IMG/VR virus record: IMGVR_UViG_3300023174_000042
Span: 1 to 64,000 of that record
Strand: one strand, 5' to 3'
Length of the DNA: 64,000 nt
The position numbers and the translations under genes are program-made. Below, one piece after another: positions 1-64,000 of this stretch. The notes under the pieces are model-generated. The model ran no database searches, was not told the origin of the DNA, and saw only the letters and a program-made list of their open reading frames with translations. Each line of letters opens with the position of its first letter. Within the stretch, counting starts at the first letter, position 1.

Positions 1-134
1 TCTTTGGCTTGTTCTATTTTTTCAGCTAATACCCAAGATTGTATTTTAATAATATAATTCTCTTGGTCTTTAATATCAGCAAAATCATATTCTTTTAATT
101 GCTCAACCAACCACTCTACTGCTGTTTGTTTCAT
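1..134 (-). CDS. partial small phage protein, MKQTAVEWL family (runs off window edge)
   Basis: Manual translation from ATG at 134: MKQTAVEWLVEQLKEY...EKIEQAK; paralogous to 103..393. Confidence 0.7.
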   Translation of the reverse strand, partial: MKQTAVEWLVEQLKEYDFADIKDQENYIIKIQSWVLAEKIEQAK

Positions 135-393
135 TGTTCTTGTTTTTCAAATATTCTTTAAGTAAATCAATAGTTCTCTCAGCACCATCGTATTTTGATT
201 TTGCGTGTAACATTTCTCCATTAACATTTTTATTTTTATCAGTGTATGTTGCTACAAAATCTGCAAAATCACACATTTGTTGTTTTTCCATTTCTTTGGC
301 TTTTTCATAAAAAACTTTAGGAACATTAAAACCTTCTAATATTAATTCATTAATTAAACACTCTACTGCTGTTTGTTTTTTATTATTTTCCAT
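103..393 (-). CDS. hypothetical protein, KQTAVE...KAKEMEKQQ family
   Basis: ORF track; shares KQTAVE and (E/Q)AK motifs with the adjacent partial ORF. Confidence 0.7.
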   Translation of the reverse strand: MENNKKQTAVECLINELILEGFNVPKVFYEKAKEMEKQQMCDFADFVATYTDKNKNVNGEMLHAKSKYDGAERTIDLLKEYLKNKNNETNSSRVVG

Positions 394-395
394 TT

Positions 396-641
396 TTAAC
401 TTTCAATATTTAAATTATATGAATTAAGTGTTTCTCTTATTTCATCTCTAATTTTTTGACATATTTCTATTTCTTCAGAAGATGCTTCTTCATTTGAATA
501 AAACTTTAAACCATGTTTGGTTGTGGTTCTTAATTTTTGGTCTAATTCCCACATTGCTAGTTTCCACTTATGACCATCAAGAGCATCTCTCGCATCTTGT
601 GATTCTTCTACCGAATCAAATTCTATTATTATTTTTCCCAT
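396..641 (-). CDS. hypothetical protein
   Basis: ORF track; tightly packed in minus-strand run. Confidence 0.7.
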   Translation of the reverse strand: MGKIIIEFDSVEESQDARDALDGHKWKLAMWELDQKLRTTTKHGLKFYSNEEASSEEIEICQKIRDEIRETLNSYNLNIES

Positions 642-651
642 GAAAACAAAG

Positions 652-882
652 TTATAAATTTTTTTCTAATATATCAAGGTATTCATTAAAATCTTTTCTT
701 GATGGTGGTCTTCCATCAATGTTGTAATGACCATTATAGAAATTTCTAATCTTTTGAATTGTTTCATATTTTTCGACTTCATGAAGTCCGTCCATTAGTG
801 TGTTGTCCCATAGTTTTTGTTCTTCTTCATCCATGTAATAAAATCCGTCTGAACCTATATATGGTATTCTGTCTTCGCTCAT
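652..882 (-). CDS. hypothetical protein
   Basis: ORF track; packed run. Confidence 0.7.
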   Translation of the reverse strand: MSEDRIPYIGSDGFYYMDEEEQKLWDNTLMDGLHEVEKYETIQKIRNFYNGHYNIDGRPPSRKDFNEYLDILEKNL

Positions 883-927
883 AATGTTTTTTTTTAAAAA
901 TAGTTTAAATTTTTTTATCTATCAATA

Positions 928-1749
928 CTAAATCGAATCTGATATAATATCATCAACAACAATTTCTTCAAAGTCATAAGAATGTTTAATGTCTTGGACA
1001 TTATTTTTAATAAATTCTTCGATAAGATTTTGATTTCGTTCAGGTGAAGATTTAACACCATTTTGAATCGCATCTTGTATAGTGTAAGAAAATCTACCTC
1101 TTAATGGTGAAGTGTCTTTTACACTATCTTTCATACATTCATTTATTTTTGGATCTAGGTTATCAGTGTCATTAACACATTTGATTCCATTTTGGATAAT
1201 GTCTTTTACAAAAAATTCCATAGGCCTGATTGGATTTAAAACACGTTTTACACCATTTTGAATGGTGTCTTCAACGATTAATGATAAAAAACTTCTTGAA
1301 TGGATGGTGTGTCTTACCCCATTTTGAATGGTGTCTTCAATAATCCCAACATATGGGATTGGTTGACCCTCGGTGTGTCTTACCCCATTTTGAATGGTGT
1401 CTTCAACAACTACACCCCTGATAGCCCTTTTTCGAAAGGTGTGTCTTACCCCATTTTGAATGGTGTCTTCAACAGGTTCAATACCCAAAAATCTTGATTC
1501 AAACCAGTTCTTAATTAAATCTTTTTTTTCTGTGCAGTCCTTACCAATTAGTTCCAACTCACTTTGAAATAGGTTATAGTTGAACCACAAAGTTTTATCT
1601 TTTGTGAATTCAACCACCCATCTTTTGTCTTCGGTAAATATTAACCAAGTTGATCCTTGTTTTGTTGTATACTTGTCTGCACCTTCAATCATTTGGTCAA
1701 ACATTCTAAACACAAGTTTCTCTAATTTTTTTCCTGATGGATTTTTCAT
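928..1749 (-). CDS. protein with N-terminal globular domain and C-terminal VEDTIQNGVRHT repeats (22-aa period)
   Basis: 273-aa ORF; 12-aa constant plus 10-aa variable units; TATTTATT motif 33 nt upstream. Confidence 0.8.
   Translation of the reverse strand: MKNPSGKKLEKLVFRMFDQMIEGADKYTTKQGSTWLIFTEDKRWVVEFTKDKTLWFNYNLFQSELELIGKDCTEKKDLIKNWFESRFLGIEPVEDTIQNGVRHTFRKRAIRGVVVEDTIQNGVRHTEGQPIPYVGIIEDTIQNGVRHTIHSRSFLSLIVEDTIQNGVKRVLNPIRPMEFFVKDIIQNGIKCVNDTDNLDPKINECMKDSVKDTSPLRGRFSYTIQDAIQNGVKSSPERNQNLIEEFIKNNVQDIKHSYDFEEIVVDDIISDSI
1174..1473 (-). repeat. 36-bp repeat / 30-bp unique spacer array, 66-bp period, inside a CDS
   Basis: GTTGAAGACACCATTCAAAATGGGGTAAGACACACC at 1438-1473 and 1372-1407 (identical), 1306-1341 (35/36), 1240-1275 (29/36), 1174-1209 (degenerate); further degenerate copy 1045-1080. 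Confidence 0.95.
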
Positions 1750-1793
1750 ATAAAAAATATATGAATTAATTTTTGAATTAACAATAAATAAAA

Positions 1794-2231
1794 TTAATTT
1801 TCGGTGTCGTTATTTAAGAAATATTTTTCAAATGAAGTTAATTTATCAATACCAACGTCAAGTATTCTATCTAAAATACTATCAACATCTAAGTTGTCAG
1901 TTAGAAATTCATTTAATTTTTCCATAAAATAATCGGTGAATACCTCATTTGGGTTTGTTAAAAGGTTTTTGGTTAAATCTTCTTTAACAAATGAAACATC
2001 ATATTTTTTTAATATTGTTTCAATTTCATTTTCTAACTTTTCGTTTAAGAAAAAAAGATCCCAAGCTTTTGATTCTGTTAAATTTGCAGTATCATTAATA
2101 CCTTCCAAAGTTATTTGAATTGCCCAACTAACTTCTTTTTCGTTCATTTTATCCCAAACTTTTGTTTCAAGTTCTTCTGTGGAAAATTCGTATTGATATT
2201 TTACAATTTTGAAGTTTGTTAGATCAATCAT
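1794..2231 (-). CDS. hypothetical protein with C-terminal DUF6576-like motif
   Basis: VDSILDRILDVGIDKLTSFEKYFL resembles the DxILDKI..GxxSLT..EK..L motif; similar tail in 49740..50276. Confidence 0.55.
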   Translation of the reverse strand: MIDLTNFKIVKYQYEFSTEELETKVWDKMNEKEVSWAIQITLEGINDTANLTESKAWDLFFLNEKLENEIETILKKYDVSFVKEDLTKNLLTNPNEVFTDYFMEKLNEFLTDNLDVDSILDRILDVGIDKLTSFEKYFLNNDTEN

Positions 2232-2246
2232 TATTGGGTGACTTTA

Positions 2247-2501
2247 CTAATAAATAGTATCAAAATCAATTAGACGAATTTTAGCACAATAATTTTTAAT
2301 TAACATATTTTTTGTTGGACAATGTTCTCCTTTAACAACTATCTCAAAATCAACTGTTGATGTATTTTCTAAAACTTTAATTGTTGATTGTTCTTCAATC
2401 CAACGTAAAGTTTCTTCACATAATTCATATTGTTTAACTTCTTTGCCGTCTTGATGTTCGACAAAAAATTTATTTTCTCTTGTTACAATAAATCCTGTCA
2501 T
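2247..2501 (-). CDS. hypothetical protein
   Basis: ORF track; 4-nt overlap with neighbour. Confidence 0.7.
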   Translation of the reverse strand: MTGFIVTRENKFFVEHQDGKEVKQYELCEETLRWIEEQSTIKVLENTSTVDFEIVVKGEHCPTKNMLIKNYCAKIRLIDFDTIY

Positions 2502-2743
2502 AAATTAAGTTGTTTTTCGATTATTTCAAATCTTTTATTTGAACACATACTTTCCAAAGTTAAAATCATCATAGAAAAAACTCCGGTCAAATAATATTTT
2601 TCTGCATATTCTTTTTTTAATTGTTTTTCAAAGTTTGAAACCAAATTTCTTGCAACAGTTGTGTGTTCTTTTGTTTCGCAAGAATTGATTACCTTTTCAA
2701 TCCATTTTGCTACATCTCCGTAATGTTTGCTTCTATTTTCCAT
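2498..2743 (-). CDS. hypothetical protein
   Basis: ORF track; packed run. Confidence 0.7.
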   Translation of the reverse strand: MENRSKHYGDVAKWIEKVINSCETKEHTTVARNLVSNFEKQLKKEYAEKYYLTGVFSMMILTLESMCSNKRFEIIEKQLNL

Positions 2744-2745
2744 TT

Positions 2746-2925
2746 TTATCTAAATAAATTTTCAAGTTGTTTCATAATTAAAATTTGTCTTCTTTGAAGT
2801 TCAGAAATTTTTCTTTTTTCTTCTTCATTAAGTTCAAAACTATTTGCTTTGATGTCGGCAATTTCATTTGCTAATCTTCGATGTTCGTTCATCAAATGTC
2901 CGTGTATTATTCTTTTGTCTTCCAT
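2746..2925 (-). CDS. 59-aa coiled-coil hypothetical protein (not in ORF track)
   Basis: Manual translation MEDKRIIHGHLMNEHRRLANEIADIKANSFELNEEEKRKISELQRRQILIMKQLENLFR; fills the gap exactly. Confidence 0.7.
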   Translation of the reverse strand: MEDKRIIHGHLMNEHRRLANEIADIKANSFELNEEEKRKISELQRRQILIMKQLENLFR

Positions 2926-2938
2926 ATTTTATTTTTTT

Positions 2939-3520
2939 TTAATCCCACCATTGAGTGATCTTTTCCTCCAAAATTCGAAAAAGAAGTTTATTTGCTTTAC
3001 TATGATTATAATAAGATACTTCTAAACATAAAGTTTTTTTATTCTCAATAACCCCATTTTTTTTAATAACAGCACGAACTGAAGATGGATATTTATTTAA
3101 ATAATCATCAAATCTTTCATTTTTTGTTTTTATTTTAACATATTTTGAATTTGGTTTTTCTAAAACATTTTCAAAACTTATATTATCCTCCCAATAATCC
3201 ATACACTCCAATTCATAATAACCTTCTCTAACTCTTTCAAGTAGGTTAAGAACCAAGGTCATATCTCTATTATCTCTTTCAATATCCGTATGTCTATTGG
3301 CATTAACAAGTTCTTTTCTTTGAAACTCTATTTTCTTTTGTAGAATTTTTAAAATGAAGTCCCCGTCCCAATCTCTATCGTGGTATATAGTGGGCAACCA
3401 TCTAAAAATGTTTTTTACACCTGTAAGAAAGTATCTTAATCTCCAGTGTAATTTATAAAACAAAGTATTTCTATTCCACGCACTTTCTTTCGGAACCAAT
3501 AATTTTTTATATGTCTTCAT
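2939..3520 (-). CDS. hypothetical phage protein
   Basis: 193-aa ORF. Confidence 0.75.
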   Translation of the reverse strand: MKTYKKLLVPKESAWNRNTLFYKLHWRLRYFLTGVKNIFRWLPTIYHDRDWDGDFILKILQKKIEFQRKELVNANRHTDIERDNRDMTLVLNLLERVREGYYELECMDYWEDNISFENVLEKPNSKYVKIKTKNERFDDYLNKYPSSVRAVIKKNGVIENKKTLCLEVSYYNHSKANKLLFRILEEKITQWWD

Positions 3521-3785
3521 CTTTAAATCTTATTAAATATTCTTCTTTTAGATCATCATATTCTTGTAACGCAACATTGTATTTTTTTTCTAAATGATAA
3601 TTGGATAACAAAAAAAATATTATAAAAATAAAATAATACATGTCATACTTAATATAAGACATAAAACCCATTACAACTTCTAAAATTAATAGTAAATTCA
3701 CTATAATTTTAATAAAGTTATAAGTTGATAGTTCATTAACTTTTAATGCCATTTGTAGTAACAACTTATCTTTTTGATCTTCCAT
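3507..3785 (-). CDS. small membrane protein
   Basis: Two hydrophobic segments. Confidence 0.65.
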   Translation of the reverse strand: MEDQKDKLLLQMALKVNELSTYNFIKIIVNLLLILEVVMGFMSYIKYDMYYFIFIIFFLLSNYHLEKKYNVALQEYDDLKEEYLIRFKDEDI

Positions 3786-3790
3786 TTTTT

Positions 3791-5533
3791 TTAAGGTAAT
3801 TCGTCTAAAATATTAATATTAATAATGTTTTGATTAAAATAATCAAGGTTTAAAATATCATTTTGCCAATTTTGTAATTCAGGAGTTTCTGTATTCCACC
3901 TTGGAGTCCTTGCGGATACTATTGTTCTTTCATGTTCCAAACTTTTGAAGGTTGATTCTTGCACAATAGTTCTACCATTACGATATTTTTTTGTCATCTT
4001 TGGTAACTTCAATGTTCCAACTTTATACATAAGATTTATATTTGCTAGTTGTATTTGAGCAACCTGTGAAAACTCTATAGATGGCATTTGATTAAATTTT
4101 GCTCTTTCTTGAACATTCAATATTTCATTTTGTCTATATTGATATTCAACAGTAATTCTATCATCGCCATCACGAGAGTCTTTACGAATTGAAAATATTA
4201 AACAATCCGGTCTTTCTGAATAACCTCGAACACAGTTTCTTTGATGTTGTGATTCTTTTTCATAGTCCATAGTCTTTCTTAAAAGAACAGGATAATAAGT
4301 TTCACCTTCGTGTTCAATGGGGTTTTCTAAACTATCAACATCACCATAAAATCTTTCAACTTCACCTTTTCTGTACGATTGTAAAAGACGACTAAATTCT
4401 TCATGTTCTAAGTTGAAACTGCTAATGTTTGTAAATTTAAACTTAACATCTTCTCCCAAATTATTAAGGTCTTTTTTTAACTCTAAATGGTCCAATAATG
4501 TCATAAAATTTCTATCATCAAAATGATTTATAATGTTTAAAATTTTATCTTTTTCTTTTGGTAGTAATGGTATTAACAACTTGTTTTTCATCCACAGATG
4601 GTTTTCATAAAAACAATCGTAGTATCTGCCCATTTTATTTTTTTCTAGTAGTTGCGGATAAGGACTATTAGAAAAAAATTCATCAAAAATTTTATTATCA
4701 ATTTTATTAAATCTATCGATACCAAGAAGTTTGTAGAAAAAATTAAGTCGGTTAAAATCAACCCATTCAATTTCGTTTAAAATCTTTTTAACTTTCGAAC
4801 CTTTTAAATTTAGTTTTTTCATAATTGAATCGACCAAATTCATATCTGATGATTTTAAATCTTTTTTTGGAATAAAAACATTAGTGAATTTTTTCCAAGT
4901 GTTTGGAATTTTAATGCCGTTCACCAAGTAGTATGTTAAACTATAAAATGACTCAGCAGAGTCCCAAGAAAAATTTTGTGGATTTTCCATTCCCATTTTA
5001 TCCCATATTTTTTCTAAAAAGAAAATAAAATGATTTTCAGGTTTAACACTTTCATCAATATGAACACCTCTTAAAAAACCTTGAACTGCGCTAAAAGTTG
5101 GATTAACTTTCATACGTGCTCCAATTTTTCGTTTTTTCTTTGTGATAAGTGTTCCTGAGTAAAACAATTTAGTTTTGAAATTAAATGAAAAATATTCTGT
5201 TGTTTTTCTTTCAACAAAAAACTTACCTCCAACTCTTCTTTGTTTTGTGTATAGTTGATACTTTAAAGAAATTTTATTTTCACTTTCTTCAATAAAAAAT
5301 CTATATCTAACTCTATATACTGAAGCGCAAGGATTTCCATAATGTTTAACAAAATCATCTTCAGAAAATAGTTGGGTGTCGGTATAAAATTTTTCTTTGT
5401 TTTTTGTGATATGAACTGACTCATAACTGTTATTATGTTTTGAATCAATATCACAGAAGTTTTTATAAAGTTCAACTCTGTAATTCTTTTTTTCGATAAA
5501 CTTATGAAATGTTTTTCCTTCTACTTCTAACAT
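3791..5533 (-). CDS. PcfJ-like domain protein
   Basis: C-terminal LRKTMDYEKESQHQRNCVRGY...IFSIR...ITVEY fits the PcfJ-like pattern; TATCTTTG 4 nt upstream of ATG. Confidence 0.65.
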   Translation of the reverse strand: MLEVEGKTFHKFIEKKNYRVELYKNFCDIDSKHNNSYESVHITKNKEKFYTDTQLFSEDDFVKHYGNPCASVYRVRYRFFIEESENKISLKYQLYTKQRRVGGKFFVERKTTEYFSFNFKTKLFYSGTLITKKKRKIGARMKVNPTFSAVQGFLRGVHIDESVKPENHFIFFLEKIWDKMGMENPQNFSWDSAESFYSLTYYLVNGIKIPNTWKKFTNVFIPKKDLKSSDMNLVDSIMKKLNLKGSKVKKILNEIEWVDFNRLNFFYKLLGIDRFNKIDNKIFDEFFSNSPYPQLLEKNKMGRYYDCFYENHLWMKNKLLIPLLPKEKDKILNIINHFDDRNFMTLLDHLELKKDLNNLGEDVKFKFTNISSFNLEHEEFSRLLQSYRKGEVERFYGDVDSLENPIEHEGETYYPVLLRKTMDYEKESQHQRNCVRGYSERPDCLIFSIRKDSRDGDDRITVEYQYRQNEILNVQERAKFNQMPSIEFSQVAQIQLANINLMYKVGTLKLPKMTKKYRNGRTIVQESTFKSLEHERTIVSARTPRWNTETPELQNWQNDILNLDYFNQNIININILDELP

Positions 5534-5537
5534 AACA

Positions 5538-5545
5538 CAAAGATA
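5538..5545 (-). promoter_or_regulatory. Bacteroidota-type -7 element TATCTTTG
   Basis: TAnnTTTG exactly 4 nt before ATG 5533. Confidence 0.6.
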
Positions 5546-5568
5546 AACATTTTGTTTTAAAAAAACAA

Positions 5569-5919
5569 TTACGATTTTTTCATTATATCATATTTGTTTT
5601 TAAATTCTAACAAAATATAAATTAAATCATCAATGTCGGTGAAATTCCATTTTTCTGAACTTAATACAAAACTATCATTGCCATCACAACTTTCAGTTTT
5701 AATTTCCATAGTCTGATATAATTTACTACTATTACATCTATTTGTTGATTGCTCCCAAGTTACAGAAAACTTCTCATCACTTATAAAAAATTTATGTTCT
5801 TTTTTTTCTAATGTGTTTTTTTCTTCTATTATTTCTTCTTTAATAATTTTAGCCGGTTCAACTTTATCTATTATCAGATCATCGGCGGTGATTTTTTTTC
5901 TTGGTTTTCTTTCTTTCAT
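5569..5919 (-). CDS. hypothetical protein
   Basis: ORF track. Confidence 0.65.
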   Translation of the reverse strand: MKERKPRKKITADDLIIDKVEPAKIIKEEIIEEKNTLEKKEHKFFISDEKFSVTWEQSTNRCNSSKLYQTMEIKTESCDGNDSFVLSSEKWNFTDIDDLIYILLEFKNKYDIMKKS

Positions 5920-6137
5920 GTTAATTTAATAATTAATTTTCCAGGGTTGTTATATTCTTCCTCTATTGAAAACTGATAATCGTTAATTGTTTCCGAAACA
6001 ATCATTTTCATTTGATCACTAATTCCTGTAATTATTTCTACTTCTTGGGATTTTGATTTCATATTTTCCCAAATAAATTGATCGACCAATTTAGAAACTT
6101 CAGCATGTTTAATACCGTGTAGATCCAAAGTTTTCAT
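5916..6137 (-). CDS. Smr (small MutS-related) domain protein
   Basis: LDLHG start and EIITG motif; 73 aa. Confidence 0.75.
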   Translation of the reverse strand: MKTLDLHGIKHAEVSKLVDQFIWENMKSKSQEVEIITGISDQMKMIVSETINDYQFSIEEEYNNPGKLIIKLT

Positions 6138-6289
6138 TTTTTGGGTATTTGATTAGCGGGTTTTTGTGTTGGGGGAATAAATAACATTTTATTTATTTTT
6201 TTTAAAAAATCTATAAACAAGATGACAACAAATAATTAGAATTACGGATATGATTCCATAAAATTGTATTTGTGCTTCCAAGTTGAGCA

Positions 6290-6607
6290 TTAGATGCTAT
6301 ATTTATACACCCCATTTTCAAACTCAACATCCATAATACCTTCGTTTTCCAAAATCTTTTCAATCTGTTCTGGTTGAAATTTAACGTTTTCAGGTTCCAT
6401 GAATACTTTGTAAGCTTGATTTGAAGATAATTTATTTTGTGTTACCAAATTGTATATGGTTTCATTTTCACAGTTAATTAGTGATCCGTGTTGACCTGCG
6501 ACTGTGACGATTACTTTATCTCCTATTTCAATTTTCTCTAACGATACGATATATGGTTTTTCATCAACCATAATCATTTTTACTTTTTGTTTTGTTGTTT
6601 CACTCAT
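6290..6607 (-). CDS. hypothetical protein
   Basis: ORF track. Confidence 0.7.
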   Translation of the reverse strand: MSETTKQKVKMIMVDEKPYIVSLEKIEIGDKVIVTVAGQHGSLINCENETIYNLVTQNKLSSNQAYKVFMEPENVKFQPEQIEKILENEGIMDVEFENGVYKYSI

Positions 6608-6915
6608 AATCTTATACCGTATAATTCTGATACGACCTCCATGTATTTTTTTAAATTTATTACAGATTGTTCAAAGTTTATTTTTGGTTGTTCTTTAAAT
6701 CTTTGAGCCAATTCATTATCAGTTAAAGTATCACAACAACTATTATAGATGTCTTTTAATATCTGTAAATAAATCTCTTCTTTATTATAAGTATCATCAA
6801 TTTTATTTTCTAAAACTTGTCCTTCCAAGTCAACACAATACTCAATCAGGTCCTGAACTTCAGGATGGTCGATTAAACTTTTATTATTTTTGAATATTTG
6901 ATTTATGTTTTTCAT
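6604..6915 (-). CDS. hypothetical protein
   Basis: ORF track. Confidence 0.7.
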   Translation of the reverse strand: MKNINQIFKNNKSLIDHPEVQDLIEYCVDLEGQVLENKIDDTYNKEEIYLQILKDIYNSCCDTLTDNELAQRFKEQPKINFEQSVINLKKYMEVVSELYGIRL

Positions 6916-7270
6916 AGTGTGTGTCGCATAACGTGGTGTGCCAACCGATATTTGTTCTTAATTCACCTTTTTCACCACAGGTCTCACAGGTTTTATAACT
7001 TAGATTTTCAGCTTCACTTATTCTTTTATGAACCTCATCTGATGCGGAGTTTATATAAAATCTAAGTCCACCAAACTTTTCCTTCACCTGACAAGTTTGT
7101 TTATCCCATCCTAATTCTATTAGATCAATTATAAGATCCTTAATTAGTGAATACCAACCAGATCCAACATCAAAAAAAGATGAATCTTTAATTGGTTTTC
7201 TATCAGTGTAATATCCGTTTTCTAATCCTCCAATGGATTCCAAAAACTCATTCATTTCTTTATCTGTCAT
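6884..7270 (-). CDS. phage protein with QVKEKFGGLRFY motif and C-terminal CxxC...C..H zinc site
   Basis: QVKEKFGGLRFY, CETCG, TLCDTH. Confidence 0.75.
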   Translation of the reverse strand: MTDKEMNEFLESIGGLENGYYTDRKPIKDSSFFDVGSGWYSLIKDLIIDLIELGWDKQTCQVKEKFGGLRFYINSASDEVHKRISEAENLSYKTCETCGEKGELRTNIGWHTTLCDTHYEKHKSNIQK

Positions 7271-7464
7271 ATTGTATAATTTAAAGATCCCAAATTGATT
7301 TTCGTTTTTTCTTTGGAAATCTAAACGACCACCAAAGAAGTAGTTTTTGAATTGTTCTTTTCATCATTGTCTAAGTTTTCTTTTTATTTTTACAATTGAT
7401 AAAAATAATACTACAAATATATACAATATACCCCACATAAACAAATAATAGTCAATTTAATTAA

Positions 7465-7685
7465 ATAAAAAAGGGGGAGTAGCGAATTCCCCCTTTTGAT
7501 TGTTGCCTTAACAGACAACGGTCCTAAAAGCCCACCACTGAGGATGGGGTCTCTTAAAAAAAGATCCCCACCATTAAGATGGGGATTAATTTTACCTAGG
7601 GGTGGGATTTTCAACCTGTGTCGGATTACGCCAGACACCCTACGATTGGTATTTTTTAATGATTGAACCAATAACAATCAATTCT
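7465..7685 (-). ncRNA. candidate structured non-coding RNA A
   Basis: GC-rich intergenic island with own TATCTTTG (7690-7697), several hairpins and terminator-like ends; 28-nt core related to the 48.7-48.9 kb element. Confidence 0.4.
7469..7497 (-). terminator. intrinsic terminator
   Basis: AAAAGGGGGA/TCCCCCTTTT inverted repeat with flanking A/T tracts. Confidence 0.75.
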
Positions 7686-7705
7686 TATACAAAGATAGTA
7701 ATTTT

Positions 7706-8224
7706 TTACAACTCCACAACTATTTCACCACTTTTACATGAATTTTCTTTTAAATTTTCTTTTTTAGTTCTTGGTCTAACACCAAAATATAAAAAATTAC
7801 CGTCTTCAGAAAATGCTGAACTTATAATTTTTAATTCATTTTCATCTTTTTGTAAAACAAACTCAACAAAATCAAAATATTCTTCATCTTGATTGTCATT
7901 TCTTTCTTTTGTAAAAATAATTCTTTTATTACATGGATTGTGGGTTTTGAAACTTTCTATAATCTTTTGTATTTTATTTTCAATTATAGGAATTAATATT
8001 TTATCTGGAACACCTACTCTGTAATTTTCATCTGAAAGATTTTTTTCAAAAAACAAATCATAATTTTCATCATAAGAATTATCACCGTGTCTATCAAACC
8101 ATTGATGATACGTTGATATTATTTTATACATTATATTATTATAAATTTTATTTCCTTTTTGTTTTGGGAATTTTTTTGTTTCAAACAAATATTGTCTAAT
8201 AACTCTTTCTATTAATGTATCCAT
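7706..8224 (-). CDS. hypothetical late-class protein
   Basis: TATTTATA 4 nt before ATG; leader ends in YLFE. Confidence 0.7.
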   Translation of the reverse strand: MDTLIERVIRQYLFETKKFPKQKGNKIYNNIMYKIISTYHQWFDRHGDNSYDENYDLFFEKNLSDENYRVGVPDKILIPIIENKIQKIIESFKTHNPCNKRIIFTKERNDNQDEEYFDFVEFVLQKDENELKIISSAFSEDGNFLYFGVRPRTKKENLKENSCKSGEIVVEL

Positions 8225-8237
8225 ATGTTATAAATAT

Positions 8238-8260
8238 AAAACCCCACATTAAAAGTGGGG
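8238..8260 (-). terminator. intrinsic terminator
   Basis: CCCCAC-N7-GTGGGG stem plus U tract on the minus strand, downstream of 8267..8995. Confidence 0.7.
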
Positions 8261-8266
8261 ATTCAA

Positions 8267-8995
8267 TTATAAAATTTCAAGTAAGAAGTTGGAGTTACCT
8301 TCCCAATTTTTAAGTTGAGATTTTGGAACCCAGAAGATCATTTCTCCTATTTCTTCAACTCTTTTTAAATAGTCCTTTCGAAAACGATCCGCTTGACTCT
8401 TATCTTTAATGTATTCAACACCCATGTGTTTAGCACATGTTTTACCCATTGTGGTCAACATTGAAAACTCGTCGGTTAAACTTTTAGCACAACATACACA
8501 AACTTTAGCTCTTTTTACGGTCATTTTACCTGAGAACTTTACTGCTTTAGGCGAAATTGCCAAAACCTTAGTAATGTCCAAGATAGTTGGGTTGAACTCC
8601 AAACCATAAGTTTCTTTCATTTGTTGACCAATACGACGACCAACTTGGATGGTGTCTCCTTCAGTGGGGACATTCATTTGTTTGGTGGCCGCTTTTGTTT
8701 CTTCTTTTTTTATTTGATTGATTGCTGCTAACACTTGTTTGTCGGACAATTTACCATAGGTTTCAAGTTTAGATTGAATCTCTTTTACAAAAGAGTTTTC
8801 TCCTGCGTAAGATTGAATTTTTTTCATGTCGTCTGTTAACTCAACTTGTTTTGCTTCAACAGGAGCGTTTAAGATTTTTTCAATAGCAGCTTCTTGTTTA
8901 GAAGTTAAGGAACCGTATTTTTTTATTACATCTTTCATTTTTAAAACAAAAGAGTTAGATCCTTGATAATTTTGAACTTGAGTGATGGTAGACAT
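8267..8995 (-). CDS. early protein with duplicated N-terminal module and DUF6011-like Zn finger
   Basis: NYQGSNSFV..MK..I.KYGSLTSKQ repeated as SYAGENSFV.EIQ..L.TYGKLSDKQ; CVCCAKSLTD...MGKTCA. Confidence 0.6.
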   Translation of the reverse strand: MSTITQVQNYQGSNSFVLKMKDVIKKYGSLTSKQEAAIEKILNAPVEAKQVELTDDMKKIQSYAGENSFVKEIQSKLETYGKLSDKQVLAAINQIKKEETKAATKQMNVPTEGDTIQVGRRIGQQMKETYGLEFNPTILDITKVLAISPKAVKFSGKMTVKRAKVCVCCAKSLTDEFSMLTTMGKTCAKHMGVEYIKDKSQADRFRKDYLKRVEEIGEMIFWVPKSQLKNWEGNSNFLLEIL

Positions 8996-9020
8996 ATAAA
9001 GTGTTTAATTGATTACAATA

Positions 9021-9051
9021 CAAAGATAGTAATATTTTTGTTTCAACCAAA
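9021..9051 (-). promoter_or_regulatory. Bacteroidota sigma70-type promoter (-33 TTTG / -7 TATCTTTG)
   Basis: TTTGG-N18-TATCTTTG, same spacing as the copies at 31833-31863 and 48893-48923. Confidence 0.75.
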
Positions 9052-9063
9052 AACTTTATAAAA

Positions 9064-9291
9064 TTATTTTACAAATTTTATTGTATCAATAGAATAGTAA
9101 CAATAGTTTTCTTTTTCTATGTGACAATGTTCAACTTTAATTTTGATTGAATCATTTTTTATGTTGTTGTTTCCATAAGCATCGCAATTAGACTTACTTG
9201 ATTTACAACTAGTCAGTATAATATAAACATACATGACTATAAGTTTTATAGTTGTATACATAAAAGTTTTTTTATTAATTTCTAATTTCAT
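9064..9291 (-). CDS. small putative lipoprotein
   Basis: Hydrophobic stretch then LTSC lipobox-like, SCKSSKSNCDAY. Confidence 0.55.
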   Translation of the reverse strand: MKLEINKKTFMYTTIKLIVMYVYIILTSCKSSKSNCDAYGNNNIKNDSIKIKVEHCHIEKENYCYYSIDTIKFVK

Positions 9292-9499
9292 TTTTTTAAA
9301 TTTTGTTAATCGAATGACTATTTTGAATAAATAATCTGATCATATCATTTTTATTTTAAAAATCTTAAATAATATATCTCTGCCAACAAAAAAATTGACA
9401 TGGAAGACATTATAAATCCTAATTCTTGTTTTAGATAAAAACTTATAACCATTATAATAAACAACATTAAAAATAATGGTATGTAATAAATTTGTTTTT

Positions 9500-10492
9500 T
9501 CATTGTGCGAATCCTACTTTACCTGTTCCTTTTATTGATGGTGCTTTCTTTAGTCCTTCGAGGTTATCCATCACTTCCTCAAATTCTCTTCCCATAACTA
9601 TAGTTGAAATTACAACTTCTTTCAAGTGTGAAAGTGACATTCCTTCAGTTCTTTTTATCCATTCTTGAATATCAACGCTTTTGAGATCTTCATTTTTTAG
9701 TTTGTGTCTAATATATGCTTCTCTTATTTCTTTATTTGGTAGTTCAACTTTGTATCGTCTATCAAATCTAGAAGGTCTGTTTGTAATTCGTTCTTGTAGT
9801 TTTTCAGGATAGTTGGTTGTCGCAATATAAACAACGTCTTCAATTTGTTTTACACCATCTAAGATATTTAATAATCTACTAGTTGAATGACTATTTTCAC
9901 CCGCGATTGAATCAATGTCCTCTAATATCACAATTAAAGGTCTTTCTTTTTCAATTTTTCGAAATGTTGAAATAAAATCAATAAAATAATCAATATCATC
10001 ATGATCTTTTACGTTAATTATAATTCCATCATTTTCAATAAGTTGTTTTGATATTAGTTGAATTATTCCTGATTTGCCACAACCTGGTTCTCCATACATT
10101 AAAATGCCACGCTTATGAACAAAGTTATAGTTTCTATATTTGTCTTTACGATCCCAAAAATTTTGAATGTCTTTAAGAATATCTTGTATTTCATAAGATG
10201 GCAATTGATATAGTTCATCTGTTTTGAATGGTTGTTTTTTTAATGCGTGTGAATTTACTTGTCTGTTCCATACTATTTCATAAATACCCGCCGGAACTTT
10301 TTGAACTGATGTAAATGCAGGAACAAATTCTTCATCTTGTAAAGTTCCCCAACATGTTGGCGAATTGTTAATTGGTTTATCATTTTTATCTTGATTTAAA
10401 TTTTCAATATAAATATTGTTTGTTTCATCAATTTCATTAACACTAATGTGTTTTAAGTCTTTTATATAATTTTCTAATGTGTAATCTTCCAT
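9500..10492 (-). CDS. AAA+ ATPase
   Basis: Walker A GEPGCGKS, Walker B ILEDID, LLNILDG, TTNYPE, RPSRFDR. Confidence 0.9.
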   Translation of the reverse strand: MEDYTLENYIKDLKHISVNEIDETNNIYIENLNQDKNDKPINNSPTCWGTLQDEEFVPAFTSVQKVPAGIYEIVWNRQVNSHALKKQPFKTDELYQLPSYEIQDILKDIQNFWDRKDKYRNYNFVHKRGILMYGEPGCGKSGIIQLISKQLIENDGIIINVKDHDDIDYFIDFISTFRKIEKERPLIVILEDIDSIAGENSHSTSRLLNILDGVKQIEDVVYIATTNYPEKLQERITNRPSRFDRRYKVELPNKEIREAYIRHKLKNEDLKSVDIQEWIKRTEGMSLSHLKEVVISTIVMGREFEEVMDNLEGLKKAPSIKGTGKVGFAQ

Positions 10493-10674
10493 TCTTTATA
10501 TTTTTCTTGTAAATTATTCCAATCTTCTTTTTTTATTGCCACTCTAATATCATCTACTGAAAAAAAAACTTCATTTGGAAAAACTAAAACATTTTTAATT
10601 TTTTCAAGATCAATTTCTATTCTTGTATAGTATAAACTTTCGTTAGCAAATCTAACTAACAACTCTTCTTTCAT
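10474..10674 (-). CDS. hypothetical protein
   Basis: ORF track. Confidence 0.6.
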   Translation of the reverse strand: MKEELLVRFANESLYYTRIEIDLEKIKNVLVFPNEVFFSVDDIRVAIKKEDWNNLQEKYKEWKITH

Positions 10675-10934
10675 TACAATTTGTTTGAAATGTTTTTAAT
10701 TATTTCTTCGTCTTCTTTTGAGAGTCTATGTCTATTTTCATTTAAGGTGAGAATTGCGGTCTCCCACTCTTTATCTAATAAGTTCAAACTTTTATTTTCA
10801 TAAGGAGTTTTAGAAATTACAAAACCGTCTTCAACAAAAAAATCAATCAATTTTTTTATTTCTCGATCTGATAAATTATCATAAATTTCATTAACATCCA
10901 AACTTATTTCTGTTTCTTTCCAAAATGTTGCCAT
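10674..10934 (-). CDS. hypothetical protein
   Basis: ORF track. Confidence 0.7.
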   Translation of the reverse strand: MATFWKETEISLDVNEIYDNLSDREIKKLIDFFVEDGFVISKTPYENKSLNLLDKEWETAILTLNENRHRLSKEDEEIIKNISNKL

Positions 10935-10982
10935 AATATTTTCTTTTTTTAAATTATAATAAAAAAAGGTGATTCCATCAAG

Positions 10983-12104
10983 TTAATGGGAGTCACCTAC
11001 GTTGTTTTTTTCGCTGAATATGTGATAATCAGGATTGATAACTTTTCCAACTTTTTGACGATCACCGCTGATATGTTTTACAACAACACCTTCGTGCGGA
11101 ACTTTGGTTCCTTCAATAAAATTGTTAAATACAAAACTATCTTGAGTTTCTTTATTCCAATTACCTTGATAAAGTAAATCAACCACAGGTAAATCTAAGT
11201 CATTAAATATTCCCCTTTCAACTAGAAACTCACGATAAAACCCATCAACCTCAACGTCAAATCCAGAAAAACGAATATCACTTAATCCATAGTCATAATT
11301 TTTTTGTATTCCATGTCCATAGATCTCACCATAGATTACTATACCGGTTCCCAATCTTTCAGGGGTGTAATATTCTTTAACATACTTCCAAAGTTTGTTT
11401 TGGATATTGTATTGTTCTGCCACAGTTCTCCAAACATCAGTAGAATAAAATCCTTGAGATGTAGATCCTTTCTCTAAATTGTGGGATCCATAGACATAAT
11501 CGAATTCAACCCATTCATTACCAAAGAACTTTCTAACACGATCCCAAAGACTTATTCTTTTCTTTCTTACTATACCATAACGAGCATTTGTTCCGTGCAT
11601 TTTACGAGTGATAACAACCTCATCTTCTTCGGTGAATAACTCAGGAACATTCTTCAAGTTAGGAAACTTATAATAAACGTGGAAGTTAGGATTTTGGTGG
11701 TATTTAACCTTTCTACCTCCAACACTCATTTCAACCATCTTAACTGGCGGTTCGTATTTGGAAACCTCAAGTAATTCCATACAATCAGATCCTTCATATC
11801 TGTATTTATCAGGAACAAAACCTATTGGTATTATTAAACATTCAGAATATACTCCGCGAAGTTTTACAGTTCTAACTCTTTGACCTTTTCTCAAGTATCC
11901 TGTCACACCCAAACCATCAGAAAGTTTCAATGGTATTACAGCGTCGGTAGTCGCAACAACAACCAAATCAGTTACTTTATATTCACCTTTTTTAACTATT
12001 GCATTCCAACCACCAACTACCGCAAGTTCTATGTTATCTGCCCCTTCTATTGGTTTTATTTCACAAACTAAACCAACATAACATACGCTATTTAAATTTT
12101 CCAT
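10983..12104 (-). CDS. RNA ligase, Rnl2-like / DRB0094 family, with N-terminal OB-fold-like domain
   Basis: IKPIEGADNIE start; motif I KMHGTN, YGEIYG, FSGFD, EGVVVK, KVIN. Confidence 0.85.
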   Translation of the reverse strand: MENLNSVCYVGLVCEIKPIEGADNIELAVVGGWNAIVKKGEYKVTDLVVVATTDAVIPLKLSDGLGVTGYLRKGQRVRTVKLRGVYSECLIIPIGFVPDKYRYEGSDCMELLEVSKYEPPVKMVEMSVGGRKVKYHQNPNFHVYYKFPNLKNVPELFTEEDEVVITRKMHGTNARYGIVRKKRISLWDRVRKFFGNEWVEFDYVYGSHNLEKGSTSQGFYSTDVWRTVAEQYNIQNKLWKYVKEYYTPERLGTGIVIYGEIYGHGIQKNYDYGLSDIRFSGFDVEVDGFYREFLVERGIFNDLDLPVVDLLYQGNWNKETQDSFVFNNFIEGTKVPHEGVVVKHISGDRQKVGKVINPDYHIFSEKNNVGDSH

Positions 12105-12116
12105 AATATTTTAATT

Positions 12117-12431
12117 TTAGTATAAAGCGTCTTTTTCAACATACTTTCTAATTAATTTAAAAATTTCTTTAATATCAGTAAATTCTGATGGAGGACTATC
12201 AAGTCTAGGAGGTAGAAATATCAAAGTAAACCCATGATTTCCTTTAAATCTCTCTTTCACTTTGATGCCACAGATTTCGTGAATATAAACCCATGGGTAA
12301 TTACCCATAAGTTTAACCTCAATTCCAATTTTTTTCAATCTCTCCACAAAGACCTTGATTTTATCACCAGTCAATTTTGTAGGGTCGTTTTCTCTTTCTA
12401 TATAAGTTCCAAATTTAGTTTCTTTTTTCAT
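12117..12431 (-). CDS. hypothetical protein (start reassigned to MKKETK)
   Basis: ATG 12431 overlaps the upstream stop in ATGA-type fashion. Confidence 0.65.
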   Translation of the reverse strand: MKKETKFGTYIERENDPTKLTGDKIKVFVERLKKIGIEVKLMGNYPWVYIHEICGIKVKERFKGNHGFTLIFLPPRLDSPPSEFTDIKEIFKLIRKYVEKDALY

Positions 12432-12691
12432 TTTAATAATTCTAAAAATATTATAACAACAACGGACCCAAACAAATATCCAAGTCCTGAACATGATGCC
12501 AATTTTAATCTTTCGTTCCAAGTTTTTGACTCAATCATAAATCCTACAAAAGGTAATGATAAAAATGGGCCGATAAGTGCAAAAAATAACATTCCAAGAT
12601 AATTTTTATCACTAACTACCGATATGTAACATGTGCTTCCTACTTCTAATATTAGAGCAGAAAAAAATACAATCAAATATTTTTTAATCAT
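12428..12691 (-). CDS. small membrane protein
   Basis: Three hydrophobic segments. Confidence 0.65.
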   Translation of the reverse strand: MIKKYLIVFFSALILEVGSTCYISVVSDKNYLGMLFFALIGPFLSLPFVGFMIESKTWNERLKLASCSGLGYLFGSVVVIIFLELLK

Positions 12692-12909
12692 CGAAGAACA
12701 AATTGATGAATTACTACTACTAATTTTCCTTCAACTATGGCTCTATCTTTTTTTATTTCAATATTCATCCAACCCAAGTCTTCTTTTAGTCTATTGGCTT
12801 GAACTTCAACCTCGTGTTCGGCATCTTCTTTTGTTTTGAAGAATCCAAAATACGTCTCGCACGATCCTGTCTTATCACAAACTCCGTAAATTACTTCTCT
12901 ACTTTTCAT
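12688..12909 (-). CDS. hypothetical protein
   Basis: ORF track. Confidence 0.65.
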   Translation of the reverse strand: MKSREVIYGVCDKTGSCETYFGFFKTKEDAEHEVEVQANRLKEDLGWMNIEIKKDRAIVEGKLVVVIHQFVLR

Positions 12910-13105
12910 CTTTTAACCTTTTTTTTGATTCTTGTTTTAACCCTGTTAATATTCCTTTTTTATAAGCTACGTAATCTTCTTCGTATTTAGATGGCCAAGC
13001 CACAAGATAAGAATTTAAATTATCTTTTGGATAAGTATAGAAATCTTTTTCTAATCTTTTTTTGGTTTTTCTTGGTAATCTAAACTTCTTTATTTTTTGA
13101 ACCAT
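12899..13105 (-). CDS. basic hypothetical protein
   Basis: ORF track. Confidence 0.6.
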   Translation of the reverse strand: MVQKIKKFRLPRKTKKRLEKDFYTYPKDNLNSYLVAWPSKYEEDYVAYKKGILTGLKQESKKRLKDEK

Positions 13106-13262
13106 AACATTCTAATTTTTCGTTTTTAACATTCCACAAATCTTTTTTTCCTTCTGTCATATGACAATTATGACGTTTGTTGGTCCTACGACCAAAATCA
13201 ACAATCATATCATTATGACGATTAGAAATTAAGTGTGGGCATTCTTTACAGGGTTTTTTCAT
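13080..13262 (-). CDS. small Cys/His-rich hypothetical protein
   Basis: PCKECPH...HNCHM...C. Confidence 0.6.
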   Translation of the reverse strand: MKKPCKECPHLISNRHNDMIVDFGRRTNKRHNCHMTEGKKDLWNVKNEKLECYGSKNKEV

Positions 13263-13263
13263 A

Positions 13264-13500
13264 TTAGCAATGAATTTTATAAATTAAAAACCCCTCAATA
13301 TCTCTAAGAATTTGACCTATTCCGTTTTTTGCCGAATGAATATACAAAAAATTACCTCCATTCTTAATTGAAACTATCTTACCATTAGACAGGTGTATTC
13401 TTTTTTTTGTTTTTTTGGTAACGATTACATCGTTGTATCCTTCGCCAACATTCAAAGATAATAAAAACTTTTCGGCAAATTCGAAATCACTCATTTTCAT
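13264..13500 (-). CDS. hypothetical protein
   Basis: ORF track. Confidence 0.6.
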   Translation of the reverse strand: MKMSDFEFAEKFLLSLNVGEGYNDVIVTKKTKKRIHLSNGKIVSIKNGGNFLYIHSAKNGIGQILRDIEGFLIYKIHC

Positions 13501-13700
13501 AAAAACAAATATACGTAAGTTATTTGAATTAAAAAAAATAAATTGTAAAAAAAATAAAAAATTAGAAAAAATAAAATAAGAAGTATTATCACAGTAAGGT
13601 TTTTATTTTCATTCCACATATATGAAAAAAATTCATAAATATCGATCAATAAAAATCTTAAAACAAATGAAGTAAGAACTATTATAAATATTAAAATCAT
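13497..13700 (-). CDS. small membrane protein
   Basis: Very hydrophobic; overlaps both neighbours by 4 nt. Confidence 0.55.
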   Translation of the reverse strand: MILIFIIVLTSFVLRFLLIDIYEFFSYMWNENKNLTVIILLILFFLIFYFFYNLFFLIQITYVYLFL

Positions 13701-16700
13701 CTAATTATTAGTTTCAATGTCTCGGTTGAGTTTTCGGTCGAGAACACTGACACATAATAAACTCCTGATGGTAATTTAATATTTGACACATCAAATAGGT
13801 TAATACCTTTAATAATACTTACATTTAAAGAAAAAACTTCAGATCCTTTTGAATCTCTAACTATTAAAGTTCCATCACCAATCATTTGTTTATTATTTAA
13901 TACAACTTGAAAATCGCCTGAACTTGGATTTGGAAATATTGAAAAATAACCTTTTGAATTTCCATTACAAACAACATTTATCGGACCATGTTCTTTAAAT
14001 TGTCCGTCAATGTCGTATTGAATTAATTTATAATAATTATTTCCATCGATCGCATTTTCATCTTTTGTTGTATAATCTGTTATTTGATTTGAATTGCCAA
14101 CTGAATTTAAAGTGGTCAATTTAGACCAATTAATTCCATCTCTTGATTTTTGAATTTCAAAATAATCTGAGTTATGTTCAGTTGCTGTTTTCCAATTTAA
14201 AGTAATTAAATTATCACTACAAGTTCCATTGAAAGATAATAACTCAACTGGAAGTGCTTGTGAGTTTGGAGTTCCAATATTAAACCAACTAAACCCTTGT
14301 GTGTTATTACTTGATATCAAAAATGATTGTGGGTTTGCGTTTTGAGGAATTGTTACATGTGTTCCACAGGATTGCCAAGAAGTATGATTTGACCCTGGTG
14401 ATTTTATAATTCTACAAATCTGTGGTGTTGTCATACCAGTTATGTTATTTGCAAAAAACGTAATATTATATGGTGTTGAGTTTATGCTAGATGAATAATT
14501 TCCACCATTTGGAATTACTTCCCAATAACCATCAATAGAATAGTTTTGAATAAGTGAATTTGAAATTGTTAAAGGTAATCCGTTATATAAAGGACTTCCA
14601 TTAACAATAGGAGCTCCTGTATTATATCTAACGGTTAAAGATTGATTTACACCTGGCGATGAAGTAAAATTGATGTTTGAATATCTATTATAGGTTGATG
14701 TTCCAACAGGAAAAAATCCTTCAATACCGTTTGTAGGTAGGTTATTAAAAAACCTCTTAAATGGTCCTACAATTGTTCCTGTGTTATATGTTAAAGTTCC
14801 AGAATTTGAACTACTTGAACCTAATGTTAATAAATTAGTTGGTGTTGTAAAAATATTTCCTTGAATCATATTCAAGTTTCCTGTTACTACTACAGGATGG
14901 TTTAAGGTAAGGGTTGCTCCTCCCGTTTTATTTACTTTCATATTTAAAAGTTGTGAAGTTCCTGTTCCAATAAAAGATGAATTTTGACTTCCAACAAAAC
15001 TAACGGTTCCATTACTAGCGGTCAACGTTCCATTATTAACAATGTCATGATATATATGTAAACTATCATTTGTAAGATTTAAAGTTATTCCTGGATTTAC
15101 AAAAACATCATAAGCGTTTCCACTTGTAGTTAAAGTTGGGTTTGTATTTCCAATACAAATACCACCGTTTGCTTGATTTAATGTAAATACCTGACTTGAG
15201 TTTGTTGGTTGAGCATTTCCTGACATTCTAACAAAATGACCTGCTGGTTGTTTTTCATACCAATTTGTAGAAGTTGCCCAATCTGTAGATGTTAAACCTC
15301 CCCATAATAAATCAAATGAACCTATATTTGCTCCAAGTGAAGCCGCATTTGGCTGATTAAATGTAACTAATTTTTGATATGAAGTTGAGCATTGTCCATT
15401 AGTAACAGTCCATTGTAATGTATAAGATTGTCCGTAATTTCCTGTAAATGTTGATGTAGGTGAATTTACGTTTGAAAAAGAACCTCCAACTCCATTAAAA
15501 ACCATCCAAGTTCCAGTTTGACCTGCTTGTGGCGTGTTAGCTGCTAACTGAACCTGATTGATACCACAAGTAGAAACTCCAGTCTCCGGTTGACCTGCAT
15601 TTGCAACAGGTGCTGAAACTACTGTAACTGTTGTTGATGCGGTATTGGAACATCCATTTGAATTTGTTCCTGTTACAGTATAGGTTTGTGTTCCGTTTGG
15701 ATAAAAAGTAACTCCATTTGTTACTCCGTTATTCCAAGAGTAAGTGGTTGCTCCTGAACCGTTTAAAGATACTCCTGATCCTGAACAAATTGTTTGATTT
15801 GGTCCGGCACCAACTGATGGTAATGGGTTAACTGTAATTGTTCTACTTGAAGAGCTTGAACATCCATTTGAAGTGGCAATGACTGTATAAGTAGTTGTTG
15901 TAGTTGGAGTCGCAGTTGGGTTTGAAATTGAAGAATTATTAAGTGATGCTGATGGTGTCCATGAGTAAGTAATTGGTGGAGTTGTAGAACAAGTATTGAC
16001 CGATTGATTTACAACTTGACCTCCACCTAAACTTCCGCTCGAAATAGTCACTCCATTACAAGTAATTAGAAAAGTTGCTGTGTTGTCATTAAAAGTTCCT
16101 TGAGTTTCAATTGAAAATGTATAAGGTCCATTTGCTGTTGATCCAATTGTTATGGTATTTGTAGATCCTAAAGAATAATTTCCTCCTGAACCAATTAAAG
16201 ACCCTAAACTATTATATAATGTCCAACTTGTTTCATCCATAAATCCACCACTTGAAATTGTTACCACCAGATTCGCAGGAACAGATATACCTGAAACATT
16301 ACAATTAAGTTGAGTTGATGATCCAAGACAAATTGTATTTGATAAAGATGTGACACTGACAGTAGGCACTTGGTTTACTGTAATTGACGTAGATACACAA
16401 TTTGTACTAAATTGACTTCCATTATAGTTTCTTGCATAGTAGGTTGTGTTGGTAGTTGGTGAAACGGTAATTGAATTTCCTGTTCCGATTTGCGCCGTGC
16501 CACAACCTCCAGTATACCAATATACAGTTCCACTTGCTCCGTTTGCGGTTAATGTTGTAGATTGACCATTACATATTGTTGATTGTGTTGTAGAAATAGA
16601 AGTAGGATCTGGTGGTGGTGGGGTAGTACAAATAAGACCAATCTGAAAAGCGCTATTAGTGCTATATCCATGAACCAATATGTAATAAGTAAGACCTGGA

Positions 16701-17734
16701 ACTGATGTCCATTGATATGAAGCGGAAGTTGAAAGGCAACTTGGCCCGTTATCATCATTTCCTCCAACACACGTAAGTGATGAGCAGTTAGGTCCACTAA
16801 AAACGGAGATTTTGCTATCCCAAACTGTGTTACAAAGATAAGCCGTCATAATTTGACCTGTCCCTGTAATCTTAAACCAAACACCTGGCATTGTTTGTGT
16901 TACACTGCAAGTATTATTTTCTCCAGTTCCGCTATTAGTAGCATTTACAGTAGTGGCCGAAAGTAATTGACCACATGATATTGAATAAGCGTTACAAACC
17001 AAGTCGTTTGCCGGAGCAGAAGGAGCCGAACAAGTTATACAACTAACGGTAGATGTTCCACATGAAGACGCAGTTCCACAACTAGAATTTGTATTGTAAT
17101 GAACATAAACGGTTCCTGTATAGGATGAAGCCCAATTAAGAGGAGCAGTTCCATAAGCAACGATTGGTCCGTTATATGTTCCTGTATGAACAGTTATATA
17201 ACCACCCAGACTATATCCAAACTGATACGTTTGTCCGGCAACTACTCCTGATACGGTTGAATATTCACTTTGAAAGTTACAACTTGAAATTGTAACAGTT
17301 GTAGGTGTGTTTGGAGCAACCGCCGATCCGTATGAACTAGTATTTGTACATCCTGGTGTAGCAACACCACAACTTCCTATACAAGTTTGTCCTCCTGAAG
17401 TTGCCGTTCCAATTACAGGTTGAATGGTGTTTAACAGGACAGTTCCTACATTGTTTACTATCTGAACTCTCATTTCAGAAGGATATGACCCTGCAATTGT
17501 TCTAAAAACACGAATTGTTGAGCCTGAAGATGCTGAGAAATTATAGTTTAGTGGTCCATAACCTGAAGCAAGTGTTATGTTAGTTAGAACTGTAATACCA
17601 TTAACAGAAACAGAAACATAACCTCCATTCCAACCATCTCCCCAAGTATCGGTGAGTTTAATAGTATGGGTGCATGATTGTGAATAAAAAAAACTTGATA
17701 AAAACAAAAACAAATAAAGTAAAGCATTTCTCAT
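13697..17734 (-). CDS. large secreted Ig/PKD-like repeat protein with T9SS-type C-terminal sorting domain
   Basis: Signal peptide MRNALLYLFLFLSSFFYS/Q; T/S/N/G-rich beta domains; LPVELLSF; FSIFPNPSSG...LPSGVYYV...KLIIR. Confidence 0.85.
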   Translation of the reverse strand: MRNALLYLFLFLSSFFYSQSCTHTIKLTDTWGDGWNGGYVSVSVNGITVLTNITLASGYGPLNYNFSASSGSTIRVFRTIAGSYPSEMRVQIVNNVGTVLLNTIQPVIGTATSGGQTCIGSCGVATPGCTNTSSYGSAVAPNTPTTVTISSCNFQSEYSTVSGVVAGQTYQFGYSLGGYITVHTGTYNGPIVAYGTAPLNWASSYTGTVYVHYNTNSSCGTASSCGTSTVSCITCSAPSAPANDLVCNAYSISCGQLLSATTVNATNSGTGENNTCSVTQTMPGVWFKITGTGQIMTAYLCNTVWDSKISVFSGPNCSSLTCVGGNDDNGPSCLSTSASYQWTSVPGLTYYILVHGYSTNSAFQIGLICTTPPPPDPTSISTTQSTICNGQSTTLTANGASGTVYWYTGGCGTAQIGTGNSITVSPTTNTTYYARNYNGSQFSTNCVSTSITVNQVPTVSVTSLSNTICLGSSTQLNCNVSGISVPANLVVTISSGGFMDETSWTLYNSLGSLIGSGGNYSLGSTNTITIGSTANGPYTFSIETQGTFNDNTATFLITCNGVTISSGSLGGGQVVNQSVNTCSTTPPITYSWTPSASLNNSSISNPTATPTTTTTYTVIATSNGCSSSSSRTITVNPLPSVGAGPNQTICSGSGVSLNGSGATTYSWNNGVTNGVTFYPNGTQTYTVTGTNSNGCSNTASTTVTVVSAPVANAGQPETGVSTCGINQVQLAANTPQAGQTGTWMVFNGVGGSFSNVNSPTSTFTGNYGQSYTLQWTVTNGQCSTSYQKLVTFNQPNAASLGANIGSFDLLWGGLTSTDWATSTNWYEKQPAGHFVRMSGNAQPTNSSQVFTLNQANGGICIGNTNPTLTTSGNAYDVFVNPGITLNLTNDSLHIYHDIVNNGTLTASNGTVSFVGSQNSSFIGTGTSQLLNMKVNKTGGATLTLNHPVVVTGNLNMIQGNIFTTPTNLLTLGSSSSNSGTLTYNTGTIVGPFKRFFNNLPTNGIEGFFPVGTSTYNRYSNINFTSSPGVNQSLTVRYNTGAPIVNGSPLYNGLPLTISNSLIQNYSIDGYWEVIPNGGNYSSSINSTPYNITFFANNITGMTTPQICRIIKSPGSNHTSWQSCGTHVTIPQNANPQSFLISSNNTQGFSWFNIGTPNSQALPVELLSFNGTCSDNLITLNWKTATEHNSDYFEIQKSRDGINWSKLTTLNSVGNSNQITDYTTKDENAIDGNNYYKLIQYDIDGQFKEHGPINVVCNGNSKGYFSIFPNPSSGDFQVVLNNKQMIGDGTLIVRDSKGSEVFSLNVSIIKGINLFDVSNIKLPSGVYYVSVFSTENSTETLKLIIR

Positions 17735-17897
17735 AGCGTATAAAATTTTTTAATAAATTAATTTTACACTCACTTGAAGAATCCTTACTGGAAACCCCCA
17801 TCTACCATGGGCCGGTCGAGTTTTTAATAAATACACGAAAACACTTAAATTTTAAACAGAAAAACTCGTAAATTGAGCAAAACAACTATTTGGTTGA

Positions 17898-18305
17898 TTA
17901 TTTTTTAATTTTTACAGTATCAACAGGAATTAAGGTTACTTTTGTAACACCTCTTTTAATAAAATTAAGTTTTTTAGCCGTTCCATAACTAAGATCAATA
18001 ATAAATTTTGAACTTTTTGGTAGTCTGTCATTAACTTTAACATAACATACTGAGTCGTTGTTTTGATTTACAACTTTTAGAATTGTTCCAAACTTAAAGT
18101 GTTTATGAGCGGCCGTTAAACTATCGGCATGAAATCTTTCACCTGAAGCAGTTAATCTTCCTGTCCAATGTTGTCCGTAATAAGATGCGGTTCCTTCGTA
18201 ATTATTTGGTGTTGATATAAAAGAAACAAAAAATAATGAAGTAATTAAGATAAGTTTATTTAAAATTCCAATTTTTGTATTTAGTTTCGATTTTTCTTTT
18301 TCCAT
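17898..18305 (-). CDS. rlpA: RlpA-like lytic transglycosylase (DPBB fold)
   Basis: GTASYYG...TASGERF...LTAAHK...KVNDR...IIDLSY. Confidence 0.85.
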   Translation of the reverse strand: MEKEKSKLNTKIGILNKLILITSLFFVSFISTPNNYEGTASYYGQHWTGRLTASGERFHADSLTAAHKHFKFGTILKVVNQNNDSVCYVKVNDRLPKSSKFIIDLSYGTAKKLNFIKRGVTKVTLIPVDTVKIKK

Positions 18306-19506
18306 ATTTTTTTTCCATAATTTGTTGGTGAAGATCCCAATTCTGTATTGATTCTGTCATTTCTTTATCATCTTCAGCCATATCATATAACTTGACAATT
18401 TTTTTAATCATTTTATTTGCAACATAATTAAATTTTTCAAATTCATCTTCAAAAAATTTAGTTGGGTTTTTTTGGTATTTAGTAGTTTGGTTTAAAAATT
18501 TTTGTCTAACTTCATTGGTTTTACCCAACTTTTCAACTTCCCCTTGTAATTCATTTGGTAATAACCCAATTTGAGCACCAAATTTTAACATATCATCCAT
18601 TCCGTGTTCAGTCATTCTAAAAAACATTTCCAGTCTGTTATTTACTAAATCAATATAAACAATTTCTAAAACTTTGTCAATTTTTTCTTTAATTGTCATA
18701 TCAGAAGGGTCTTCACCAATATGTTCTATAAGTTTGTCCATTCTTTCTTCTTGTTCTTTTAGATTTGAAATAAAATCTTCAAAAGTAAAATTTCTTATTT
18801 CTAATAATTCTTTATAAACTCTGTTATTTTCAATAAAGTCCTTGAATTGTGATTTAGTTATTTTTTTTCTTTTCAAAGAATATGCAACTTCAGTTGGTCT
18901 AACCAAATTTTCAATTCCATGAATAAAATACATATACCTGTAAAAGACGTTATCAATAACAGGTATTGCAAAAGTTCCTCTTTGTTGTGTTGCTTGATAT
19001 TTGGCGTCAGGTCCAACTTTACTAAATATATTAACTTGTTTATCGTATTTATGTTTTAATTCATGAGCCAAAGATGCTACTTGTTCGTCTCGTTCTTCTT
19101 CTAATTTTTCATATAATTGATGAGGTTCCCAATTTTCACCAACAGCAAAAGTTATTGTTAAATCTAAAGTGCCTGATGGTTCTATTTCTTTTAAAAATTT
19201 ATCTCGATTAAACGCAAATCTTCCACCCATAGCCATCGACGTTATATCTAAAACACCTTCTTCATTAGAAATTTCTTCTGTAACAATTTTTAAAGTATAA
19301 GAATTTAAAAAAACTTTTTTATTGTCTCCTATTACAAAAATAAATCTACCATCAAAATTATACTCGTCTTCTTTTGTTTTAATTGATTTTAATTTTTTTA
19401 AAACAAGGTCATATAATTTATCAGCAGCATTTAAGATGTTATCTGGAACTCCTAAAGCTTCAGTAATTAGTTTTAATTGATTTTTGGTGATGATAATATT
19501 TCCCAT
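18256..19506 (-). CDS. late-class protein with HExxH putative zinc-metallopeptidase motif
   Basis: LAHELKHKYD; leader MGNIIITKNQLKLITE; TATTTATT 3 nt before ATG. Confidence 0.55.
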   Translation of the reverse strand: MGNIIITKNQLKLITEALGVPDNILNAADKLYDLVLKKLKSIKTKEDEYNFDGRFIFVIGDNKKVFLNSYTLKIVTEEISNEEGVLDITSMAMGGRFAFNRDKFLKEIEPSGTLDLTITFAVGENWEPHQLYEKLEEERDEQVASLAHELKHKYDKQVNIFSKVGPDAKYQATQQRGTFAIPVIDNVFYRYMYFIHGIENLVRPTEVAYSLKRKKITKSQFKDFIENNRVYKELLEIRNFTFEDFISNLKEQEERMDKLIEHIGEDPSDMTIKEKIDKVLEIVYIDLVNNRLEMFFRMTEHGMDDMLKFGAQIGLLPNELQGEVEKLGKTNEVRQKFLNQTTKYQKNPTKFFEDEFEKFNYVANKMIKKIVKLYDMAEDDKEMTESIQNWDLHQQIMEKKYGKRKIETKYKNWNFK

Positions 19507-19572
19507 ATTAATAAATATAACAAATAAAAAAACATAAACCTTAAACTACGTAAAAGGTTTAAATCATTTGTC

Positions 19573-19770
19573 TTAAATTATTATGACAGTTGTTGTTTGA
19601 ATAGGTATGTTTGTAACTGATGTTGCGGGCGGAGTTGCACCAACAACAGGTGGTTGGGGATTTCCTGTTACTTGTTCAGTTATCAAGTTCCATTCTTTAA
19701 TTTTTCTTGATTCGTGAAGATTTAAAATTCTATTTTTTTCCTCTTGACTTATTTGAAATCTTTTTTTTAT
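19573..19770 (-). pseudogene. leader-bearing 65-codon ORF with ATA in place of ATG (pseudogene or non-canonical start)
   Basis: ATA AAA AAA AGA TTT CAA: (I)KKRFQISQEEKNRILNLHE, paralogous to the N-terminus of 20008..20832; in-frame TAA two codons upstream. Confidence 0.5.
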
Positions 19771-19783
19771 TTTTTAAAAAAAA

Positions 19784-19993
19784 TTAGAATCTGTAAGATG
19801 TGTATTTTTCGATTGCCTTTTTTGTGTTTTCTCCAGCAATACCATCTTCAGTTAATCCAGCATTGAAACAAGAATTTAATTTTTTTTGAACTTGCATAAC
19901 TTGATCTGAAGTTTGTTCATTTAAAATTGAACTTTCGATTAAATTATTTTTTAATCTTTTATATTGGTCTTCGGTTAGTTTAATTTTACTCAT
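19784..19993 (-). CDS. small leader-bearing protein with peptidoglycan-binding-like motif
   Basis: VMQVQKKLN...LTEDGIAGENTKKAI matches the L..DGI.G..T..AI pattern. Confidence 0.6.
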   Translation of the reverse strand: MSKIKLTEDQYKRLKNNLIESSILNEQTSDQVMQVQKKLNSCFNAGLTEDGIAGENTKKAIEKYTSYRF

Positions 19994-20007
19994 GTTTATT
20001 TTTTTTA

Positions 20008-20832
20008 TTAAGCGATGAATGTTTGATATGCATCTTTAGTTATTGCTGGGCCAACTTCGGGTGTTGGTGCTCCTGTTGAAGTTCCTGCTGGTGTTGTTGT
20101 TTGTTGAGATGAACCAACAGTCTTACACTTAGATTCAATTTCTTTCATAATTGTATTAAAATCAAAGGTATATCTTGTTGATTTACTACCACCTTTTTTA
20201 GAAGTAGTTGTTTTTTTTACTTGATTTACTTGATTTACTTGATTTACTTGTTGTGTTTTTGGTGTTTTTGCCGCGACTTTTGCCAACTCTCTTGATTTTC
20301 TAACAGCAGTAAGTAATGGTTGATACACAAATTCGTTCCATTGTTCATCATCATCAAAATTTAGGTCTAAAAAATCAAACAATTTTCTACCTGGATGATT
20401 TTCAGCAAATCTTGTTGAAAGGGCACATAAATCAGGTATAGTTGGAATTGATTTAAGGGCTTTCTTAATTGCTTCTTCATTTGTGTTATATCCACCAACA
20501 CCTCCAGCATCCCATATTATTTTTACAAGTTTATCCAATACGTTTCCATTTAAAGTTTGTGGACCAACACCTTGAGCTTTACAAGCTTGGAAAATTTTTT
20601 TAACACCTTCGCTTGAACCATATGATTGACCCAATAATCCTAAAGAAGCTCCTATCACCGCTCCTGGAATACCATATAACTTGAATCCTAAAGCAGCACT
20701 TCCTACAACACCTGATGAAATTTGTTCGTTTAGATTGTTGTTATTTTTTTTCTCGTTTAAGAAAAATTCTTTATTATGAAGAGACAAAATTCTTTTTGAT
20801 TCTTCTTCTGTTAGTATAAAATTGTTTCTCAT
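20008..20832 (-). CDS. leader-bearing protein with glycine-zipper segment and annexin-like repeat
   Basis: GIPGAVIGASLGLLG; GGYNTNEEAIKKAL...DLCAL...GRKLFDFL. Confidence 0.5.
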   Translation of the reverse strand: MRNNFILTEEESKRILSLHNKEFFLNEKKNNNNLNEQISSGVVGSAALGFKLYGIPGAVIGASLGLLGQSYGSSEGVKKIFQACKAQGVGPQTLNGNVLDKLVKIIWDAGGVGGYNTNEEAIKKALKSIPTIPDLCALSTRFAENHPGRKLFDFLDLNFDDDEQWNEFVYQPLLTAVRKSRELAKVAAKTPKTQQVNQVNQVNQVKKTTTSKKGGSKSTRYTFDFNTIMKEIESKCKTVGSSQQTTTPAGTSTGAPTPEVGPAITKDAYQTFIA

Positions 20833-20866
20833 GAAATTATATTTTTAATATAAATACTATAAAAAT

Positions 20867-20898
20867 AAAAAAAGGTGAAGTAATCTCCACCTTTTTTT
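20867..20898. terminator. bidirectional-type intrinsic terminator
   Basis: AAAAAAAGGTG-N10-CACCTTTTTTT. Confidence 0.75.
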
Positions 20899-20958
20899 GG
20901 TCGACACCGAATGTGTCATCTTTCTCTCCACCACTTTGTTTTAAAGATAACAAAGAAA

Positions 20959-21393
20959 CTATTGTTTTACCATCCAAATTTTAACACTATTTTGTCCTGT
21001 AAAATAGTTTTTGAATTGACAATTTTCTATTAAACCTTGAATTAAATTGTAATCATAAATAGTTCCACTAATATGACCCCAAGGTGTGTTGTTTAATGTT
21101 AATGAATAACCAAAAACGTTTGGATATAAATTATATGTTGACTGAACACCATTAAAAGAATAAACAGTTTTTGAAACAAAAACAAGTGTGTCTGATCTTG
21201 TTTCTTGATTGAAACTTGTATTTAATATTTTTGTTATGACCCAAGTGGTGTTTTTTAAACTAATTGTTGAATCAACAGTGGTTGTGTCTGTGATAATAGG
21301 TTGTGGTGCCAATGGTTGTTGTGGTTTAATATCTTGTTTCACACAAGAAGTTATTGCCAAAATCAATAATAAAAGAAATGCCGCTTTTTTCAT
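20959..21393 (-). CDS. lipoprotein
   Basis: MKKAAFLLLLILAITSC lipobox. Confidence 0.75.
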   Translation of the reverse strand: MKKAAFLLLLILAITSCVKQDIKPQQPLAPQPIITDTTTVDSTISLKNTTWVITKILNTSFNQETRSDTLVFVSKTVYSFNGVQSTYNLYPNVFGYSLTLNNTPWGHISGTIYDYNLIQGLIENCQFKNYFTGQNSVKIWMVKQ

Positions 21394-21394
21394 G

Positions 21395-21670
21395 TTATAC
21401 TAATGTTTCAATTTTATTTCTAATTTGTTCACTTAAAGTAACCTCAACAACGTTTGTTAAAATTACCGAATCTTTTAAGATTTTGAAAGGGATATGAACC
21501 AAAAAAGTGTTTCCATCATAATAAGATAGATCCTCATTAAGGTTCAAGGCCCCATCGACCATTTTTAAAAAGATTTTGAATTGCGTTGGATCAACAAACG
21601 ATTCGGTTAATAAATTTCCGAACTTTTCGTTCATTATTGTAATCTTGTGGTTGAATGTTGATTTAATCAT
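21395..21670 (-). CDS. hypothetical protein
   Basis: ORF track; TATATTTG at 21686-21693 upstream. Confidence 0.7.
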   Translation of the reverse strand: MIKSTFNHKITIMNEKFGNLLTESFVDPTQFKIFLKMVDGALNLNEDLSYYDGNTFLVHIPFKILKDSVILTNVVEVTLSEQIRNKIETLV

Positions 21671-21719
21671 TGTTGTTTATTTCTACAAATATAATAAAAA
21701 CTTTCAAATAAAAAAAGTT

Positions 21720-22133
21720 TTAGAAAATTTTATTTAAAATTTCCAAAAGTTCTTCATTACCTTTTTGTTTTGGTATTTCATCTTGTTTAAAATATTTACA
21801 AGACGTATGTTCCCAACCATCTTTTGCTTCTTTAAGATCTGGTTCAAGTTTTTTGTCAGAATCAAATAAAAAAACAAACATGTGTCCTTTTTTTGTTTTG
21901 TTTTTTTTATACTTGTTTAAAAAACCAACAAAATCTAAATTTTTATTTAGTTTTAAATTTGTTTCTTCATAAAACTCCCGTAATGCCGCAACTCCTGGTG
22001 ACTCACCACTTTCTATTTTTCCTGATGGAATGGACCAAATGTTTGGTAATGATTTGTCGGGTGCTCTTTTACAAAGTAATACTTCGTCTTTATGTTTTAA
22101 TATAACTCCAGACCATTTTTTAAATTCAATCAT
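21720..22133 (-). CDS. NUDIX hydrolase (start reassigned to MIEFKKW)
   Basis: Nudix box GKIESGESPGVAALREFYEETNL. Confidence 0.85.
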   Translation of the reverse strand: MIEFKKWSGVILKHKDEVLLCKRAPDKSLPNIWSIPSGKIESGESPGVAALREFYEETNLKLNKNLDFVGFLNKYKKNKTKKGHMFVFLFDSDKKLEPDLKEAKDGWEHTSCKYFKQDEIPKQKGNEELLEILNKIF

Positions 22134-22135
22134 AG

Positions 22136-22147
22136 TATTTATAAATA
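22136..22147. promoter_or_regulatory. palindromic bidirectional TATTTATAAATA element
   Basis: Perfect 12-bp palindrome spanning the 13-nt gap between divergent ATGs at 22133 (-) and 22147 (+). Confidence 0.6.
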
Positions 22148-22491
22148 TGAAGGTTAAAATTAATAATAATCTTTTCGATGTTAAATGTGTATTAACTTCC
22201 AAAGATACTCAAAAAGGTATGATGGGAAAAAAATTTGACAAATCTTTTGATGGTATGTTGTTTTTTATGAAAAACGAACCACATTCATTTTGGATGAAAA
22301 ATTGTGTAATTTCTTTGGATATAATTTTTATGGAAGACAATGTAATTTCTAAAATTCATCATAATTGTAAACCATGTTTTTCAGATACCTGTGAGCATTA
22401 TATGGGAGATGGCGATATGATTTTAGAATTACGTGGCGGTGATTGTAAAAAATATAAAATAGAAGAGGGTGATTTTGTTGAATTAATTTAA
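22147..22491 (+). CDS. DUF192 family protein (start reassigned to MKVKIN)
   Basis: KGMMG...GMLF...FWMKN...LDIIF...ILEL. Confidence 0.8.
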
Positions 22492-23337
22492 ATCTTCAAT
22501 CTTTACCTTAGTTTTTTCATCTACAAAATGCTGGACTCTTTTTCTCGCGATTTCACAATAATTTTCTGATAGTTCAATTCCTAACCATCTGCGGTTCAAT
22601 ATTTCTGCGGCGACTAAAGTGGTCCCGCTACCAGCGAAAGGATCAAGAATTATATCGTTTTTGTAGGACAATATTTTAATTGCTTTGGTCGGTATGTCAA
22701 GCGAGAAAGTCGCTTTGGTGAGTGATTTAGTATCTGCAAAGTAATTCCACTGACCAAAAACAAGTTCCATGAATTCTTTTTTGTCAGATTCACTATAAAC
22801 CATTTTGTTTCTTTTAGTTCCATCCTCATTTTCAATTTCAGTTAATTCACCAGTCCATTCAGGTTGTCCTTTGACTTTTTTGATGTGTTTGTTTTTGTAT
22901 GCCAAAATTACACATTCCTTCGGGTTATAAATGTATGGCGAACTAGGACTCATCCAAGATCCCCAAGCTGTAGTTTTACTCCTATGTGGTGATTGTTCTT
23001 CAAGATCTACAATACCAAAAAACCCAAATCCAATTTCTTTCATGATTTGCCACATTTCAGAAACAAAGAAAATACGACCCCCTTTTTTTTGTCTGTTAAT
23101 TTCATAAGGTATGTTTAAAGCGATTCGTCCATCATCTTTTAACACTCTATACACCTCAGACAACCAAGACTTAGCAAATTCAATATATTGATCAAATTCA
23201 ACGTCATCTTGGTGAACATCGTAATCGATTCCAACTCCATAAGGAGGACTTGTCACAACTAAATCAACACACCCTTCAGGTAATGTTTTCATCACCTCAA
23301 TACAATCTCCGTTTATAATTTTATTTGTTTCTATCAT
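22483..23337 (-). CDS. orphan amino-DNA methyltransferase, beta class (N4-C or N6-A)
   Basis: INGDCIE, catalytic VTSPPY, SAM-binding [15 protein letters not shown]. Confidence 0.9.
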
Positions 23338-23340
23338 TTT

Positions 23341-23637
23341 TTAAATAATTGTTGTTAATAATTGTGCGACTTTATATCCTGTAAAGGCACCTGCGGCTGC
23401 TGATCCAGGAAGAACAATAAATTTTCCAAGTATTGTGTCGTATTTTTTTCTATTAACAATATAAGAAATTAAAATGTAATAGACAATATAGTTAATCAAA
23501 ACTAATAAGTCCAGTTCTTTTGAAGCAAAAACAACGATAGAGTTTCCTAAAAATCCCCATGTAAAATTAATCAAAGTTTCACGAATTAATTCATTTGGTG
23601 TGGTTAGTGCGTCTAAAACACTAATTTCCTTGTTCAT
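23341..23637 (-). CDS. small membrane protein (start reassigned to MNKEIS)
   Basis: Hydrophobic segments; ATG overlaps the DUF3310 stop region. Confidence 0.6.
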   Translation of the reverse strand: MNKEISVLDALTTPNELIRETLINFTWGFLGNSIVVFASKELDLLVLINYIVYYILISYIVNRKKYDTILGKFIVLPGSAAAGAFTGYKVAQLLTTII

Positions 23638-23869
23638 TGTTGATTTTTTGTTTGAGTTGTTCGATGTGGTGTTCGAGATACCATTTTGCTTTGGATAAAT
23701 CTTCCAATTCTTTGTTTTTTCCTTTTTTTCCTGCACGACTTATATATTTTATTGTATTTCCTAAACTAAACCCTAGATCCCAAGCATCGATCACTTTAAT
23801 GGCTTCGTAAGTGTTATCTTCTCCGCCATAATGTTGTGGGTGATTTACTTGTTCTTTATTGTTTTCCAT
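23621..23869 (-). CDS. DUF3310 (SaV-like) protein
   Basis: VNHPQHY...LGNTIKYISRAGKK...EDL.KA.WYL. Confidence 0.85.
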   Translation of the reverse strand: MENNKEQVNHPQHYGGEDNTYEAIKVIDAWDLGFSLGNTIKYISRAGKKGKNKELEDLSKAKWYLEHHIEQLKQKINNEQGN

Positions 23870-25079
23870 TTAAATCAAATTTAATTTCTTCAGTTGGTAT
23901 ATTTGATCCTTTCATGGTTTCTGAATCTATCAAATAATCTTCATCATTTTGATATTCATTTAATAGTTCATTACTTGTTAATGTTCCATATTTTTTATCT
24001 AAATCATTTACATCAACTTTATAATTAATTTTATACTTCATTTCATTAATTGCTTCAGCATTTTTTAATGAAAGAACAATTTGATTTATAATTTTATAAG
24101 GGTCTGCGTTTGATCCTGGTCTTCTATCTTCTAAATAACCTGTCCAATCTTCTGCCGTAGATTGTGGAACTCTAATCGATGCCCCTCTATCTGATACACC
24201 CCAACTAAACTTATCAATAGATTGTGTTTCAAATTGTCCTGTTAGTCTTAAATCGTTTTGTGATCCATAATTTTTAATATGTTCATAATGTCTTGATTCA
24301 AAACTTGAAAATAAAGATTTAAAGTATTCTTCTCTTTCAGTAAAACTTGTATTGTTTTTTTGGTTTCTCATTAAATCGGTTGAAAAGTTTGTGTGAAGTC
24401 CTGATCCGTTCCACTCTCCGTGTGTGATTGGTTTGGGGTGTAATTCAATGTGATATCCATATTTTTCTGAAGTTTTTAATAGAAAATATCTTGTCATCCA
24501 AAGATCATCTCCTGCTTGTAATTTACCTTGTGAAAATACTTGATACTCCCACTGACCTAAAGCAACTTCTGCGTTTATACCTGTAATGTTGATTCCGTAA
24601 TCTAAACACATATTCAAATGTTCATCAACAAAGTCACGACCAATTACGTTATGTCCAACCCCACAATAATATTCACCCTGACCTTTTAAAATATTTCTTT
24701 TATGACCTAAAATGTTTCCATTAACTTCTTCTCGAATAAAATATTCTTGTTCAAAACCAAACCAAAGATCTTCATATCCTTCAGCGACTTTAGCTCTTTT
24801 ATTAGATTCGTGTGGTGTTCCATCAGGATTTAAAACTTCGCATAAGACATAAATTGTTGATTGCATATTTCTAATATAATGTCTTACTGGTTTTAACATT
24901 CGATCTGAATTTCCTGTTTCTGCTTGCGATGTAGATGAACCATCGAAGTTCCAAGTTGGAAAATTGCCATCTAAAAAAGCGGTAGCTACTGAATCATAAT
25001 CAACAACTTTAACTTTGCTTCTTAAATTTGGTTCTGGTTTATATCCATCTAACCATACATACTCTAATATAATTTTCAT
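23856..25079 (-). CDS. glnII: glutamine synthetase type II with C-terminal extension
   Basis: EYVWLDG, FDGSST, GFEQEY, EVALGQWEYQ, WNGSGLHTNFST, RLTGQFET, RGASIRVP, YLEDRRP. Confidence 0.9.
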   Translation of the reverse strand: MKIILEYVWLDGYKPEPNLRSKVKVVDYDSVATAFLDGNFPTWNFDGSSTSQAETGNSDRMLKPVRHYIRNMQSTIYVLCEVLNPDGTPHESNKRAKVAEGYEDLWFGFEQEYFIREEVNGNILGHKRNILKGQGEYYCGVGHNVIGRDFVDEHLNMCLDYGINITGINAEVALGQWEYQVFSQGKLQAGDDLWMTRYFLLKTSEKYGYHIELHPKPITHGEWNGSGLHTNFSTDLMRNQKNNTSFTEREEYFKSLFSSFESRHYEHIKNYGSQNDLRLTGQFETQSIDKFSWGVSDRGASIRVPQSTAEDWTGYLEDRRPGSNADPYKIINQIVLSLKNAEAINEMKYKINYKVDVNDLDKKYGTLTSNELLNEYQNDEDYLIDSETMKGSNIPTEEIKFDLNGKQ

Positions 25080-25084
25080 AACTT

Positions 25085-25849
25085 TTAATAATTTTCGTTT
25101 ATATTTTCAAATTTTTTTGTTTGTAAAATAAATCCAGCAATTCTTCTTTTAAACATTGGAAGTAATGTTTCTTTTATTGGAAACTCACCTGAACTTATCA
25201 TATGAAATACTGGAGTTGTTTTTTTATCTTCACTATTGAGAGTAGAAAAATTATTTATAATTTTTGGTAATGTCAAATCATTCAACTGATCTTCGTAAAT
25301 TAGTTTTATATTTGTCATCTCTTGTGGGTTATATTTTGTTTCTTTTTTAATTGCATATTCCCAAACATAATATTTTTTATCCTTGTCAATAAAATAAAAA
25401 AAACCTTTAGAATTTGTAATGTTTTTTTTATTTCTTTTGATTTTCATATCCAAAGAATCATAAACAATTGTCCATACAGATTTTGCAATATTAAAATACT
25501 CTAAAATTCTTGGTGCAGAATATTTGAGTATTTTTTGAAACTCTTCAGTTTCTTCTTTTGTCATGGTTGGGATGTCTTTAAATTTAAGATCCTTAACCAT
25601 TATTTCATCATCTATATTGTTTAATTTTTTATCGGTGTAAAGAATTTTATGGTCTCTCATAAGAGCTTGAACATTCATCAAGTGTAATGACAATTCAATA
25701 AATCCTGGATATAACTCTAAATTGTCAAGTTTTTCTCCCATCTTTTGAAAATAGGAAAGTAATTTGTATTCTTTATACTCTTGATCAATTGGTTTTTCAA
25801 ACATCCAATCAGTATTTAATAAAAATTCTATTTTTTTTCTTCTTGCCAT
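25085..25849 (-). CDS. hypothetical protein
   Basis: 254-aa ORF. Confidence 0.75.
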   Translation of the reverse strand: MARRKKIEFLLNTDWMFEKPIDQEYKEYKLLSYFQKMGEKLDNLELYPGFIELSLHLMNVQALMRDHKILYTDKKLNNIDDEIMVKDLKFKDIPTMTKEETEEFQKILKYSAPRILEYFNIAKSVWTIVYDSLDMKIKRNKKNITNSKGFFYFIDKDKKYYVWEYAIKKETKYNPQEMTNIKLIYEDQLNDLTLPKIINNFSTLNSEDKKTTPVFHMISSGEFPIKETLLPMFKRRIAGFILQTKKFENINENY

Positions 25850-25892
25850 CTCTGTGTTAAAAAGTAATACAAAAAGATGAACAAATAAATAT

Positions 25893-27095
25893 TTAACTTG
25901 ATCTCATTACAAAATACCAATCACCATTTACCTGTGTTTCAAACATTTCTCCATCATAAGAGTTTAGTAAATGACCATAACCATCACTATTTACGACAAT
26001 ATCTGTAACCTCATCTAAATCAACAAAATCCATTATGAAATTTTTTTCATAACCGTAGTTTTTAATAAAATCATCTATGTCATCAACATATTCATTGACT
26101 CTATCGGCAACTTCTTGTTCAATCATATCTTCATCATAACCACCTTGTGGATCTTCTTTGATTTCTTCTATTGTTTCTTCTAACGTTTCTATTTTTTTTT
26201 CAATGTTTTCGTATTCTTCGTCAGACAATTCTTGATTTTTTAGTTTATTATTTAAGTTTTCTATAGTTTTTGTTAATTGATCCACTTGATGTTGTTGATT
26301 TACAGATAGTTGAAGTGGTATATCATAACTTTCGGGATCGTCTCTAATAATATCTTCATAAAAACTTTCTAACCAACTATTCCACTGTTCTCTATCAATT
26401 GCTTGATCCCACACCCAACTCATAAATGCCTCATAACCTAAGTCATCTACTATACTTTCAACATATTCTCTAGCGGCACTATCTAACTCATCTTGAGTAT
26501 AAACATCATATGTGTCTGGTTGTAAAGTATCATCACCTAACCATTCGTATTGTTTTCCACCGTAGTTTCCACGACCACTAGGATAAATAAAATACTTATC
26601 TTCTTCTATTTCTTCACCATTTTCATCTTCGTATAAAGTTGGGACTCCTTCTTCTACTAAAAATTCGTATAATGCTTCTGTTCTTTCAGATTCATCATCA
26701 CCGTTTTCAACATTCCATTCATCATCTTTTCTATATTCATCAAGTTCTGAAATTTTAGATTCTCGTTGTTTTTTTAGCTTTATTGTATTCATTGTTGATC
26801 CCCAATCACTAATGTATCGATCAACAGTAATACCATTAAGATGTGGGACGTTGGTTCCAGAAATATCTAATCTTCCCATAACTCTTACAATACCTGTAAG
26901 TGGTCCAACATTTTTGAAGTTTCTAAGATCTAAATCACCGTTAATTACAATACCTTTACCACGATATGGTTTAAGTTTTGAAATTCTTTCTGCTATTCCT
27001 CCAACATCTTCTAATGTTTCTAAATATTGTTCAGGAGTCAATGTTACAAGATTGTCATCTTGTTCCAACAAGAAATTTTTTATAAAATTTTTCAT
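25893..27095 (-). CDS. acidic late-class protein with short LRR-like N-terminal segment
   Basis: TATTTATA 4 nt before ATG; leader MKNFIKNFLLE; GDLDLR...GRLDISGT. Confidence 0.7.
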   Translation of the reverse strand: MKNFIKNFLLEQDDNLVTLTPEQYLETLEDVGGIAERISKLKPYRGKGIVINGDLDLRNFKNVGPLTGIVRVMGRLDISGTNVPHLNGITVDRYISDWGSTMNTIKLKKQRESKISELDEYRKDDEWNVENGDDESERTEALYEFLVEEGVPTLYEDENGEEIEEDKYFIYPSGRGNYGGKQYEWLGDDTLQPDTYDVYTQDELDSAAREYVESIVDDLGYEAFMSWVWDQAIDREQWNSWLESFYEDIIRDDPESYDIPLQLSVNQQHQVDQLTKTIENLNNKLKNQELSDEEYENIEKKIETLEETIEEIKEDPQGGYDEDMIEQEVADRVNEYVDDIDDFIKNYGYEKNFIMDFVDLDEVTDIVVNSDGYGHLLNSYDGEMFETQVNGDWYFVMRSS

Positions 27096-27200
27096 ATTTT
27101 ATAAATATAAGAAAAAAATATAATTGATTTTTATTTTTTTTAAGTTAAAGTTGTTTTACAAACTATTTATAAATAAATAAACTAATAAAAAACATTTAAC

Positions 27201-27356
27201 ATGGGGTGTGGATGCAAGCAAAAACAACAAGGACAACAAGGGCAACAGACTACTCAACAAGGTCAGCAAGCTCAACAAGGGTCAAACACCGCTCAAAATA
27301 ACTCTAATGTTCAAGAGTCGGTAAAAAAAATTATTAGCAAATATTATAGAAGATAA
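27201..27356 (+). CDS. 51-aa Q/G-rich protein starting MGCGC (not in ORF track)
   Basis: Manual translation; TATTTATAAATA at 27164-27175 upstream and terminator downstream. Confidence 0.75.
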   Translation: MGCGCKQKQQGQQGQQTTQQGQQAQQGSNTAQNNSNVQESVKKIISKYYRR

Positions 27357-27379
27357 TATTTCTAAATTATTAGAATTAT

Positions 27380-27408
27380 AGGTGTTCTTATTGGACACCT
27401 TTTTTTTT
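27380..27408 (+). terminator. intrinsic terminator
   Basis: AGGTGTTC-N5-GGACACCT followed by a T tract. Confidence 0.7.
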
Positions 27409-27437
27409 ATTTGATATTTATAAATTAAATCATTGAA

Positions 27438-28337
27438 ATGAACTCCCTTCACGAAGATATAAGAAGAATAAAAAAATTAATGAATCTACTTGAGGGCGAA
27501 CAACTCTATTTAGATTTAGATTTTGGCGAAAAGGACCAAAACAAAATTACAATTAATAGTCCTGAATTTAGTAAAGCGTTTAAAGAAAAAGTTTTTTTTA
27601 TATTAAAGGATATATACGGAAATACAAATTGGTCAAATCAAAAGGGTAAAGGAACAAGAGGTCGTGGTGGATTTGTAAATTTATACACTGTCTATGATTT
27701 AATGAAACAAAAAGGACTTGATGACTATGAAAAAGAAGGTGGTGATTGGTCAATAATAAATTATTTTGACACAAATCCACAAGTAAGAAAATATTTAGTA
27801 AATCTATGGAGAGCTGAGACTTCTAATGAATTGAAAAATGAAGAAAGTATTAAAGATTTTATTTTATGGATGTCAAGAAATAGAAATAAAATTTTCAAAG
27901 AAGGTCCTATACTTAAAAATTTGGTAGATTTGAATGCAACCTCTCTTTATAACGGAGAGCTAAATGAAAGAAAGGCTCACGAATATTTGTCAAAAGTTTT
28001 AAAAGAACTTCCTGATTGGGAACTTTTGAAAAGGTCTTTACCAGGTTCTACAAATGACAGAAAAGGTATTGACATCAAAATGAAAAATAAAAAAACAAAT
28101 AATGAGGCCGATTTTCAAGTAAAACCTTTATCAAACTTTGAAAAAACAAAAGATGGTTATTTGATTACTTCATATAATATAGTTGGTTTGAATGAAAAAC
28201 CTGTAGATTATTTTATATTTGCTTCTCACAATGTTGATGACGTATATATATTTAAAAATATAATAGGAAATTATGAAATTTTAAGCGATACAAAAGTTTT
28301 ATTTAAGGATAAACCTATAGAGTTTAAGTATTTATAA
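27438..28337 (+). CDS. leader-bearing protein with putative PD-(D/E)XK nuclease domain
   Basis: GELNE...DRKGID...FQVKP; TATTTATA at 27415-27422. Confidence 0.5.
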   Translation: MNSLHEDIRRIKKLMNLLEGEQLYLDLDFGEKDQNKITINSPEFSKAFKEKVFFILKDIYGNTNWSNQKGKGTRGRGGFVNLYTVYDLMKQKGLDDYEKEGGDWSIINYFDTNPQVRKYLVNLWRAETSNELKNEESIKDFILWMSRNRNKIFKEGPILKNLVDLNATSLYNGELNERKAHEYLSKVLKELPDWELLKRSLPGSTNDRKGIDIKMKNKKTNNEADFQVKPLSNFEKTKDGYLITSYNIVGLNEKPVDYFIFASHNVDDVYIFKNIIGNYEILSDTKVLFKDKPIEFKYL

Positions 28338-28340
28338 AAT

Positions 28341-29456
28341 ATGAGTTTAGAAAGAGCAAGACAATTAGTTGATTCATTTAATGATGGCGAATTTGAAGAT
28401 GAAATTGAGCCATATTTTAATGACCTTATTACTTTTTTTAAGTTTGTTAAAAAATATGGTCTTTTAGATGAAATTGATTTAGGTCAAATAGACCATCGTG
28501 ATTGGGATGATGAACTATTTAACTTTTTAGATGAAAATGGTGTTTTAACAAATCTTAGTTATGATGATTCACCTGAAGAACTTAAAAATTTATTACTTCT
28601 AAGAAATTTAGAAGACAACTACGAAGATACAGTTTATTTTATAATTAAAAATCTAATAACTGATGTTGAAATTAGAAATGGTGGTTTTTATCTAAGATTA
28701 AGAGATAGAGAAGAGTTAAGTGAATATTTTTGTAGTGGTAGTAGAAGAGGTGATAGTGACTCTAGACATGTTGCAAAACTAATTTTAAGTGATGAAGGTT
28801 TAGGTCACGATTGGTATTATGATTCTAGTATGACACCATACGATACAGTAGATGTTTTAAATGATTCTAATATTACACATCTTAAAGATGTTATTTATAA
28901 AAAAATAGGAAATCAAGAATTATCTTTAGAGGATTATGATTCGGACTTTTTTGAACACTTATCTGAAATACAAGAAACTGAAGGTTATTTTAGAATAAGA
29001 CCTGAAGATTTAAACGACCTATTAAAAGATAGTGACGCATCAAACGAACTTTTTAAAAATGATTTGGAAGATTTAGGTTCTGAGTTGAGAAGTGTCTATT
29101 ACAGCGCTGAAAATACAGCATACGAAGATGAGGTTTATGATTCCGTTTATAATGGTTTGGAGGAATACTTTGAGGGTCGTATTGATGAAGTTCCAAGAAA
29201 GGTCGGTGAAAAAACCAAATACGACCAATATATTAAAATCAGAGATTTTATTGGGAATATAACAACATTTTTAGAAAATAATAAGGTTGCAACATATTCT
29301 GACTCTTTTTTAGAATATTTTGGTGGATATACAACACTTATTAATAGTATGATTTATAATGGTGAATTAGAATGTATTGATATTAGAATACCTGATTATC
29401 CTGATTGGGACAGAACAAGAAGATACATTAACGAAATGTTTGAAGATTATATTTAA
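28341..29456 (+). CDS. acidic late-class hypothetical protein
   Basis: TATTTATA 4 nt before ATG; D/E-rich. Confidence 0.75.
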   Translation: MSLERARQLVDSFNDGEFEDEIEPYFNDLITFFKFVKKYGLLDEIDLGQIDHRDWDDELFNFLDENGVLTNLSYDDSPEELKNLLLLRNLEDNYEDTVYFIIKNLITDVEIRNGGFYLRLRDREELSEYFCSGSRRGDSDSRHVAKLILSDEGLGHDWYYDSSMTPYDTVDVLNDSNITHLKDVIYKKIGNQELSLEDYDSDFFEHLSEIQETEGYFRIRPEDLNDLLKDSDASNELFKNDLEDLGSELRSVYYSAENTAYEDEVYDSVYNGLEEYFEGRIDEVPRKVGEKTKYDQYIKIRDFIGNITTFLENNKVATYSDSFLEYFGGYTTLINSMIYNGELECIDIRIPDYPDWDRTRRYINEMFEDYI

Positions 29457-29505
29457 CTATTTATAGTTTCATTTAATTCTCATATTAATTATAAAAATTA
29501 AACAT

Positions 29506-30201
29506 ATGAGAAAATTAGAAAAAAACACAAGACGGTATTTTGTAAACCTATTTGCAGACTACATCCTGTCAAAATTCGACAAAAAAGAAAATACAATTAT
29601 TCAAATAACTGATTATGAATCTTTTGTTGTTGTAAATGGTCAAACAACAAGTAAAGAAATTATGGACCTTAATGAAATTAAATATGAGTTTTCAAATTGG
29701 TTTGATGATCTTTTAAGTTATTTAGGTATTAAAGAAATAAACATAATTGATGTAATAAAGTATGATCAAGAAATTTCTGATTTTGATAACAAATGGATTT
29801 TTGTTTCTAAAGAACTTTATACTATTGAACAAGAACCGATTTCTGAATTAAATTGTAGTTCGGAATTTCCTTACGGACATAGTTTAAGTTGCGGTAGATC
29901 AATTTTTTATTATACAAATTATATATTTAACCATATGTATTCCTTACTTGGCACTGATCAAACTTATTTTTATTACACCACCGAACAAAATGAAGATGAA
30001 GATTATAAAATTAAAGTTTCATGTAATTCCATAATTGACTCTAAAAAAATTAAAAGTTTGATTTTAGATTGTTTTGATATGGATTTGACAGAATTCAATA
30101 ACCGTCTTAGTGAATATTCATTTATGGATGATATTTTAGATCAAACATTAAATAAACCTTATTTAATTCAAGACAGGTTAGAAGATGTAATTTTAGTATA
30201 A
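29506..30201 (+). CDS. hypothetical protein, possibly a degenerate S-adenosylmethionine synthetase-like fold
   Basis: FADYIL...VVVNGQTTSK resembles MetK ISDAIL...V.GEITT; canonical MetK motifs absent. Confidence 0.35.
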   Translation: MRKLEKNTRRYFVNLFADYILSKFDKKENTIIQITDYESFVVVNGQTTSKEIMDLNEIKYEFSNWFDDLLSYLGIKEINIIDVIKYDQEISDFDNKWIFVSKELYTIEQEPISELNCSSEFPYGHSLSCGRSIFYYTNYIFNHMYSLLGTDQTYFYYTTEQNEDEDYKIKVSCNSIIDSKKIKSLILDCFDMDLTEFNNRLSEYSFMDDILDQTLNKPYLIQDRLEDVILV

Positions 30202-30202
30202 A

Positions 30203-30233
30203 AATAAACCCCATTTTTAAGGTGGGGTTTTTT
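30203..30233. terminator. bidirectional terminator between convergent genes
   Basis: AAACCCCA...TGGGGTTT with A and T tracts. Confidence 0.8.
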
Positions 30234-30235
30234 AT

Positions 30236-30523
30236 TTATCTTTTGTAAAACTCTTTTATTATTTTTACTCCATGTTTTACATCCTCAAAATCCCTGTCAG
30301 GAGCGTATAAACCAGTTATGGGAGTTTCACTTTCAGGATTTTCAATTAACATAAATGCAGGAACAAAATCATTTCCTGTTGCTTCAACAAACATATCATA
30401 CTCTTCTTCATACTCTTCAATATCTCTGTCAATAAAGTCTATTTCTGATTCTGTTAACATGTTTTTAAAAGTATGACAATGAGGACAACTTTTCATTGTA
30501 AAAACTACCGCTATTTTATCCAT
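30236..30523 (-). CDS. glutaredoxin/thioredoxin-like protein
   Basis: CPHC, VPAF. Confidence 0.8.
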   Translation of the reverse strand: MDKIAVVFTMKSCPHCHTFKNMLTESEIDFIDRDIEEYEEEYDMFVEATGNDFVPAFMLIENPESETPITGLYAPDRDFEDVKHGVKIIKEFYKR

Positions 30524-30546
30524 AAATTATTTTATAAATATTTATT

Positions 30547-30894
30547 TTAATCTTTTTTTAGTTTTTTCAAACTTAATATAAAAAACTCAACGTCTTTTTT
30601 CTTTCTTATAGGATAATAAATCTTACAAGAAAATGAAGAGACAATTGGATCGCTTTTAGATAAATATATATAAACATTTTCATCGAATAAAAAAATTGAG
30701 TCTGAATAAGATATTCCATTAGAGTATTGGACTCCTTCCATTAGGTATTGAACAAATTTATTCTTATCAATTAAAATTTCAGGTGATAATTGGTGTCCAT
30801 CTGCTAATTCAAAAATTGAAAATAATTCATTACTTTGATCAGTTATAAAGTTCAAAAATCTTTCTTCGTGTTTAAATATTTTTGGTTTTTCCAT
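30547..30894 (-). CDS. hypothetical protein
   Basis: ORF track. Confidence 0.7.
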   Translation of the reverse strand: MEKPKIFKHEERFLNFITDQSNELFSIFELADGHQLSPEILIDKNKFVQYLMEGVQYSNGISYSDSIFLFDENVYIYLSKSDPIVSSFSCKIYYPIRKKKDVEFFILSLKKLKKD

Positions 30895-30900
30895 AATTCA

Positions 30901-30928
30901 AAATGGGGGTCAGTGACCCCCGTTTTTT
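30901..30928. terminator. intrinsic terminator
   Basis: AAAATGGGGGTC-AGT-GACCCCCGTTTT. Confidence 0.75.
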
Positions 30929-31688
30929 AGTTTAAGACCAATTCTTCAGCGGCTTCCCAAAGTTTGGTATTTAGATTATGTGATGCTTGAATGCTTTTAA
31001 TTCCTCGTAGTTTAGTTGTTCGACCTTTTGGTGTTTGATAGGAAAATCCACCTCTTGTCATTTTCTCTTGAATTACGTTAAATACGGTCCAAAGATCACT
31101 TCCTTCATCTTCAGGTCGAAATGGTGTTAAAAGTTCTGAAATGTCAAGTGCTGAAGGCGCACTACCCAAAGCCCATCGAATCTCAACCGCCTTTTTGATC
31201 AAACGAAGTTTTTCTTTTTCGTTTAATTCTTTTTCCATCATTCGAGAAACAGAAGCCTCAATTTTTGGAAGTTTTTTAGAGAAGTCTTCTGCTAATCCTT
31301 TAACCTCATCTAAAGAAAAATGATTGTGACGAATTGAAAAACGTTCAACAACTGATGTGGGAACTGTGAGTCCGTTGGAGCATACTAGTCTGAAAAGTCC
31401 TGCTCCCATCGAAAATGTTGCTGATCCATCGTGAGAGTTACGAATAATTGCCTCAACAACCGTATCACCAACTTTGGGTAGTTGTCCGTTACGATATTTT
31501 AATTCATGAACGTTATGAATTCCTCTACCTGTTTGTTTTACAGATGAAAGTTGCCAACCTTCACGATCAAACATTTCCATAACCTCGTGTGTTGGGACAA
31601 ACTCATACTTGTTTGTCATTTTTAATGATGGAGATGTTGCGAATACTGCTGGAGCAATTGATTTGATTAATTCTGGTGTATATATCAT
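30927..31688 (-). CDS. DUF932/DUF945 family protein
   Basis: KYEFVPT, NSHDGS, GLFRLVCSNGL, LWTVFNVIQE, LNTKLW. Confidence 0.85.
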   Translation of the reverse strand: MIYTPELIKSIAPAVFATSPSLKMTNKYEFVPTHEVMEMFDREGWQLSSVKQTGRGIHNVHELKYRNGQLPKVGDTVVEAIIRNSHDGSATFSMGAGLFRLVCSNGLTVPTSVVERFSIRHNHFSLDEVKGLAEDFSKKLPKIEASVSRMMEKELNEKEKLRLIKKAVEIRWALGSAPSALDISELLTPFRPEDEGSDLWTVFNVIQEKMTRGGFSYQTPKGRTTKLRGIKSIQASHNLNTKLWEAAEELVLN

Positions 31689-31692
31689 AGTT

Positions 31693-31809
31693 TTAATTAT
31701 TTTCTTTGTTTTTGTGTTTTTGTTTTCTTGAATACGATTTTTTACTCTTCTGAACTGAAGGTCTAGTAGCCGCCCATATTTCTTTCATAGTAAGTTCTAT
31801 TGTTTTCAT
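31693..31809 (-). CDS. 38-aa basic peptide with ArfA-like C-terminal motif (not in ORF track)
   Basis: MKTIELTMKEIWAATRPSVQKSKKSYSRKQKHKNKENN; first ORF after a consensus promoter. Confidence 0.6.
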   Translation of the reverse strand: MKTIELTMKEIWAATRPSVQKSKKSYSRKQKHKNKENN

Positions 31810-31832
31810 TTCGCTTTTTGTTAATCACATTA

Positions 31833-31863
31833 CAAAGATAAATAAGTTTTAATAAATACCAAA
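31833..31863 (-). promoter_or_regulatory. Bacteroidota sigma70-type promoter
   Basis: TTTGG-N18-TATCTTTG. Confidence 0.75.
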
Positions 31864-31872
31864 CTTTTTTAT

Positions 31873-31904
31873 AAAAAAAAAACCACAGTTTTCTGACTGT
31901 GGTT
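31873..31904 (-). terminator. intrinsic terminator
   Basis: AACCACAG-N8-CTGTGGTT plus long U tract on the minus strand. Confidence 0.7.
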
Positions 31905-31925
31905 AAATTAATTGTATTCTAACAA

Positions 31926-32207
31926 TCAATTTAAATTAATATCGCCCCATTTTGTGATCTGAATATAAGATTCAACACTTTCTTCCGTTATTTCAGGGAT
32001 TTTTAAACTTAAAACAATTTCAATCATTTGATCTCTTGATATAATGTGATCACCTCCATTTTTTGAGTTTTTTTCACATTGTTCTCTCAGTTTGTCAAAA
32101 AATTGTTTTTTTTGAACGTCCCCAATTAATGTCATGAGATCATTTGGATTATTTTCAAAAAAAGTAACGAGTTGGCTAATGTATATTTCGCAGTCTATGT
32201 TTCCCAT
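31926..32207 (-). CDS. hypothetical protein
   Basis: ORF track. Confidence 0.7.
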   Translation of the reverse strand: MGNIDCEIYISQLVTFFENNPNDLMTLIGDVQKKQFFDKLREQCEKNSKNGGDHIISRDQMIEIVLSLKIPEITEESVESYIQITKWGDINLN

Positions 32208-32245
32208 GATATAAAAATAAGGTTTTTATTAAATTAAATCAAAAA

Positions 32246-33487
32246 TTAAATATCCAAATCACTCAAATCAACATCACCATAGTCCTCATCTTCGTCATCA
32301 TCATAACCCATCGCTTCTTTATAATCTTGTTCTTTAAGTTCTTTTACAATATCATCAACCATTTCTTGAATAAATCTTTCTCCTTGTGGATCACCTTTAA
32401 GAATCATTTTGGCAACTCTCATAAATTCTTCAGCATCAAGGGCGGAAAATCTCATGAAAAGATAATGTTGGATATGTTTTTTATCTTCATCAAATAACTC
32501 AAGTGGATATGTTGCTAAAAACTTTTCCCAAAATATCGGACCAAGTCTTGAATCCCAAATTTCAGCAGGAAGTGTGTCTTCAGCTTTCAATATCATTTCT
32601 TGTTGTCTTGGATCATCAGGAAGACCGTGTGTTCCAAATATTTCATAAACACCTTTAACAAGTTCATGAACAAGTAATGGAAATGTTACTGCTCTTGCCT
32701 TTACTGTTGGTGGATCAGTTTCTTCATCAACTTCTGATTGTCCCATTTGACCACCACCACCTCCGGCCATTCCTTCCATGTCAGGAAACAACCAATAAGC
32801 GTGTTCCATAAGAGACTGAGTTACAGCGTATAGATTCATTAATTGTGGATTGATATCATTAATTTCATCTCTTACAAGATTATACATATGACCACCTTTA
32901 AATGCCGCTCCTTGAATTAAGGAATTAATGAATCTTCTTTTTTCTCTTTCTAAATTAAAGTTTTCCATGTCTCCCATTAGTTCTTCCACTTCTTCTTCAC
33001 TTGGCATTTCAGATTCGCTTTGCATTCCTTCCGCTGCGCTCATGGGTTGCATAACAAGTTTTGCGTCAAATTGCATTGCTCCTTCAGGAATACCTAATTC
33101 GTTTTTGACCAATTCTACTGCTAAGTTTTCAAGTTCTTCTTTATTTTGAGATTGAATCATAATTACTCTTTGAAGTGCTTGTCCAACGGACATCATAAGT
33201 TGCATTAGAGCGTTTGGTCCTTGGATAGTTCTTGTATCTCCCATTGCCATTCTAACTTTTTCAACCGAATCCTTGAATCTTTTAGAAGATATTAACTCGA
33301 TAAAATCTTGGTCCATTTCTGGCATTGCAGGAAATTTATGATATGGTGTTTGTTTTCCTGTGATTTTTCTTTCGATATCCCCTGCCATTCTTTCAGGTCC
33401 TTCGTAGTCGATTGGGGCTTCCATAAGTCTTAGTAACTCTTTTTTGGTAATACCTTCGGTATATAATCTTTTTTTAATATTTTTCAT
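32246..33487 (-). CDS. late-class hypothetical protein with acidic tail
   Basis: 413 aa; leader ends LRLME; VHELVKG. Confidence 0.75.
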   Translation of the reverse strand: MKNIKKRLYTEGITKKELLRLMEAPIDYEGPERMAGDIERKITGKQTPYHKFPAMPEMDQDFIELISSKRFKDSVEKVRMAMGDTRTIQGPNALMQLMMSVGQALQRVIMIQSQNKEELENLAVELVKNELGIPEGAMQFDAKLVMQPMSAAEGMQSESEMPSEEEVEELMGDMENFNLEREKRRFINSLIQGAAFKGGHMYNLVRDEINDINPQLMNLYAVTQSLMEHAYWLFPDMEGMAGGGGGQMGQSEVDEETDPPTVKARAVTFPLLVHELVKGVYEIFGTHGLPDDPRQQEMILKAEDTLPAEIWDSRLGPIFWEKFLATYPLELFDEDKKHIQHYLFMRFSALDAEEFMRVAKMILKGDPQGERFIQEMVDDIVKELKEQDYKEAMGYDDDEDEDYGDVDLSDLDI

Positions 33488-33488
33488 T

Positions 33489-33845
33489 TTATCTTATATT
33501 AATTCCAAGTTTATCAAAAGTTAACCAATCTGGCATTTCTTCTTTTCTTGCCTTGGGGTTTTTCTTTGGTCCTGGTTTTGGTCTATATGGAGTTCCGGGT
33601 TTATTTGGTTTTGTTGGTGTTTTAATTCCCGGTCTAACAGGTGTTTCAATTTCTCTGTTTTCAAAAGTTTCATCTTTAAGATAATTTAAATCCTCTTCTT
33701 CTTCATTCCACTCTTCATCCATTTCAATTTCTTCAAAATCCACATCTTCAGATTCAAATTGTTCTTGTTCAGAAATTACACGACCTCTATTGTAATTAAA
33801 AAGATATTTAATATCCTTTAATTCCTCGTTTAATTTATTTTTCAT
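33489..33845 (-). CDS. leader-bearing protein with acidic and Pro/Lys-rich segments (start reassigned to MKNKLNE)
   Basis: TATTTATT at 33861-33868; leader ends VISE. Confidence 0.7.
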   Translation of the reverse strand: MKNKLNEELKDIKYLFNYNRGRVISEQEQFESEDVDFEEIEMDEEWNEEEEDLNYLKDETFENREIETPVRPGIKTPTKPNKPGTPYRPKPGPKKNPKARKEEMPDWLTFDKLGINIR

Positions 33846-33878
33846 AGATATTTTTTTTTTAATAAATATCAAGGTTTT

Positions 33879-34163
33879 TTATTCTGGCACCATATAATAA
33901 TGATAACCCAAAGAATAATACAAAAATTGTCCTTTTTTTCTCAAAACATCATTTAAATTTTCTCGATTATCAACTTTAACACCAACAATTTTGCGTCCTT
34001 TAATTAGTTTTCTTCCATGGTGTGTATTTAATACATCTTCAACCGGATCCAAATAGTATTTAAGTTTTTTAATTAAAGACTTTTTATCTCCAACAGGACT
34101 AATGTCGTATTGTTTGCAAAGTAATTTGATTTCGGGTAATTCGAGTTCGTTTAGATCTTCCAT
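33879..34163 (-). CDS. SAP/HeH-like DNA-binding domain protein
   Basis: LELPEIKLLCKQYDISPVGDKKSLIKKL; TATCTTTG 4 nt before ATG. Confidence 0.55.
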   Translation of the reverse strand: MEDLNELELPEIKLLCKQYDISPVGDKKSLIKKLKYYLDPVEDVLNTHHGRKLIKGRKIVGVKVDNRENLNDVLRKKGQFLYYSLGYHYYMVPE

Positions 34164-34181
34164 ACCACAAAGATAAGAAAA

Positions 34182-34421
34182 TTATTTTATTTGACCAAAA
34201 GTGAAATTTGAAAAATAATTTTTGTATTTAGCATCAAAGTAGTTCCAAGTTGGTTTTTTATTCATTTCTTTATCATAGAAGCCTTTTGTATATGCTTCAT
34301 TGATAAGTCTTTTTTCATCTTCTTTAACTTGATTTTTTAATATCGTTAAAGCCAACTTTGTTTCTTCAGAAAGTCCTTCTGTTTTTGATAAATCTATAAT
34401 TTTTTTTTCAATTGGTCCCAT
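34182..34421 (-). CDS. hypothetical protein
   Basis: ORF track. Confidence 0.7.
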   Translation of the reverse strand: MGPIEKKIIDLSKTEGLSEETKLALTILKNQVKEDEKRLINEAYTKGFYDKEMNKKPTWNYFDAKYKNYFSNFTFGQIK

Positions 34422-34440
34422 AGTGATAATAATTATAAAT

Positions 34441-35028
34441 TTAAATTTCTTTTAGATCAAGATCCACATCAATTGGTATTCCGTATTTTTCTAACTTTTT
34501 GTAAAAAAAGTCATAAACCTCACTTCTTAAATAAGCAAGAAGATCTCCAGTCTCATAATTACCCTGAGCCTCTAAATAAGCAGCTTCAATCGTATCATTT
34601 ACTTCTATTTCTCTATCAGTTCCTTCTTCATACATGTTGAAGTTCATTGTTCCTTGATCGTCAACATACACAAAAATATCAACTCCAAAATCTTCTCCTA
34701 ATCTACCAAACTGATTTACTTCAATAACCTTAATTCTTGTATCAAGATTACCCCAACTACTTTTCAGATCATATATTTTATCATCAATTTCATTTTTTAA
34801 TTTTTTAAATAGGTTATTAAAACCACCGTTGTATTCATACCAAATGGGTCTAATAAGTTGGAAGTCTTCGTTTGTATTTTTTCTAATGTCTGTAATGTCA
34901 TATATCACATCATCAAGATGTGGTTCTTCACCCATCTTTTTTTGTTTATTCCATACCGTATAGCAAAGTTTTCGAAGGTTATCTTCGGTTAATCTATTAT
35001 ATTGTTTTTCTGTAATTATTATTTTCAT
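34441..35028 (-). CDS. MKIIITE-leader cassette protein 5
   Basis: ATG 35028 overlaps upstream stop (TAATG); MKIIITEKQYNRLTE. Confidence 0.8.
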   Translation of the reverse strand: MKIIITEKQYNRLTEDNLRKLCYTVWNKQKKMGEEPHLDDVIYDITDIRKNTNEDFQLIRPIWYEYNGGFNNLFKKLKNEIDDKIYDLKSSWGNLDTRIKVIEVNQFGRLGEDFGVDIFVYVDDQGTMNFNMYEEGTDREIEVNDTIEAAYLEAQGNYETGDLLAYLRSEVYDFFYKKLEKYGIPIDVDLDLKEI

Positions 35029-35378
35029 TACCAATCTGTTCTTGGATTTTCGTTTATAACATTAAGTAATTTGAATTTGAAATTATTTTTCCCTAAATAG
35101 TTTTCCAAATTTAATTTTAAGTCCCACAAATAGTCACCAACATCAAATGTGTCAAAAATTGTATCTATATAAATAATTATTCCTAACTCAACAACATTAT
35201 CAGTCTTGTATGCCGTTACCACATCAATTTTTGTAATCGCTTCGTAATTATCCCCATATCCACCTTCATCATAATAATCTTCTTCTTTTATGTTATCAGC
35301 AATGTCTTTCCAAGCCATATCAACCGCATTTTGAAATGATATAGTTTTTAATTGTGATTCTGTTATTATTATTTTCAT
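35028..35378 (-). CDS. MKIIITE-leader cassette protein 4
   Basis: MKIIITESQL; TATTTATT 4 nt before ATG. Confidence 0.8.
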   Translation of the reverse strand: MKIIITESQLKTISFQNAVDMAWKDIADNIKEEDYYDEGGYGDNYEAITKIDVVTAYKTDNVVELGIIIYIDTIFDTFDVGDYLWDLKLNLENYLGKNNFKFKLLNVINENPRTDW

Positions 35379-35380
35379 TT

Positions 35381-35932
35381 CTAATAAATAGTAACCAAAG
35401 GAACCGTTACATAATATCCTGTAACAGGTAAAATTATTTCATTCATGCAATCTTGAACAACATCATTAACTTCTTCTTGGATTTCCCAACCTATATCTTC
35501 ATCCTCCAAAGCTTGATCTAAGGTTAGATGTCTTCCATCCTCCATAAGTGTTACGGAACCTCCAGGTAGAGTTTTTCCATATAGAAAAACATCATAATCT
35601 CTATATTCCATATTAGTGATTTCCCACTCAAAATCATAACCACCAACTAATCTTTCACTAAAATCTTTTGTTGAAAATTTCTTGTTTTTTAATGTATTTA
35701 TAAATTTTTTAACAAATGCCTCATCCCCAACTAATTCTTGAAATTCTGTTTGAGCGTGTAACTTATCGGTAAATTCGGTTATACCCCAAAATTCAAGTTC
35801 ATCTCTATCAAATCTAATTTTGTTACCTTTTTCTAACTCTTTTTTCCAATACTTAATAACCGCACCAATACCTTTATTTCGGTAAGATTCTTTAATAAGA
35901 CTATATTGTTTATTAGATATTATTACTTTCAT
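35381..35932 (-). CDS. MKIIITE-leader cassette protein 3
   Basis: MKVIISNKQYSLIKE. Confidence 0.8.
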   Translation of the reverse strand: MKVIISNKQYSLIKESYRNKGIGAVIKYWKKELEKGNKIRFDRDELEFWGITEFTDKLHAQTEFQELVGDEAFVKKFINTLKNKKFSTKDFSERLVGGYDFEWEITNMEYRDYDVFLYGKTLPGGSVTLMEDGRHLTLDQALEDEDIGWEIQEEVNDVVQDCMNEIILPVTGYYVTVPLVTIY

Positions 35933-36255
35933 AATTCCGCTTTGATATATTTTACATCAACATTAAATTTATTTTCAAAAGAGTTTTTAATCATATCTAA
36001 CACTTTTTCTTTTTTGATTGGGAACCAAGATTCTAAGTTGTTTAAATATTTTTTTGATATCCACAATCTACCATCAGATTTATCATATTCAATAAACGGC
36101 TCGTTATCAATGTTCCAAACATTTCTCTTATCCCAAATAACAATATAATAATCAACATAAGAAGGTTCATTTTCATCTAAGGTATCATCTACGAGTGATT
36201 TAATAAAATCATTCAATAGTTTTTTTTTCTGTGATTCTGTAATTATTATTTTCAT
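35929..36255 (-). CDS. MKIIITE-leader cassette protein 2
   Basis: MKIIITESQKKKL. Confidence 0.8.
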   Translation of the reverse strand: MKIIITESQKKKLLNDFIKSLVDDTLDENEPSYVDYYIVIWDKRNVWNIDNEPFIEYDKSDGRLWISKKYLNNLESWFPIKKEKVLDMIKNSFENKFNVDVKYIKAEL

Positions 36256-36257
36256 GA

Positions 36258-36632
36258 CTATACAATATTAGCCCCACTTACCTCTTTTATTTCAATATCA
36301 GGAAAAAGTCCTTTGAAGTAATCATAAACTGCGTTTTTTAAGTGTCTTGACATTATATGAGAAGGTATATAATCTTCCATATCTCTATCTATTGAATAAT
36401 CGTAATATAGTGATTTTGATTCTTTTCTATACACAAATAAAGGTTCCCCGTTTTCGTTCATCAAATATATTGAGTTGTGAACCTCACCCCAACTTTTAAC
36501 ATCTTTAGAAATGGTCTTTAAAAACAACTTCTTATATTTTGGGTATTCATCCTCATACTTAGCATCAAAACGATCTCTTCTATAAGTTTCGTTGATTAAA
36601 TCAAGTTGATGTTGGGTTACAATGATTTTCAT
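36258..36632 (-). CDS. MKIIITE-leader cassette protein 1
   Basis: MKIIVTQHQLDLINE; TATTTATC 4 nt before ATG. Confidence 0.8.
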   Translation of the reverse strand: MKIIVTQHQLDLINETYRRDRFDAKYEDEYPKYKKLFLKTISKDVKSWGEVHNSIYLMNENGEPLFVYRKESKSLYYDYSIDRDMEDYIPSHIMSRHLKNAVYDYFKGLFPDIEIKEVSGANIV

Positions 36633-36654
36633 ATAAGATAAATACTTTATAAAA

Positions 36655-36690
36655 GAAAAAACCCCCGATCAAAAGAAAGAAGGGGGGTTA
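36655..36690 (-). terminator. intrinsic terminator
   Basis: ACCCCC...GGGGGGT stem with U tract on the minus strand. Confidence 0.6.
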
Positions 36691-36710
36691 TGTTTTTATT
36701 TAATTTAATA

Positions 36711-38093
36711 TTAACTATGTGTAAATAAGTTGAAGTCCTCATCTTCTTCAGCTCTTCTGAAAACAGAATCAGGTAGAACTCTTTTTGGATCAGATCCTCC
36801 TAAGTTTAAAACCATAAGGTTTGGCATATCACCAATACATTCAGGTAGTTTTTGTAAATCAGGATTATTAACTAATGATAGATATTGTAAATTTTGTAAA
36901 CCACAAATTGCTTCAGGTAAAGAAGCCACGCACCCAACAAAGTTAATTGCACTTAGATTTTTGAACCTACCGATGTCATTTGGAATATTAAGTGATAGTT
37001 TATCTTTTGAAGAATTTTTAAAGGTAAATCTTTGTAAAGATTGAGGTAAGGTCGCAAAAAACTCATCGAATCCATAAAGTGCGATAAACTTAGACGCCGA
37101 ATCACCTGGATAATCAATAACCACTTTTTCACCTTTCTCACCTGCTAATGACTTCATAAACTCAGGTTTGAAGAATTGTTTTAGACCTTCTTCGTTTGTA
37201 TTTAAAAATTCAATCAAATTGATTTGTCTATCATCAGCATCCATGAATTGATTATCAGGGAAGTGGAACTGATAACGATTTGCTGGAAGTCCTGAAACTT
37301 CACCAGTTTCTTTTCCATAAGATTTAAAAGATGTTGGTGTGTTTGGAATTACAACATATAAAGGTCCTTTAGCGATATATCTTTCAAACCAACTATATCC
37401 TGGTGATGAGGTGCACCAATTGGTTTCTCCTCTTCTTGCTTCATTATGAGATCCACCGTAGAAACATGCCGCTTCTTTTCCTAATGGCCCTGTGTTTGAT
37501 ATTTTAGCAACCGTCCAATCTTGACCTCTATAAACGATGTCAGCTCCAGGGTGAGCAAATGTCTGAGAAGCCTCTTTTTTCTCAGCGGCAGTTGCTTTAG
37601 TTTTTTCTAAACTGAAATCTTTAACTTGATCATATAAAGTCTCAGGAGTTAGTTTATTTATATCTCTAAACTCTTGAGGTAATCTATTTTTGAATCTTTC
37701 AAACTTTTGAAGGTTTGTCGTAACTTTATATAAGTCTTCCATGAAAAGGTCTTGAAATGACTTTAAAGCCGCCTTATATTGACCTGATTGTGGATCAGAA
37801 ATCATTAATGGGTGATCTGCTGGTAACTTAGGTGTAACAAAGTTTTTTAATAACCACTGAGCGTATTTTCCAATTTTAACCCTCTCCATTTGTTCAGGTT
37901 TAACATTATTAACGTCCATTCCGTCCGGAACTTTTGTTGTCGGATCTGCGGCGATAATTGTAAATAAAGTTTCGAAAGGCATTATACCTCTTTGACCTTT
38001 TTCTTTTGGTTTTACGAACTTATCAAATAATACTTGAAATCTTGAGCTTTCAACAATTAAATCTCTTAAAATGTTTGTAAATCTTAACGACAT
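36711..38093 (-). CDS. late-class protein with TxWCT motif and C-terminal leucine-rich repeats
   Basis: ETNWCTSS, YQFHF; LPQSLQRF, IPNDIGRFKNLSAINF, LPEAICGLQNLQYLSL, LPECIGDMPNLMVLNL. Confidence 0.75.
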   Translation of the reverse strand: MSLRFTNILRDLIVESSRFQVLFDKFVKPKEKGQRGIMPFETLFTIIAADPTTKVPDGMDVNNVKPEQMERVKIGKYAQWLLKNFVTPKLPADHPLMISDPQSGQYKAALKSFQDLFMEDLYKVTTNLQKFERFKNRLPQEFRDINKLTPETLYDQVKDFSLEKTKATAAEKKEASQTFAHPGADIVYRGQDWTVAKISNTGPLGKEAACFYGGSHNEARRGETNWCTSSPGYSWFERYIAKGPLYVVIPNTPTSFKSYGKETGEVSGLPANRYQFHFPDNQFMDADDRQINLIEFLNTNEEGLKQFFKPEFMKSLAGEKGEKVVIDYPGDSASKFIALYGFDEFFATLPQSLQRFTFKNSSKDKLSLNIPNDIGRFKNLSAINFVGCVASLPEAICGLQNLQYLSLVNNPDLQKLPECIGDMPNLMVLNLGGSDPKRVLPDSVFRRAEEDEDFNLFTHS

Positions 38094-38132
38094 AATATAA
38101 TTTTATAATAAATATTCGTATATAGTAAAAAA

Positions 38133-38984
38133 TTAATAGTTCATTATCAATATTTCCTCTCCCATGTTTTGTTTCTCACCTTTTTTAGCGGAAGCGGCCT
38201 TTGCAAACTCTTTTTTAACCCAAGTGTATTGGTCTTCGGGGAACCATTCGTGAAGAAGTTCAAAGTCATAATAGGATAATGAAAACTTACCTTTAACTTC
38301 GTGTAATACATTTGCCAATCTTTCATGGTCTTGACGATCAAAGTCGTGATTGGAGTAGTATGATCCTTCTCCCACAACATAATAGGGTGGGTCAACATAA
38401 AAATATGTATTTGGTGAATCATATTTTTCTATCACTTCCTGAAAGTCCATATTTTCAACAAAAGTAATAGATTCGAACATCTTTTGCCACTTTTCATTTT
38501 TTAATTTGTTTATGAAAGATGTGAATTTAGAATGGTATTTACCTTTTAAATCAATAAACTTTGATTTTGAAGGATTGGCTCCTGAAAAAACTTGTGTTAA
38601 AACATAGATATATTTTGCGGCAACTTCATAGTCATAAGCCTTTGGGCTGAAGTTTTCTTCGAATATTTCAGCCTGAAACCTTATAAATTGTTCTTCACAA
38701 ATTGGATCTGTTGGTCGTATATCTTTTTTTTGAACAACTAATTTTTCACACTCTTGAAGTAATTTTTGGTGATCTTTCAAACATTGATACATATTAAAGT
38801 TCAACTTGTTAAAGTCGTTATACACAACGGTTTTTAAATTTGGGTAATCTTCCAAGTTCATCTTAAAAAATGTCCAAAATTGACCACTAAATGGTTCTAC
38901 AAATGTCTCAATGTCTTTAGGGATGTTAGGTATTATTAATTGTGGGGCGATTTTTGATTTACCTCCGATATAACTTACGCACAT
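38133..38984 (-). CDS. Dam-like (D12 class) N6-adenine DNA methyltransferase
   Basis: YIGGKSK, VEPFSG, YND, YVDPPY. Confidence 0.85.
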   Translation of the reverse strand: MCVSYIGGKSKIAPQLIIPNIPKDIETFVEPFSGQFWTFFKMNLEDYPNLKTVVYNDFNKLNFNMYQCLKDHQKLLQECEKLVVQKKDIRPTDPICEEQFIRFQAEIFEENFSPKAYDYEVAAKYIYVLTQVFSGANPSKSKFIDLKGKYHSKFTSFINKLKNEKWQKMFESITFVENMDFQEVIEKYDSPNTYFYVDPPYYVVGEGSYYSNHDFDRQDHERLANVLHEVKGKFSLSYYDFELLHEWFPEDQYTWVKKEFAKAASAKKGEKQNMGEEILIMNY

Positions 38985-39114
38985 AATTATTATTTTAAAT
39001 TTTATTTGATTTAGTTAAATTGTCTTTAACCCATAAAGGTTGTAAGTTATCTAACGAATTAATTATAGTAATTTTATTATTTATTTTCAACTGAATACTA
39101 ATTAAATTATAGGT

Positions 39115-39276
39115 ATGGAAGAACAAAAAGCAACAGAAGTTAAATGTAAAGCGTGTGAAAGTAGCAGACAAGTTAAAAATACCCAAACGTTTGTTTTATT
39201 ATTTGGTGGCATTTTTACTTTTTTCGCAATCTATGGATTAATTTCAGCAATTAGAGATTTTATCAATATTTTTTAA
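39115..39276 (+). CDS. 53-aa CxxC plus transmembrane peptide (not in ORF track)
   Basis: MEEQKATEVKCKACESSRQVKNTQTFVLLFGGIFTFFAIYGLISAIRDFINIF. Confidence 0.65.
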   Translation: MEEQKATEVKCKACESSRQVKNTQTFVLLFGGIFTFFAIYGLISAIRDFINIF

Positions 39277-40196
39277 TCTCTGTCAAATTTAACAAACTGA
39301 TTAACAATTAGGTCACCAACTGTGTCTAATTTGAACCCTTTGGACTTAACTCTTAAGGGTTTTGATGTATCAATATGTTTTGGTAATTTAATGTTTAATG
39401 TCCCTTCTGGATGTGGAATTGTAATATTTCCTACTTTCAAGTCTTCCAAGTTTAAATAAGCATCATAAACAAGATGGTTATCCACTTTATTAAACCCGTC
39501 TTGTGGTTTAAGATCAATTCTAACAACCAAATCGCCATAAATTCCATGTTTATAGTCTCCCATCCCTTGAAGTCTTAGAAATTGTCCGTTGTCGATTCCA
39601 TGTGGCAATGAAATATCCAAAACTTTCATTTCGGGTTTTGATCCGACACCGGCACACATAAAACAAGGGTTGATTAAAATTGATCCGGTTCCATGACAAC
39701 TATCACACCCCATTTGTATTAATTGGACAAACATTCCTGATCCAACTTGTTTTACAACGCTTCCTGAACCTCCACAAGTCTGACATGGTTTTTTATCCCC
39801 ACCTGAACCATTACAGGGTTGACACATAGTTTGTCTTTTATAAGACAAGGTGTGCTTTCCTCCATTGAAGGAGTTTAATGTTCCAATATTTACGGTAATG
39901 TTTGACGTGTGTGTCTGTCTTTGTTGTTTTGTTGTTCTTTGATTAAAAAAACTATTAAACATATCATTCATATTAAATCCACCGCCAAATGGATTTTTTC
40001 TTTGATTGTCGTATTGTTGTCTTTTTTGTTCATCTCCTAGTATATCATAAGCAGATGATATTTTTTTAAAAAGATCTTCATTTCCTCCGGCATCGGGATG
40101 ATTTTCTTTTGCTAACTTTCTATATTTTTTTTTAATTTCTTCTTGTGTTGCGGTTTCTTCCAAACCCAAAACATCATAAAAATTTTCATTATTCAT
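39273..40196 (-). CDS. dnaJ: DnaJ/Hsp40 co-chaperone
   Basis: J-domain HPD; four CxxCxGxG repeats; C-terminal GDL.V domains. Confidence 0.9.
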   Translation of the reverse strand: MNNENFYDVLGLEETATQEEIKKKYRKLAKENHPDAGGNEDLFKKISSAYDILGDEQKRQQYDNQRKNPFGGGFNMNDMFNSFFNQRTTKQQRQTHTSNITVNIGTLNSFNGGKHTLSYKRQTMCQPCNGSGGDKKPCQTCGGSGSVVKQVGSGMFVQLIQMGCDSCHGTGSILINPCFMCAGVGSKPEMKVLDISLPHGIDNGQFLRLQGMGDYKHGIYGDLVVRIDLKPQDGFNKVDNHLVYDAYLNLEDLKVGNITIPHPEGTLNIKLPKHIDTSKPLRVKSKGFKLDTVGDLIVNQFVKFDRD

Positions 40197-40226
40197 TTAT
40201 TATGATATAATATTATTATTGTTAAT

Positions 40227-40865
40227 ATGAACTATATTGTAGTATTGTTTAAAAATAAGGAAAGAAAAAAAATAATCAATAAGTTTAAGACCATTGAGCG
40301 AGCAACTGAGTTTTTCAACAAAAAAATAGAAGAAAATAAAAATGTTTTATTTGAAAAACAGGTGGAAAACGCAAACGATTGTAATTTTGAGTTGTGTCTA
40401 CTTCAAAAAAAAGATTCTAATTTTGATAGTTTATATGTCAGAGACAATTTAGGAAGGCAAATTAAAATTGAAACGGATGATCCTGAATATAAAATAATTA
40501 ATGTTTCAAATTACAAAGTGGAAGAGTTGGTTTTTGATATTTCTGAAAACAAAAAAATTACAATTAAAGAGTTTATTAGAAAATACTTACCAAAAAGTTC
40601 AATAAAATTAGTATCGAGATTAAATAACAAAATTGTTGTTCAAAATGACGATAAGGTTAATTTATTTTCTTTGAAAAATGAATATGAATCAAAAAGGTTT
40701 TTGGAATCTTTGAGTGATTACTTTTTTGAAAAGGATAGAACTGACTCTATTTTTGTTATAGATGCTTCAAAAGAACAAAAGAAATATTTGTATGAAATAT
40801 TATCAAAGGTGGGAATAGATAAACAATTACTTTACAGAAAATCAACCACGTTTAAACCAAGATAA
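40227..40865 (+). CDS. hypothetical protein
   Basis: 212-aa ORF divergent from dnaJ. Confidence 0.75.
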   Translation: MNYIVVLFKNKERKKIINKFKTIERATEFFNKKIEENKNVLFEKQVENANDCNFELCLLQKKDSNFDSLYVRDNLGRQIKIETDDPEYKIINVSNYKVEELVFDISENKKITIKEFIRKYLPKSSIKLVSRLNNKIVVQNDDKVNLFSLKNEYESKRFLESLSDYFFEKDRTDSIFVIDASKEQKKYLYEILSKVGIDKQLLYRKSTTFKPR

Positions 40866-41162
40866 TAATTTATCTTTGAATGATAGTTTTTTAGCAGGTT
40901 CAATTTGTGGTTTAAGATCATTTGTTAATTCATTTGAGATTTCTTCATCAATAAAAACATGTTCAACTCCTGATATGTCGACAGAGAATTTTTTGAACTG
41001 GTTATCTATTCTTCTGAAGTTATTTTGAACTTTTTTGAAATCCTTACTGTTTAATTCATAAAGACATATAATTTTACCATCAGGGAAAATGTTTTGTAGT
41101 CCATCTGTAATAAGTGCCAAATTTGCTAAGACCCCATCATCACTTTTTTTATTCTCATCCAT
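40842..41162 (-). CDS. hypothetical protein
   Basis: ORF track. Confidence 0.7.
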   Translation of the reverse strand: MDENKKSDDGVLANLALITDGLQNIFPDGKIICLYELNSKDFKKVQNNFRRIDNQFKKFSVDISGVEHVFIDEEISNELTNDLKPQIEPAKKLSFKDKLLSWFKRG

Positions 41163-41326
41163 AAAGTCAATCTTTCTTTTTGTTTAAATATGTTTTCTTT
41201 TTTAAGATTCTTAATTGACTCAATTAATTTTTTCTTTTCGATTTCAAGTTCAATTTTATCTTTTTCAATCTCACTTTTAAGCCAATTAATCGATTGCTCC
41301 TCTCGTGTCAACGATTTCTTCTCCAT
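41126..41326 (-). CDS. small coiled-coil hypothetical protein
   Basis: ORF track. Confidence 0.6.
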   Translation of the reverse strand: MEKKSLTREEQSINWLKSEIEKDKIELEIEKKKLIESIKNLKKENIFKQKERLTLWMRIKKVMMGS

Positions 41327-41705
41327 GTTCCAATTTTTCTTCTTGTTCTAAAATATCAAATTTTAATAATTGTAAATTTTCAAGATTTTCTTTTTCAAAT
41401 ATTTTTTTGAGTTCGTCAATTTTTTGTTTTAATAATCTTTCTTTCATCTCAATTTCTTTATTGTAATGAATGATGTTTTTAATATTATCAACCGTAGTAT
41501 TTAAAACTTTTTCATCAAACTCACACACAAACGAAAAAAATCTAGTGTTTTCTGTTACTTTTTGATTTTCAACAATTTTATCTTCTTGGACAAATTTCTT
41601 TGGTATTTTCCAACTAATTGGAAATTCGATATCGATTGATAGATATGTTTTAAGTTTTCTTACGGAAACTAAATACTCAAAAATACTTTTTAGTTCATTA
41701 TACAT
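41286..41705 (-). CDS. hypothetical protein
   Basis: ORF track. Confidence 0.7.
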   Translation of the reverse strand: MYNELKSIFEYLVSVRKLKTYLSIDIEFPISWKIPKKFVQEDKIVENQKVTENTRFFSFVCEFDEKVLNTTVDNIKNIIHYNKEIEMKERLLKQKIDELKKIFEKENLENLQLLKFDILEQEEKLEHGEEIVDTRGAID

Positions 41706-41706
41706 A

Positions 41707-41907
41707 TTATAGGATTTTTGTTATAAAATACGTTATAAGATAAGAAATGAAGAAATAGTTGGATATTTTTTCCCAAAAACCGTAAACGATTTTTCTGGGT
41801 TCTTCACTAAATATATTTTTAATAATGTTAAATATTTGATTTGAAACAAATATTATTGATAAAACAAAAATAAATTTAAAAAAAATATCCAAGCTAATCA
41901 TAATCAT
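41707..41907 (-). CDS. small membrane protein
   Basis: Two hydrophobic segments. Confidence 0.6.
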   Translation of the reverse strand: MIMISLDIFFKFIFVLSIIFVSNQIFNIIKNIFSEEPRKIVYGFWEKISNYFFISYLITYFITKIL

Positions 41908-42074
41908 TTTTTTCTTTCTTCTAAAATTTCAGTTCTTAATTGTTGCAAAATTGTTTTCAAGTCTTGTGAAGTTTTTCTTGCTCTTGTTCCAGCACTGTTG
42001 TTTCCTGCATAAAACTTAGTGACATCAATACTTAATTGCTCAGTAAGTTCTTTAATTTTTTCTAATGTATCCAT
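41904..42074 (-). CDS. histone H1-like (Hc1-type) small helical protein (not in ORF track)
   Basis: MDTLEKIKELTEQLSIDVTKFYAGNNSAGTRARKTSQDLKTILQQLRTEILEERKK; GNxxAGxRARK motif. Confidence 0.7.
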   Translation of the reverse strand: MDTLEKIKELTEQLSIDVTKFYAGNNSAGTRARKTSQDLKTILQQLRTEILEERKK

Positions 42075-42136
42075 TTTTTTTAAAAAATTATAGTTTATTT
42101 AGTATAAAATACTATTTGATCTTTAAATTGTAAAGA

Positions 42137-42604
42137 TTATCTAATTAAATTTTTGTCCAATGATTTATATATGTTGTAAATTAAATCTAAATCAACTTGG
42201 GTAAAGGCCTTTTCTCTATTGAATAGATCATTGAAGAATATATCTATTGATTTTTTTAAATCTTCATTATTTTGATTGTAATAAATTTCCATAAACAAGG
42301 ATTTGAAATAGTCGTGGTGATCCCCTTCTGTTGCAAAAATTATATTTTCTTTTTTAAAGTTTTCAATTGTTTTTTTCCAACACCAATCAAAATGTCTTTG
42401 GTTATCATCATCATTCATTTCCACATTAGTTTCGTTTTTATTATTTAACGATCCCAAATATGTTGTTTTGATTAACAAAAAAATACTATATGAAAAATCA
42501 TAATATAACTCCATTTTTTCAGGAATTATATTATTTGACCTAAACCAAGTATCAACTTGTTCAGGATCAATATTTTTTGTTATGTAGTTGAAAAAATTTG
42601 TCAT
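42137..42604 (-). CDS. hypothetical protein
   Basis: ORF track. Confidence 0.75.
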   Translation of the reverse strand: MTNFFNYITKNIDPEQVDTWFRSNNIIPEKMELYYDFSYSIFLLIKTTYLGSLNNKNETNVEMNDDDNQRHFDWCWKKTIENFKKENIIFATEGDHHDYFKSLFMEIYYNQNNEDLKKSIDIFFNDLFNREKAFTQVDLDLIYNIYKSLDKNLIR

Positions 42605-42651
42605 AGTAAAAAACTATGAAAAAATTATAAGTTAAGACCCAATAATGTAAA

Positions 42652-44316
42652 TTATTGAGTCTTTCTATTATAAGACATTAAACTATTGATTCTATCAAAT
42701 TCTTCATTAAGTTTTTCAACTTTTTTGAAGTCTTCAGACTCATCAACTTTATTTAAAATTGATTGTGCCGTTATTTTTCCTTTTTTTGACTTTAGTGAAC
42801 CTCTTTCAGTATGTTCTCCCGCTTGATCAACAGGTTGTGGTTGTCTTTTATAAGATGCGCTCATTTGTTCTTGGCCGTAAAAATTGTCTTTGTAGTTTTT
42901 AAAGAATTTTTCACCAACTTTACTTGGAACTACATTTCCTAATGCCTTTCCATCGTCATCAACTTGAGCATTTCCTGTTGTTCTGTGACCTTTCAAGTAT
43001 TTTTCAATATTTTCATCGTTAGGCTTAATTTCGTCGTAAACCAAGTTAGTTTGACCAGGATAAGAAAATGCGTCAAGGTATTCATCAACCGCATCAGATG
43101 GTGTATATTTTTTTCTATTACCTTTTTTTAATCCTCCATTTTCAGTTGGAAACTTTTGAGTTTCTTTCATTTCGTATTTAGATCCAGAATCTGAAGCCCC
43201 CTTCAAATAATCAGTCATTTTTTTAGCAACGCTTTTCAAATAATCGTCGTTTTCTTTTTTATCTGCCTTATGTGCTCTTTCGTATTCTCTATAACCTTTT
43301 GGTTCTTTAACTTTAAATTTTGTTTCTTCTTTAACCAATTTTTCTATAAGATCAATCAAGTCTGTTTCAGTAAAAAGAATAGTTTCATTAACTTTGGCTT
43401 TGCCCTTTCCTTTCCAACCTTGTTTTGCTCTTTTTGCGAAATAAAGTTGACTCATTTTTGTTCGATCTGCGTGTGAAACTTTTTTTCCTGATTCTTTGGT
43501 TCTATCGTTTTTATCTTTTTGTTTTTTAATAGCCGCGTTTAATTCTTCAATTGACATGTCAGAATATTCACCTGTATGTTCCACTTCAACATCTCCTTTC
43601 CACTTTTCAGTAACCTCATATTTTTTTCCATCAACTTCAAAAGAATCTTCTCCTCGTTTTTTTGCTTTTGCTAATGCCCCTGTAAATGCGTTACCTTCAT
43701 CAGTTTCTTGTTTTTCAAACTCAATTTCATAAAGTTGTTCCTCTTCGTTTTGATGTTTTCTTAACATTTTAAAATCTTCAGAATCTAATCTACCATTTTT
43801 ATTTTTGTCAAGTTTATATTGTTTTCCATATAATTTTTCCTTCATTTCATATGAAGAACCACATTCCATACATTCAGACTCATCGATTTCAAGTTCGTAT
43901 TCAAACTCCTCATCATCATGATCGTCAAATTTTCTTTTTGGACGGTTTTCCATTTTTTTAAATTTATCATCAAAAGAATGTTCGTAATTTCTATCTGAAA
44001 TAAGATCTTCCTTTTCTTTTCGAGACATTTTTGATAAATTTTTATTTCCGAATCTTGGGTGTCCGTCGTCCATACCACCTAACTCCATAACCTCACCACT
44101 ACCTTTCCATCCACACTCCATACATTCGCCTTCATACATTTCTCCACCACATTCACAAGTCTCCCCTTCTTGGACATAATCAAATGCTTCACCACTAGGG
44201 TTAAAAGGGACTTCTTTTTTGTAATTCAATTTATTTAAAATTGATTCACTTTTTTCTTTTATATTTTCTTGTAAAATTTTTTTAAATCTTGATACGATAT
44301 ATTGTTCTTTGTTCAT
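42652..44316 (-). CDS. large charged late protein, possibly prohead core/scaffold-like
   Basis: TATTTATT at 44332-44339; many xxE sites; CECGG/CMECG; EF-hand-like LDKNKNGRLDSEDF; EGNAFTGAL. Confidence 0.55.
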   Translation of the reverse strand: MNKEQYIVSRFKKILQENIKEKSESILNKLNYKKEVPFNPSGEAFDYVQEGETCECGGEMYEGECMECGWKGSGEVMELGGMDDGHPRFGNKNLSKMSRKEKEDLISDRNYEHSFDDKFKKMENRPKRKFDDHDDEEFEYELEIDESECMECGSSYEMKEKLYGKQYKLDKNKNGRLDSEDFKMLRKHQNEEEQLYEIEFEKQETDEGNAFTGALAKAKKRGEDSFEVDGKKYEVTEKWKGDVEVEHTGEYSDMSIEELNAAIKKQKDKNDRTKESGKKVSHADRTKMSQLYFAKRAKQGWKGKGKAKVNETILFTETDLIDLIEKLVKEETKFKVKEPKGYREYERAHKADKKENDDYLKSVAKKMTDYLKGASDSGSKYEMKETQKFPTENGGLKKGNRKKYTPSDAVDEYLDAFSYPGQTNLVYDEIKPNDENIEKYLKGHRTTGNAQVDDDGKALGNVVPSKVGEKFFKNYKDNFYGQEQMSASYKRQPQPVDQAGEHTERGSLKSKKGKITAQSILNKVDESEDFKKVEKLNEEFDRINSLMSYNRKTQ

Positions 44317-44342
44317 TTTAAGTTGTTTTATAATAAATATCT

Positions 44343-45095
44343 TTATCTTTGCGTTTTTACTATTTCTTCAAAAACAAGATCAGAAATATATTCTTTGTTT
44401 ATTTTATATTTAACAGAAACATTTTCTATCGCTTTTTGGACTTGTTCACTTTCAAAAATTTTCAAAGCGTTTATATCTCCCTGATTACAGTAGGGAAACT
44501 TTTTACACTTCTTTTTAACTTGAACTCTTTTGGATCCAGGCATGAACTTTGTTGTCGCACCCTTCCAATCTTTTTTACTGAGCGATTTTGCCCAAATTGC
44601 TGGTTGTGAATATTGTCCTGAAGATGCTGATGTTGTTGCTTCTTTTGTTTCAGCCTTTTTAAGTTCTGAGTCTTCAATATCTAAACTTTCCCTAACAGTT
44701 TTTATACCTTTTGTAATGTCTCCTTTTGTTGTAGAGAATAATGGCATAGAATATCCACCCGCAGATGCCGCTCCTGTTGATTCAGTATTTTCTTCTTTTT
44801 TGTTAGGTTTCTCGTCTAAAATTGATTGTAAAAATTTTTTTACATCTTCGGGGTTTTTTAAATAATTTTTTATTTTTGACTTTATTTGATTGTTTGAAAG
44901 TTTCTTGTTTGTTATTAATCGGTAAATCTCTATAATGTCGTTTTTATCTTTTAAGAAGTTTAAATATTTTTTTATTCTTTCTTCTTTAACTTCGGCTTTT
45001 TCGATACTTTTAATCACATTTCTTCTTAGCTCAGGTTCGCCAGCCAAAGCACTTGTCATGGCCGATTTTAATTTTTCTGTTACATTTGAGTCCAT
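44343..45095 (-). CDS. hypothetical protein, possibly head-associated
   Basis: ESTGAASAGGY and EATTSASSGQY repeats; CKKFPYC. Confidence 0.6.
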   Translation of the reverse strand: MDSNVTEKLKSAMTSALAGEPELRRNVIKSIEKAEVKEERIKKYLNFLKDKNDIIEIYRLITNKKLSNNQIKSKIKNYLKNPEDVKKFLQSILDEKPNKKEENTESTGAASAGGYSMPLFSTTKGDITKGIKTVRESLDIEDSELKKAETKEATTSASSGQYSQPAIWAKSLSKKDWKGATTKFMPGSKRVQVKKKCKKFPYCNQGDINALKIFESEQVQKAIENVSVKYKINKEYISDLVFEEIVKTQR

Positions 45096-45340
45096 TATAA
45101 ACTTTTAAATTTTTGTTCCCAAAATCCTCTCTGTTGATACATAACAGTAAAGTATTCTTGAAAAGATTTTATGACTATATCTTTTACGTCTTTTTTTAAT
45201 TCACCTTTTTGTAAATCTTGAGAAATTTTATCCAATAATTTTTTTTCAAATTGTTTAGATGTGTTTGAGTCAAAAAAATCTTTAATTTCTTTTCTGATCA
45301 ATACTTCAATTTCTTTTTTTTCTGTTGATGAAAGTGCCAT
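45095..45340 (-). CDS. hypothetical protein
   Basis: ORF track. Confidence 0.7.
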   Translation of the reverse strand: MALSSTEKKEIEVLIRKEIKDFFDSNTSKQFEKKLLDKISQDLQKGELKKDVKDIVIKSFQEYFTVMYQQRGFWEQKFKSL

Positions 45341-45768
45341 TATTTAAAAACCGCAATGTAAGTTAATGGAGCAATTATTACTGCCGAAATTATATTAAAT
45401 AAAACACCTTTGGTTTTAATTCTTTTGTTTTCCTTTTTTAAATCAAGATTTTCTTTTTCATAAATCTTAATTTTTTCATTTTTTTCTGAAATAATAATTC
45501 TGTTCAAGGAATCTTCTGACATCCATGATTTATTTTCTTTTTGAAGAAATAAGATTTTATTGTTTAACTCTAGTATTTCTTTTTTATCTAATTGGGACAA
45601 TTCTTTTAACTTATCGTAATCGTTAAGATCTATAAGTATTTTTTGGACCACGGAATATGGTATACACATTTTTGATGTGTCAGAATTTGAACTATTGTTT
45701 TTTTGGGAAAATACATTTAACCCAAATAAAATTATTACCAAAGTTGTAAATATTTTTTTCATGTTCAA
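45340..45768 (-). CDS. periplasmic coiled-coil protein with signal peptide and C-terminal TM (spanin-like candidate)
   Basis: MNMKKIFTTLVIILFGLNVFS/Q; C-terminal VLFNIISAVIIAPLTYIAVF. Confidence 0.5.
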   Translation of the reverse strand: MNMKKIFTTLVIILFGLNVFSQKNNSSNSDTSKMCIPYSVVQKILIDLNDYDKLKELSQLDKKEILELNNKILFLQKENKSWMSEDSLNRIIISEKNEKIKIYEKENLDLKKENKRIKTKGVLFNIISAVIIAPLTYIAVFK

Positions 45769-46118
45769 AAGTTATATTTTTTTCTTAATAAACTATCAAT
45801 TTTTTTCTTGTCAGCAGTTTTAATCTCTTCTTCTTTTATTGTATAATAATTATTAACCTGATTTTTTTCTACTTTTATGTTTGAAATTTTGGTGTCGATG
45901 TCTTTTATTTTTAATTTATATGATATTATTGAATCTTTAAGGTCACTTTGAAGTTTTTTTATTTCTTCGGTTTTTTTATCAATTTGTTCTAGTTTATATT
46001 TATTCAATTCACTATGATTGGGTATTGGTGTAAAAACACGAATTAATAAATACACAAAAATCACCCCTAAAATTGTAAGAGTGATTGTTTTCCAATTATG
46101 TGTTAAAAATTCTTTCAT
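45765..46118 (-). CDS. N-terminal TM coiled-coil protein (i-spanin-like candidate)
   Basis: Single N-terminal TM then coiled coil; near the amidase. Confidence 0.5.
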   Translation of the reverse strand: MKEFLTHNWKTITLTILGVIFVYLLIRVFTPIPNHSELNKYKLEQIDKKTEEIKKLQSDLKDSIISYKLKIKDIDTKISNIKVEKNQVNNYYTIKEEEIKTADKKKIDSLLRKKYNF

Positions 46119-46702
46119 ACGTCTTCTTGTCTTGATGATACTATTTTACCCCATTTTGATTTAAATTTTTCGTAATAGGATTGTATTTTACCAATCATTT
46201 CTAAATATTGTTGATCTATTTTAACCATCTGTCCATTAACATAGATGCCATTAGGTTCATTAATTGTGTAAAAAAACTCCAAATTTAATTCTAAAATTTT
46301 TCCACTCCATTCAACATTGTCAGGAAAAACATTTAATTTGCCAAAATCAACCAACTCTGCAACTTGATTTCTAAACTCATCAACACTTTCAACAAAAGCA
46401 GTTTTTTCGTCTGTTGTTAATTGGGTATCGGCCTTTGTTTTCCCGTGTAATACGATGATGTTTCCTTGTATTCTAAACGCCTTTTGTTTGTCTCTTGGTG
46501 TTCCAATATCGTCAGAGTCTTTTGATTCTGAACTTTTTTCGGGGTCTTTTTTTGTATCGATGGTTAAATCAACCTCTTCTTCTTGTTCTAAAATTAGACC
46601 ATATTGTTTTCTGATTTCACTTTTGGAACTTTCGTTGATGTTGGCATTAAGAACTTTTCTTGATGCTTCAATCAATTTTTTTATTTCATCGTAATTATTC
46701 AT
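46115..46702 (-). CDS. leader-bearing hypothetical protein
   Basis: NINE, LILEQE sites. Confidence 0.7.
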   Translation of the reverse strand: MNNYDEIKKLIEASRKVLNANINESSKSEIRKQYGLILEQEEEVDLTIDTKKDPEKSSESKDSDDIGTPRDKQKAFRIQGNIIVLHGKTKADTQLTTDEKTAFVESVDEFRNQVAELVDFGKLNVFPDNVEWSGKILELNLEFFYTINEPNGIYVNGQMVKIDQQYLEMIGKIQSYYEKFKSKWGKIVSSRQEDV

Positions 46703-47288
46703 TTTTTAACAAATTATTAAATCTTTCAAAATCAAATGCCGGACTTACGTCTGTGGCGTATTCATCAAAGTTGGATCTTGTTATAATACCCAAGTAAGTT
46801 TCCGATCCTTTTACTTTGGTATTATGTCCTATACATTTCAAGTTTATATTATGTTTTTTTGACAACTCGATACAAAGTTTAGCTGTATTTTTCAACTGAA
46901 TTTCTGTATATGGGTGCCAAAAAAAATAATCTCTCCACTTCTTTTCTACAACTTTTTTCTTATAAATATTGCCGATCCAGTTTATGTGTTGATTTTTTAA
47001 AGGTTGTTTTTCTAACCAACCAAAATTTTCTAAAGAAATTACTATGGATTTGTAATTTATTGTGATATTATTAAAATAATTAGAATTAGTTTTATCTTCT
47101 AAAGTTTGTATAACTTTTCCATCCTGTCCTACAATGTAGTGTGGTAATTTTTGTGGTTTTCCATTATATCTTGTTTTTAAAGAAACAACATAGTCTAACA
47201 AATTTCTTGACGTATGGACCAAAACAATTTGATTTTTATTTTCAATTTTTGAGAAATTTGTTTCAAACAATTGGTCGATAATTTCCAT
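46695..47288 (-). CDS. N-acetylmuramoyl-L-alanine amidase (Amidase_2-like), probable endolysin
   Basis: IVLVHT, PHYIVGQDG, SIVISLEN, YTEIQL, IGH, DVSP. Confidence 0.75.
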   Translation of the reverse strand: MEIIDQLFETNFSKIENKNQIVLVHTSRNLLDYVVSLKTRYNGKPQKLPHYIVGQDGKVIQTLEDKTNSNYFNNITINYKSIVISLENFGWLEKQPLKNQHINWIGNIYKKKVVEKKWRDYFFWHPYTEIQLKNTAKLCIELSKKHNINLKCIGHNTKVKGSETYLGIITRSNFDEYATDVSPAFDFERFNNLLKNE

Positions 47289-47291
47289 ACT

Positions 47292-48623
47292 TTATTTTTT
47301 ATAAGATAAAACCCTTCTATTTGAATCTTTATTTTTTTTTAAAAAATTTACTTCATCTATTATATTTCCTTCTTGGTCCAAGATTTCACCGCTTTCTCTA
47401 ACATAGTAATTAACAGGAACCTCAACAATTTTTTCAACTTCTTTAATAACCTCAACAGGAACCTCAACAATTTTTTCAACTTCTTTAATAACCTCAACAG
47501 GAATTTCGCGAACAACCTCAACCAATCTATCAACAGGAACCTCACGAACAACCTCAACCAATCTATCAACAGGAACCTCAACAATTTTTTCAACTTCTTT
47601 GATAACTTCAACAGGAACCTCAACAATTTTTTCAACTTCCACAATTCTGTCAATTTCAAATGGAATTTCTATTGGAACTTCAACAATTTTTTCAATTATT
47701 TCAGGCTCAACTTGGGGGGTATCTTGGGAGTCATCTAAGGTTAAAAAACTTTCAGGAACTTCAACTTCGTCTTCTTCAAAGACTTCTTTAATAACAGGTT
47801 TAATTTCTTCATCCTCTTCTTTTCTTCTATATTTTTTAAATGCCTGATTTGTTGATATAACAAGAGCAATTGCCAATGGATCAAAAACAAATATTAAAGT
47901 TAAAATAAAAAAGTTTGCGGTTTTTTTAACATCCCATCCGGTGATTTCACTAAGATATTTAATTGCCCCCAGTTCCCCTGATTCAATCTCTTTAGATGAT
48001 ATATCCAATATTTGAATATCCAAATTGGTAATGCTGTCATTTAGATTATCAATCTTTTTACTTAAAGTGTCTCTTGATTTTTGAGCGATGTTTAATTGTT
48101 GTTGAAATGCTCTTCTATTTCCATCATTTGCCTTTGTTAAAACTTGTCCTGACCTTCTATCAATAGTTTGAGTTGTTGTGCTTGTAGAAAGGGATGTTCT
48201 TAAACTTGTGATGTCTTTATCCAACCCATTTTTTTCTTTTTGGTATTCTTTTTTAATCTCCTCAAATCTTTGTTTCTTTACTTCAATATTTTTAATTTTT
48301 TTATTGTTGATTTCAAGACCAGCAATACTCTTTTGAAACCCTGTTGCCAAAAGTCCATAAATACCGATTGAAGTCAAAATTGATAACGTGACAAGAGCAA
48401 TGGTTAAATATAACTTTAATACACCATATATCTTGTTCCAAGCGTCATGAAGATAAGTGGCAATTGATATTTTAGAAATCTCCAAAAAAGATCCCATAAT
48501 GATTACAGGTATTGAAACTCCTGAAAAAATAATTGAAAGTCCGTATACACTATAATATGCTGCCGTTCCCGATAGTCCAAGTGCACAAAACAATAATAAC
48601 CAAGGTAAAAATTTACTATTCAT
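47292..48623 (-). CDS. multi-TM coiled-coil protein with VEVP/KEVEK repeats
   Basis: Three N-terminal TMs, coiled coil, fourth TM, alveolin-like repeats; TATTTATA at 48640-48647. Confidence 0.75.
   Translation of the reverse strand: MNSKFLPWLLLFCALGLSGTAAYYSVYGLSIIFSGVSIPVIIMGSFLEISKISIATYLHDAWNKIYGVLKLYLTIALVTLSILTSIGIYGLLATGFQKSIAGLEINNKKIKNIEVKKQRFEEIKKEYQKEKNGLDKDITSLRTSLSTSTTTQTIDRRSGQVLTKANDGNRRAFQQQLNIAQKSRDTLSKKIDNLNDSITNLDIQILDISSKEIESGELGAIKYLSEITGWDVKKTANFFILTLIFVFDPLAIALVISTNQAFKKYRRKEEDEEIKPVIKEVFEEDEVEVPESFLTLDDSQDTPQVEPEIIEKIVEVPIEIPFEIDRIVEVEKIVEVPVEVIKEVEKIVEVPVDRLVEVVREVPVDRLVEVVREIPVEVIKEVEKIVEVPVEVIKEVEKIVEVPVNYYVRESGEILDQEGNIIDEVNFLKKNKDSNRRVLSYKK
47410..47700 (-). repeat. 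coding tandem repeats: 42-bp (VEVIKEVEKIVEVP) x3 and 36-bp (VDRLVEVVRE[V/I]P) x2
   Basis: Near-identical DNA units visible directly. Confidence 0.9.
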
Positions 48624-48689
48624 TTAAATTCTTCTTAAATATAAATATCAAAATAACTAAATAGATTGAAAATATAAACTCTATAACAA

Positions 48690-48888
48690 ATAAAACCCCC
48701 CACCGATATCAGTGGGGGAGTGTAGTTTCATCTCACCATATAGATAAGATTGAGGATTTTCACCTTGAGAACCTCGTGTCTCATTCCGCCGAGTTGTTAG
48801 GGTAATCTCGGTTCAACCCTTTTTTTTCGGTCCAATTCTAAAAATTCAAACCCGACAAACTTAATTGATTATATCTATCGTCGTTTAT
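48690..48888 (-). ncRNA. candidate structured non-coding RNA B with two potential H-type pseudoknots
   Basis: Consensus promoter upstream, terminator downstream, no ORF over 18 codons seen; core related to element A. Confidence 0.45.
48692..48718 (-). terminator. intrinsic terminator
   Basis: CCCCCAC...GTGGGGG stem plus U tract on the minus strand. Confidence 0.75.
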
Positions 48889-48892
48889 TATA

Positions 48893-48923
48893 CAAAGATA
48901 AAACAAATATTTAATTTACCAAA
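48893..48923 (-). promoter_or_regulatory. Bacteroidota sigma70-type promoter
   Basis: TTTGG-N18-TATCTTTG. Confidence 0.75.
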
Positions 48924-48929
48924 ACTTTT

Positions 48930-49730
48930 TTATAAATAATCGAATAATTCTGAAGAATCATTTCTAAGTCTTCGAAGGGCCTTTTCTTTGATTTGTCGAA
49001 CACGTTCTTTGGTTAGACCAAAATCAGATCCAATATCTTCTAAAGTTCTTGGAGTTCCAGTAAGTCCAAAATAATCACCAACAATCGACTTTTCACGATC
49101 ATCCAAAACATCCAAAAGTTTTAATAATTTGTCTTTAAGAATGTCTTTTGTATCAAATATCGCGTCCGGAAGTTCGGCATCCTTATTTGCGATCATATCC
49201 AACAAAGTATCACCATCTTCATTTATATTCATATCAAGATCAATCATAGATGGAAGAGAAGCAAACTTATCTTCAAGTTTTTTTCCGGTTTGCTCAACCT
49301 CTTTTTTTGCCTTATGAAGATCCTGAACCACATTAACGGGAAGACGAATTGTTCTTGAGTTATCATTTAACGATTGGATGATAGATTGTTTTACCCACCA
49401 TACCGCATATGATATAAATCTCAAATCTTTGTTCCAATCAAAGTTTTTAATTGCCTTCATTAAACCCAAATTTCCTTCAGCAATCAAGTCAGATAAATCA
49501 AGTCCCTGATTTTGATATTGTTTTGCCACCGTAATTACAAAACGAAGATTTCCTGTTAAAAGTTCTTCTTCAACTTTTTGTTTTTCTTTTAGTTCAATAT
49601 TATCAGACTTCATTTTTACCGCCAGTTCGCGTTCTCTTTCTGCGGTCATTACCTTAATTTTTCGAATATCTTTAAGGTAGTGATAAATTTCATCCTGATT
49701 AATTGGGGATCCTGCGCTTTTTTCTTTCAT
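48930..49730 (-). CDS. rpoD: RpoD-like sigma70 factor lacking region 1.1
   Basis: YLKDI (1.2), NLRFVITVAKQY, DLIAEGNLGL, RFISYAVWW, RTIRLP, region 4 TLEDIG..FGLTKERVRQI. Confidence 0.9.
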   Translation of the reverse strand: MKEKSAGSPINQDEIYHYLKDIRKIKVMTAERERELAVKMKSDNIELKEKQKVEEELLTGNLRFVITVAKQYQNQGLDLSDLIAEGNLGLMKAIKNFDWNKDLRFISYAVWWVKQSIIQSLNDNSRTIRLPVNVVQDLHKAKKEVEQTGKKLEDKFASLPSMIDLDMNINEDGDTLLDMIANKDAELPDAIFDTKDILKDKLLKLLDVLDDREKSIVGDYFGLTGTPRTLEDIGSDFGLTKERVRQIKEKALRRLRNDSSELFDYL

Positions 49731-49739
49731 ATATTATAT

Positions 49740-50276
49740 TTAAATTGTTTTTGAGTATTCTTCTAACTTTTGTTTTTCTAAATCAGTTAAGGAGTTCATA
49801 CCTTTTTCGATAATCTTATCAAGCAATTCGTCCAAAGTCATATTACAGGTCAAAGGTTGTTTGAAGTGGTTAATAATCTCTGTGTATTGTTCAAATGGAT
49901 TAACGAACTTTCGTCTTTTATTAAAACTTTCTTTTAACTGGTTTGTGTCATCAATATTATTGTTTTTTGGTGAAGTCTTTTTTAAGGTCATTAGATGATC
50001 TAAATTTTCTTGACCAAAGTTTGATGCGTAATCCTTAGACTTTTTTGTAACAAAATATTCAAAGTTTCCAACCTCCTCAGAGATAAACAAAATAACATCA
50101 CTAACGTCTTGAAATTCTCCTTTGTATCCGAAATGAAATACCGCATGTGTTGGTCCATACATAAATTTTACTTGACCGCTTGTCATGTGTTCGGCAATTT
50201 TTGTTCCAATTTCTTGTGTTTTTTTCTCGGCGTTTTTTACAGTTTTATCAAAGTAAGCAAAAAGTAAGTAATTCAT
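49740..50276 (-). CDS. hypothetical protein with C-terminal DUF6576-like motif
   Basis: LDELLDKIIEKGMNSLTDLEKQKL. Confidence 0.6.
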   Translation of the reverse strand: MNYLLFAYFDKTVKNAEKKTQEIGTKIAEHMTSGQVKFMYGPTHAVFHFGYKGEFQDVSDVILFISEEVGNFEYFVTKKSKDYASNFGQENLDHLMTLKKTSPKNNNIDDTNQLKESFNKRRKFVNPFEQYTEIINHFKQPLTCNMTLDELLDKIIEKGMNSLTDLEKQKLEEYSKTI

Positions 50277-50300
50277 ATGTTTATGTTTTTAATTGTTTCT

Positions 50301-50340
50301 ACAAATATAAGGATAAAATTGGGATTTGTTACAAGTTTTT
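50301..50340 (-). repeat. 40-bp direct repeat copy 1 (contains TATATTTG)
   Basis: 35/40 identical to 54012-54051. Confidence 0.85.
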
Positions 50341-50473
50341 TAAAAAAAATACACAAATGACTAATTGTGAATTTAATATATACTCCCAACTTCAACTTCC
50401 ATGATAGATTACAATGTAACTACCTTTACCCATTTCCCATGTCTTGAATGTTTGTGTGATATACAAATATGAA

Positions 50474-51928
50474 TTAACATAATTTATATATATTTTCATA
50501 CTTAAATACTTTAGTACGATATACAGTATTAATAGAATGAATTGTACGTATATAAAAATCCTTATCGAAATTTGTATCAGTATTTAAATAGAAATCCTCC
50601 GAGTCAATCATATTTATGTTAGAAATAACAATATTTTTACAAATATTTTCACAATCATTCACCTTATTAATTCTCGATAATGAATGATCTGTAAATATAT
50701 CACAACCTTTTTCTTCTTGTTGTATAAAAATATATTTTCTATTAACATTTTGTAATTTATCGGATTCAACTAATCCGTGATATGTTGAGTTTGACCCCGC
50801 ACACCAATCAAGAATAATATCACCATCGTTAGTGAATGATGTAATAATGTCCCTCATTAATATAATTGATTTAGGAGTGTTAAACGTTTTTTCACCGTAT
50901 AGTTTCTTCAACACATCAGTTGCCTGTGTATTTCCATATTCAGTTTTATCCATAATGGTCTTCATAGGTTGGAATGTTTTTACTTTTTCCATGTAGTTGA
51001 TAACACCGTTATTTTCATGTAAAACATCATATGGTTTATTTTTATTTAAAATAGTCTCATATGTTGGTACCCATCTACCCCACTTTTCTCCATATTTTGG
51101 AAATATTACTTTATGAGTTTTAGAGTATTTCTCCTCAATATTTTTAACATATTCACTAATTTTATTATTCATATCATCAGTGTATATTTTTGTTTTACTG
51201 TAGTCTTTACAGACATTATTAACAAACTTTTTTAGTAAAAGATATTCATTCTTACTTATTGTTGAGATTTTATTAGTTCCTTTTTCAATTAAGAATGGGT
51301 AAAATTGTCCTTGTCTATCGCAAACTAACTTTGCATTATATGCCAACAGACTTCTAGGTTTTACGTCTTTACCCTTGTCTTTACTTTCATTCAAAACACC
51401 TTCACCATATTCAAGTAAATTAATATTTTTAGCACAAACCACTAAATATTCATTAGTCGTTACTAAATCTTTTTTATTCCTTCTTCCACCACCACCTCTA
51501 TTTGACACAACAGTTGCAGTTGTTAATACATTTTTTTCACCAAAAACATCAACACATAAATTTTCCAAATTTCTTTTCTCATTGTGATCAATAGAAATAA
51601 CCATAACCCCATTATCGGAAAGTAGTTCTCTAACAATAATTAATCTAGGTAACATCCAAGAAATCCAATCTGAATGATAATTTAATGAATCGGTAGTATT
51701 AAATGTATCATTATAAATGAAATCCTCATTTCCGGTGTTATAAGGTACATCAGCATATGCTAATTTTATTTTTCCCTTATAAATGGAACTTAACCCTATT
51801 AATGATTGTAAATTATCACCTTTAACACCTAAAACATCAAATTCATCACTAAAATTAATGTTTGGAATTTTAACACCGTCTAAAATTTCTTTGTACTCGT
51901 TTGGTACTGTATTTTTATAAACTACCAT
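50474..51928 (-). CDS. mod: type III Mod-like DNA methyltransferase with variant motifs
   Basis: GDNL..L, YADVPYNTG (DPPY variant), SWMLPRL, ISID, FNTPKS, ILDWCAGSNST (DFFAGSGTT variant). Confidence 0.75.
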   Translation of the reverse strand: MVVYKNTVPNEYKEILDGVKIPNINFSDEFDVLGVKGDNLQSLIGLSSIYKGKIKLAYADVPYNTGNEDFIYNDTFNTTDSLNYHSDWISWMLPRLIIVRELLSDNGVMVISIDHNEKRNLENLCVDVFGEKNVLTTATVVSNRGGGGRRNKKDLVTTNEYLVVCAKNINLLEYGEGVLNESKDKGKDVKPRSLLAYNAKLVCDRQGQFYPFLIEKGTNKISTISKNEYLLLKKFVNNVCKDYSKTKIYTDDMNNKISEYVKNIEEKYSKTHKVIFPKYGEKWGRWVPTYETILNKNKPYDVLHENNGVINYMEKVKTFQPMKTIMDKTEYGNTQATDVLKKLYGEKTFNTPKSIILMRDIITSFTNDGDIILDWCAGSNSTYHGLVESDKLQNVNRKYIFIQQEEKGCDIFTDHSLSRINKVNDCENICKNIVISNINMIDSEDFYLNTDTNFDKDFYIRTIHSINTVYRTKVFKYENIYKLC

Positions 51929-53990
51929 ATCTTTGATTTATATTAATCCAACATTTATTATTAAGAAAACTACTTTCTTCGTATTCATCTTTCAACAAAG
52001 TTACTAAATTTTCTTGATTATTTATAACAACTAACATGTAATTATTAGGAACTCCTTCAGATTTAATAAATTTTTCCTTTTCTGAAATCATATTCCATGA
52101 AGTAATCTCCACAAACAATATTCTACCATTGTAACTAATTATATAGTCAGGCGAGTGGTTAACATCATATTCTGGAATATAAAATGAAATACCACCTTGA
52201 TTAGTTCTAGGATTTTGGAAAACCCAATCTGTTTTTTTTCGACTAATAATCTCATCAAAAAATTTAAGTTCACCCTTAGAATCAAAATAAACTTTATTGT
52301 CACAATCAGAATATAAAACTTTATCATAAAAAAGAGTATCTTCATCCATATATTTAACAATATTAGATTTATGACGAAGTATTTCTTTAGGAAAAATATA
52401 TTCTTTAGAACCACAAACTTTATAAGTTTTATTTATCTTTTTAAATTCGTCTAAAGTTTTTTTTACTAATTCACGTACTTTTAAATTTTTAGCAACATCA
52501 ACAACCAATTGTTTTTTATTAATACCTAATTTACTTAAGAAATAATTAAAAGACCCTTCAAGTATTGTGTTGTAATTATTCTCAAATCTATCAACAAAAT
52601 CAATCGCATCACATAAACTAATTTTATCAAAGAAATTTTTCTCAGAGTCTTTTTCCACATTATTAATTGTATCACCAGATAATAGATTATCAGTTATATA
52701 ATACATAGTTGTTAAAGTGTAAATTTGGTTTCTAATATTATTATAATTTATACCAAGTAATATTTTATCAATATTTTTAAAATTCTTATTAACATTAACC
52801 GTTTCAACGATAGGTTTAATAATTTTAACTTCGTCAATTTTTAAAGGGTTCTTTAATTCATAGACGGTTTTTTCTTGATTTAATATTTCTTTCATCATGT
52901 ATGATGGTAAGATAAAATCATCTTTAATAAAAAGAAAAACGGTATCCTGTACTTCATTTTCAACTTCAGATCCATTAAAAGTCCTTTTTGCTCTACCAAT
53001 AATTTGTATCTTTTGTTTTTCTGCCGATTTGGGTAAATTCCTCATTAACGCCAAGATACTAATTGATGGGCAATCAAACCCAATAGTTCCTGCGTATTTA
53101 GTTAAAATGATTTTATATTTATGTTTAGTGTTTTCACTAATCTCTTTAGTAAATGTTTCATACCCGTCAACATTATCTGACTTACCAACAACACTCAAGT
53201 CAAAAATTTCATCTTCTTTTATACCCCTTAATCTACATACATCATGTATAATTTTTTTCATTACTTTAAAATCTGAACCTTTTTCACATACAAATTGGGC
53301 CGTAACGGTATTACCATTGTAGAAAGGTTCAATCTCAAATAATTTATTTATTACGTCGTTAACAGTTTCATAATCATCAGTGTGACCTAATCGTAATAAC
53401 ATGATATTATTTTTAACACGTTTAGTTTTTTTAACTTCAACATCATCCATTACAAATATTTTATCATATTCAATATTTAAATCGGGTGTTGCGGAAAAAT
53501 GAAGTTCTAAGGTATTAATAGGTAATTTTTTAATTATTTTAACAGTCTCATTATTTTTATCGGTCACAAAAATACCTGATTCATCAATTGATAATATAAT
53601 ATTATAACCAATTTGACTATACTCATGTAAAAGAGTTAAAACACCTTTATCGTCACCATCAAGATGAAGTTTAGAACTTTCAGAATTAATAGAAGCGTGA
53701 GTATCAACAATACTAATTACATTCTGTAAAGGTTTTACATCTCTAAATTCACTAAACGTATATGATGTCACACCTAATTTACTTTGATTATGTTTTATAC
53801 GTAATGACACATTTTTAGATGGTGATAAAGTAATAAACAAAATTTTACCACCATTAATATATTTGGGTAAGTAACTAATTAAAGTTGTTTTACCACAACC
53901 AGTTCCCCCTTGGAATAATACTCTTATGGGTGATCCGTTGTTATCATTAACAAATTTAAGAAATTCTTTAGGTGTTTTAGTTAAATTCAT
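51915..53990 (-). CDS. res: type III Res-like SF2 helicase-endonuclease
   Basis: GGTGCGKT, IDESG, FSATP, GFDCPSI, QIIGRAKR; C-terminal SPDY...FVEIT. Confidence 0.7.
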   Translation of the reverse strand: MNLTKTPKEFLKFVNDNNGSPIRVLFQGGTGCGKTTLISYLPKYINGGKILFITLSPSKNVSLRIKHNQSKLGVTSYTFSEFRDVKPLQNVISIVDTHASINSESSKLHLDGDDKGVLTLLHEYSQIGYNIILSIDESGIFVTDKNNETVKIIKKLPINTLELHFSATPDLNIEYDKIFVMDDVEVKKTKRVKNNIMLLRLGHTDDYETVNDVINKLFEIEPFYNGNTVTAQFVCEKGSDFKVMKKIIHDVCRLRGIKEDEIFDLSVVGKSDNVDGYETFTKEISENTKHKYKIILTKYAGTIGFDCPSISILALMRNLPKSAEKQKIQIIGRAKRTFNGSEVENEVQDTVFLFIKDDFILPSYMMKEILNQEKTVYELKNPLKIDEVKIIKPIVETVNVNKNFKNIDKILLGINYNNIRNQIYTLTTMYYITDNLLSGDTINNVEKDSEKNFFDKISLCDAIDFVDRFENNYNTILEGSFNYFLSKLGINKKQLVVDVAKNLKVRELVKKTLDEFKKINKTYKVCGSKEYIFPKEILRHKSNIVKYMDEDTLFYDKVLYSDCDNKVYFDSKGELKFFDEIISRKKTDWVFQNPRTNQGGISFYIPEYDVNHSPDYIISYNGRILFVEITSWNMISEKEKFIKSEGVPNNYMLVVINNQENLVTLLKDEYEESSFLNNKCWININQRYGSL

Positions 53991-54011
53991 GGTATTACGT
54001 TTTTTATTAAA

Positions 54012-54051
54012 ACAAATATACGAATAAAGTTGAGATTTGTTTCAAGTTTTT
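54012..54051 (-). repeat. 40-bp direct repeat copy 2 (contains TATATTTG)
   Basis: 35/40 identical to 50301-50340. Confidence 0.85.
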
Positions 54052-56422
54052 ACAAAACTTTTGACAAATTATTTTCTTTTTTAATTTTCACCACATGGTC
54101 ACCCCATGAGGACACAGCACTATTATGCGATATAACAAACACTTTTTCAAAATAATCTTTAATCTTCACAAAGAATTCATAAACCATATCTAAGTTCTCA
54201 GGAGATATTTTACCAAAGACTTCGTCTAATACGACGAGATTCGGAGTTGGTAAAGTACATATCTTTGTTAATACCGCTCTTAATGCTAATGATGATAAAG
54301 TCTTCTCATATCCACTTCCTGATGTCATTAGTTTTTCAACACCTGTTCCATTATCAATCATCATAAACTCAACTTCATTTTTGTCGTTAATTCTTATTTC
54401 CATTTTGAAATAACATGAATCTTCCATAAGTCTTTGAAGTTCCGTATTGATTAAAGGCATCATAGTTTTCATAATCATTTTTGAAATCCCATTTTTACCA
54501 TAAAGTTCCAAATAGATCTTAAAGATTTTTTCTTTCTCTTCTTCTTCTTTGATTTTAACAATCATTTTTTTGTTATTATCAATCTTTTCATCAAGTGATT
54601 TAATTGATGTTTCATTTGTTAAAATTGAGTTTGTAATAGTTCTATTTTGAATTTCTAAATCTTCTAATCTAAGGTCAGCCTTTATCAACTGTGCGTCTAT
54701 TTTATGATTTTCAGAAATTTTATCTTGTATTTCTTCCCAACGTTTAATCTTATCGTTTAATGAACCAATCTTTAAATCACAACTTTCAACAGATATTTCA
54801 TATTTTTCTTTAACCAGTTTGTTTTTTTCGTATTCATCAAATTCTTTTTTGAGTCTCACAAATGATTGTTCTTTTTTGAAAAAATCATTCATAAGTGTTG
54901 TTTTTGTGTTTTTTTTCACAATAAGTCCATTTAACTCTGCAATTTTTGAATTTGTGATTGCTGCGTTCATTAACTCAATTCCACAATGTTCGCATTTGAT
55001 TCCACCCTCAACTGAAGATTTTAATTTGTTGATTGATTCTATTTCAGTGTCAATTTGAATAATTTCTTTATAAACATTGTTATATTGTTCTTTAATTTCA
55101 TCATGTTTATCCTCATGGTAAAACTCAGATGGTTCAACGACTTTGATTTCAGAAATTTTTGTTAAATAACCTGACTTTTCTTTTTCAATTTCTTTTATTT
55201 CATCTTTGGTTTTATCAGGATTTAATAAACTTAATTCTTGATCAATGTTTGTATGTTTTCTTTTTAACATATCATCACGATATGTTTTTCCTTTCGAAAT
55301 TGCTTGATTTACGTCTGATAAATTTTTCTTTTCTTCTTCAATTTTATTTTTTAATTCTATAATTGAAGTTTGGTATGTTTCAATATCAGTTTTTAATTGT
55401 TCTGAAGAATATAGATTTGATATCTTTTGTTTTGAAAACTCTAAATAGATTTCTTTTGCGACTTCTTCTTTTCTTTTCAAAAACTCAAGTCCCATAAATC
55501 TTGATAACACCTGACCTCTTGCTGTTGGTTTTGATTCCAATAAATCTTCAAGGTTTGATCCTGTTGTAAGGATCGTCATTAAAAAGTCTTCCTTTGTTCC
55601 AATTGAGTTTTTAATGAAGGCTTCTGTTTCTCTTCTTTGTTCTCCCGTAAAATTTAATAAAGAACCATCTGACAACTTTTTAAAAAAGTCCAGTTCGGTT
55701 TTGACATTCCATTCACCTTTTTTGGACATCTTTCTTTCGATGTTTCTAACAATAACATAATCTTCACCATCAATTGTAATTTCACCTTTAACATGAACGT
55801 TATCTTTGTTTGAAAATCGGTTAAATATTTCTTCTGCTTTTGTTGTTTTTGTTGTTTCGTTAAAAAACAAAAACATTAAAAGATCCACCGTTAATACAGT
55901 TTTTCCACCAAAATTGGGAGGATCAGATTCAACCACCACAATACCATTTAAACTATCAAAGTTTAATCTTTGGTTTTCACCGTAGGATAAAAAGTTTGAA
56001 AATTCAATATTTCTGATATACCATTTTTTAAATTGTGATGAAGTTTCTTCATCTCCACTCATCTTATTTTCGACCATTTTGTTGATGTTTAATACATCAT
56101 CAGTTTTGTCTTCATGTCCTTTTGATTTAAGGTAATTTGAAATAAGATCAAGTTGGTATTGTGTGTCAGAGATATTCACCGACACATCAATACTTTGTAT
56201 AGTTTCACTTTCAACATTTTTTGCCTTTGTTAAAACATTAACGTTTGTTGTGTTATACTTTTTAGAAAAATAATGCTTGACACTTTTGATTTTATCTTGT
56301 GTAAAGTTTTCTGGTACGTCTTCCCAAACAACTTGTATAGTGGGATTTTCAAATTTTGAAAAGTCCAAATCTTTTATCATAATATCGTAATTGAATAATT
56401 TCGGTGGATTGAATAAATCCAT
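54050..56422 (-). CDS. sbcC: SbcC/Rad50/T4 gp46-like ATPase
   Basis: FSNFLSYG, NFGGKT, Zn hook CEHCG, signature SGSGYE, LDEVF, VISH. Confidence 0.9.
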   Translation of the reverse strand: MDLFNPPKLFNYDIMIKDLDFSKFENPTIQVVWEDVPENFTQDKIKSVKHYFSKKYNTTNVNVLTKAKNVESETIQSIDVSVNISDTQYQLDLISNYLKSKGHEDKTDDVLNINKMVENKMSGDEETSSQFKKWYIRNIEFSNFLSYGENQRLNFDSLNGIVVVESDPPNFGGKTVLTVDLLMFLFFNETTKTTKAEEIFNRFSNKDNVHVKGEITIDGEDYVIVRNIERKMSKKGEWNVKTELDFFKKLSDGSLLNFTGEQRRETEAFIKNSIGTKEDFLMTILTTGSNLEDLLESKPTARGQVLSRFMGLEFLKRKEEVAKEIYLEFSKQKISNLYSSEQLKTDIETYQTSIIELKNKIEEEKKNLSDVNQAISKGKTYRDDMLKRKHTNIDQELSLLNPDKTKDEIKEIEKEKSGYLTKISEIKVVEPSEFYHEDKHDEIKEQYNNVYKEIIQIDTEIESINKLKSSVEGGIKCEHCGIELMNAAITNSKIAELNGLIVKKNTKTTLMNDFFKKEQSFVRLKKEFDEYEKNKLVKEKYEISVESCDLKIGSLNDKIKRWEEIQDKISENHKIDAQLIKADLRLEDLEIQNRTITNSILTNETSIKSLDEKIDNNKKMIVKIKEEEEKEKIFKIYLELYGKNGISKMIMKTMMPLINTELQRLMEDSCYFKMEIRINDKNEVEFMMIDNGTGVEKLMTSGSGYEKTLSSLALRAVLTKICTLPTPNLVVLDEVFGKISPENLDMVYEFFVKIKDYFEKVFVISHNSAVSSWGDHVVKIKKENNLSKVL

Positions 56423-56425
56423 ATT

Positions 56426-56743
56426 TTAATCTTCGGTTGGCAACTCCCTATCTTCTATTGTAAATTCAGCACTATCATATTCAGGTTCAAATTCTTTATT
56501 GATTTTTGCAGATTCTTCTTCATTTGGTGTGAATTTGAATGCGTGTTCAACAACTTTATCTTCAACAATCTCAAAGTTCATTTCTTCACCATTATTTTCA
56601 ACTTTCATTTCATTTTCTTTTAATTTATTAAGTTGTTCTTGTAATAATAGATCAAATGCTTTTTGCATTCCCGATTTTTTTTGAGCAATTTTTGCGTTTC
56701 TTTTTGCAACTTTTTTTCTGTGTTCTTTATCCTTCTTTCCCAT
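56426..56743 (-). CDS. hypothetical protein
   Basis: ORF track; basic N-terminus, acidic C-terminus. Confidence 0.7.
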   Translation of the reverse strand: MGKKDKEHRKKVAKRNAKIAQKKSGMQKAFDLLLQEQLNKLKENEMKVENNGEEMNFEIVEDKVVEHAFKFTPNEEESAKINKEFEPEYDSAEFTIEDRELPTED

Positions 56744-56909
56744 TTTCTTGTGTGTTTAAATTATTAAATTCTTCCGATCCTTCAACGTTTGCAGGATATT
56801 CATCTCTCATTTCTTCAATTTCGTCGCTAACAACAATTTGTATTGATTGTGGAAAAATTTGATCCGTTCCAACTCCGAGATTTACTTCGATAACTTTTTT
56901 TGTTTCCAT
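56727..56909 (-). CDS. hypothetical protein
   Basis: ORF track. Confidence 0.55.
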   Translation of the reverse strand: METKKVIEVNLGVGTDQIFPQSIQIVVSDEIEEMRDEYPANVEGSEEFNNLNTQENGKEG

Positions 56910-56919
56910 TTATTTATTT

Positions 56920-57273
56920 TTAATTATTACTAGGTCTATTTTCTTCAAACCATTCTATTACACCATTCAACGCCCAAACGGCACCTGCGGATGTAATACC
57001 GTCAAAAAACCACGAATAGTATAAAGGTGTGTTAAACATATGATTTGTTGGTGAATAAATCAACAAGGATAATACAAAACCTCCCCAAGTGGAAAAACAC
57101 AACGGGCAATTAATTAAACCTGATAAAAACTTACCCAAAAAATTGAAGGGTAATGTTTTATTTTCTCCCCATCGACTTAGAAAGTCTCTCAATCCTTGAA
57201 AAATTGATCCGTAGACCATAATGTTCATTAGTCCGTAACTCATTACAAACCATACTAATACTTGTGTTGTCAT
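56920..57273 (-). CDS. DUF1360-like membrane protein
   Basis: TM segments around LINCPLCFSTW. Confidence 0.6.
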   Translation of the reverse strand: MTTQVLVWFVMSYGLMNIMVYGSIFQGLRDFLSRWGENKTLPFNFLGKFLSGLINCPLCFSTWGGFVLSLLIYSPTNHMFNTPLYYSWFFDGITSAGAVWALNGVIEWFEENRPSNN

Positions 57274-58169
57274 AATCTATTATTTAAATTTGATCCCCTT
57301 AAAAAGTAACCCTGATTTTGGTTACCATTCAAAAGTTCTCGGTTTATTTTTTCTAATTCTTTTATTTGTTCGTTCTTTTGTTGTAGTTCATTTCTTAGAT
57401 TTTGTAAAGTCTCTTGTAACATTTTTAACTTATTATTTGTTACAGGATCGTCTAACTTTTGTCTAAGTTCATCTAACTCATTATTCTTTTTTAACATTTC
57501 ATTTTGGAAAAAAATTTCCATTTCTTCTGTTTTAGTGAAAGATTCTTGTCTGATATTGTCAATTTCTGCGGTCTTAATCGAAATTTCTCCGTTTAAGTGT
57601 TCTATTTTTGACAACAATTCATTCAACTGTTCGGAATTTCTTAACAGTTCAATTTCCAACTTGGAGTTTTTTTCGCCAAGTTCGTTTATTTGACTGTCAT
57701 CGGTGGTATAGATTATTTTCTCAACCAATCTATCAACCGGAACTTCTTTAATAACTTCCTTAACAACTACCCTGTCAACAGGTATTTCTTTTGTAACCTC
57801 AACAATCTTTTCTATCTCCTTTACAACATTAAAAGGAACCTCAACTATCTTTTCTACCTCTTTTATTATTTCTACAGGAACCTCAATGATCTTTTCAACT
57901 TCTTTAATTACCTCAACCTCTTTGATGACTTCAACAGGAACTTCCACACGTTTTTCACGGATTACCTCTTTTATTAAGTCTTTTTCACCTTCATTATCCG
58001 TTTTTCCCAAAAACCCATATTTTTTAATATCGAATCCTTGTTTGAAACATAGATATATGAAATTATCGATATCCTTAATTTCTTGTGATTCACAAAATGC
58101 AGACACTGCCTGCATCATTTCTTTACTAAATATTTTGGAGTTTTTCGAATCCATTTTCAATATCTTCAA
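57270..58169 (-). CDS. soluble protein with VEVP/KEVEK repeats and C-terminal coiled coil
   Basis: Same repeat vocabulary as 47292..48623. Confidence 0.8.
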   Translation of the reverse strand: MKILKMDSKNSKIFSKEMMQAVSAFCESQEIKDIDNFIYLCFKQGFDIKKYGFLGKTDNEGEKDLIKEVIREKRVEVPVEVIKEVEVIKEVEKIIEVPVEIIKEVEKIVEVPFNVVKEIEKIVEVTKEIPVDRVVVKEVIKEVPVDRLVEKIIYTTDDSQINELGEKNSKLEIELLRNSEQLNELLSKIEHLNGEISIKTAEIDNIRQESFTKTEEMEIFFQNEMLKKNNELDELRQKLDDPVTNNKLKMLQETLQNLRNELQQKNEQIKELEKINRELLNGNQNQGYFLRGSNLNNRL

Positions 58170-58905
58170 ATGATTTTATGGAGAACTTCAAAAATGGTTT
58201 TGGGTTTGGTAAATCAACGTAAGAATATTCTTTTGTTTCAACATCATAAATACCATAACCATGTTTTCCAATACTCTCTCCAATGTTTTGTTGAATTGGT
58301 GATCCGATCATATAACCTTTACCAGTCTTGAATTTGAATTCTTGTCTTTTGTGAATATCTCCACATAATACGGTTTCAAGTCCATCAAACTTTTCAACAT
58401 CGTATGCCTCTTCACCAAAGTCAAATCCAAGATCTGTTTTCATTCCTTGAATTGGTCCGTGAAACAATCCAATTCTTTTACCTTTTGATTCTGTAATGTC
58501 AGGTGGAATATTTCCTTGATATTGTGAAAACACACACCAACTGATGTTTTCATCTTCATAAACACCTCTGTCTTTGTAATAATAAATGTTTTTACTATTC
58601 AAAGAACTAATGATTGGTGATAAAGCATCCATTCTTTCGGTGTTATTTACCAAGAAGTCGTGGTTTCCAGGTATAATAATTGTCTTTGCAACAAACGAAC
58701 ATTCGGTCAATAACCATCTAACCATTTCAATAAGTTCAGGTGTCATTTGGTTTTTAGAATGAACTAAATCTCCCGTAAAAACAATACGATCAGGTTCTAA
58801 CTCTATCCATTGTTCAATTGCCGTTTTCAAAATAGATTTATACAAATCGTGGTCTTTAAAAAGACGGATGTGTAGGTCAGAAAAATGTATTAGTTTTTTA
58901 ATCAT
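58126..58905 (-). CDS. sbcD: SbcD/Mre11/T4 gp47-like metallophosphoesterase nuclease
   Basis: HFSDLH, TGD, PGNHD, FHG, GDIH. Confidence 0.9.
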   Translation of the reverse strand: MIKKLIHFSDLHIRLFKDHDLYKSILKTAIEQWIELEPDRIVFTGDLVHSKNQMTPELIEMVRWLLTECSFVAKTIIIPGNHDFLVNNTERMDALSPIISSLNSKNIYYYKDRGVYEDENISWCVFSQYQGNIPPDITESKGKRIGLFHGPIQGMKTDLGFDFGEEAYDVEKFDGLETVLCGDIHKRQEFKFKTGKGYMIGSPIQQNIGESIGKHGYGIYDVETKEYSYVDLPNPKPFLKFSIKSFEDIENGFEKLQNI

Positions 58906-59146
58906 TTAATTGTTTTTTATCACCACAATATACCTCAAATGGTGGTTTATATGGGTCGTCTTGAATTGGAAAAGGATTCACCGGTATTGGTATTCTTTCA
59001 AATGGTGTAATTTTAACCGATTGGTTTGTTTCTTCTTTGACTTGTCCCATTTTTTCCACAATTGGTGTAATATCAATATTTTTATCTTCTAATTTTCCAT
59101 GAAGATAACCTTCTAGCCAAATATAAAATTCTTTATAACTTAACAT
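58898..59146 (-). CDS. hypothetical protein
   Basis: ORF track. Confidence 0.7.
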   Translation of the reverse strand: MLSYKEFYIWLEGYLHGKLEDKNIDITPIVEKMGQVKEETNQSVKITPFERIPIPVNPFPIQDDPYKPPFEVYCGDKKQLND

Positions 59147-59286
59147 AATTCTCTACAATAAAGGTTTATTAAAATAGTTCTTGCTAACTTAAATTCTTTT
59201 GCCCTATTAAGTTTTAAACCATAAATGTCAGCAATGATTTGAAGGTGTGGATACGCTTCAGTTATATTCATTTTTCTTGTTTCCAT
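59140..59286 (-). CDS. 48-aa hypothetical protein (not in ORF track)
   Basis: METRKMNITEAYPHLQIIADIYGLKLNRAKEFKLARTILINLYCRELC; fills the gap. Confidence 0.6.
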   Translation of the reverse strand: METRKMNITEAYPHLQIIADIYGLKLNRAKEFKLARTILINLYCRELC

Positions 59287-59504
59287 TAGTCAATAAACAA
59301 TTCGAAGTCTGAATTCACATGACCACAATCATTACACATGTAAGTTGGAAATGGAACAATTGTGTCTTCATGACTTCCTGTTAGTAATTTTGGAACTTTC
59401 TTCAACATTGTTATTTCTTTGAAGAATTTTGACTCGCACTTTTCACATTTAATTGTTTCTTGTTGCCGTAAGTCGATTTTTGGTCTGATAATATCGTCGC
59501 TCAT
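59286..59504 (-). CDS. small zinc-ribbon protein
   Basis: CEKC...CNDCGH. Confidence 0.75.
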   Translation of the reverse strand: MSDDIIRPKIDLRQQETIKCEKCESKFFKEITMLKKVPKLLTGSHEDTIVPFPTYMCNDCGHVNSDFELFID

Positions 59505-59507
59505 AAC

Positions 59508-59756
59508 TTAATAATTTACAATTTCTTCTTCCTCGTTTGAGTATTTTTGTTTTATCATTTCAGTATTAAACTGAAATTCATCTGCTAGCGTAGATTCGCT
59601 CCCACCTTTAATGTTTTCTTCATACATAATGCTGTTAAAGTGTTCAAGAATTTCTTCTTCTGTTTTTCCTTCTAATTCGGGATAGTCCTCCATATTAACC
59701 TCGATAGGCCCGTAGGATTCAAAAACCGAATACGTTTTTGTCATGTAAATTTTCAT
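59508..59756 (-). CDS. hypothetical protein
   Basis: ORF track. Confidence 0.65.
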   Translation of the reverse strand: MKIYMTKTYSVFESYGPIEVNMEDYPELEGKTEEEILEHFNSIMYEENIKGGSESTLADEFQFNTEMIKQKYSNEEEEIVNY

Positions 59757-59855
59757 TTTATTATATAATTTATGTTTATTTTAATTGTTTCATTATCCAA
59801 AGATGTATTGGTATAATAAATTGGTGTAATTGTTGTTTTCATACCTAATTATAGT

Positions 59856-60719
59856 TTATTTTTTAATTTTAGTCAAATAATGTTTCATATCCATTTCTAA
59901 AATTGTGTTGATTGTTTTTTTAGATACTCGGTATTCGTGATATTCCCTCTCATCAGTGATCAATACCACAATACAACCTAATAATTGTATGTTTTCATAT
60001 TTGGTTCCCTCCAACATCTTCAAAAGTAACTTACCATAAAAAGGTAATTGAGTGTTGTAATGTCCCAAAGCATTATCAGGTAAATCTTCGAATGGTTTTT
60101 TCATTTGTTTTGTATAACGTGTTACCACAAAGTTTTTTGGTCGGTTTGATTTCCAATCAGATATTAAAATACCAACATTACCATTTGTTCCAACAACTAA
60201 CCAAACCTTATCTGGTTGACCTGTATATTCTAAGTCAGGATGTCCCAAAACCATTTCTGTATCAATCAATTCACATCCCCTCTCTTTTAAAAGTTTAATA
60301 TAATTTTTTCCTGCAATAATCATAGAATCACTTTTAATTATTTGTTCTGCGTCGCAATCAAATATTGGTTGCCGAACTTCTTTTTCAATACCAAATTCTT
60401 TTAATGTGTGTTCTTCTAACAAGTAGTGACAACGGGATCCAAGATTTGTTGATTTTCTTCCTAATTCTGCCCATTCATTTATCAACCTTTCGGCTTCATC
60501 AGGATCACCACCGGCTTTATTAAAGGCAGCCTGTTCGGTTGGAAACTCATTATAAAAAAGTTTCATTACTTTTGAAACTGATGGAAAATCACTTCTCAAA
60601 TTTCCATCCTTATCCAACATTGTGTATTTGTGACTTTCCTCTTCAAACGTTAGTTGTAATTCTTTCTGTTTTTTTGAAATTATTTCTCTAATTTCTTTTG
60701 CTATTTTTTTTAAATCCAT
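59856..60719 (-). CDS. PD-(D/E)XK exonuclease (RecB-like family)
   Basis: PSVSKV, LGSRCH, GQPD, DWKS, YNTQLPFY. Confidence 0.8.
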   Translation of the reverse strand: MDLKKIAKEIREIISKKQKELQLTFEEESHKYTMLDKDGNLRSDFPSVSKVMKLFYNEFPTEQAAFNKAGGDPDEAERLINEWAELGRKSTNLGSRCHYLLEEHTLKEFGIEKEVRQPIFDCDAEQIIKSDSMIIAGKNYIKLLKERGCELIDTEMVLGHPDLEYTGQPDKVWLVVGTNGNVGILISDWKSNRPKNFVVTRYTKQMKKPFEDLPDNALGHYNTQLPFYGKLLLKMLEGTKYENIQLLGCIVVLITDEREYHEYRVSKKTINTILEMDMKHYLTKIKK

Positions 60720-61618
60720 TACTTTATTTCAACATAATATTCATCTTTTATCTCACCTCGAAGATCAGCAATATCTGAATCATCAGGTAATTTGATTAAT
60801 TTAATTCTACCCCATAAATCACCGCCACTTAATTCGTGATATAGTTTGATTGCGTTTTGCCACGCATCAGCGTCAAGACAAATAATAATATCACCTTTAG
60901 CTTTTGTATATAAAGTTTCAAACAATAGTTCAGACATATGTTTGCCAAGCATTGGTATTGAGTTTTCTAAAAATAACCCGTCAAATGCACCCTCAACCAA
61001 AAAAACATCTTTTTCCCAATTAATAAGATTTTCCCAAAATATAATTTTATCTTTTTCACACTCAGGATTCTTGTATTTGGCCCTACTTTTAGGATTCCAA
61101 CTTCTTGCGATATAATAGTTAAGTTCACCTTTGGTGTTATAAGATGGAATTACAATACGACCTGAATGGTCACCTTTATCACAAAATCCAATACCATACC
61201 TTTCGATCATATCATCTGTAACACCACGATTTTTTAAATAATTCATGGCTTGTTTTCTAACGGGATATACCGGACTTGAGTCTTTGAATAATGTAAATCC
61301 GTTTGGAAGTTTAAGTGTTTTTTTTGGTCTTTCTCTTTTAACAACTGTTTCTGGTTTAAAAACATTGTAAAGTTTTTTTTGTTTTTTGTTTCCAAACTTA
61401 TCAATTAATTTTCCCAAAGGTCCATGTGTTCCTTCACTATCTCCACAGGACCAACACTTGAAAACGTTGTCTATGTAATTAACTTCTAAATTATGTTTGT
61501 TTCTATCATCATCACAAACAGGGCAATTGAAGGATATTTGACCTCGATTAGGATAGTGAAGTCCGTAATCTCCAAGAATTTCTTCTAATAACTCAACTAA
61601 TCCTTCGTTTTCATCCAT
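60719..61618 (-). CDS. dnaG: DNA primase (Zn-binding domain plus TOPRIM)
   Basis: CPVC...CWSC, RIVIP, KYKNP, LVEGAFD, LDADA, DIAD. Confidence 0.85.
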   Translation of the reverse strand: MDENEGLVELLEEILGDYGLHYPNRGQISFNCPVCDDDRNKHNLEVNYIDNVFKCWSCGDSEGTHGPLGKLIDKFGNKKQKKLYNVFKPETVVKRERPKKTLKLPNGFTLFKDSSPVYPVRKQAMNYLKNRGVTDDMIERYGIGFCDKGDHSGRIVIPSYNTKGELNYYIARSWNPKSRAKYKNPECEKDKIIFWENLINWEKDVFLVEGAFDGLFLENSIPMLGKHMSELLFETLYTKAKGDIIICLDADAWQNAIKLYHELSGGDLWGRIKLIKLPDDSDIADLRGEIKDEYYVEIK

Positions 61619-61866
61619 TATGGTTTAACAATATGTTTTTCAAATATATTAATCAAGCCCTGAACATCACCAAATTCGGTAAATCTAATATATGGATCTG
61701 TGTTAAATACATCAACATACCACTCTTGATCTTCTTTTACCTCATCGTTAGCGCAACTGATAAATTCAAATCCGTCAACAATTTTATATACGTAATAATA
61801 AAATGGATCTTCGTCTAAATGTTCTTCTTTTTGAAAACCTAGTAGTTGTATTTCTTTTTCTGTCAT
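61618..61866 (-). CDS. hypothetical protein
   Basis: TATATTTG (61871-61878) 4 nt before ATG. Confidence 0.7.
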   Translation of the reverse strand: MTEKEIQLLGFQKEEHLDEDPFYYYVYKIVDGFEFISCANDEVKEDQEWYVDVFNTDPYIRFTEFGDVQGLINIFEKHIVKP

Positions 61867-61940
61867 ATAACAAATATAAAAAACATCTTTTATTTAATCA
61901 ACTACACAAACTTTTTTCTTTTTTTATATTTATACTTGAT

Positions 61941-62159
61941 ATGCCAACGCAAATTACAATTTCATCACTTTCTGGTCTTCCTCCGTTTGATGTTTACACT
62001 TGTGACACAGGTTTTACAAGTTGTATTTACATAAACACAATCGGTTTGGGTCAAATACCATATGTTTTTAACCTTCCATTTATTATGGAAGACATGCATT
62101 CATATGTTGTAAAAGTTGTTGATAGTAATAACTGTATGGTAACACAAGAATTTACATAA
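61941..62159 (+). CDS. small late-class beta-rich protein (start reassigned to MPTQIT)
   Basis: TATTTATA at 61927-61934. Confidence 0.7.
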   Translation: MPTQITISSLSGLPPFDVYTCDTGFTSCIYINTIGLGQIPYVFNLPFIMEDMHSYVVKVVDSNNCMVTQEFT

Positions 62160-62160
62160 T

Positions 62161-63963
62161 ATGGCTTGTAGTGGTTTAGGTTTATTTGCGGTGGACACTA
62201 GTCCAAATTATTCTTTGTGTTTTTCAGCACGAACAAGTCCCGTTTATGGGACTACATTAGGTTTAGGTAATTATCTTTATATCGATTCTGGATGCACTTT
62301 CGCATATTCAACATCTTATTTAAGTGATGGTTCTAATATATATGTGACAAATGGACTTGGAAAAATTACTGAAATTACTGCCTGTGCTTGTAATTTCTTG
62401 GGAACTTTCGCATCAGCATCAGACCCAAATTTATCTTGTATTTCTCCTTTGCTTTTTGATCTTTGGGGTCCAGGATTACTTGTTGGAAATGTGGTATACA
62501 TTGACTCAGGTTGCACCACCCCTTCCACTAATACTTTTTATTCAGATGGAGTTACAATCTATGAAGTTGATTCATCAGGAACGATATTGTCAATTTCTAC
62601 TTGTTCTTGTCCTGGTATTTTTTGTGTTCAAAATGATTCAAATTACGATGATACATATGTATATGCCGGAATGTATGGATCTTATACTTATTATACAGGT
62701 CAGACAAACGGATATTCTATCTTTTATTCTACTGGTGAAACAAGATGGTGCTTGGCTCAAAATCTTGGGGATCCTTGTAATCAATTTGGTCCATATGGGA
62801 GTGTTTCAACTTGTCCCGATTTAGATGATAGTGTTGTTTATTATGGTTCTTGTATAACAACCACAACGACCACAAATCCGTGTGTGGATTTTAATTTTGA
62901 AGCGATTTTTGATTGTTATATTCCACCAACACCAAGTTTTAGTCCGACACCAACACATACACCAACGCCGACACCAACGCCAACAACTTCAAACATTTGT
63001 GGAGGAGTCTCTATGGTAGTTACATCAACCAAAGTTACTCCAACACCAACACCATCTTATTCTCCCACACCTACCCCAACACCTCAAGTTGAGCGTCCTT
63101 GTAATTTTTCGGGTGAAGTTGTGTTTAATACATTTTCCGAAATTATACAATGTGCTAATAGTAAAAAATTCCGTGATTGCTTTACAGGTATTGAATACTT
63201 TACTTCAGATCTCGTATTGGTTTCGGGATCAACGTCACCTAAAGAAAACTACGTTTATAACGCAACTATCAATGGATTAAATTATTGTGTAATTTATGAT
63301 GGTCTATTTGAAAATATCAGTGGTGTTGATAACATTACTTTAACAAATGAAGTAGGTTCTGCTATGGAAGGGTCTTGTTTAGAGTGTGTGCCATCTCCTA
63401 AAGAACCTGTAGCACAATGTTTGGTTATTCATGGAGAATGTGGCACAAGTAATGTAAGTCCAAACGTATTTATAAACGGCAAATTATCTTATATTTGGAG
63501 TTTTAGTTCATATCCTGCGGTATATAGAATATATTGGGATAATTTAAACGTAAGGTGGGTTGCTGAAAATTACGGAACAAACGTTTCTGGATCATATTTG
63601 TATAAGGACACTCAACTTCCGATTGGTTCAAGTATGGAGTGGGTTGATAATCCAAACCATGGTCCTGATGAAACTTGTTTGACTCAAAGCGTTGGATTTT
63701 ATACAACAGTGTTAGATGTTCCTTGTCCTACACCATCAGCAACACCAACACCAACGCCCACACCAAGTCCATGTGTTTCTAGTCAATATAGAATAACAAA
63801 TATTAGTCCTTCAAAAATTACGGCCAAATATTTTGACTGTGTAAAAGGTATGTTGTCAGTTTCAATAAGTCCAAATTCTTCTTTGATATTATGTTCAACA
63901 ACTACACCATCGACAGCAAACCCACAGAACTTACAAATCACAAACTTAGGAACTAGTTGTTAA
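62161..63963 (+). CDS. Cys-rich modular protein with Pro-Thr linkers, probable virion surface/fibre protein
   Basis: Two ~70-aa YIDSGCT...SDG..IY modules; TTTTTT and PTPTPT linkers. Confidence 0.6.
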   Translation: MACSGLGLFAVDTSPNYSLCFSARTSPVYGTTLGLGNYLYIDSGCTFAYSTSYLSDGSNIYVTNGLGKITEITACACNFLGTFASASDPNLSCISPLLFDLWGPGLLVGNVVYIDSGCTTPSTNTFYSDGVTIYEVDSSGTILSISTCSCPGIFCVQNDSNYDDTYVYAGMYGSYTYYTGQTNGYSIFYSTGETRWCLAQNLGDPCNQFGPYGSVSTCPDLDDSVVYYGSCITTTTTTNPCVDFNFEAIFDCYIPPTPSFSPTPTHTPTPTPTPTTSNICGGVSMVVTSTKVTPTPTPSYSPTPTPTPQVERPCNFSGEVVFNTFSEIIQCANSKKFRDCFTGIEYFTSDLVLVSGSTSPKENYVYNATINGLNYCVIYDGLFENISGVDNITLTNEVGSAMEGSCLECVPSPKEPVAQCLVIHGECGTSNVSPNVFINGKLSYIWSFSSYPAVYRIYWDNLNVRWVAENYGTNVSGSYLYKDTQLPIGSSMEWVDNPNHGPDETCLTQSVGFYTTVLDVPCPTPSATPTPTPTPSPCVSSQYRITNISPSKITAKYFDCVKGMLSVSISPNSSLILCSTTTPSTANPQNLQITNLGTSC

Positions 63964-63968
63964 AAAAA

Positions 63969-63992
63969 AATATCGGTTAAAAAACCGATATT
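63969..63992 (+). terminator. probable terminator hairpin
   Basis: AATATCGGTT-AAAA-AACCGATATT just after the stop. Confidence 0.6.
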
Positions 63993-64000
63993 TCAAATTA

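What the first reader, a model, noticed from the sequence alone, without database searches (positions are those of the whole stretch)
50474..53990. Type III R-M-like pair in a phage, in res-mod order with altered catalytic motifs
Seen: overlapping (14 nt) helicase-nuclease and methylase genes. Mod has DVPY for DPPY and DWCAGSNS for DFFAGSGT; Res has DESG at Walker B and a C-terminal PD...E.T. Known: type III systems are usually mod-res and are bacterial defences. Inference: a phage-borne weapon against host or co-infecting DNA, a decoy or dominant-negative of host type III R-M, or a new variant system.
Basis: partly seen in the sequence, partly recalled or inferred. Interest (0 to 1): 0.62.

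Follow-up and report, generated by a model that had tools for sequence, protein, structure and literature searches.

The report
Divergent phage type III restriction-modification cassette
A freshwater jumbo phage carries a compact, strongly diverged relative of type III restriction-modification enzymes, with the cutter gene first and rewired catalytic motifs; it is an optional cassette in a gene-swapping hotspot, so it is a new variant of a known system rather than a new kind of system.

Summary

- **Mod:** a clear type III Mod relative.
- **Res:** an SF2 ATPase plus a PD-(D/E)xK-fold domain. It links to type III Res only through a profile search.
- **Conservation:** the pair defines a small clade, about 8 lineages in lake and freshwater metagenomes. 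All seven lineages whose junction resembles the window's have res before mod with the 14-nt overlap; the eighth (L009) has res followed 4 nt later by a Mod-like ORF. Every clade sequence covering a given motif carries DVPY, GSNST or E-x-T.
- **Rewired nuclease site:** two family-wide lysines are lost and two basic residues appear nearby, while the acidic residues stay.
- **Selection:** dN/dS is 0.19 for Res and 0.07 for Mod, so this is not decay. However, one relative has a nonsense codon in res and another lacks its 5' end.
- **Location:** the cassette fills a hypervariable slot between SbcC and the next backbone gene. In 78 related phages with a measurable slot, it is empty in 30 and otherwise mostly holds methyltransferases.

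Best reading: a working, phage-adapted type III variant. Whether it actually cuts DNA is open.

The parts
54012..54057 (-). Copy 1 of a 46-bp promoter-like direct repeat. It ends 21 nt before the res ATG, and its 5' end overlaps the last codons of SbcC. It contains TATATTTG, which fits the Bacteroidota-type -7 box TAnnTTTG (consensus cited from my own knowledge).
   Evidence: There are only two copies in the 272-kb genome at up to 9 of 36 mismatches, and 0 are expected in shuffles.
51915..53990 (-). res-like gene, 691 aa. Residues 1-372 form an SF2 two-RecA ATPase core, a middle beta/alpha and helical region follows, and residues about 560-691 form a PD-(D/E)xK-fold domain.
53883..53906 (-). 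Res motif I (Walker A), GTGCGKTT, residues 29-36.
53574..53585 (-). Res motif II, DESG, residues 136-139. Clade relatives have DEAG, DEAH or DESH.
51918..52313 (-). Res C-terminal nuclease-fold domain. E574, N593, D615, E628 and K643 are kept. T630 replaces the family-wide Lys and Q592 replaces a family-wide Lys/Arg. R595 and K638 are basic residues specific to the clade.
51915..51928 (-). 14-nt overlap of the res stop and the mod start (translational coupling, inferred).
   Evidence: The same overlap is seen in 11 further loci.
50474..51928 (-). mod-like gene, 484 aa. It is a beta-class amino-methyltransferase of the type III Mod family with short N- and C-terminal regions.
51740..51751 (-). 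Mod motif IV variant DVPY, residues 60-63.
50783..50809 (-). Mod motif I variant DWCAGSNST, residues 374-382.
50301..50346 (-). Copy 2 of the 46-bp repeat (39/46 identical to copy 1). It ends 24 nt before the ATG of the next backbone gene (o178, 49740..50276).
54050..56422 (-). SbcC/gp46-like backbone gene, the upstream border of the hotspot (context only).
49740..50276 (-). o178, a conserved backbone gene of unknown function, the downstream border of the hotspot (context only).

Best explanation
This is a compact, highly diverged type III restriction-modification cassette that has adapted to life in a family of freshwater jumbo phages.

**What is shown.** Mod is a type III-family methyltransferase. 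Res is an SF2 ATPase fused to a PD-(D/E)xK-fold domain and is distantly homologous to the short (700-800 aa) type III Res proteins. The two genes are inherited together, always res first, with a 14-nt overlap in every lineage but one. Both are under purifying selection. The cassette is optional cargo in one hypervariable slot of the phage backbone.

**What is inferred.**
- The pair is transcribed from its own promoter-like element and translated in a coupled way.
- The proteins assemble like EcoP15I, as a Mod dimer plus Res.
- Mod recognises a short asymmetric site and methylates the phage's own DNA.
- Res uses ATP as a switch to slide along DNA and cuts DNA that lacks the mark: the host chromosome or a competing phage.
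- The nuclease site is rewired rather than dead. The canonical Lys of E-x-K and a second conserved Lys are gone, but new basic residues (K638 in the following helix, R595 three residues after the lost K592) sit nearby, and all metal-binding acidic residues are kept.
- Res-first order suits a lytic phage, which has no reason to protect host DNA before the nuclease appears.
For: **Mod.** PADLOC MTase_III 9e-62; PDB 6k0w Mod 2.9e-33 and EcoP15I Mod 6e-27; Pfam N6_N4_Mtase 5e-27.

**Res homology.**
- A clade profile finds about 100 proteins of 700-800 aa. Sampled ones pass the Pfam ResIII cutoff and match PADLOC REase_III at 1e-10 to 5e-19.
- P0049 aligns over profile positions 19-642, and P0049 and P0014 sit in mod->res pairs.
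- Clade members P0007 and P0008 pass the ResIII cutoff themselves.
- SF2 motifs I, II, III, V and VI are kept.

**Res fold.**
- The full-length AF2 model has pLDDT 83.9. Residues 1-372 match SF2 cores, including EcoP15I Res at Z 21.3, rmsd 3.9 over 332 aligned residues, 17% identity.
- The C-terminal model has pLDDT 84.2. Its best matches are all PD-(D/E)xK nucleases, led by Hje 1ob8 at Z 8.0, rmsd 3.1 over 103 residues, followed by Hjc, D212, Bax1 and TnsA.

**Active-site columns.**
- E574 and D615 are invariant in all 48 sequences, and position 628 is always Asp or Glu.
- Position 630 is K in 39/39 outgroup sequences and T in 9/9 clade sequences.
- Position 638 is K in 9/9 clade and 3/39 outgroup sequences.
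- Position 592 is K/R in 36/39 outgroup sequences and Q/H in the clade.
- Position 595 is R in 9/9 clade sequences and D/E in 28/39 outgroup sequences.
- A lysine that has moved into the second core helix has a precedent (Pa4535, PMC3424549).

**Linkage and selection.**
- Eleven further loci have res->mod with the 14-nt overlap.
- Res and Mod identities to the window's proteins fall together: 62/65, 48/62, 43/55 and 38/52 %.
- dN/dS against a 92%-identical relative is 0.19 for Res and 0.07 for Mod.
- Identical pieces, including the junction and codon 283, occur in three runs of an independent study.

**Complex prediction, Mod + Res 1-510.** Weak support.
- ipSAE was 0.52 against a best control of 0.00. 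The runs agreed in at least 95% of contacts, and the partner's pLDDT was at least 69.
- The mark was reached by 58 of 80 solved complexes and 2 of 110 mismatched pairs. At 0.60 or under, it was reached by only 7 of those 80 and by both mismatches that passed.

**Cargo status.** In 78 related phage loci the SbcC|o178 gap is 7-110 nt in 30 and 0.5-4.1 kb in 48; none carries this Res.

**Analogue.** Chloroviruses use virus-encoded R-M enzymes to degrade host DNA (PMC7019647).
Against: - The window's own Res matches no PADLOC or NCBIfam model, and Pfam ResIII only at E 0.08. The link to type III Res is transitive.
- K918A at the equivalent lysine is used as the nuclease-dead mutant of EcoPI (PMC2709564), so E-x-T may mean no cleavage.
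- I could not inspect model coordinates, so the nearness of K638 and R595 to the active site is untested.
- Mod's motif IV (DVPY), motif I (GSN for GSG) and a clade-specific GGGGRRN loop could alter or abolish methyl transfer.
- res carries a TAG at codon 283 in L016 and lacks its first ~80 codons, including Walker A, in L004. Mod is intact in both, so Res can be lost.
- The commonest cargo of the same hotspot in relatives is an orphan methyltransferase (30 loci).
- No expression, methylation or cleavage data exist, and no RNA run holds the stretch.
Confidence: 0.5

Rival explanations
1. Methylation-centred module with a non-cutting Res. Mod methylates phage DNA to escape host restriction. Res has lost nuclease activity (E-x-T) and survives as an ATP-driven DNA-sliding or loading partner that helps Mod find or process sites, or as a stabilising subunit.
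For: - The catalytic Lys is replaced in all clade members, and K918A is the nuclease-dead form of EcoPI (PMC2709564).
- Mod is under tighter constraint than Res, with dN/dS 0.07 against 0.19, and is always the more conserved of the two.
- res is broken or truncated in two relatives while mod stays intact.
- The same hotspot holds orphan methyltransferases in 30 of 78 related phages.
Against: - All three acidic residues, N593 and K643 of the nuclease site stay invariant across lineages at 38-62% identity. Two new basic residues are fixed beside the lost ones. A dead site would be expected to drift.
- The phage already has two canonical orphan methyltransferases, so it does not need a helicase for plain protection.
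Confidence: 0.25
2. The Mod-like protein has changed chemistry or target. It might act on another base, use another donor, or only bind DNA. The pair would then be a DNA-modification or DNA-sensing device that is no longer an R-M system in the classical sense.
For: - Three clade-specific changes lie in conserved methyltransferase motifs or beside them: DPPY to DVPY, GSG to GSN, and a GGGGRRN loop where relatives have GG..D.
- The nearest outgroup pair (L013) also has a degenerate motif I, GGTMMT.
Against: - The D, second P and Y of motif IV are kept.
- The last Gly of motif I also varies in ordinary type III Mods (GSATT in P0133 and P0144).
- The rest of the methyltransferase core aligns with EcoP15I Mod.
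Confidence: 0.1
3. Decoy or dominant-negative. The phage subunits poison or titrate the host's own type III enzyme.
For: Only the general likeness to type III subunits and the altered catalytic motifs.
Against: - Identity to canonical Mods is only 26-31%, and Res is too far away to be detected directly. This makes mixed complexes unlikely.
- Both genes co-evolve with each other.
- The Mod lacks most of the N- and C-terminal domains that in EcoP15I mediate dimerisation and Res contact (PMC4490356).
- The host is unknown.
Confidence: 0.04
4. A dying insertion: a horizontally acquired R-M remnant that is decaying.
For: A nonsense codon in res in L016 and a 5'-truncated res in L004. Motifs depart from the canonical forms.
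Against: - Open full-length frames occur in the window and in five other lineages.
- The variant motifs are invariant.
- dN/dS is 0.19 and 0.07.
- The sequence is identical in an independent study.
- The region downstream of the L016 stop still shows dN/dS 0.18, so that stop is recent, rare or an assembly error.
Confidence: 0.03

Closest known systems
EcoP1I / EcoP15I (prototype type III R-M; EcoP1I is carried by phage P1)
   Same: - A two-gene system: a beta-class Mod with the recognition domain between motif blocks IV-VIII and X-I-III, and a Res made of an SF2 ATPase plus a C-terminal PD-(D/E)xK-fold domain.
- Mod is homologous at 6e-27, and the Res core superposes at Z 21.3.
- It is also phage-borne.
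   Different: - Gene order is res->mod with a 14-nt overlap, instead of mod->res.
- Mod is 484 aa against 644 aa, with the NTD and CTD largely missing.
- Res is 691 aa against about 970 aa (EcoP15I Res length from my own knowledge). Given that size, the Q-arm and Pin insertions are presumably absent; this was not tested here.
- The motifs are E-x-T for E-x-K, DVPY for DPPY and GSN for GSG.
- The carrier is an apparently virulent jumbo phage: no tyrosine integrase was found, which is weak evidence.
Short type III Res/Mod pairs of metagenomic bacteria (for example P0049 with its Mod in L006, and P0014 in L014)
   Same: - Res is 700-800 aa with the same domain order. The C-terminal domains align column by column, including E574, N593, D615, E/D628 and K643.
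- They match PADLOC REase_III.
   Different: - These pairs are mod->res, with Mods of 650-760 aa and canonical DPPY, GSGT and (E/D)-x-K.
- Identity to the window's Res is only 15-20%.
L013 pair (P0013 plus its downstream Mod-like ORF), the nearest outgroup
   Same: - It is res->mod in order.
- Its Mod is 30% identical and collinear through the recognition domain.
- Its motif I is also degenerate, GGTMMT.
   Different: - There is a 20-nt gap instead of the overlap.
- It keeps DPPY in Mod and D-x-K in Res.
Chlorovirus R-M systems; T4 hyperplastic regions with PeSL cassettes
   Same: - Chlorovirus enzymes are virus-encoded nuclease and methyltransferase pairs used against host DNA (PMC7019647).
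- In T4-type phages, accessory genes flanked by repeated promoter-type motifs are swapped in hotspots (PMC2839356, PMC4122927). This resembles the 46-bp repeat flanking the cassette and the variable SbcC|o178 slot.
   Different: - Chlorovirus enzymes are type II-like and are packaged in virions.
- PeSL-type exchange is only an analogy here. In the 11 relatives that carry the motif before o178, it is present as a single copy.

Membership tests
Type III restriction-modification system | Mod subunit: a beta-class N6/N4 amino-methyltransferase homologous to type III Mods, with the recognition domain between motifs IV-VIII and X-I-III | tested here: met
   PADLOC MTase_III 9.1e-62. PDB 6k0w 2.9e-33 and 4zcf_A 6e-27. 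DVPY at residues 60-63 and motif I at 374-382, with about 300 residues between them.
Type III restriction-modification system | Mod catalytic motif IV (D/N/S)-P-P-(Y/F/W) and motif I F-x-G-x-G | tested here: not met
   DVPY and C-A-G-S-N, invariant in 9-10 clade Mods. D, the second P and Y are kept, and the last Gly also varies (GSATT) in ordinary Mods. Activity therefore cannot be judged.
Type III restriction-modification system | Res subunit: an SF2 helicase-like ATPase with motifs I, II, III, V and VI | tested here: met
   Motifs are aligned. The fold matches at Z 20-24 to SF2 cores, including EcoP15I Res at Z 21.3. Pfam ResIII is over the cutoff in clade members P0007 (27.8 bits) and P0008 (36.1 bits), but reaches only 13.3 bits in the window's own protein.
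Type III restriction-modification system | Res matches curated type III Res models directly | tested here: not met
   PADLOC gives 0 families for P0001 and NCBIfam gives 0. The link goes through the clade profile to proteins that match REase_III.
Type III restriction-modification system | C-terminal PD-(D/E)xK nuclease with catalytic D, E/D and K | tested here: not met
   The fold is present, and D615 and E628 are kept. The Lys is Thr in all clade members, against K in 39/39 outgroup sequences. A relocated Lys (K638) is possible but untested.
Type III restriction-modification system | Adjacent mod and res genes, usually in mod->res order | tested here: not met
   The genes are adjacent, but the order is res->mod in the window and in all 12 other clade loci (11 with the 14-nt overlap, L009 with a 4-nt gap), and in the nearest outgroup. 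Three canonical relatives and phage phi1605 are mod->res. Order is typical of the family rather than strictly defining.
Type III restriction-modification system | Res and Mod form one complex (Mod2Res1 or Mod2Res2) | tested here: inconclusive
   Complex prediction gave weak support: 0.52 against a best control of 0.00. Co-variation of the two proteins and the conserved overlap agree with this.
Type III restriction-modification system | ATP-dependent cleavage that needs two inversely oriented unmethylated sites; methylation of one strand only | not testable with these tools
   This needs biochemistry or a methylome.
Orphan phage DNA methyltransferase (anti-restriction) | A methyltransferase without a linked nuclease or helicase partner | tested here: not met
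   Mod is always linked to Res wherever the upstream DNA is visible. The window holds true orphan methyltransferases at 22483..23337 and 38133..38984.
Other helicase-methylase defence systems (DISARM, BREX, type I, type ISP) | Matches to their signature proteins | tested here: not met
   PADLOC lists no such family for Res and only MTase_III, MTase_II or orphan models for Mod.

The most novel reading that the evidence does not exclude
The clade could be a distinct, phage-specific R-M subtype derived from type III. Its features would be res-first coupled expression for immediate attack on unmodified host or rival DNA, a nuclease site in which both conserved lysines have moved (K630 to K638, K592 to R595), and a Mod whose remodelled pocket (DVPY, GSN, GGGGRRN loop) gives a different target base, donor or mode of recognition. 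If so, it would be an offensive R-M machine with new enzymology rather than a borrowed bacterial defence.
Probability: 0.2. Interest if true: 0.7.

Novelty: new variant of a known kind. Interest (0 to 1): 0.5.

Why it matters
- **Type III diversity.** It widens the known range of type III R-M: a minimal Res and Mod, inverted and translationally coupled gene order, and an active site with relocated basic residues. This is a natural experiment on which residues the nuclease and methyltransferase really need.
- **Virulent-type jumbo phages.** It shows that jumbo phages of freshwater communities that look virulent carry complete R-M-like cassettes, not only orphan methyltransferases. These sit in a defined hotspot where DNA-modification genes are swapped.
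- **Phage ecology.** If the enzyme cuts, it is a candidate tool for host-DNA destruction or for excluding rival phages.
- **New reagents.** If it methylates, it offers a new specificity.

Tried and rejected
- **Direct searches for Res found nothing.** This covers megablast and tblastn against 50,697 phage records, PHROGs (only weak P-loop hits to clamp-loader families), PADLOC and NCBIfam, and a PDB sequence search with the 4-sequence profile (best E 0.074, not meaningful).
- **Pattern scans for Res relatives found none.** This covers IMG/VR and JGI metagenome contigs.
- **The weak Pfam hit to a 5-hmdU DNA kinase is treated as chance.** It was E 0.027 at residues 599-647. That stretch is the core of the nuclease fold.
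- **Whole-protein fold search does not single out type III Res.** EcoP15I Res is tied with many other SF2 enzymes.
- **Promoter and terminator scans were uninformative.**
  - The sigma-70 and terminator scan gave 33 hits against 33.9 expected.
  - The Bacteroidota -7 box is only mildly enriched genome-wide, 478 against 424 +/- 17. The promoter reading is therefore an inference.
- **The TAG in L016 was not read through with another genetic code,** because nothing in these genomes shows recoding.
- **Model coordinates could not be inspected,** so distances around the active site were not measured.
Full report
**1.

The window is the first 64 kb of a 272,576-bp IMG/VR virus record (93% complete, about 28% G+C).

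Two ORFs lie on the minus strand:
- 51915..53990, 691 aa, called Res below.
- 50474..51928, 484 aa, called Mod below.

They overlap by 14 nt. The coding strand reads ...TATGGTAGTTTATAA..., with the mod ATG inside the last res codons.

- Mod: DVPY at residues 60-63 and DWCAGSNS at 374-381.
- Res: GTGCGKTT, DESG, SATP and QIIGRAKR, plus the C-terminal PD...E-I-T.

**2. What the two proteins are**

*Mod* is plainly a type III Mod relative.
- PADLOC MTase_III scores 9e-62.
- Pfam N6_N4_Mtase scores 5e-27.
- The best solved relatives are a Mod (6k0w, 2.9e-33) and EcoP15I Mod (4zcf, 6e-27).
- Phage P1 Mod is 28% identical.
- The alignment to EcoP15I Mod covers its residues 96-473. The N-terminal domain and most of the C-terminal domain are therefore missing or replaced (domain limits from PMC4490356).

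*Res* matches nothing directly.
- It matches no PADLOC or NCBIfam model.
- Pfam ResIII scores only E 0.08.
- tblastn finds no hit in 50,697 phage records.

The word search found three relatives. A profile of these, run against 1.84 billion representatives, gave two tiers.
- The first tier is a tiny close clade: 7 representatives at E < 1e-30.
- The second tier is about 100 proteins of 700-800 aa.

The second-tier proteins I sampled behave like type III Res.
- They pass the Pfam ResIII cutoff.
- They match PADLOC REase_III at 1e-10 to 5e-19.
- Two also match the TnsA-like nuclease domain at the C-terminus.
- Where context was visible, they sit in canonical mod->res pairs (L006, L014, L015).
- P0049 aligns with the clade profile across positions 19-642.

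Res is therefore a distant offshoot of the short type III Res proteins.

*The folds agree.*
- The full-length model has pLDDT 83.9. Residues 1-372 form an SF2 two-RecA core, matching EcoP15I Res at Z 21.3 (rmsd 3.9, 332 residues, 17% identity). That score is tied with many other SF2 enzymes.
- The C-terminal domain, folded alone, has pLDDT 84.2. It matches only PD-(D/E)xK nucleases: Hje at Z 8.0 (rmsd 3.1, 103 residues), then Hjc, D212, I-Ssp6803I, Bax1, TnsA and VRR-NUC.
- These Z values are middling, but the hits are uniform and agree with the sequence alignment.

**3. The variants are clade characters, not damage**

*Loci.* I recovered these further loci with the pair: L016, L004, L002/3, L005, L007/8, L017/18, L019-22 and L009. 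Together with the window they make about eight lineages. The nearest outgroup is L013.
- Every clade locus has res before mod.
- All but L009 have the 14-nt overlap. L009 has a 4-nt gap.
- L013 is also res->mod, with a 20-nt gap.

*Mod motifs.*
- DVPY is invariant in all clade Mods that cover it.
- C-A-G-S-N-S-T-Y is invariant in 10 clade Mods.
- A GGGGRRN loop is also clade-specific.
- Canonical relatives have DPPY, and GSGT or GSATT.

*Res ATPase motifs.* All SF2 motifs are kept. Motif II is DE[SA][GH].

*Res nuclease domain.* The changes are coordinated.

| Position | Outgroup (39 sequences) | Clade (9 sequences) |
|---|---|---|
| E574, D615 | invariant | invariant |
| 628 | always D or E | E in 9/9 |
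| N593 | N in 37/39 | N in 9/9 |
| K643 | K in 37/39 | K in 8/9 |
| 630 | K in 39/39 | T in 9/9 (also T in L019) |
| 592 | K/R in 36/39 | Q or H |
| 595 | D/E in 28/39 | R in 9/9 |
| 638 | K in 3/39 | K in 9/9 |

Two basic residues have in effect shifted, by +8 and +3 positions. The metal-binding carboxylates are retained.

A lysine that has moved into the second core helix is a documented variant of this fold (Pa4535, motif PD-EXX-K; PMC3424549). On the other hand, K918A at the canonical position is the standard nuclease-dead EcoPI (PMC2709564).

I could not read the model coordinates. Whether K638 and R595 reach the active site therefore remains an inference.

**4. Selection and integrity**

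L016 is 91.7% identical to the window in nucleotides, with no gaps.
- dN/dS against it is 0.19 for Res (446 codons) and 0.07 for Mod (422 codons).
- Res and Mod identities to the window's proteins fall together across lineages, and Mod is always the better conserved: 62/65, 48/62, 43/55 and 38/52 %.

There are two blemishes.
- L016 has GAG->TAG at res codon 283.
- In L004, unrelated sequence replaces the first ~80 res codons, including Walker A.
- Mod is intact in both.

In the window's own phage the gene is sound. Contigs from three runs of an independent freshwater study match with no differences. They cover the res/mod junction and codon 283.

So the pair is maintained by selection, but Res can be lost. 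This is as often seen for R-M nucleases.

**5. Genomic setting**

*Neighbouring genes.* The neighbours on the same strand are backbone genes.
- SbcD lies at 58126..58905.
- SbcC lies at 54050..56422.
- A conserved 178-aa gene (o178) lies at 49740..50276.
- A sigma factor lies at 48930..49730.

*The hotspot.* Eighty related IMG/VR loci were found through SbcC at 64-94% identity. They keep the order SbcD-o299-o117-o105-SbcC-[gap]-o178-sigma-o443-o197. The gap could be measured in 78 of them.
- It is 7-110 nt in 30 loci.
- It is 0.5-4.1 kb in 48 loci.
- It is 3,773 nt in the window.
- None of the 80 carries this Res.

The gap cargo elsewhere is varied:
- An orphan N6_N4 methyltransferase of 314 aa, in 30 loci.
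- A different ResIII-helicase (761 aa) plus an Eco57I-type methylase (404 aa), also helicase first, in L053.
- An Eco57I/N6 methylase in L071.
- A TnpB in L065-67.
- Several proteins of unknown function.

*Cassette position in other lineages.*
- In L007/8 the res-mod cassette lies in the same slot, behind SbcC and one extra gene.
- In L002 it follows a glutamine-synthetase-like gene. That gene is 27 kb away in the window.
- In L020 it follows a denV-like gene.

The cassette is thus mobile accessory cargo, in a hotspot that mainly collects DNA-modification genes.

*The flanking repeat.* In the window the cassette is flanked by a 46-bp imperfect direct repeat (39/46 identical).
- One copy ends 21 nt before the res ATG. 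The other ends 24 nt before the o178 ATG.
- These are the only two copies in the whole genome.
- Eleven relatives have the element once, in front of o178.
- It contains TATATTTG, which fits the Bacteroidota -7 box TAnnTTTG (my own knowledge of that consensus).
- Upstream of res, most other clade loci and the outgroup L013 have similar boxes.
- The box is only mildly enriched genome-wide.

I read the element as the o178 promoter duplicated in front of res. This resembles the promoter-type repeats that mediate cassette shuffling in T4-type phages (PMC2839356, PMC4122927), but that is an analogy.

No tyrosine integrase was found. This is weak evidence for a virulent lifestyle.

**6. How it most likely works**

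*Shown:*
- The homologies and folds.
- The linkage of the two genes.
- Purifying selection.
- The cargo status of the cassette.

*Inferred:*
- The genes are co-transcribed and translationally coupled.
- Mod dimerises and binds Res. Complex prediction gives weak support.
  - The score was 0.52 against a best control of 0.00. The runs agreed in at least 95% of contacts, and the partner's pLDDT was at least 69.
  - The mark was reached by 58 of 80 solved complexes and 2 of 110 mismatches. At 0.60 or under it was reached by only 7 of those 80 and by both mismatches that passed.
- Mod methylates the phage genome at a short asymmetric site.
- Res, switched by ATP, slides along DNA and cleaves unmodified DNA of the host or of rival phages.

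Res-first order makes sense for a virus that need not protect its host. Virus-encoded R-M enzymes that destroy host DNA are known from chloroviruses (PMC7019647).

The main rival is that Res no longer cuts and the module is essentially a self-protection methylase with an ATPase helper. These points favour it:
- The lost lysine.
- The tighter constraint on Mod.
- The broken res copies in two relatives.
- The orphan methylases that fill the same slot in relatives.

I put about 0.5 on a working R-M and 0.25 on the non-cutting version. The rest is split among changed Mod chemistry, decoy and decay.

**7. Comparison and novelty**

It works like, and descends from, type III R-M. It fails several strict membership features:
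- No direct match of Res to curated type III Res models.
- E-x-T in place of E-x-K.
- DVPY in place of DPPY.
- The gene order.

I therefore file it as a new variant of a known kind, not a plain member.

Being phage-borne is not new in itself. P1 and P7 carry EcoP1I-type systems and phi1605 carries mod->res.

These features are new:
- The compact architecture.
- The conserved res-first 14-nt overlap.
- The relocated basic residues of the nuclease site.
- The residence in a modification-gene hotspot of freshwater jumbo phages.

Noticed in passing
window 50277..54049; loci L023-L102 just after the SbcC match: The junction between SbcC and the 178-aa backbone gene is a hypervariable hotspot in a large family of freshwater jumbo phages. 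It is empty (7-110 nt) in 30 of 78 loci and holds 0.5-4.1 kb of varied cargo in 48. The cargo includes an orphan N6_N4 methyltransferase (30 loci), an Eco57I-type methylase, TnpB and several proteins of unknown function.
   Followed up: partly
L053:11461-14978: A related phage carries a different helicase-first pair in the same hotspot: a 761-aa ResIII/SNF2-like protein followed by a 404-aa Eco57I-type methylase. It may be a split type ISP- or IIG-like system.
   Followed up: no
window 54012..54057 and 50301..50346: A 46-bp direct repeat (39/46 identical) flanks the cassette and is unique to these two places in the 272-kb genome. Each copy sits 21-24 nt before a start codon. It is probably a duplicated promoter.
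   Followed up: partly
window 22483..23337 and 38133..38984: There are two more DNA methyltransferase genes with canonical motifs. One is beta-class ([13 protein letters not shown]). The other is Dam-like D12 class (DPPY).
   Followed up: partly
window 23856..25079; L002:3199-4254: A glutamine-synthetase-like gene (Pfam Gln-synt_N/C in the L002 homologue, 58% identical) is encoded by the phage. In L002 it sits directly upstream of res.
   Followed up: no
L016:1-2595 (equivalent to window 53256..50662): A 91.7%-identical relative has GAG->TAG at res codon 283 while mod is intact. It could be a recent nonsense mutation, a population variant or an assembly error.
   Followed up: partly
L004:1-230: In this relative the res frame starts only at the equivalent of residue ~83. 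Unrelated sequence lies upstream, so Walker A is missing. The cause could be truncation, an insertion splitting the gene, or a chimeric contig.
   Followed up: partly
window 48930..49730: A phage-encoded RNA polymerase sigma factor (PHROG 351, 2.4e-54) lies two genes downstream of mod. It is conserved in 78 of 80 related loci.
   Followed up: no
L002:8-1321; intergenic regions upstream of res in clade loci: There are two hints that the hosts are Bacteroidota. A CHU_C (T9SS-type) domain protein sits on the related contig L002. TAnnTTTG-type boxes lie before res in most clade loci.
   Followed up: partly
window 13697..17734 and 27438..30201: A 1345-aa ORF lies in a stretch of raised G+C (0.34-0.36, against about 0.28 elsewhere). 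A block of three plus-strand genes has reversed GC skew (+0.23) in an otherwise minus-strand region.
   Followed up: no
L007:4867-5355; L020:244-732: A denV-like pyrimidine-dimer glycosylase gene (Pfam Pyr_excise) lies directly after mod in one lineage and directly before res in another. This shows local shuffling around the cassette.
   Followed up: no
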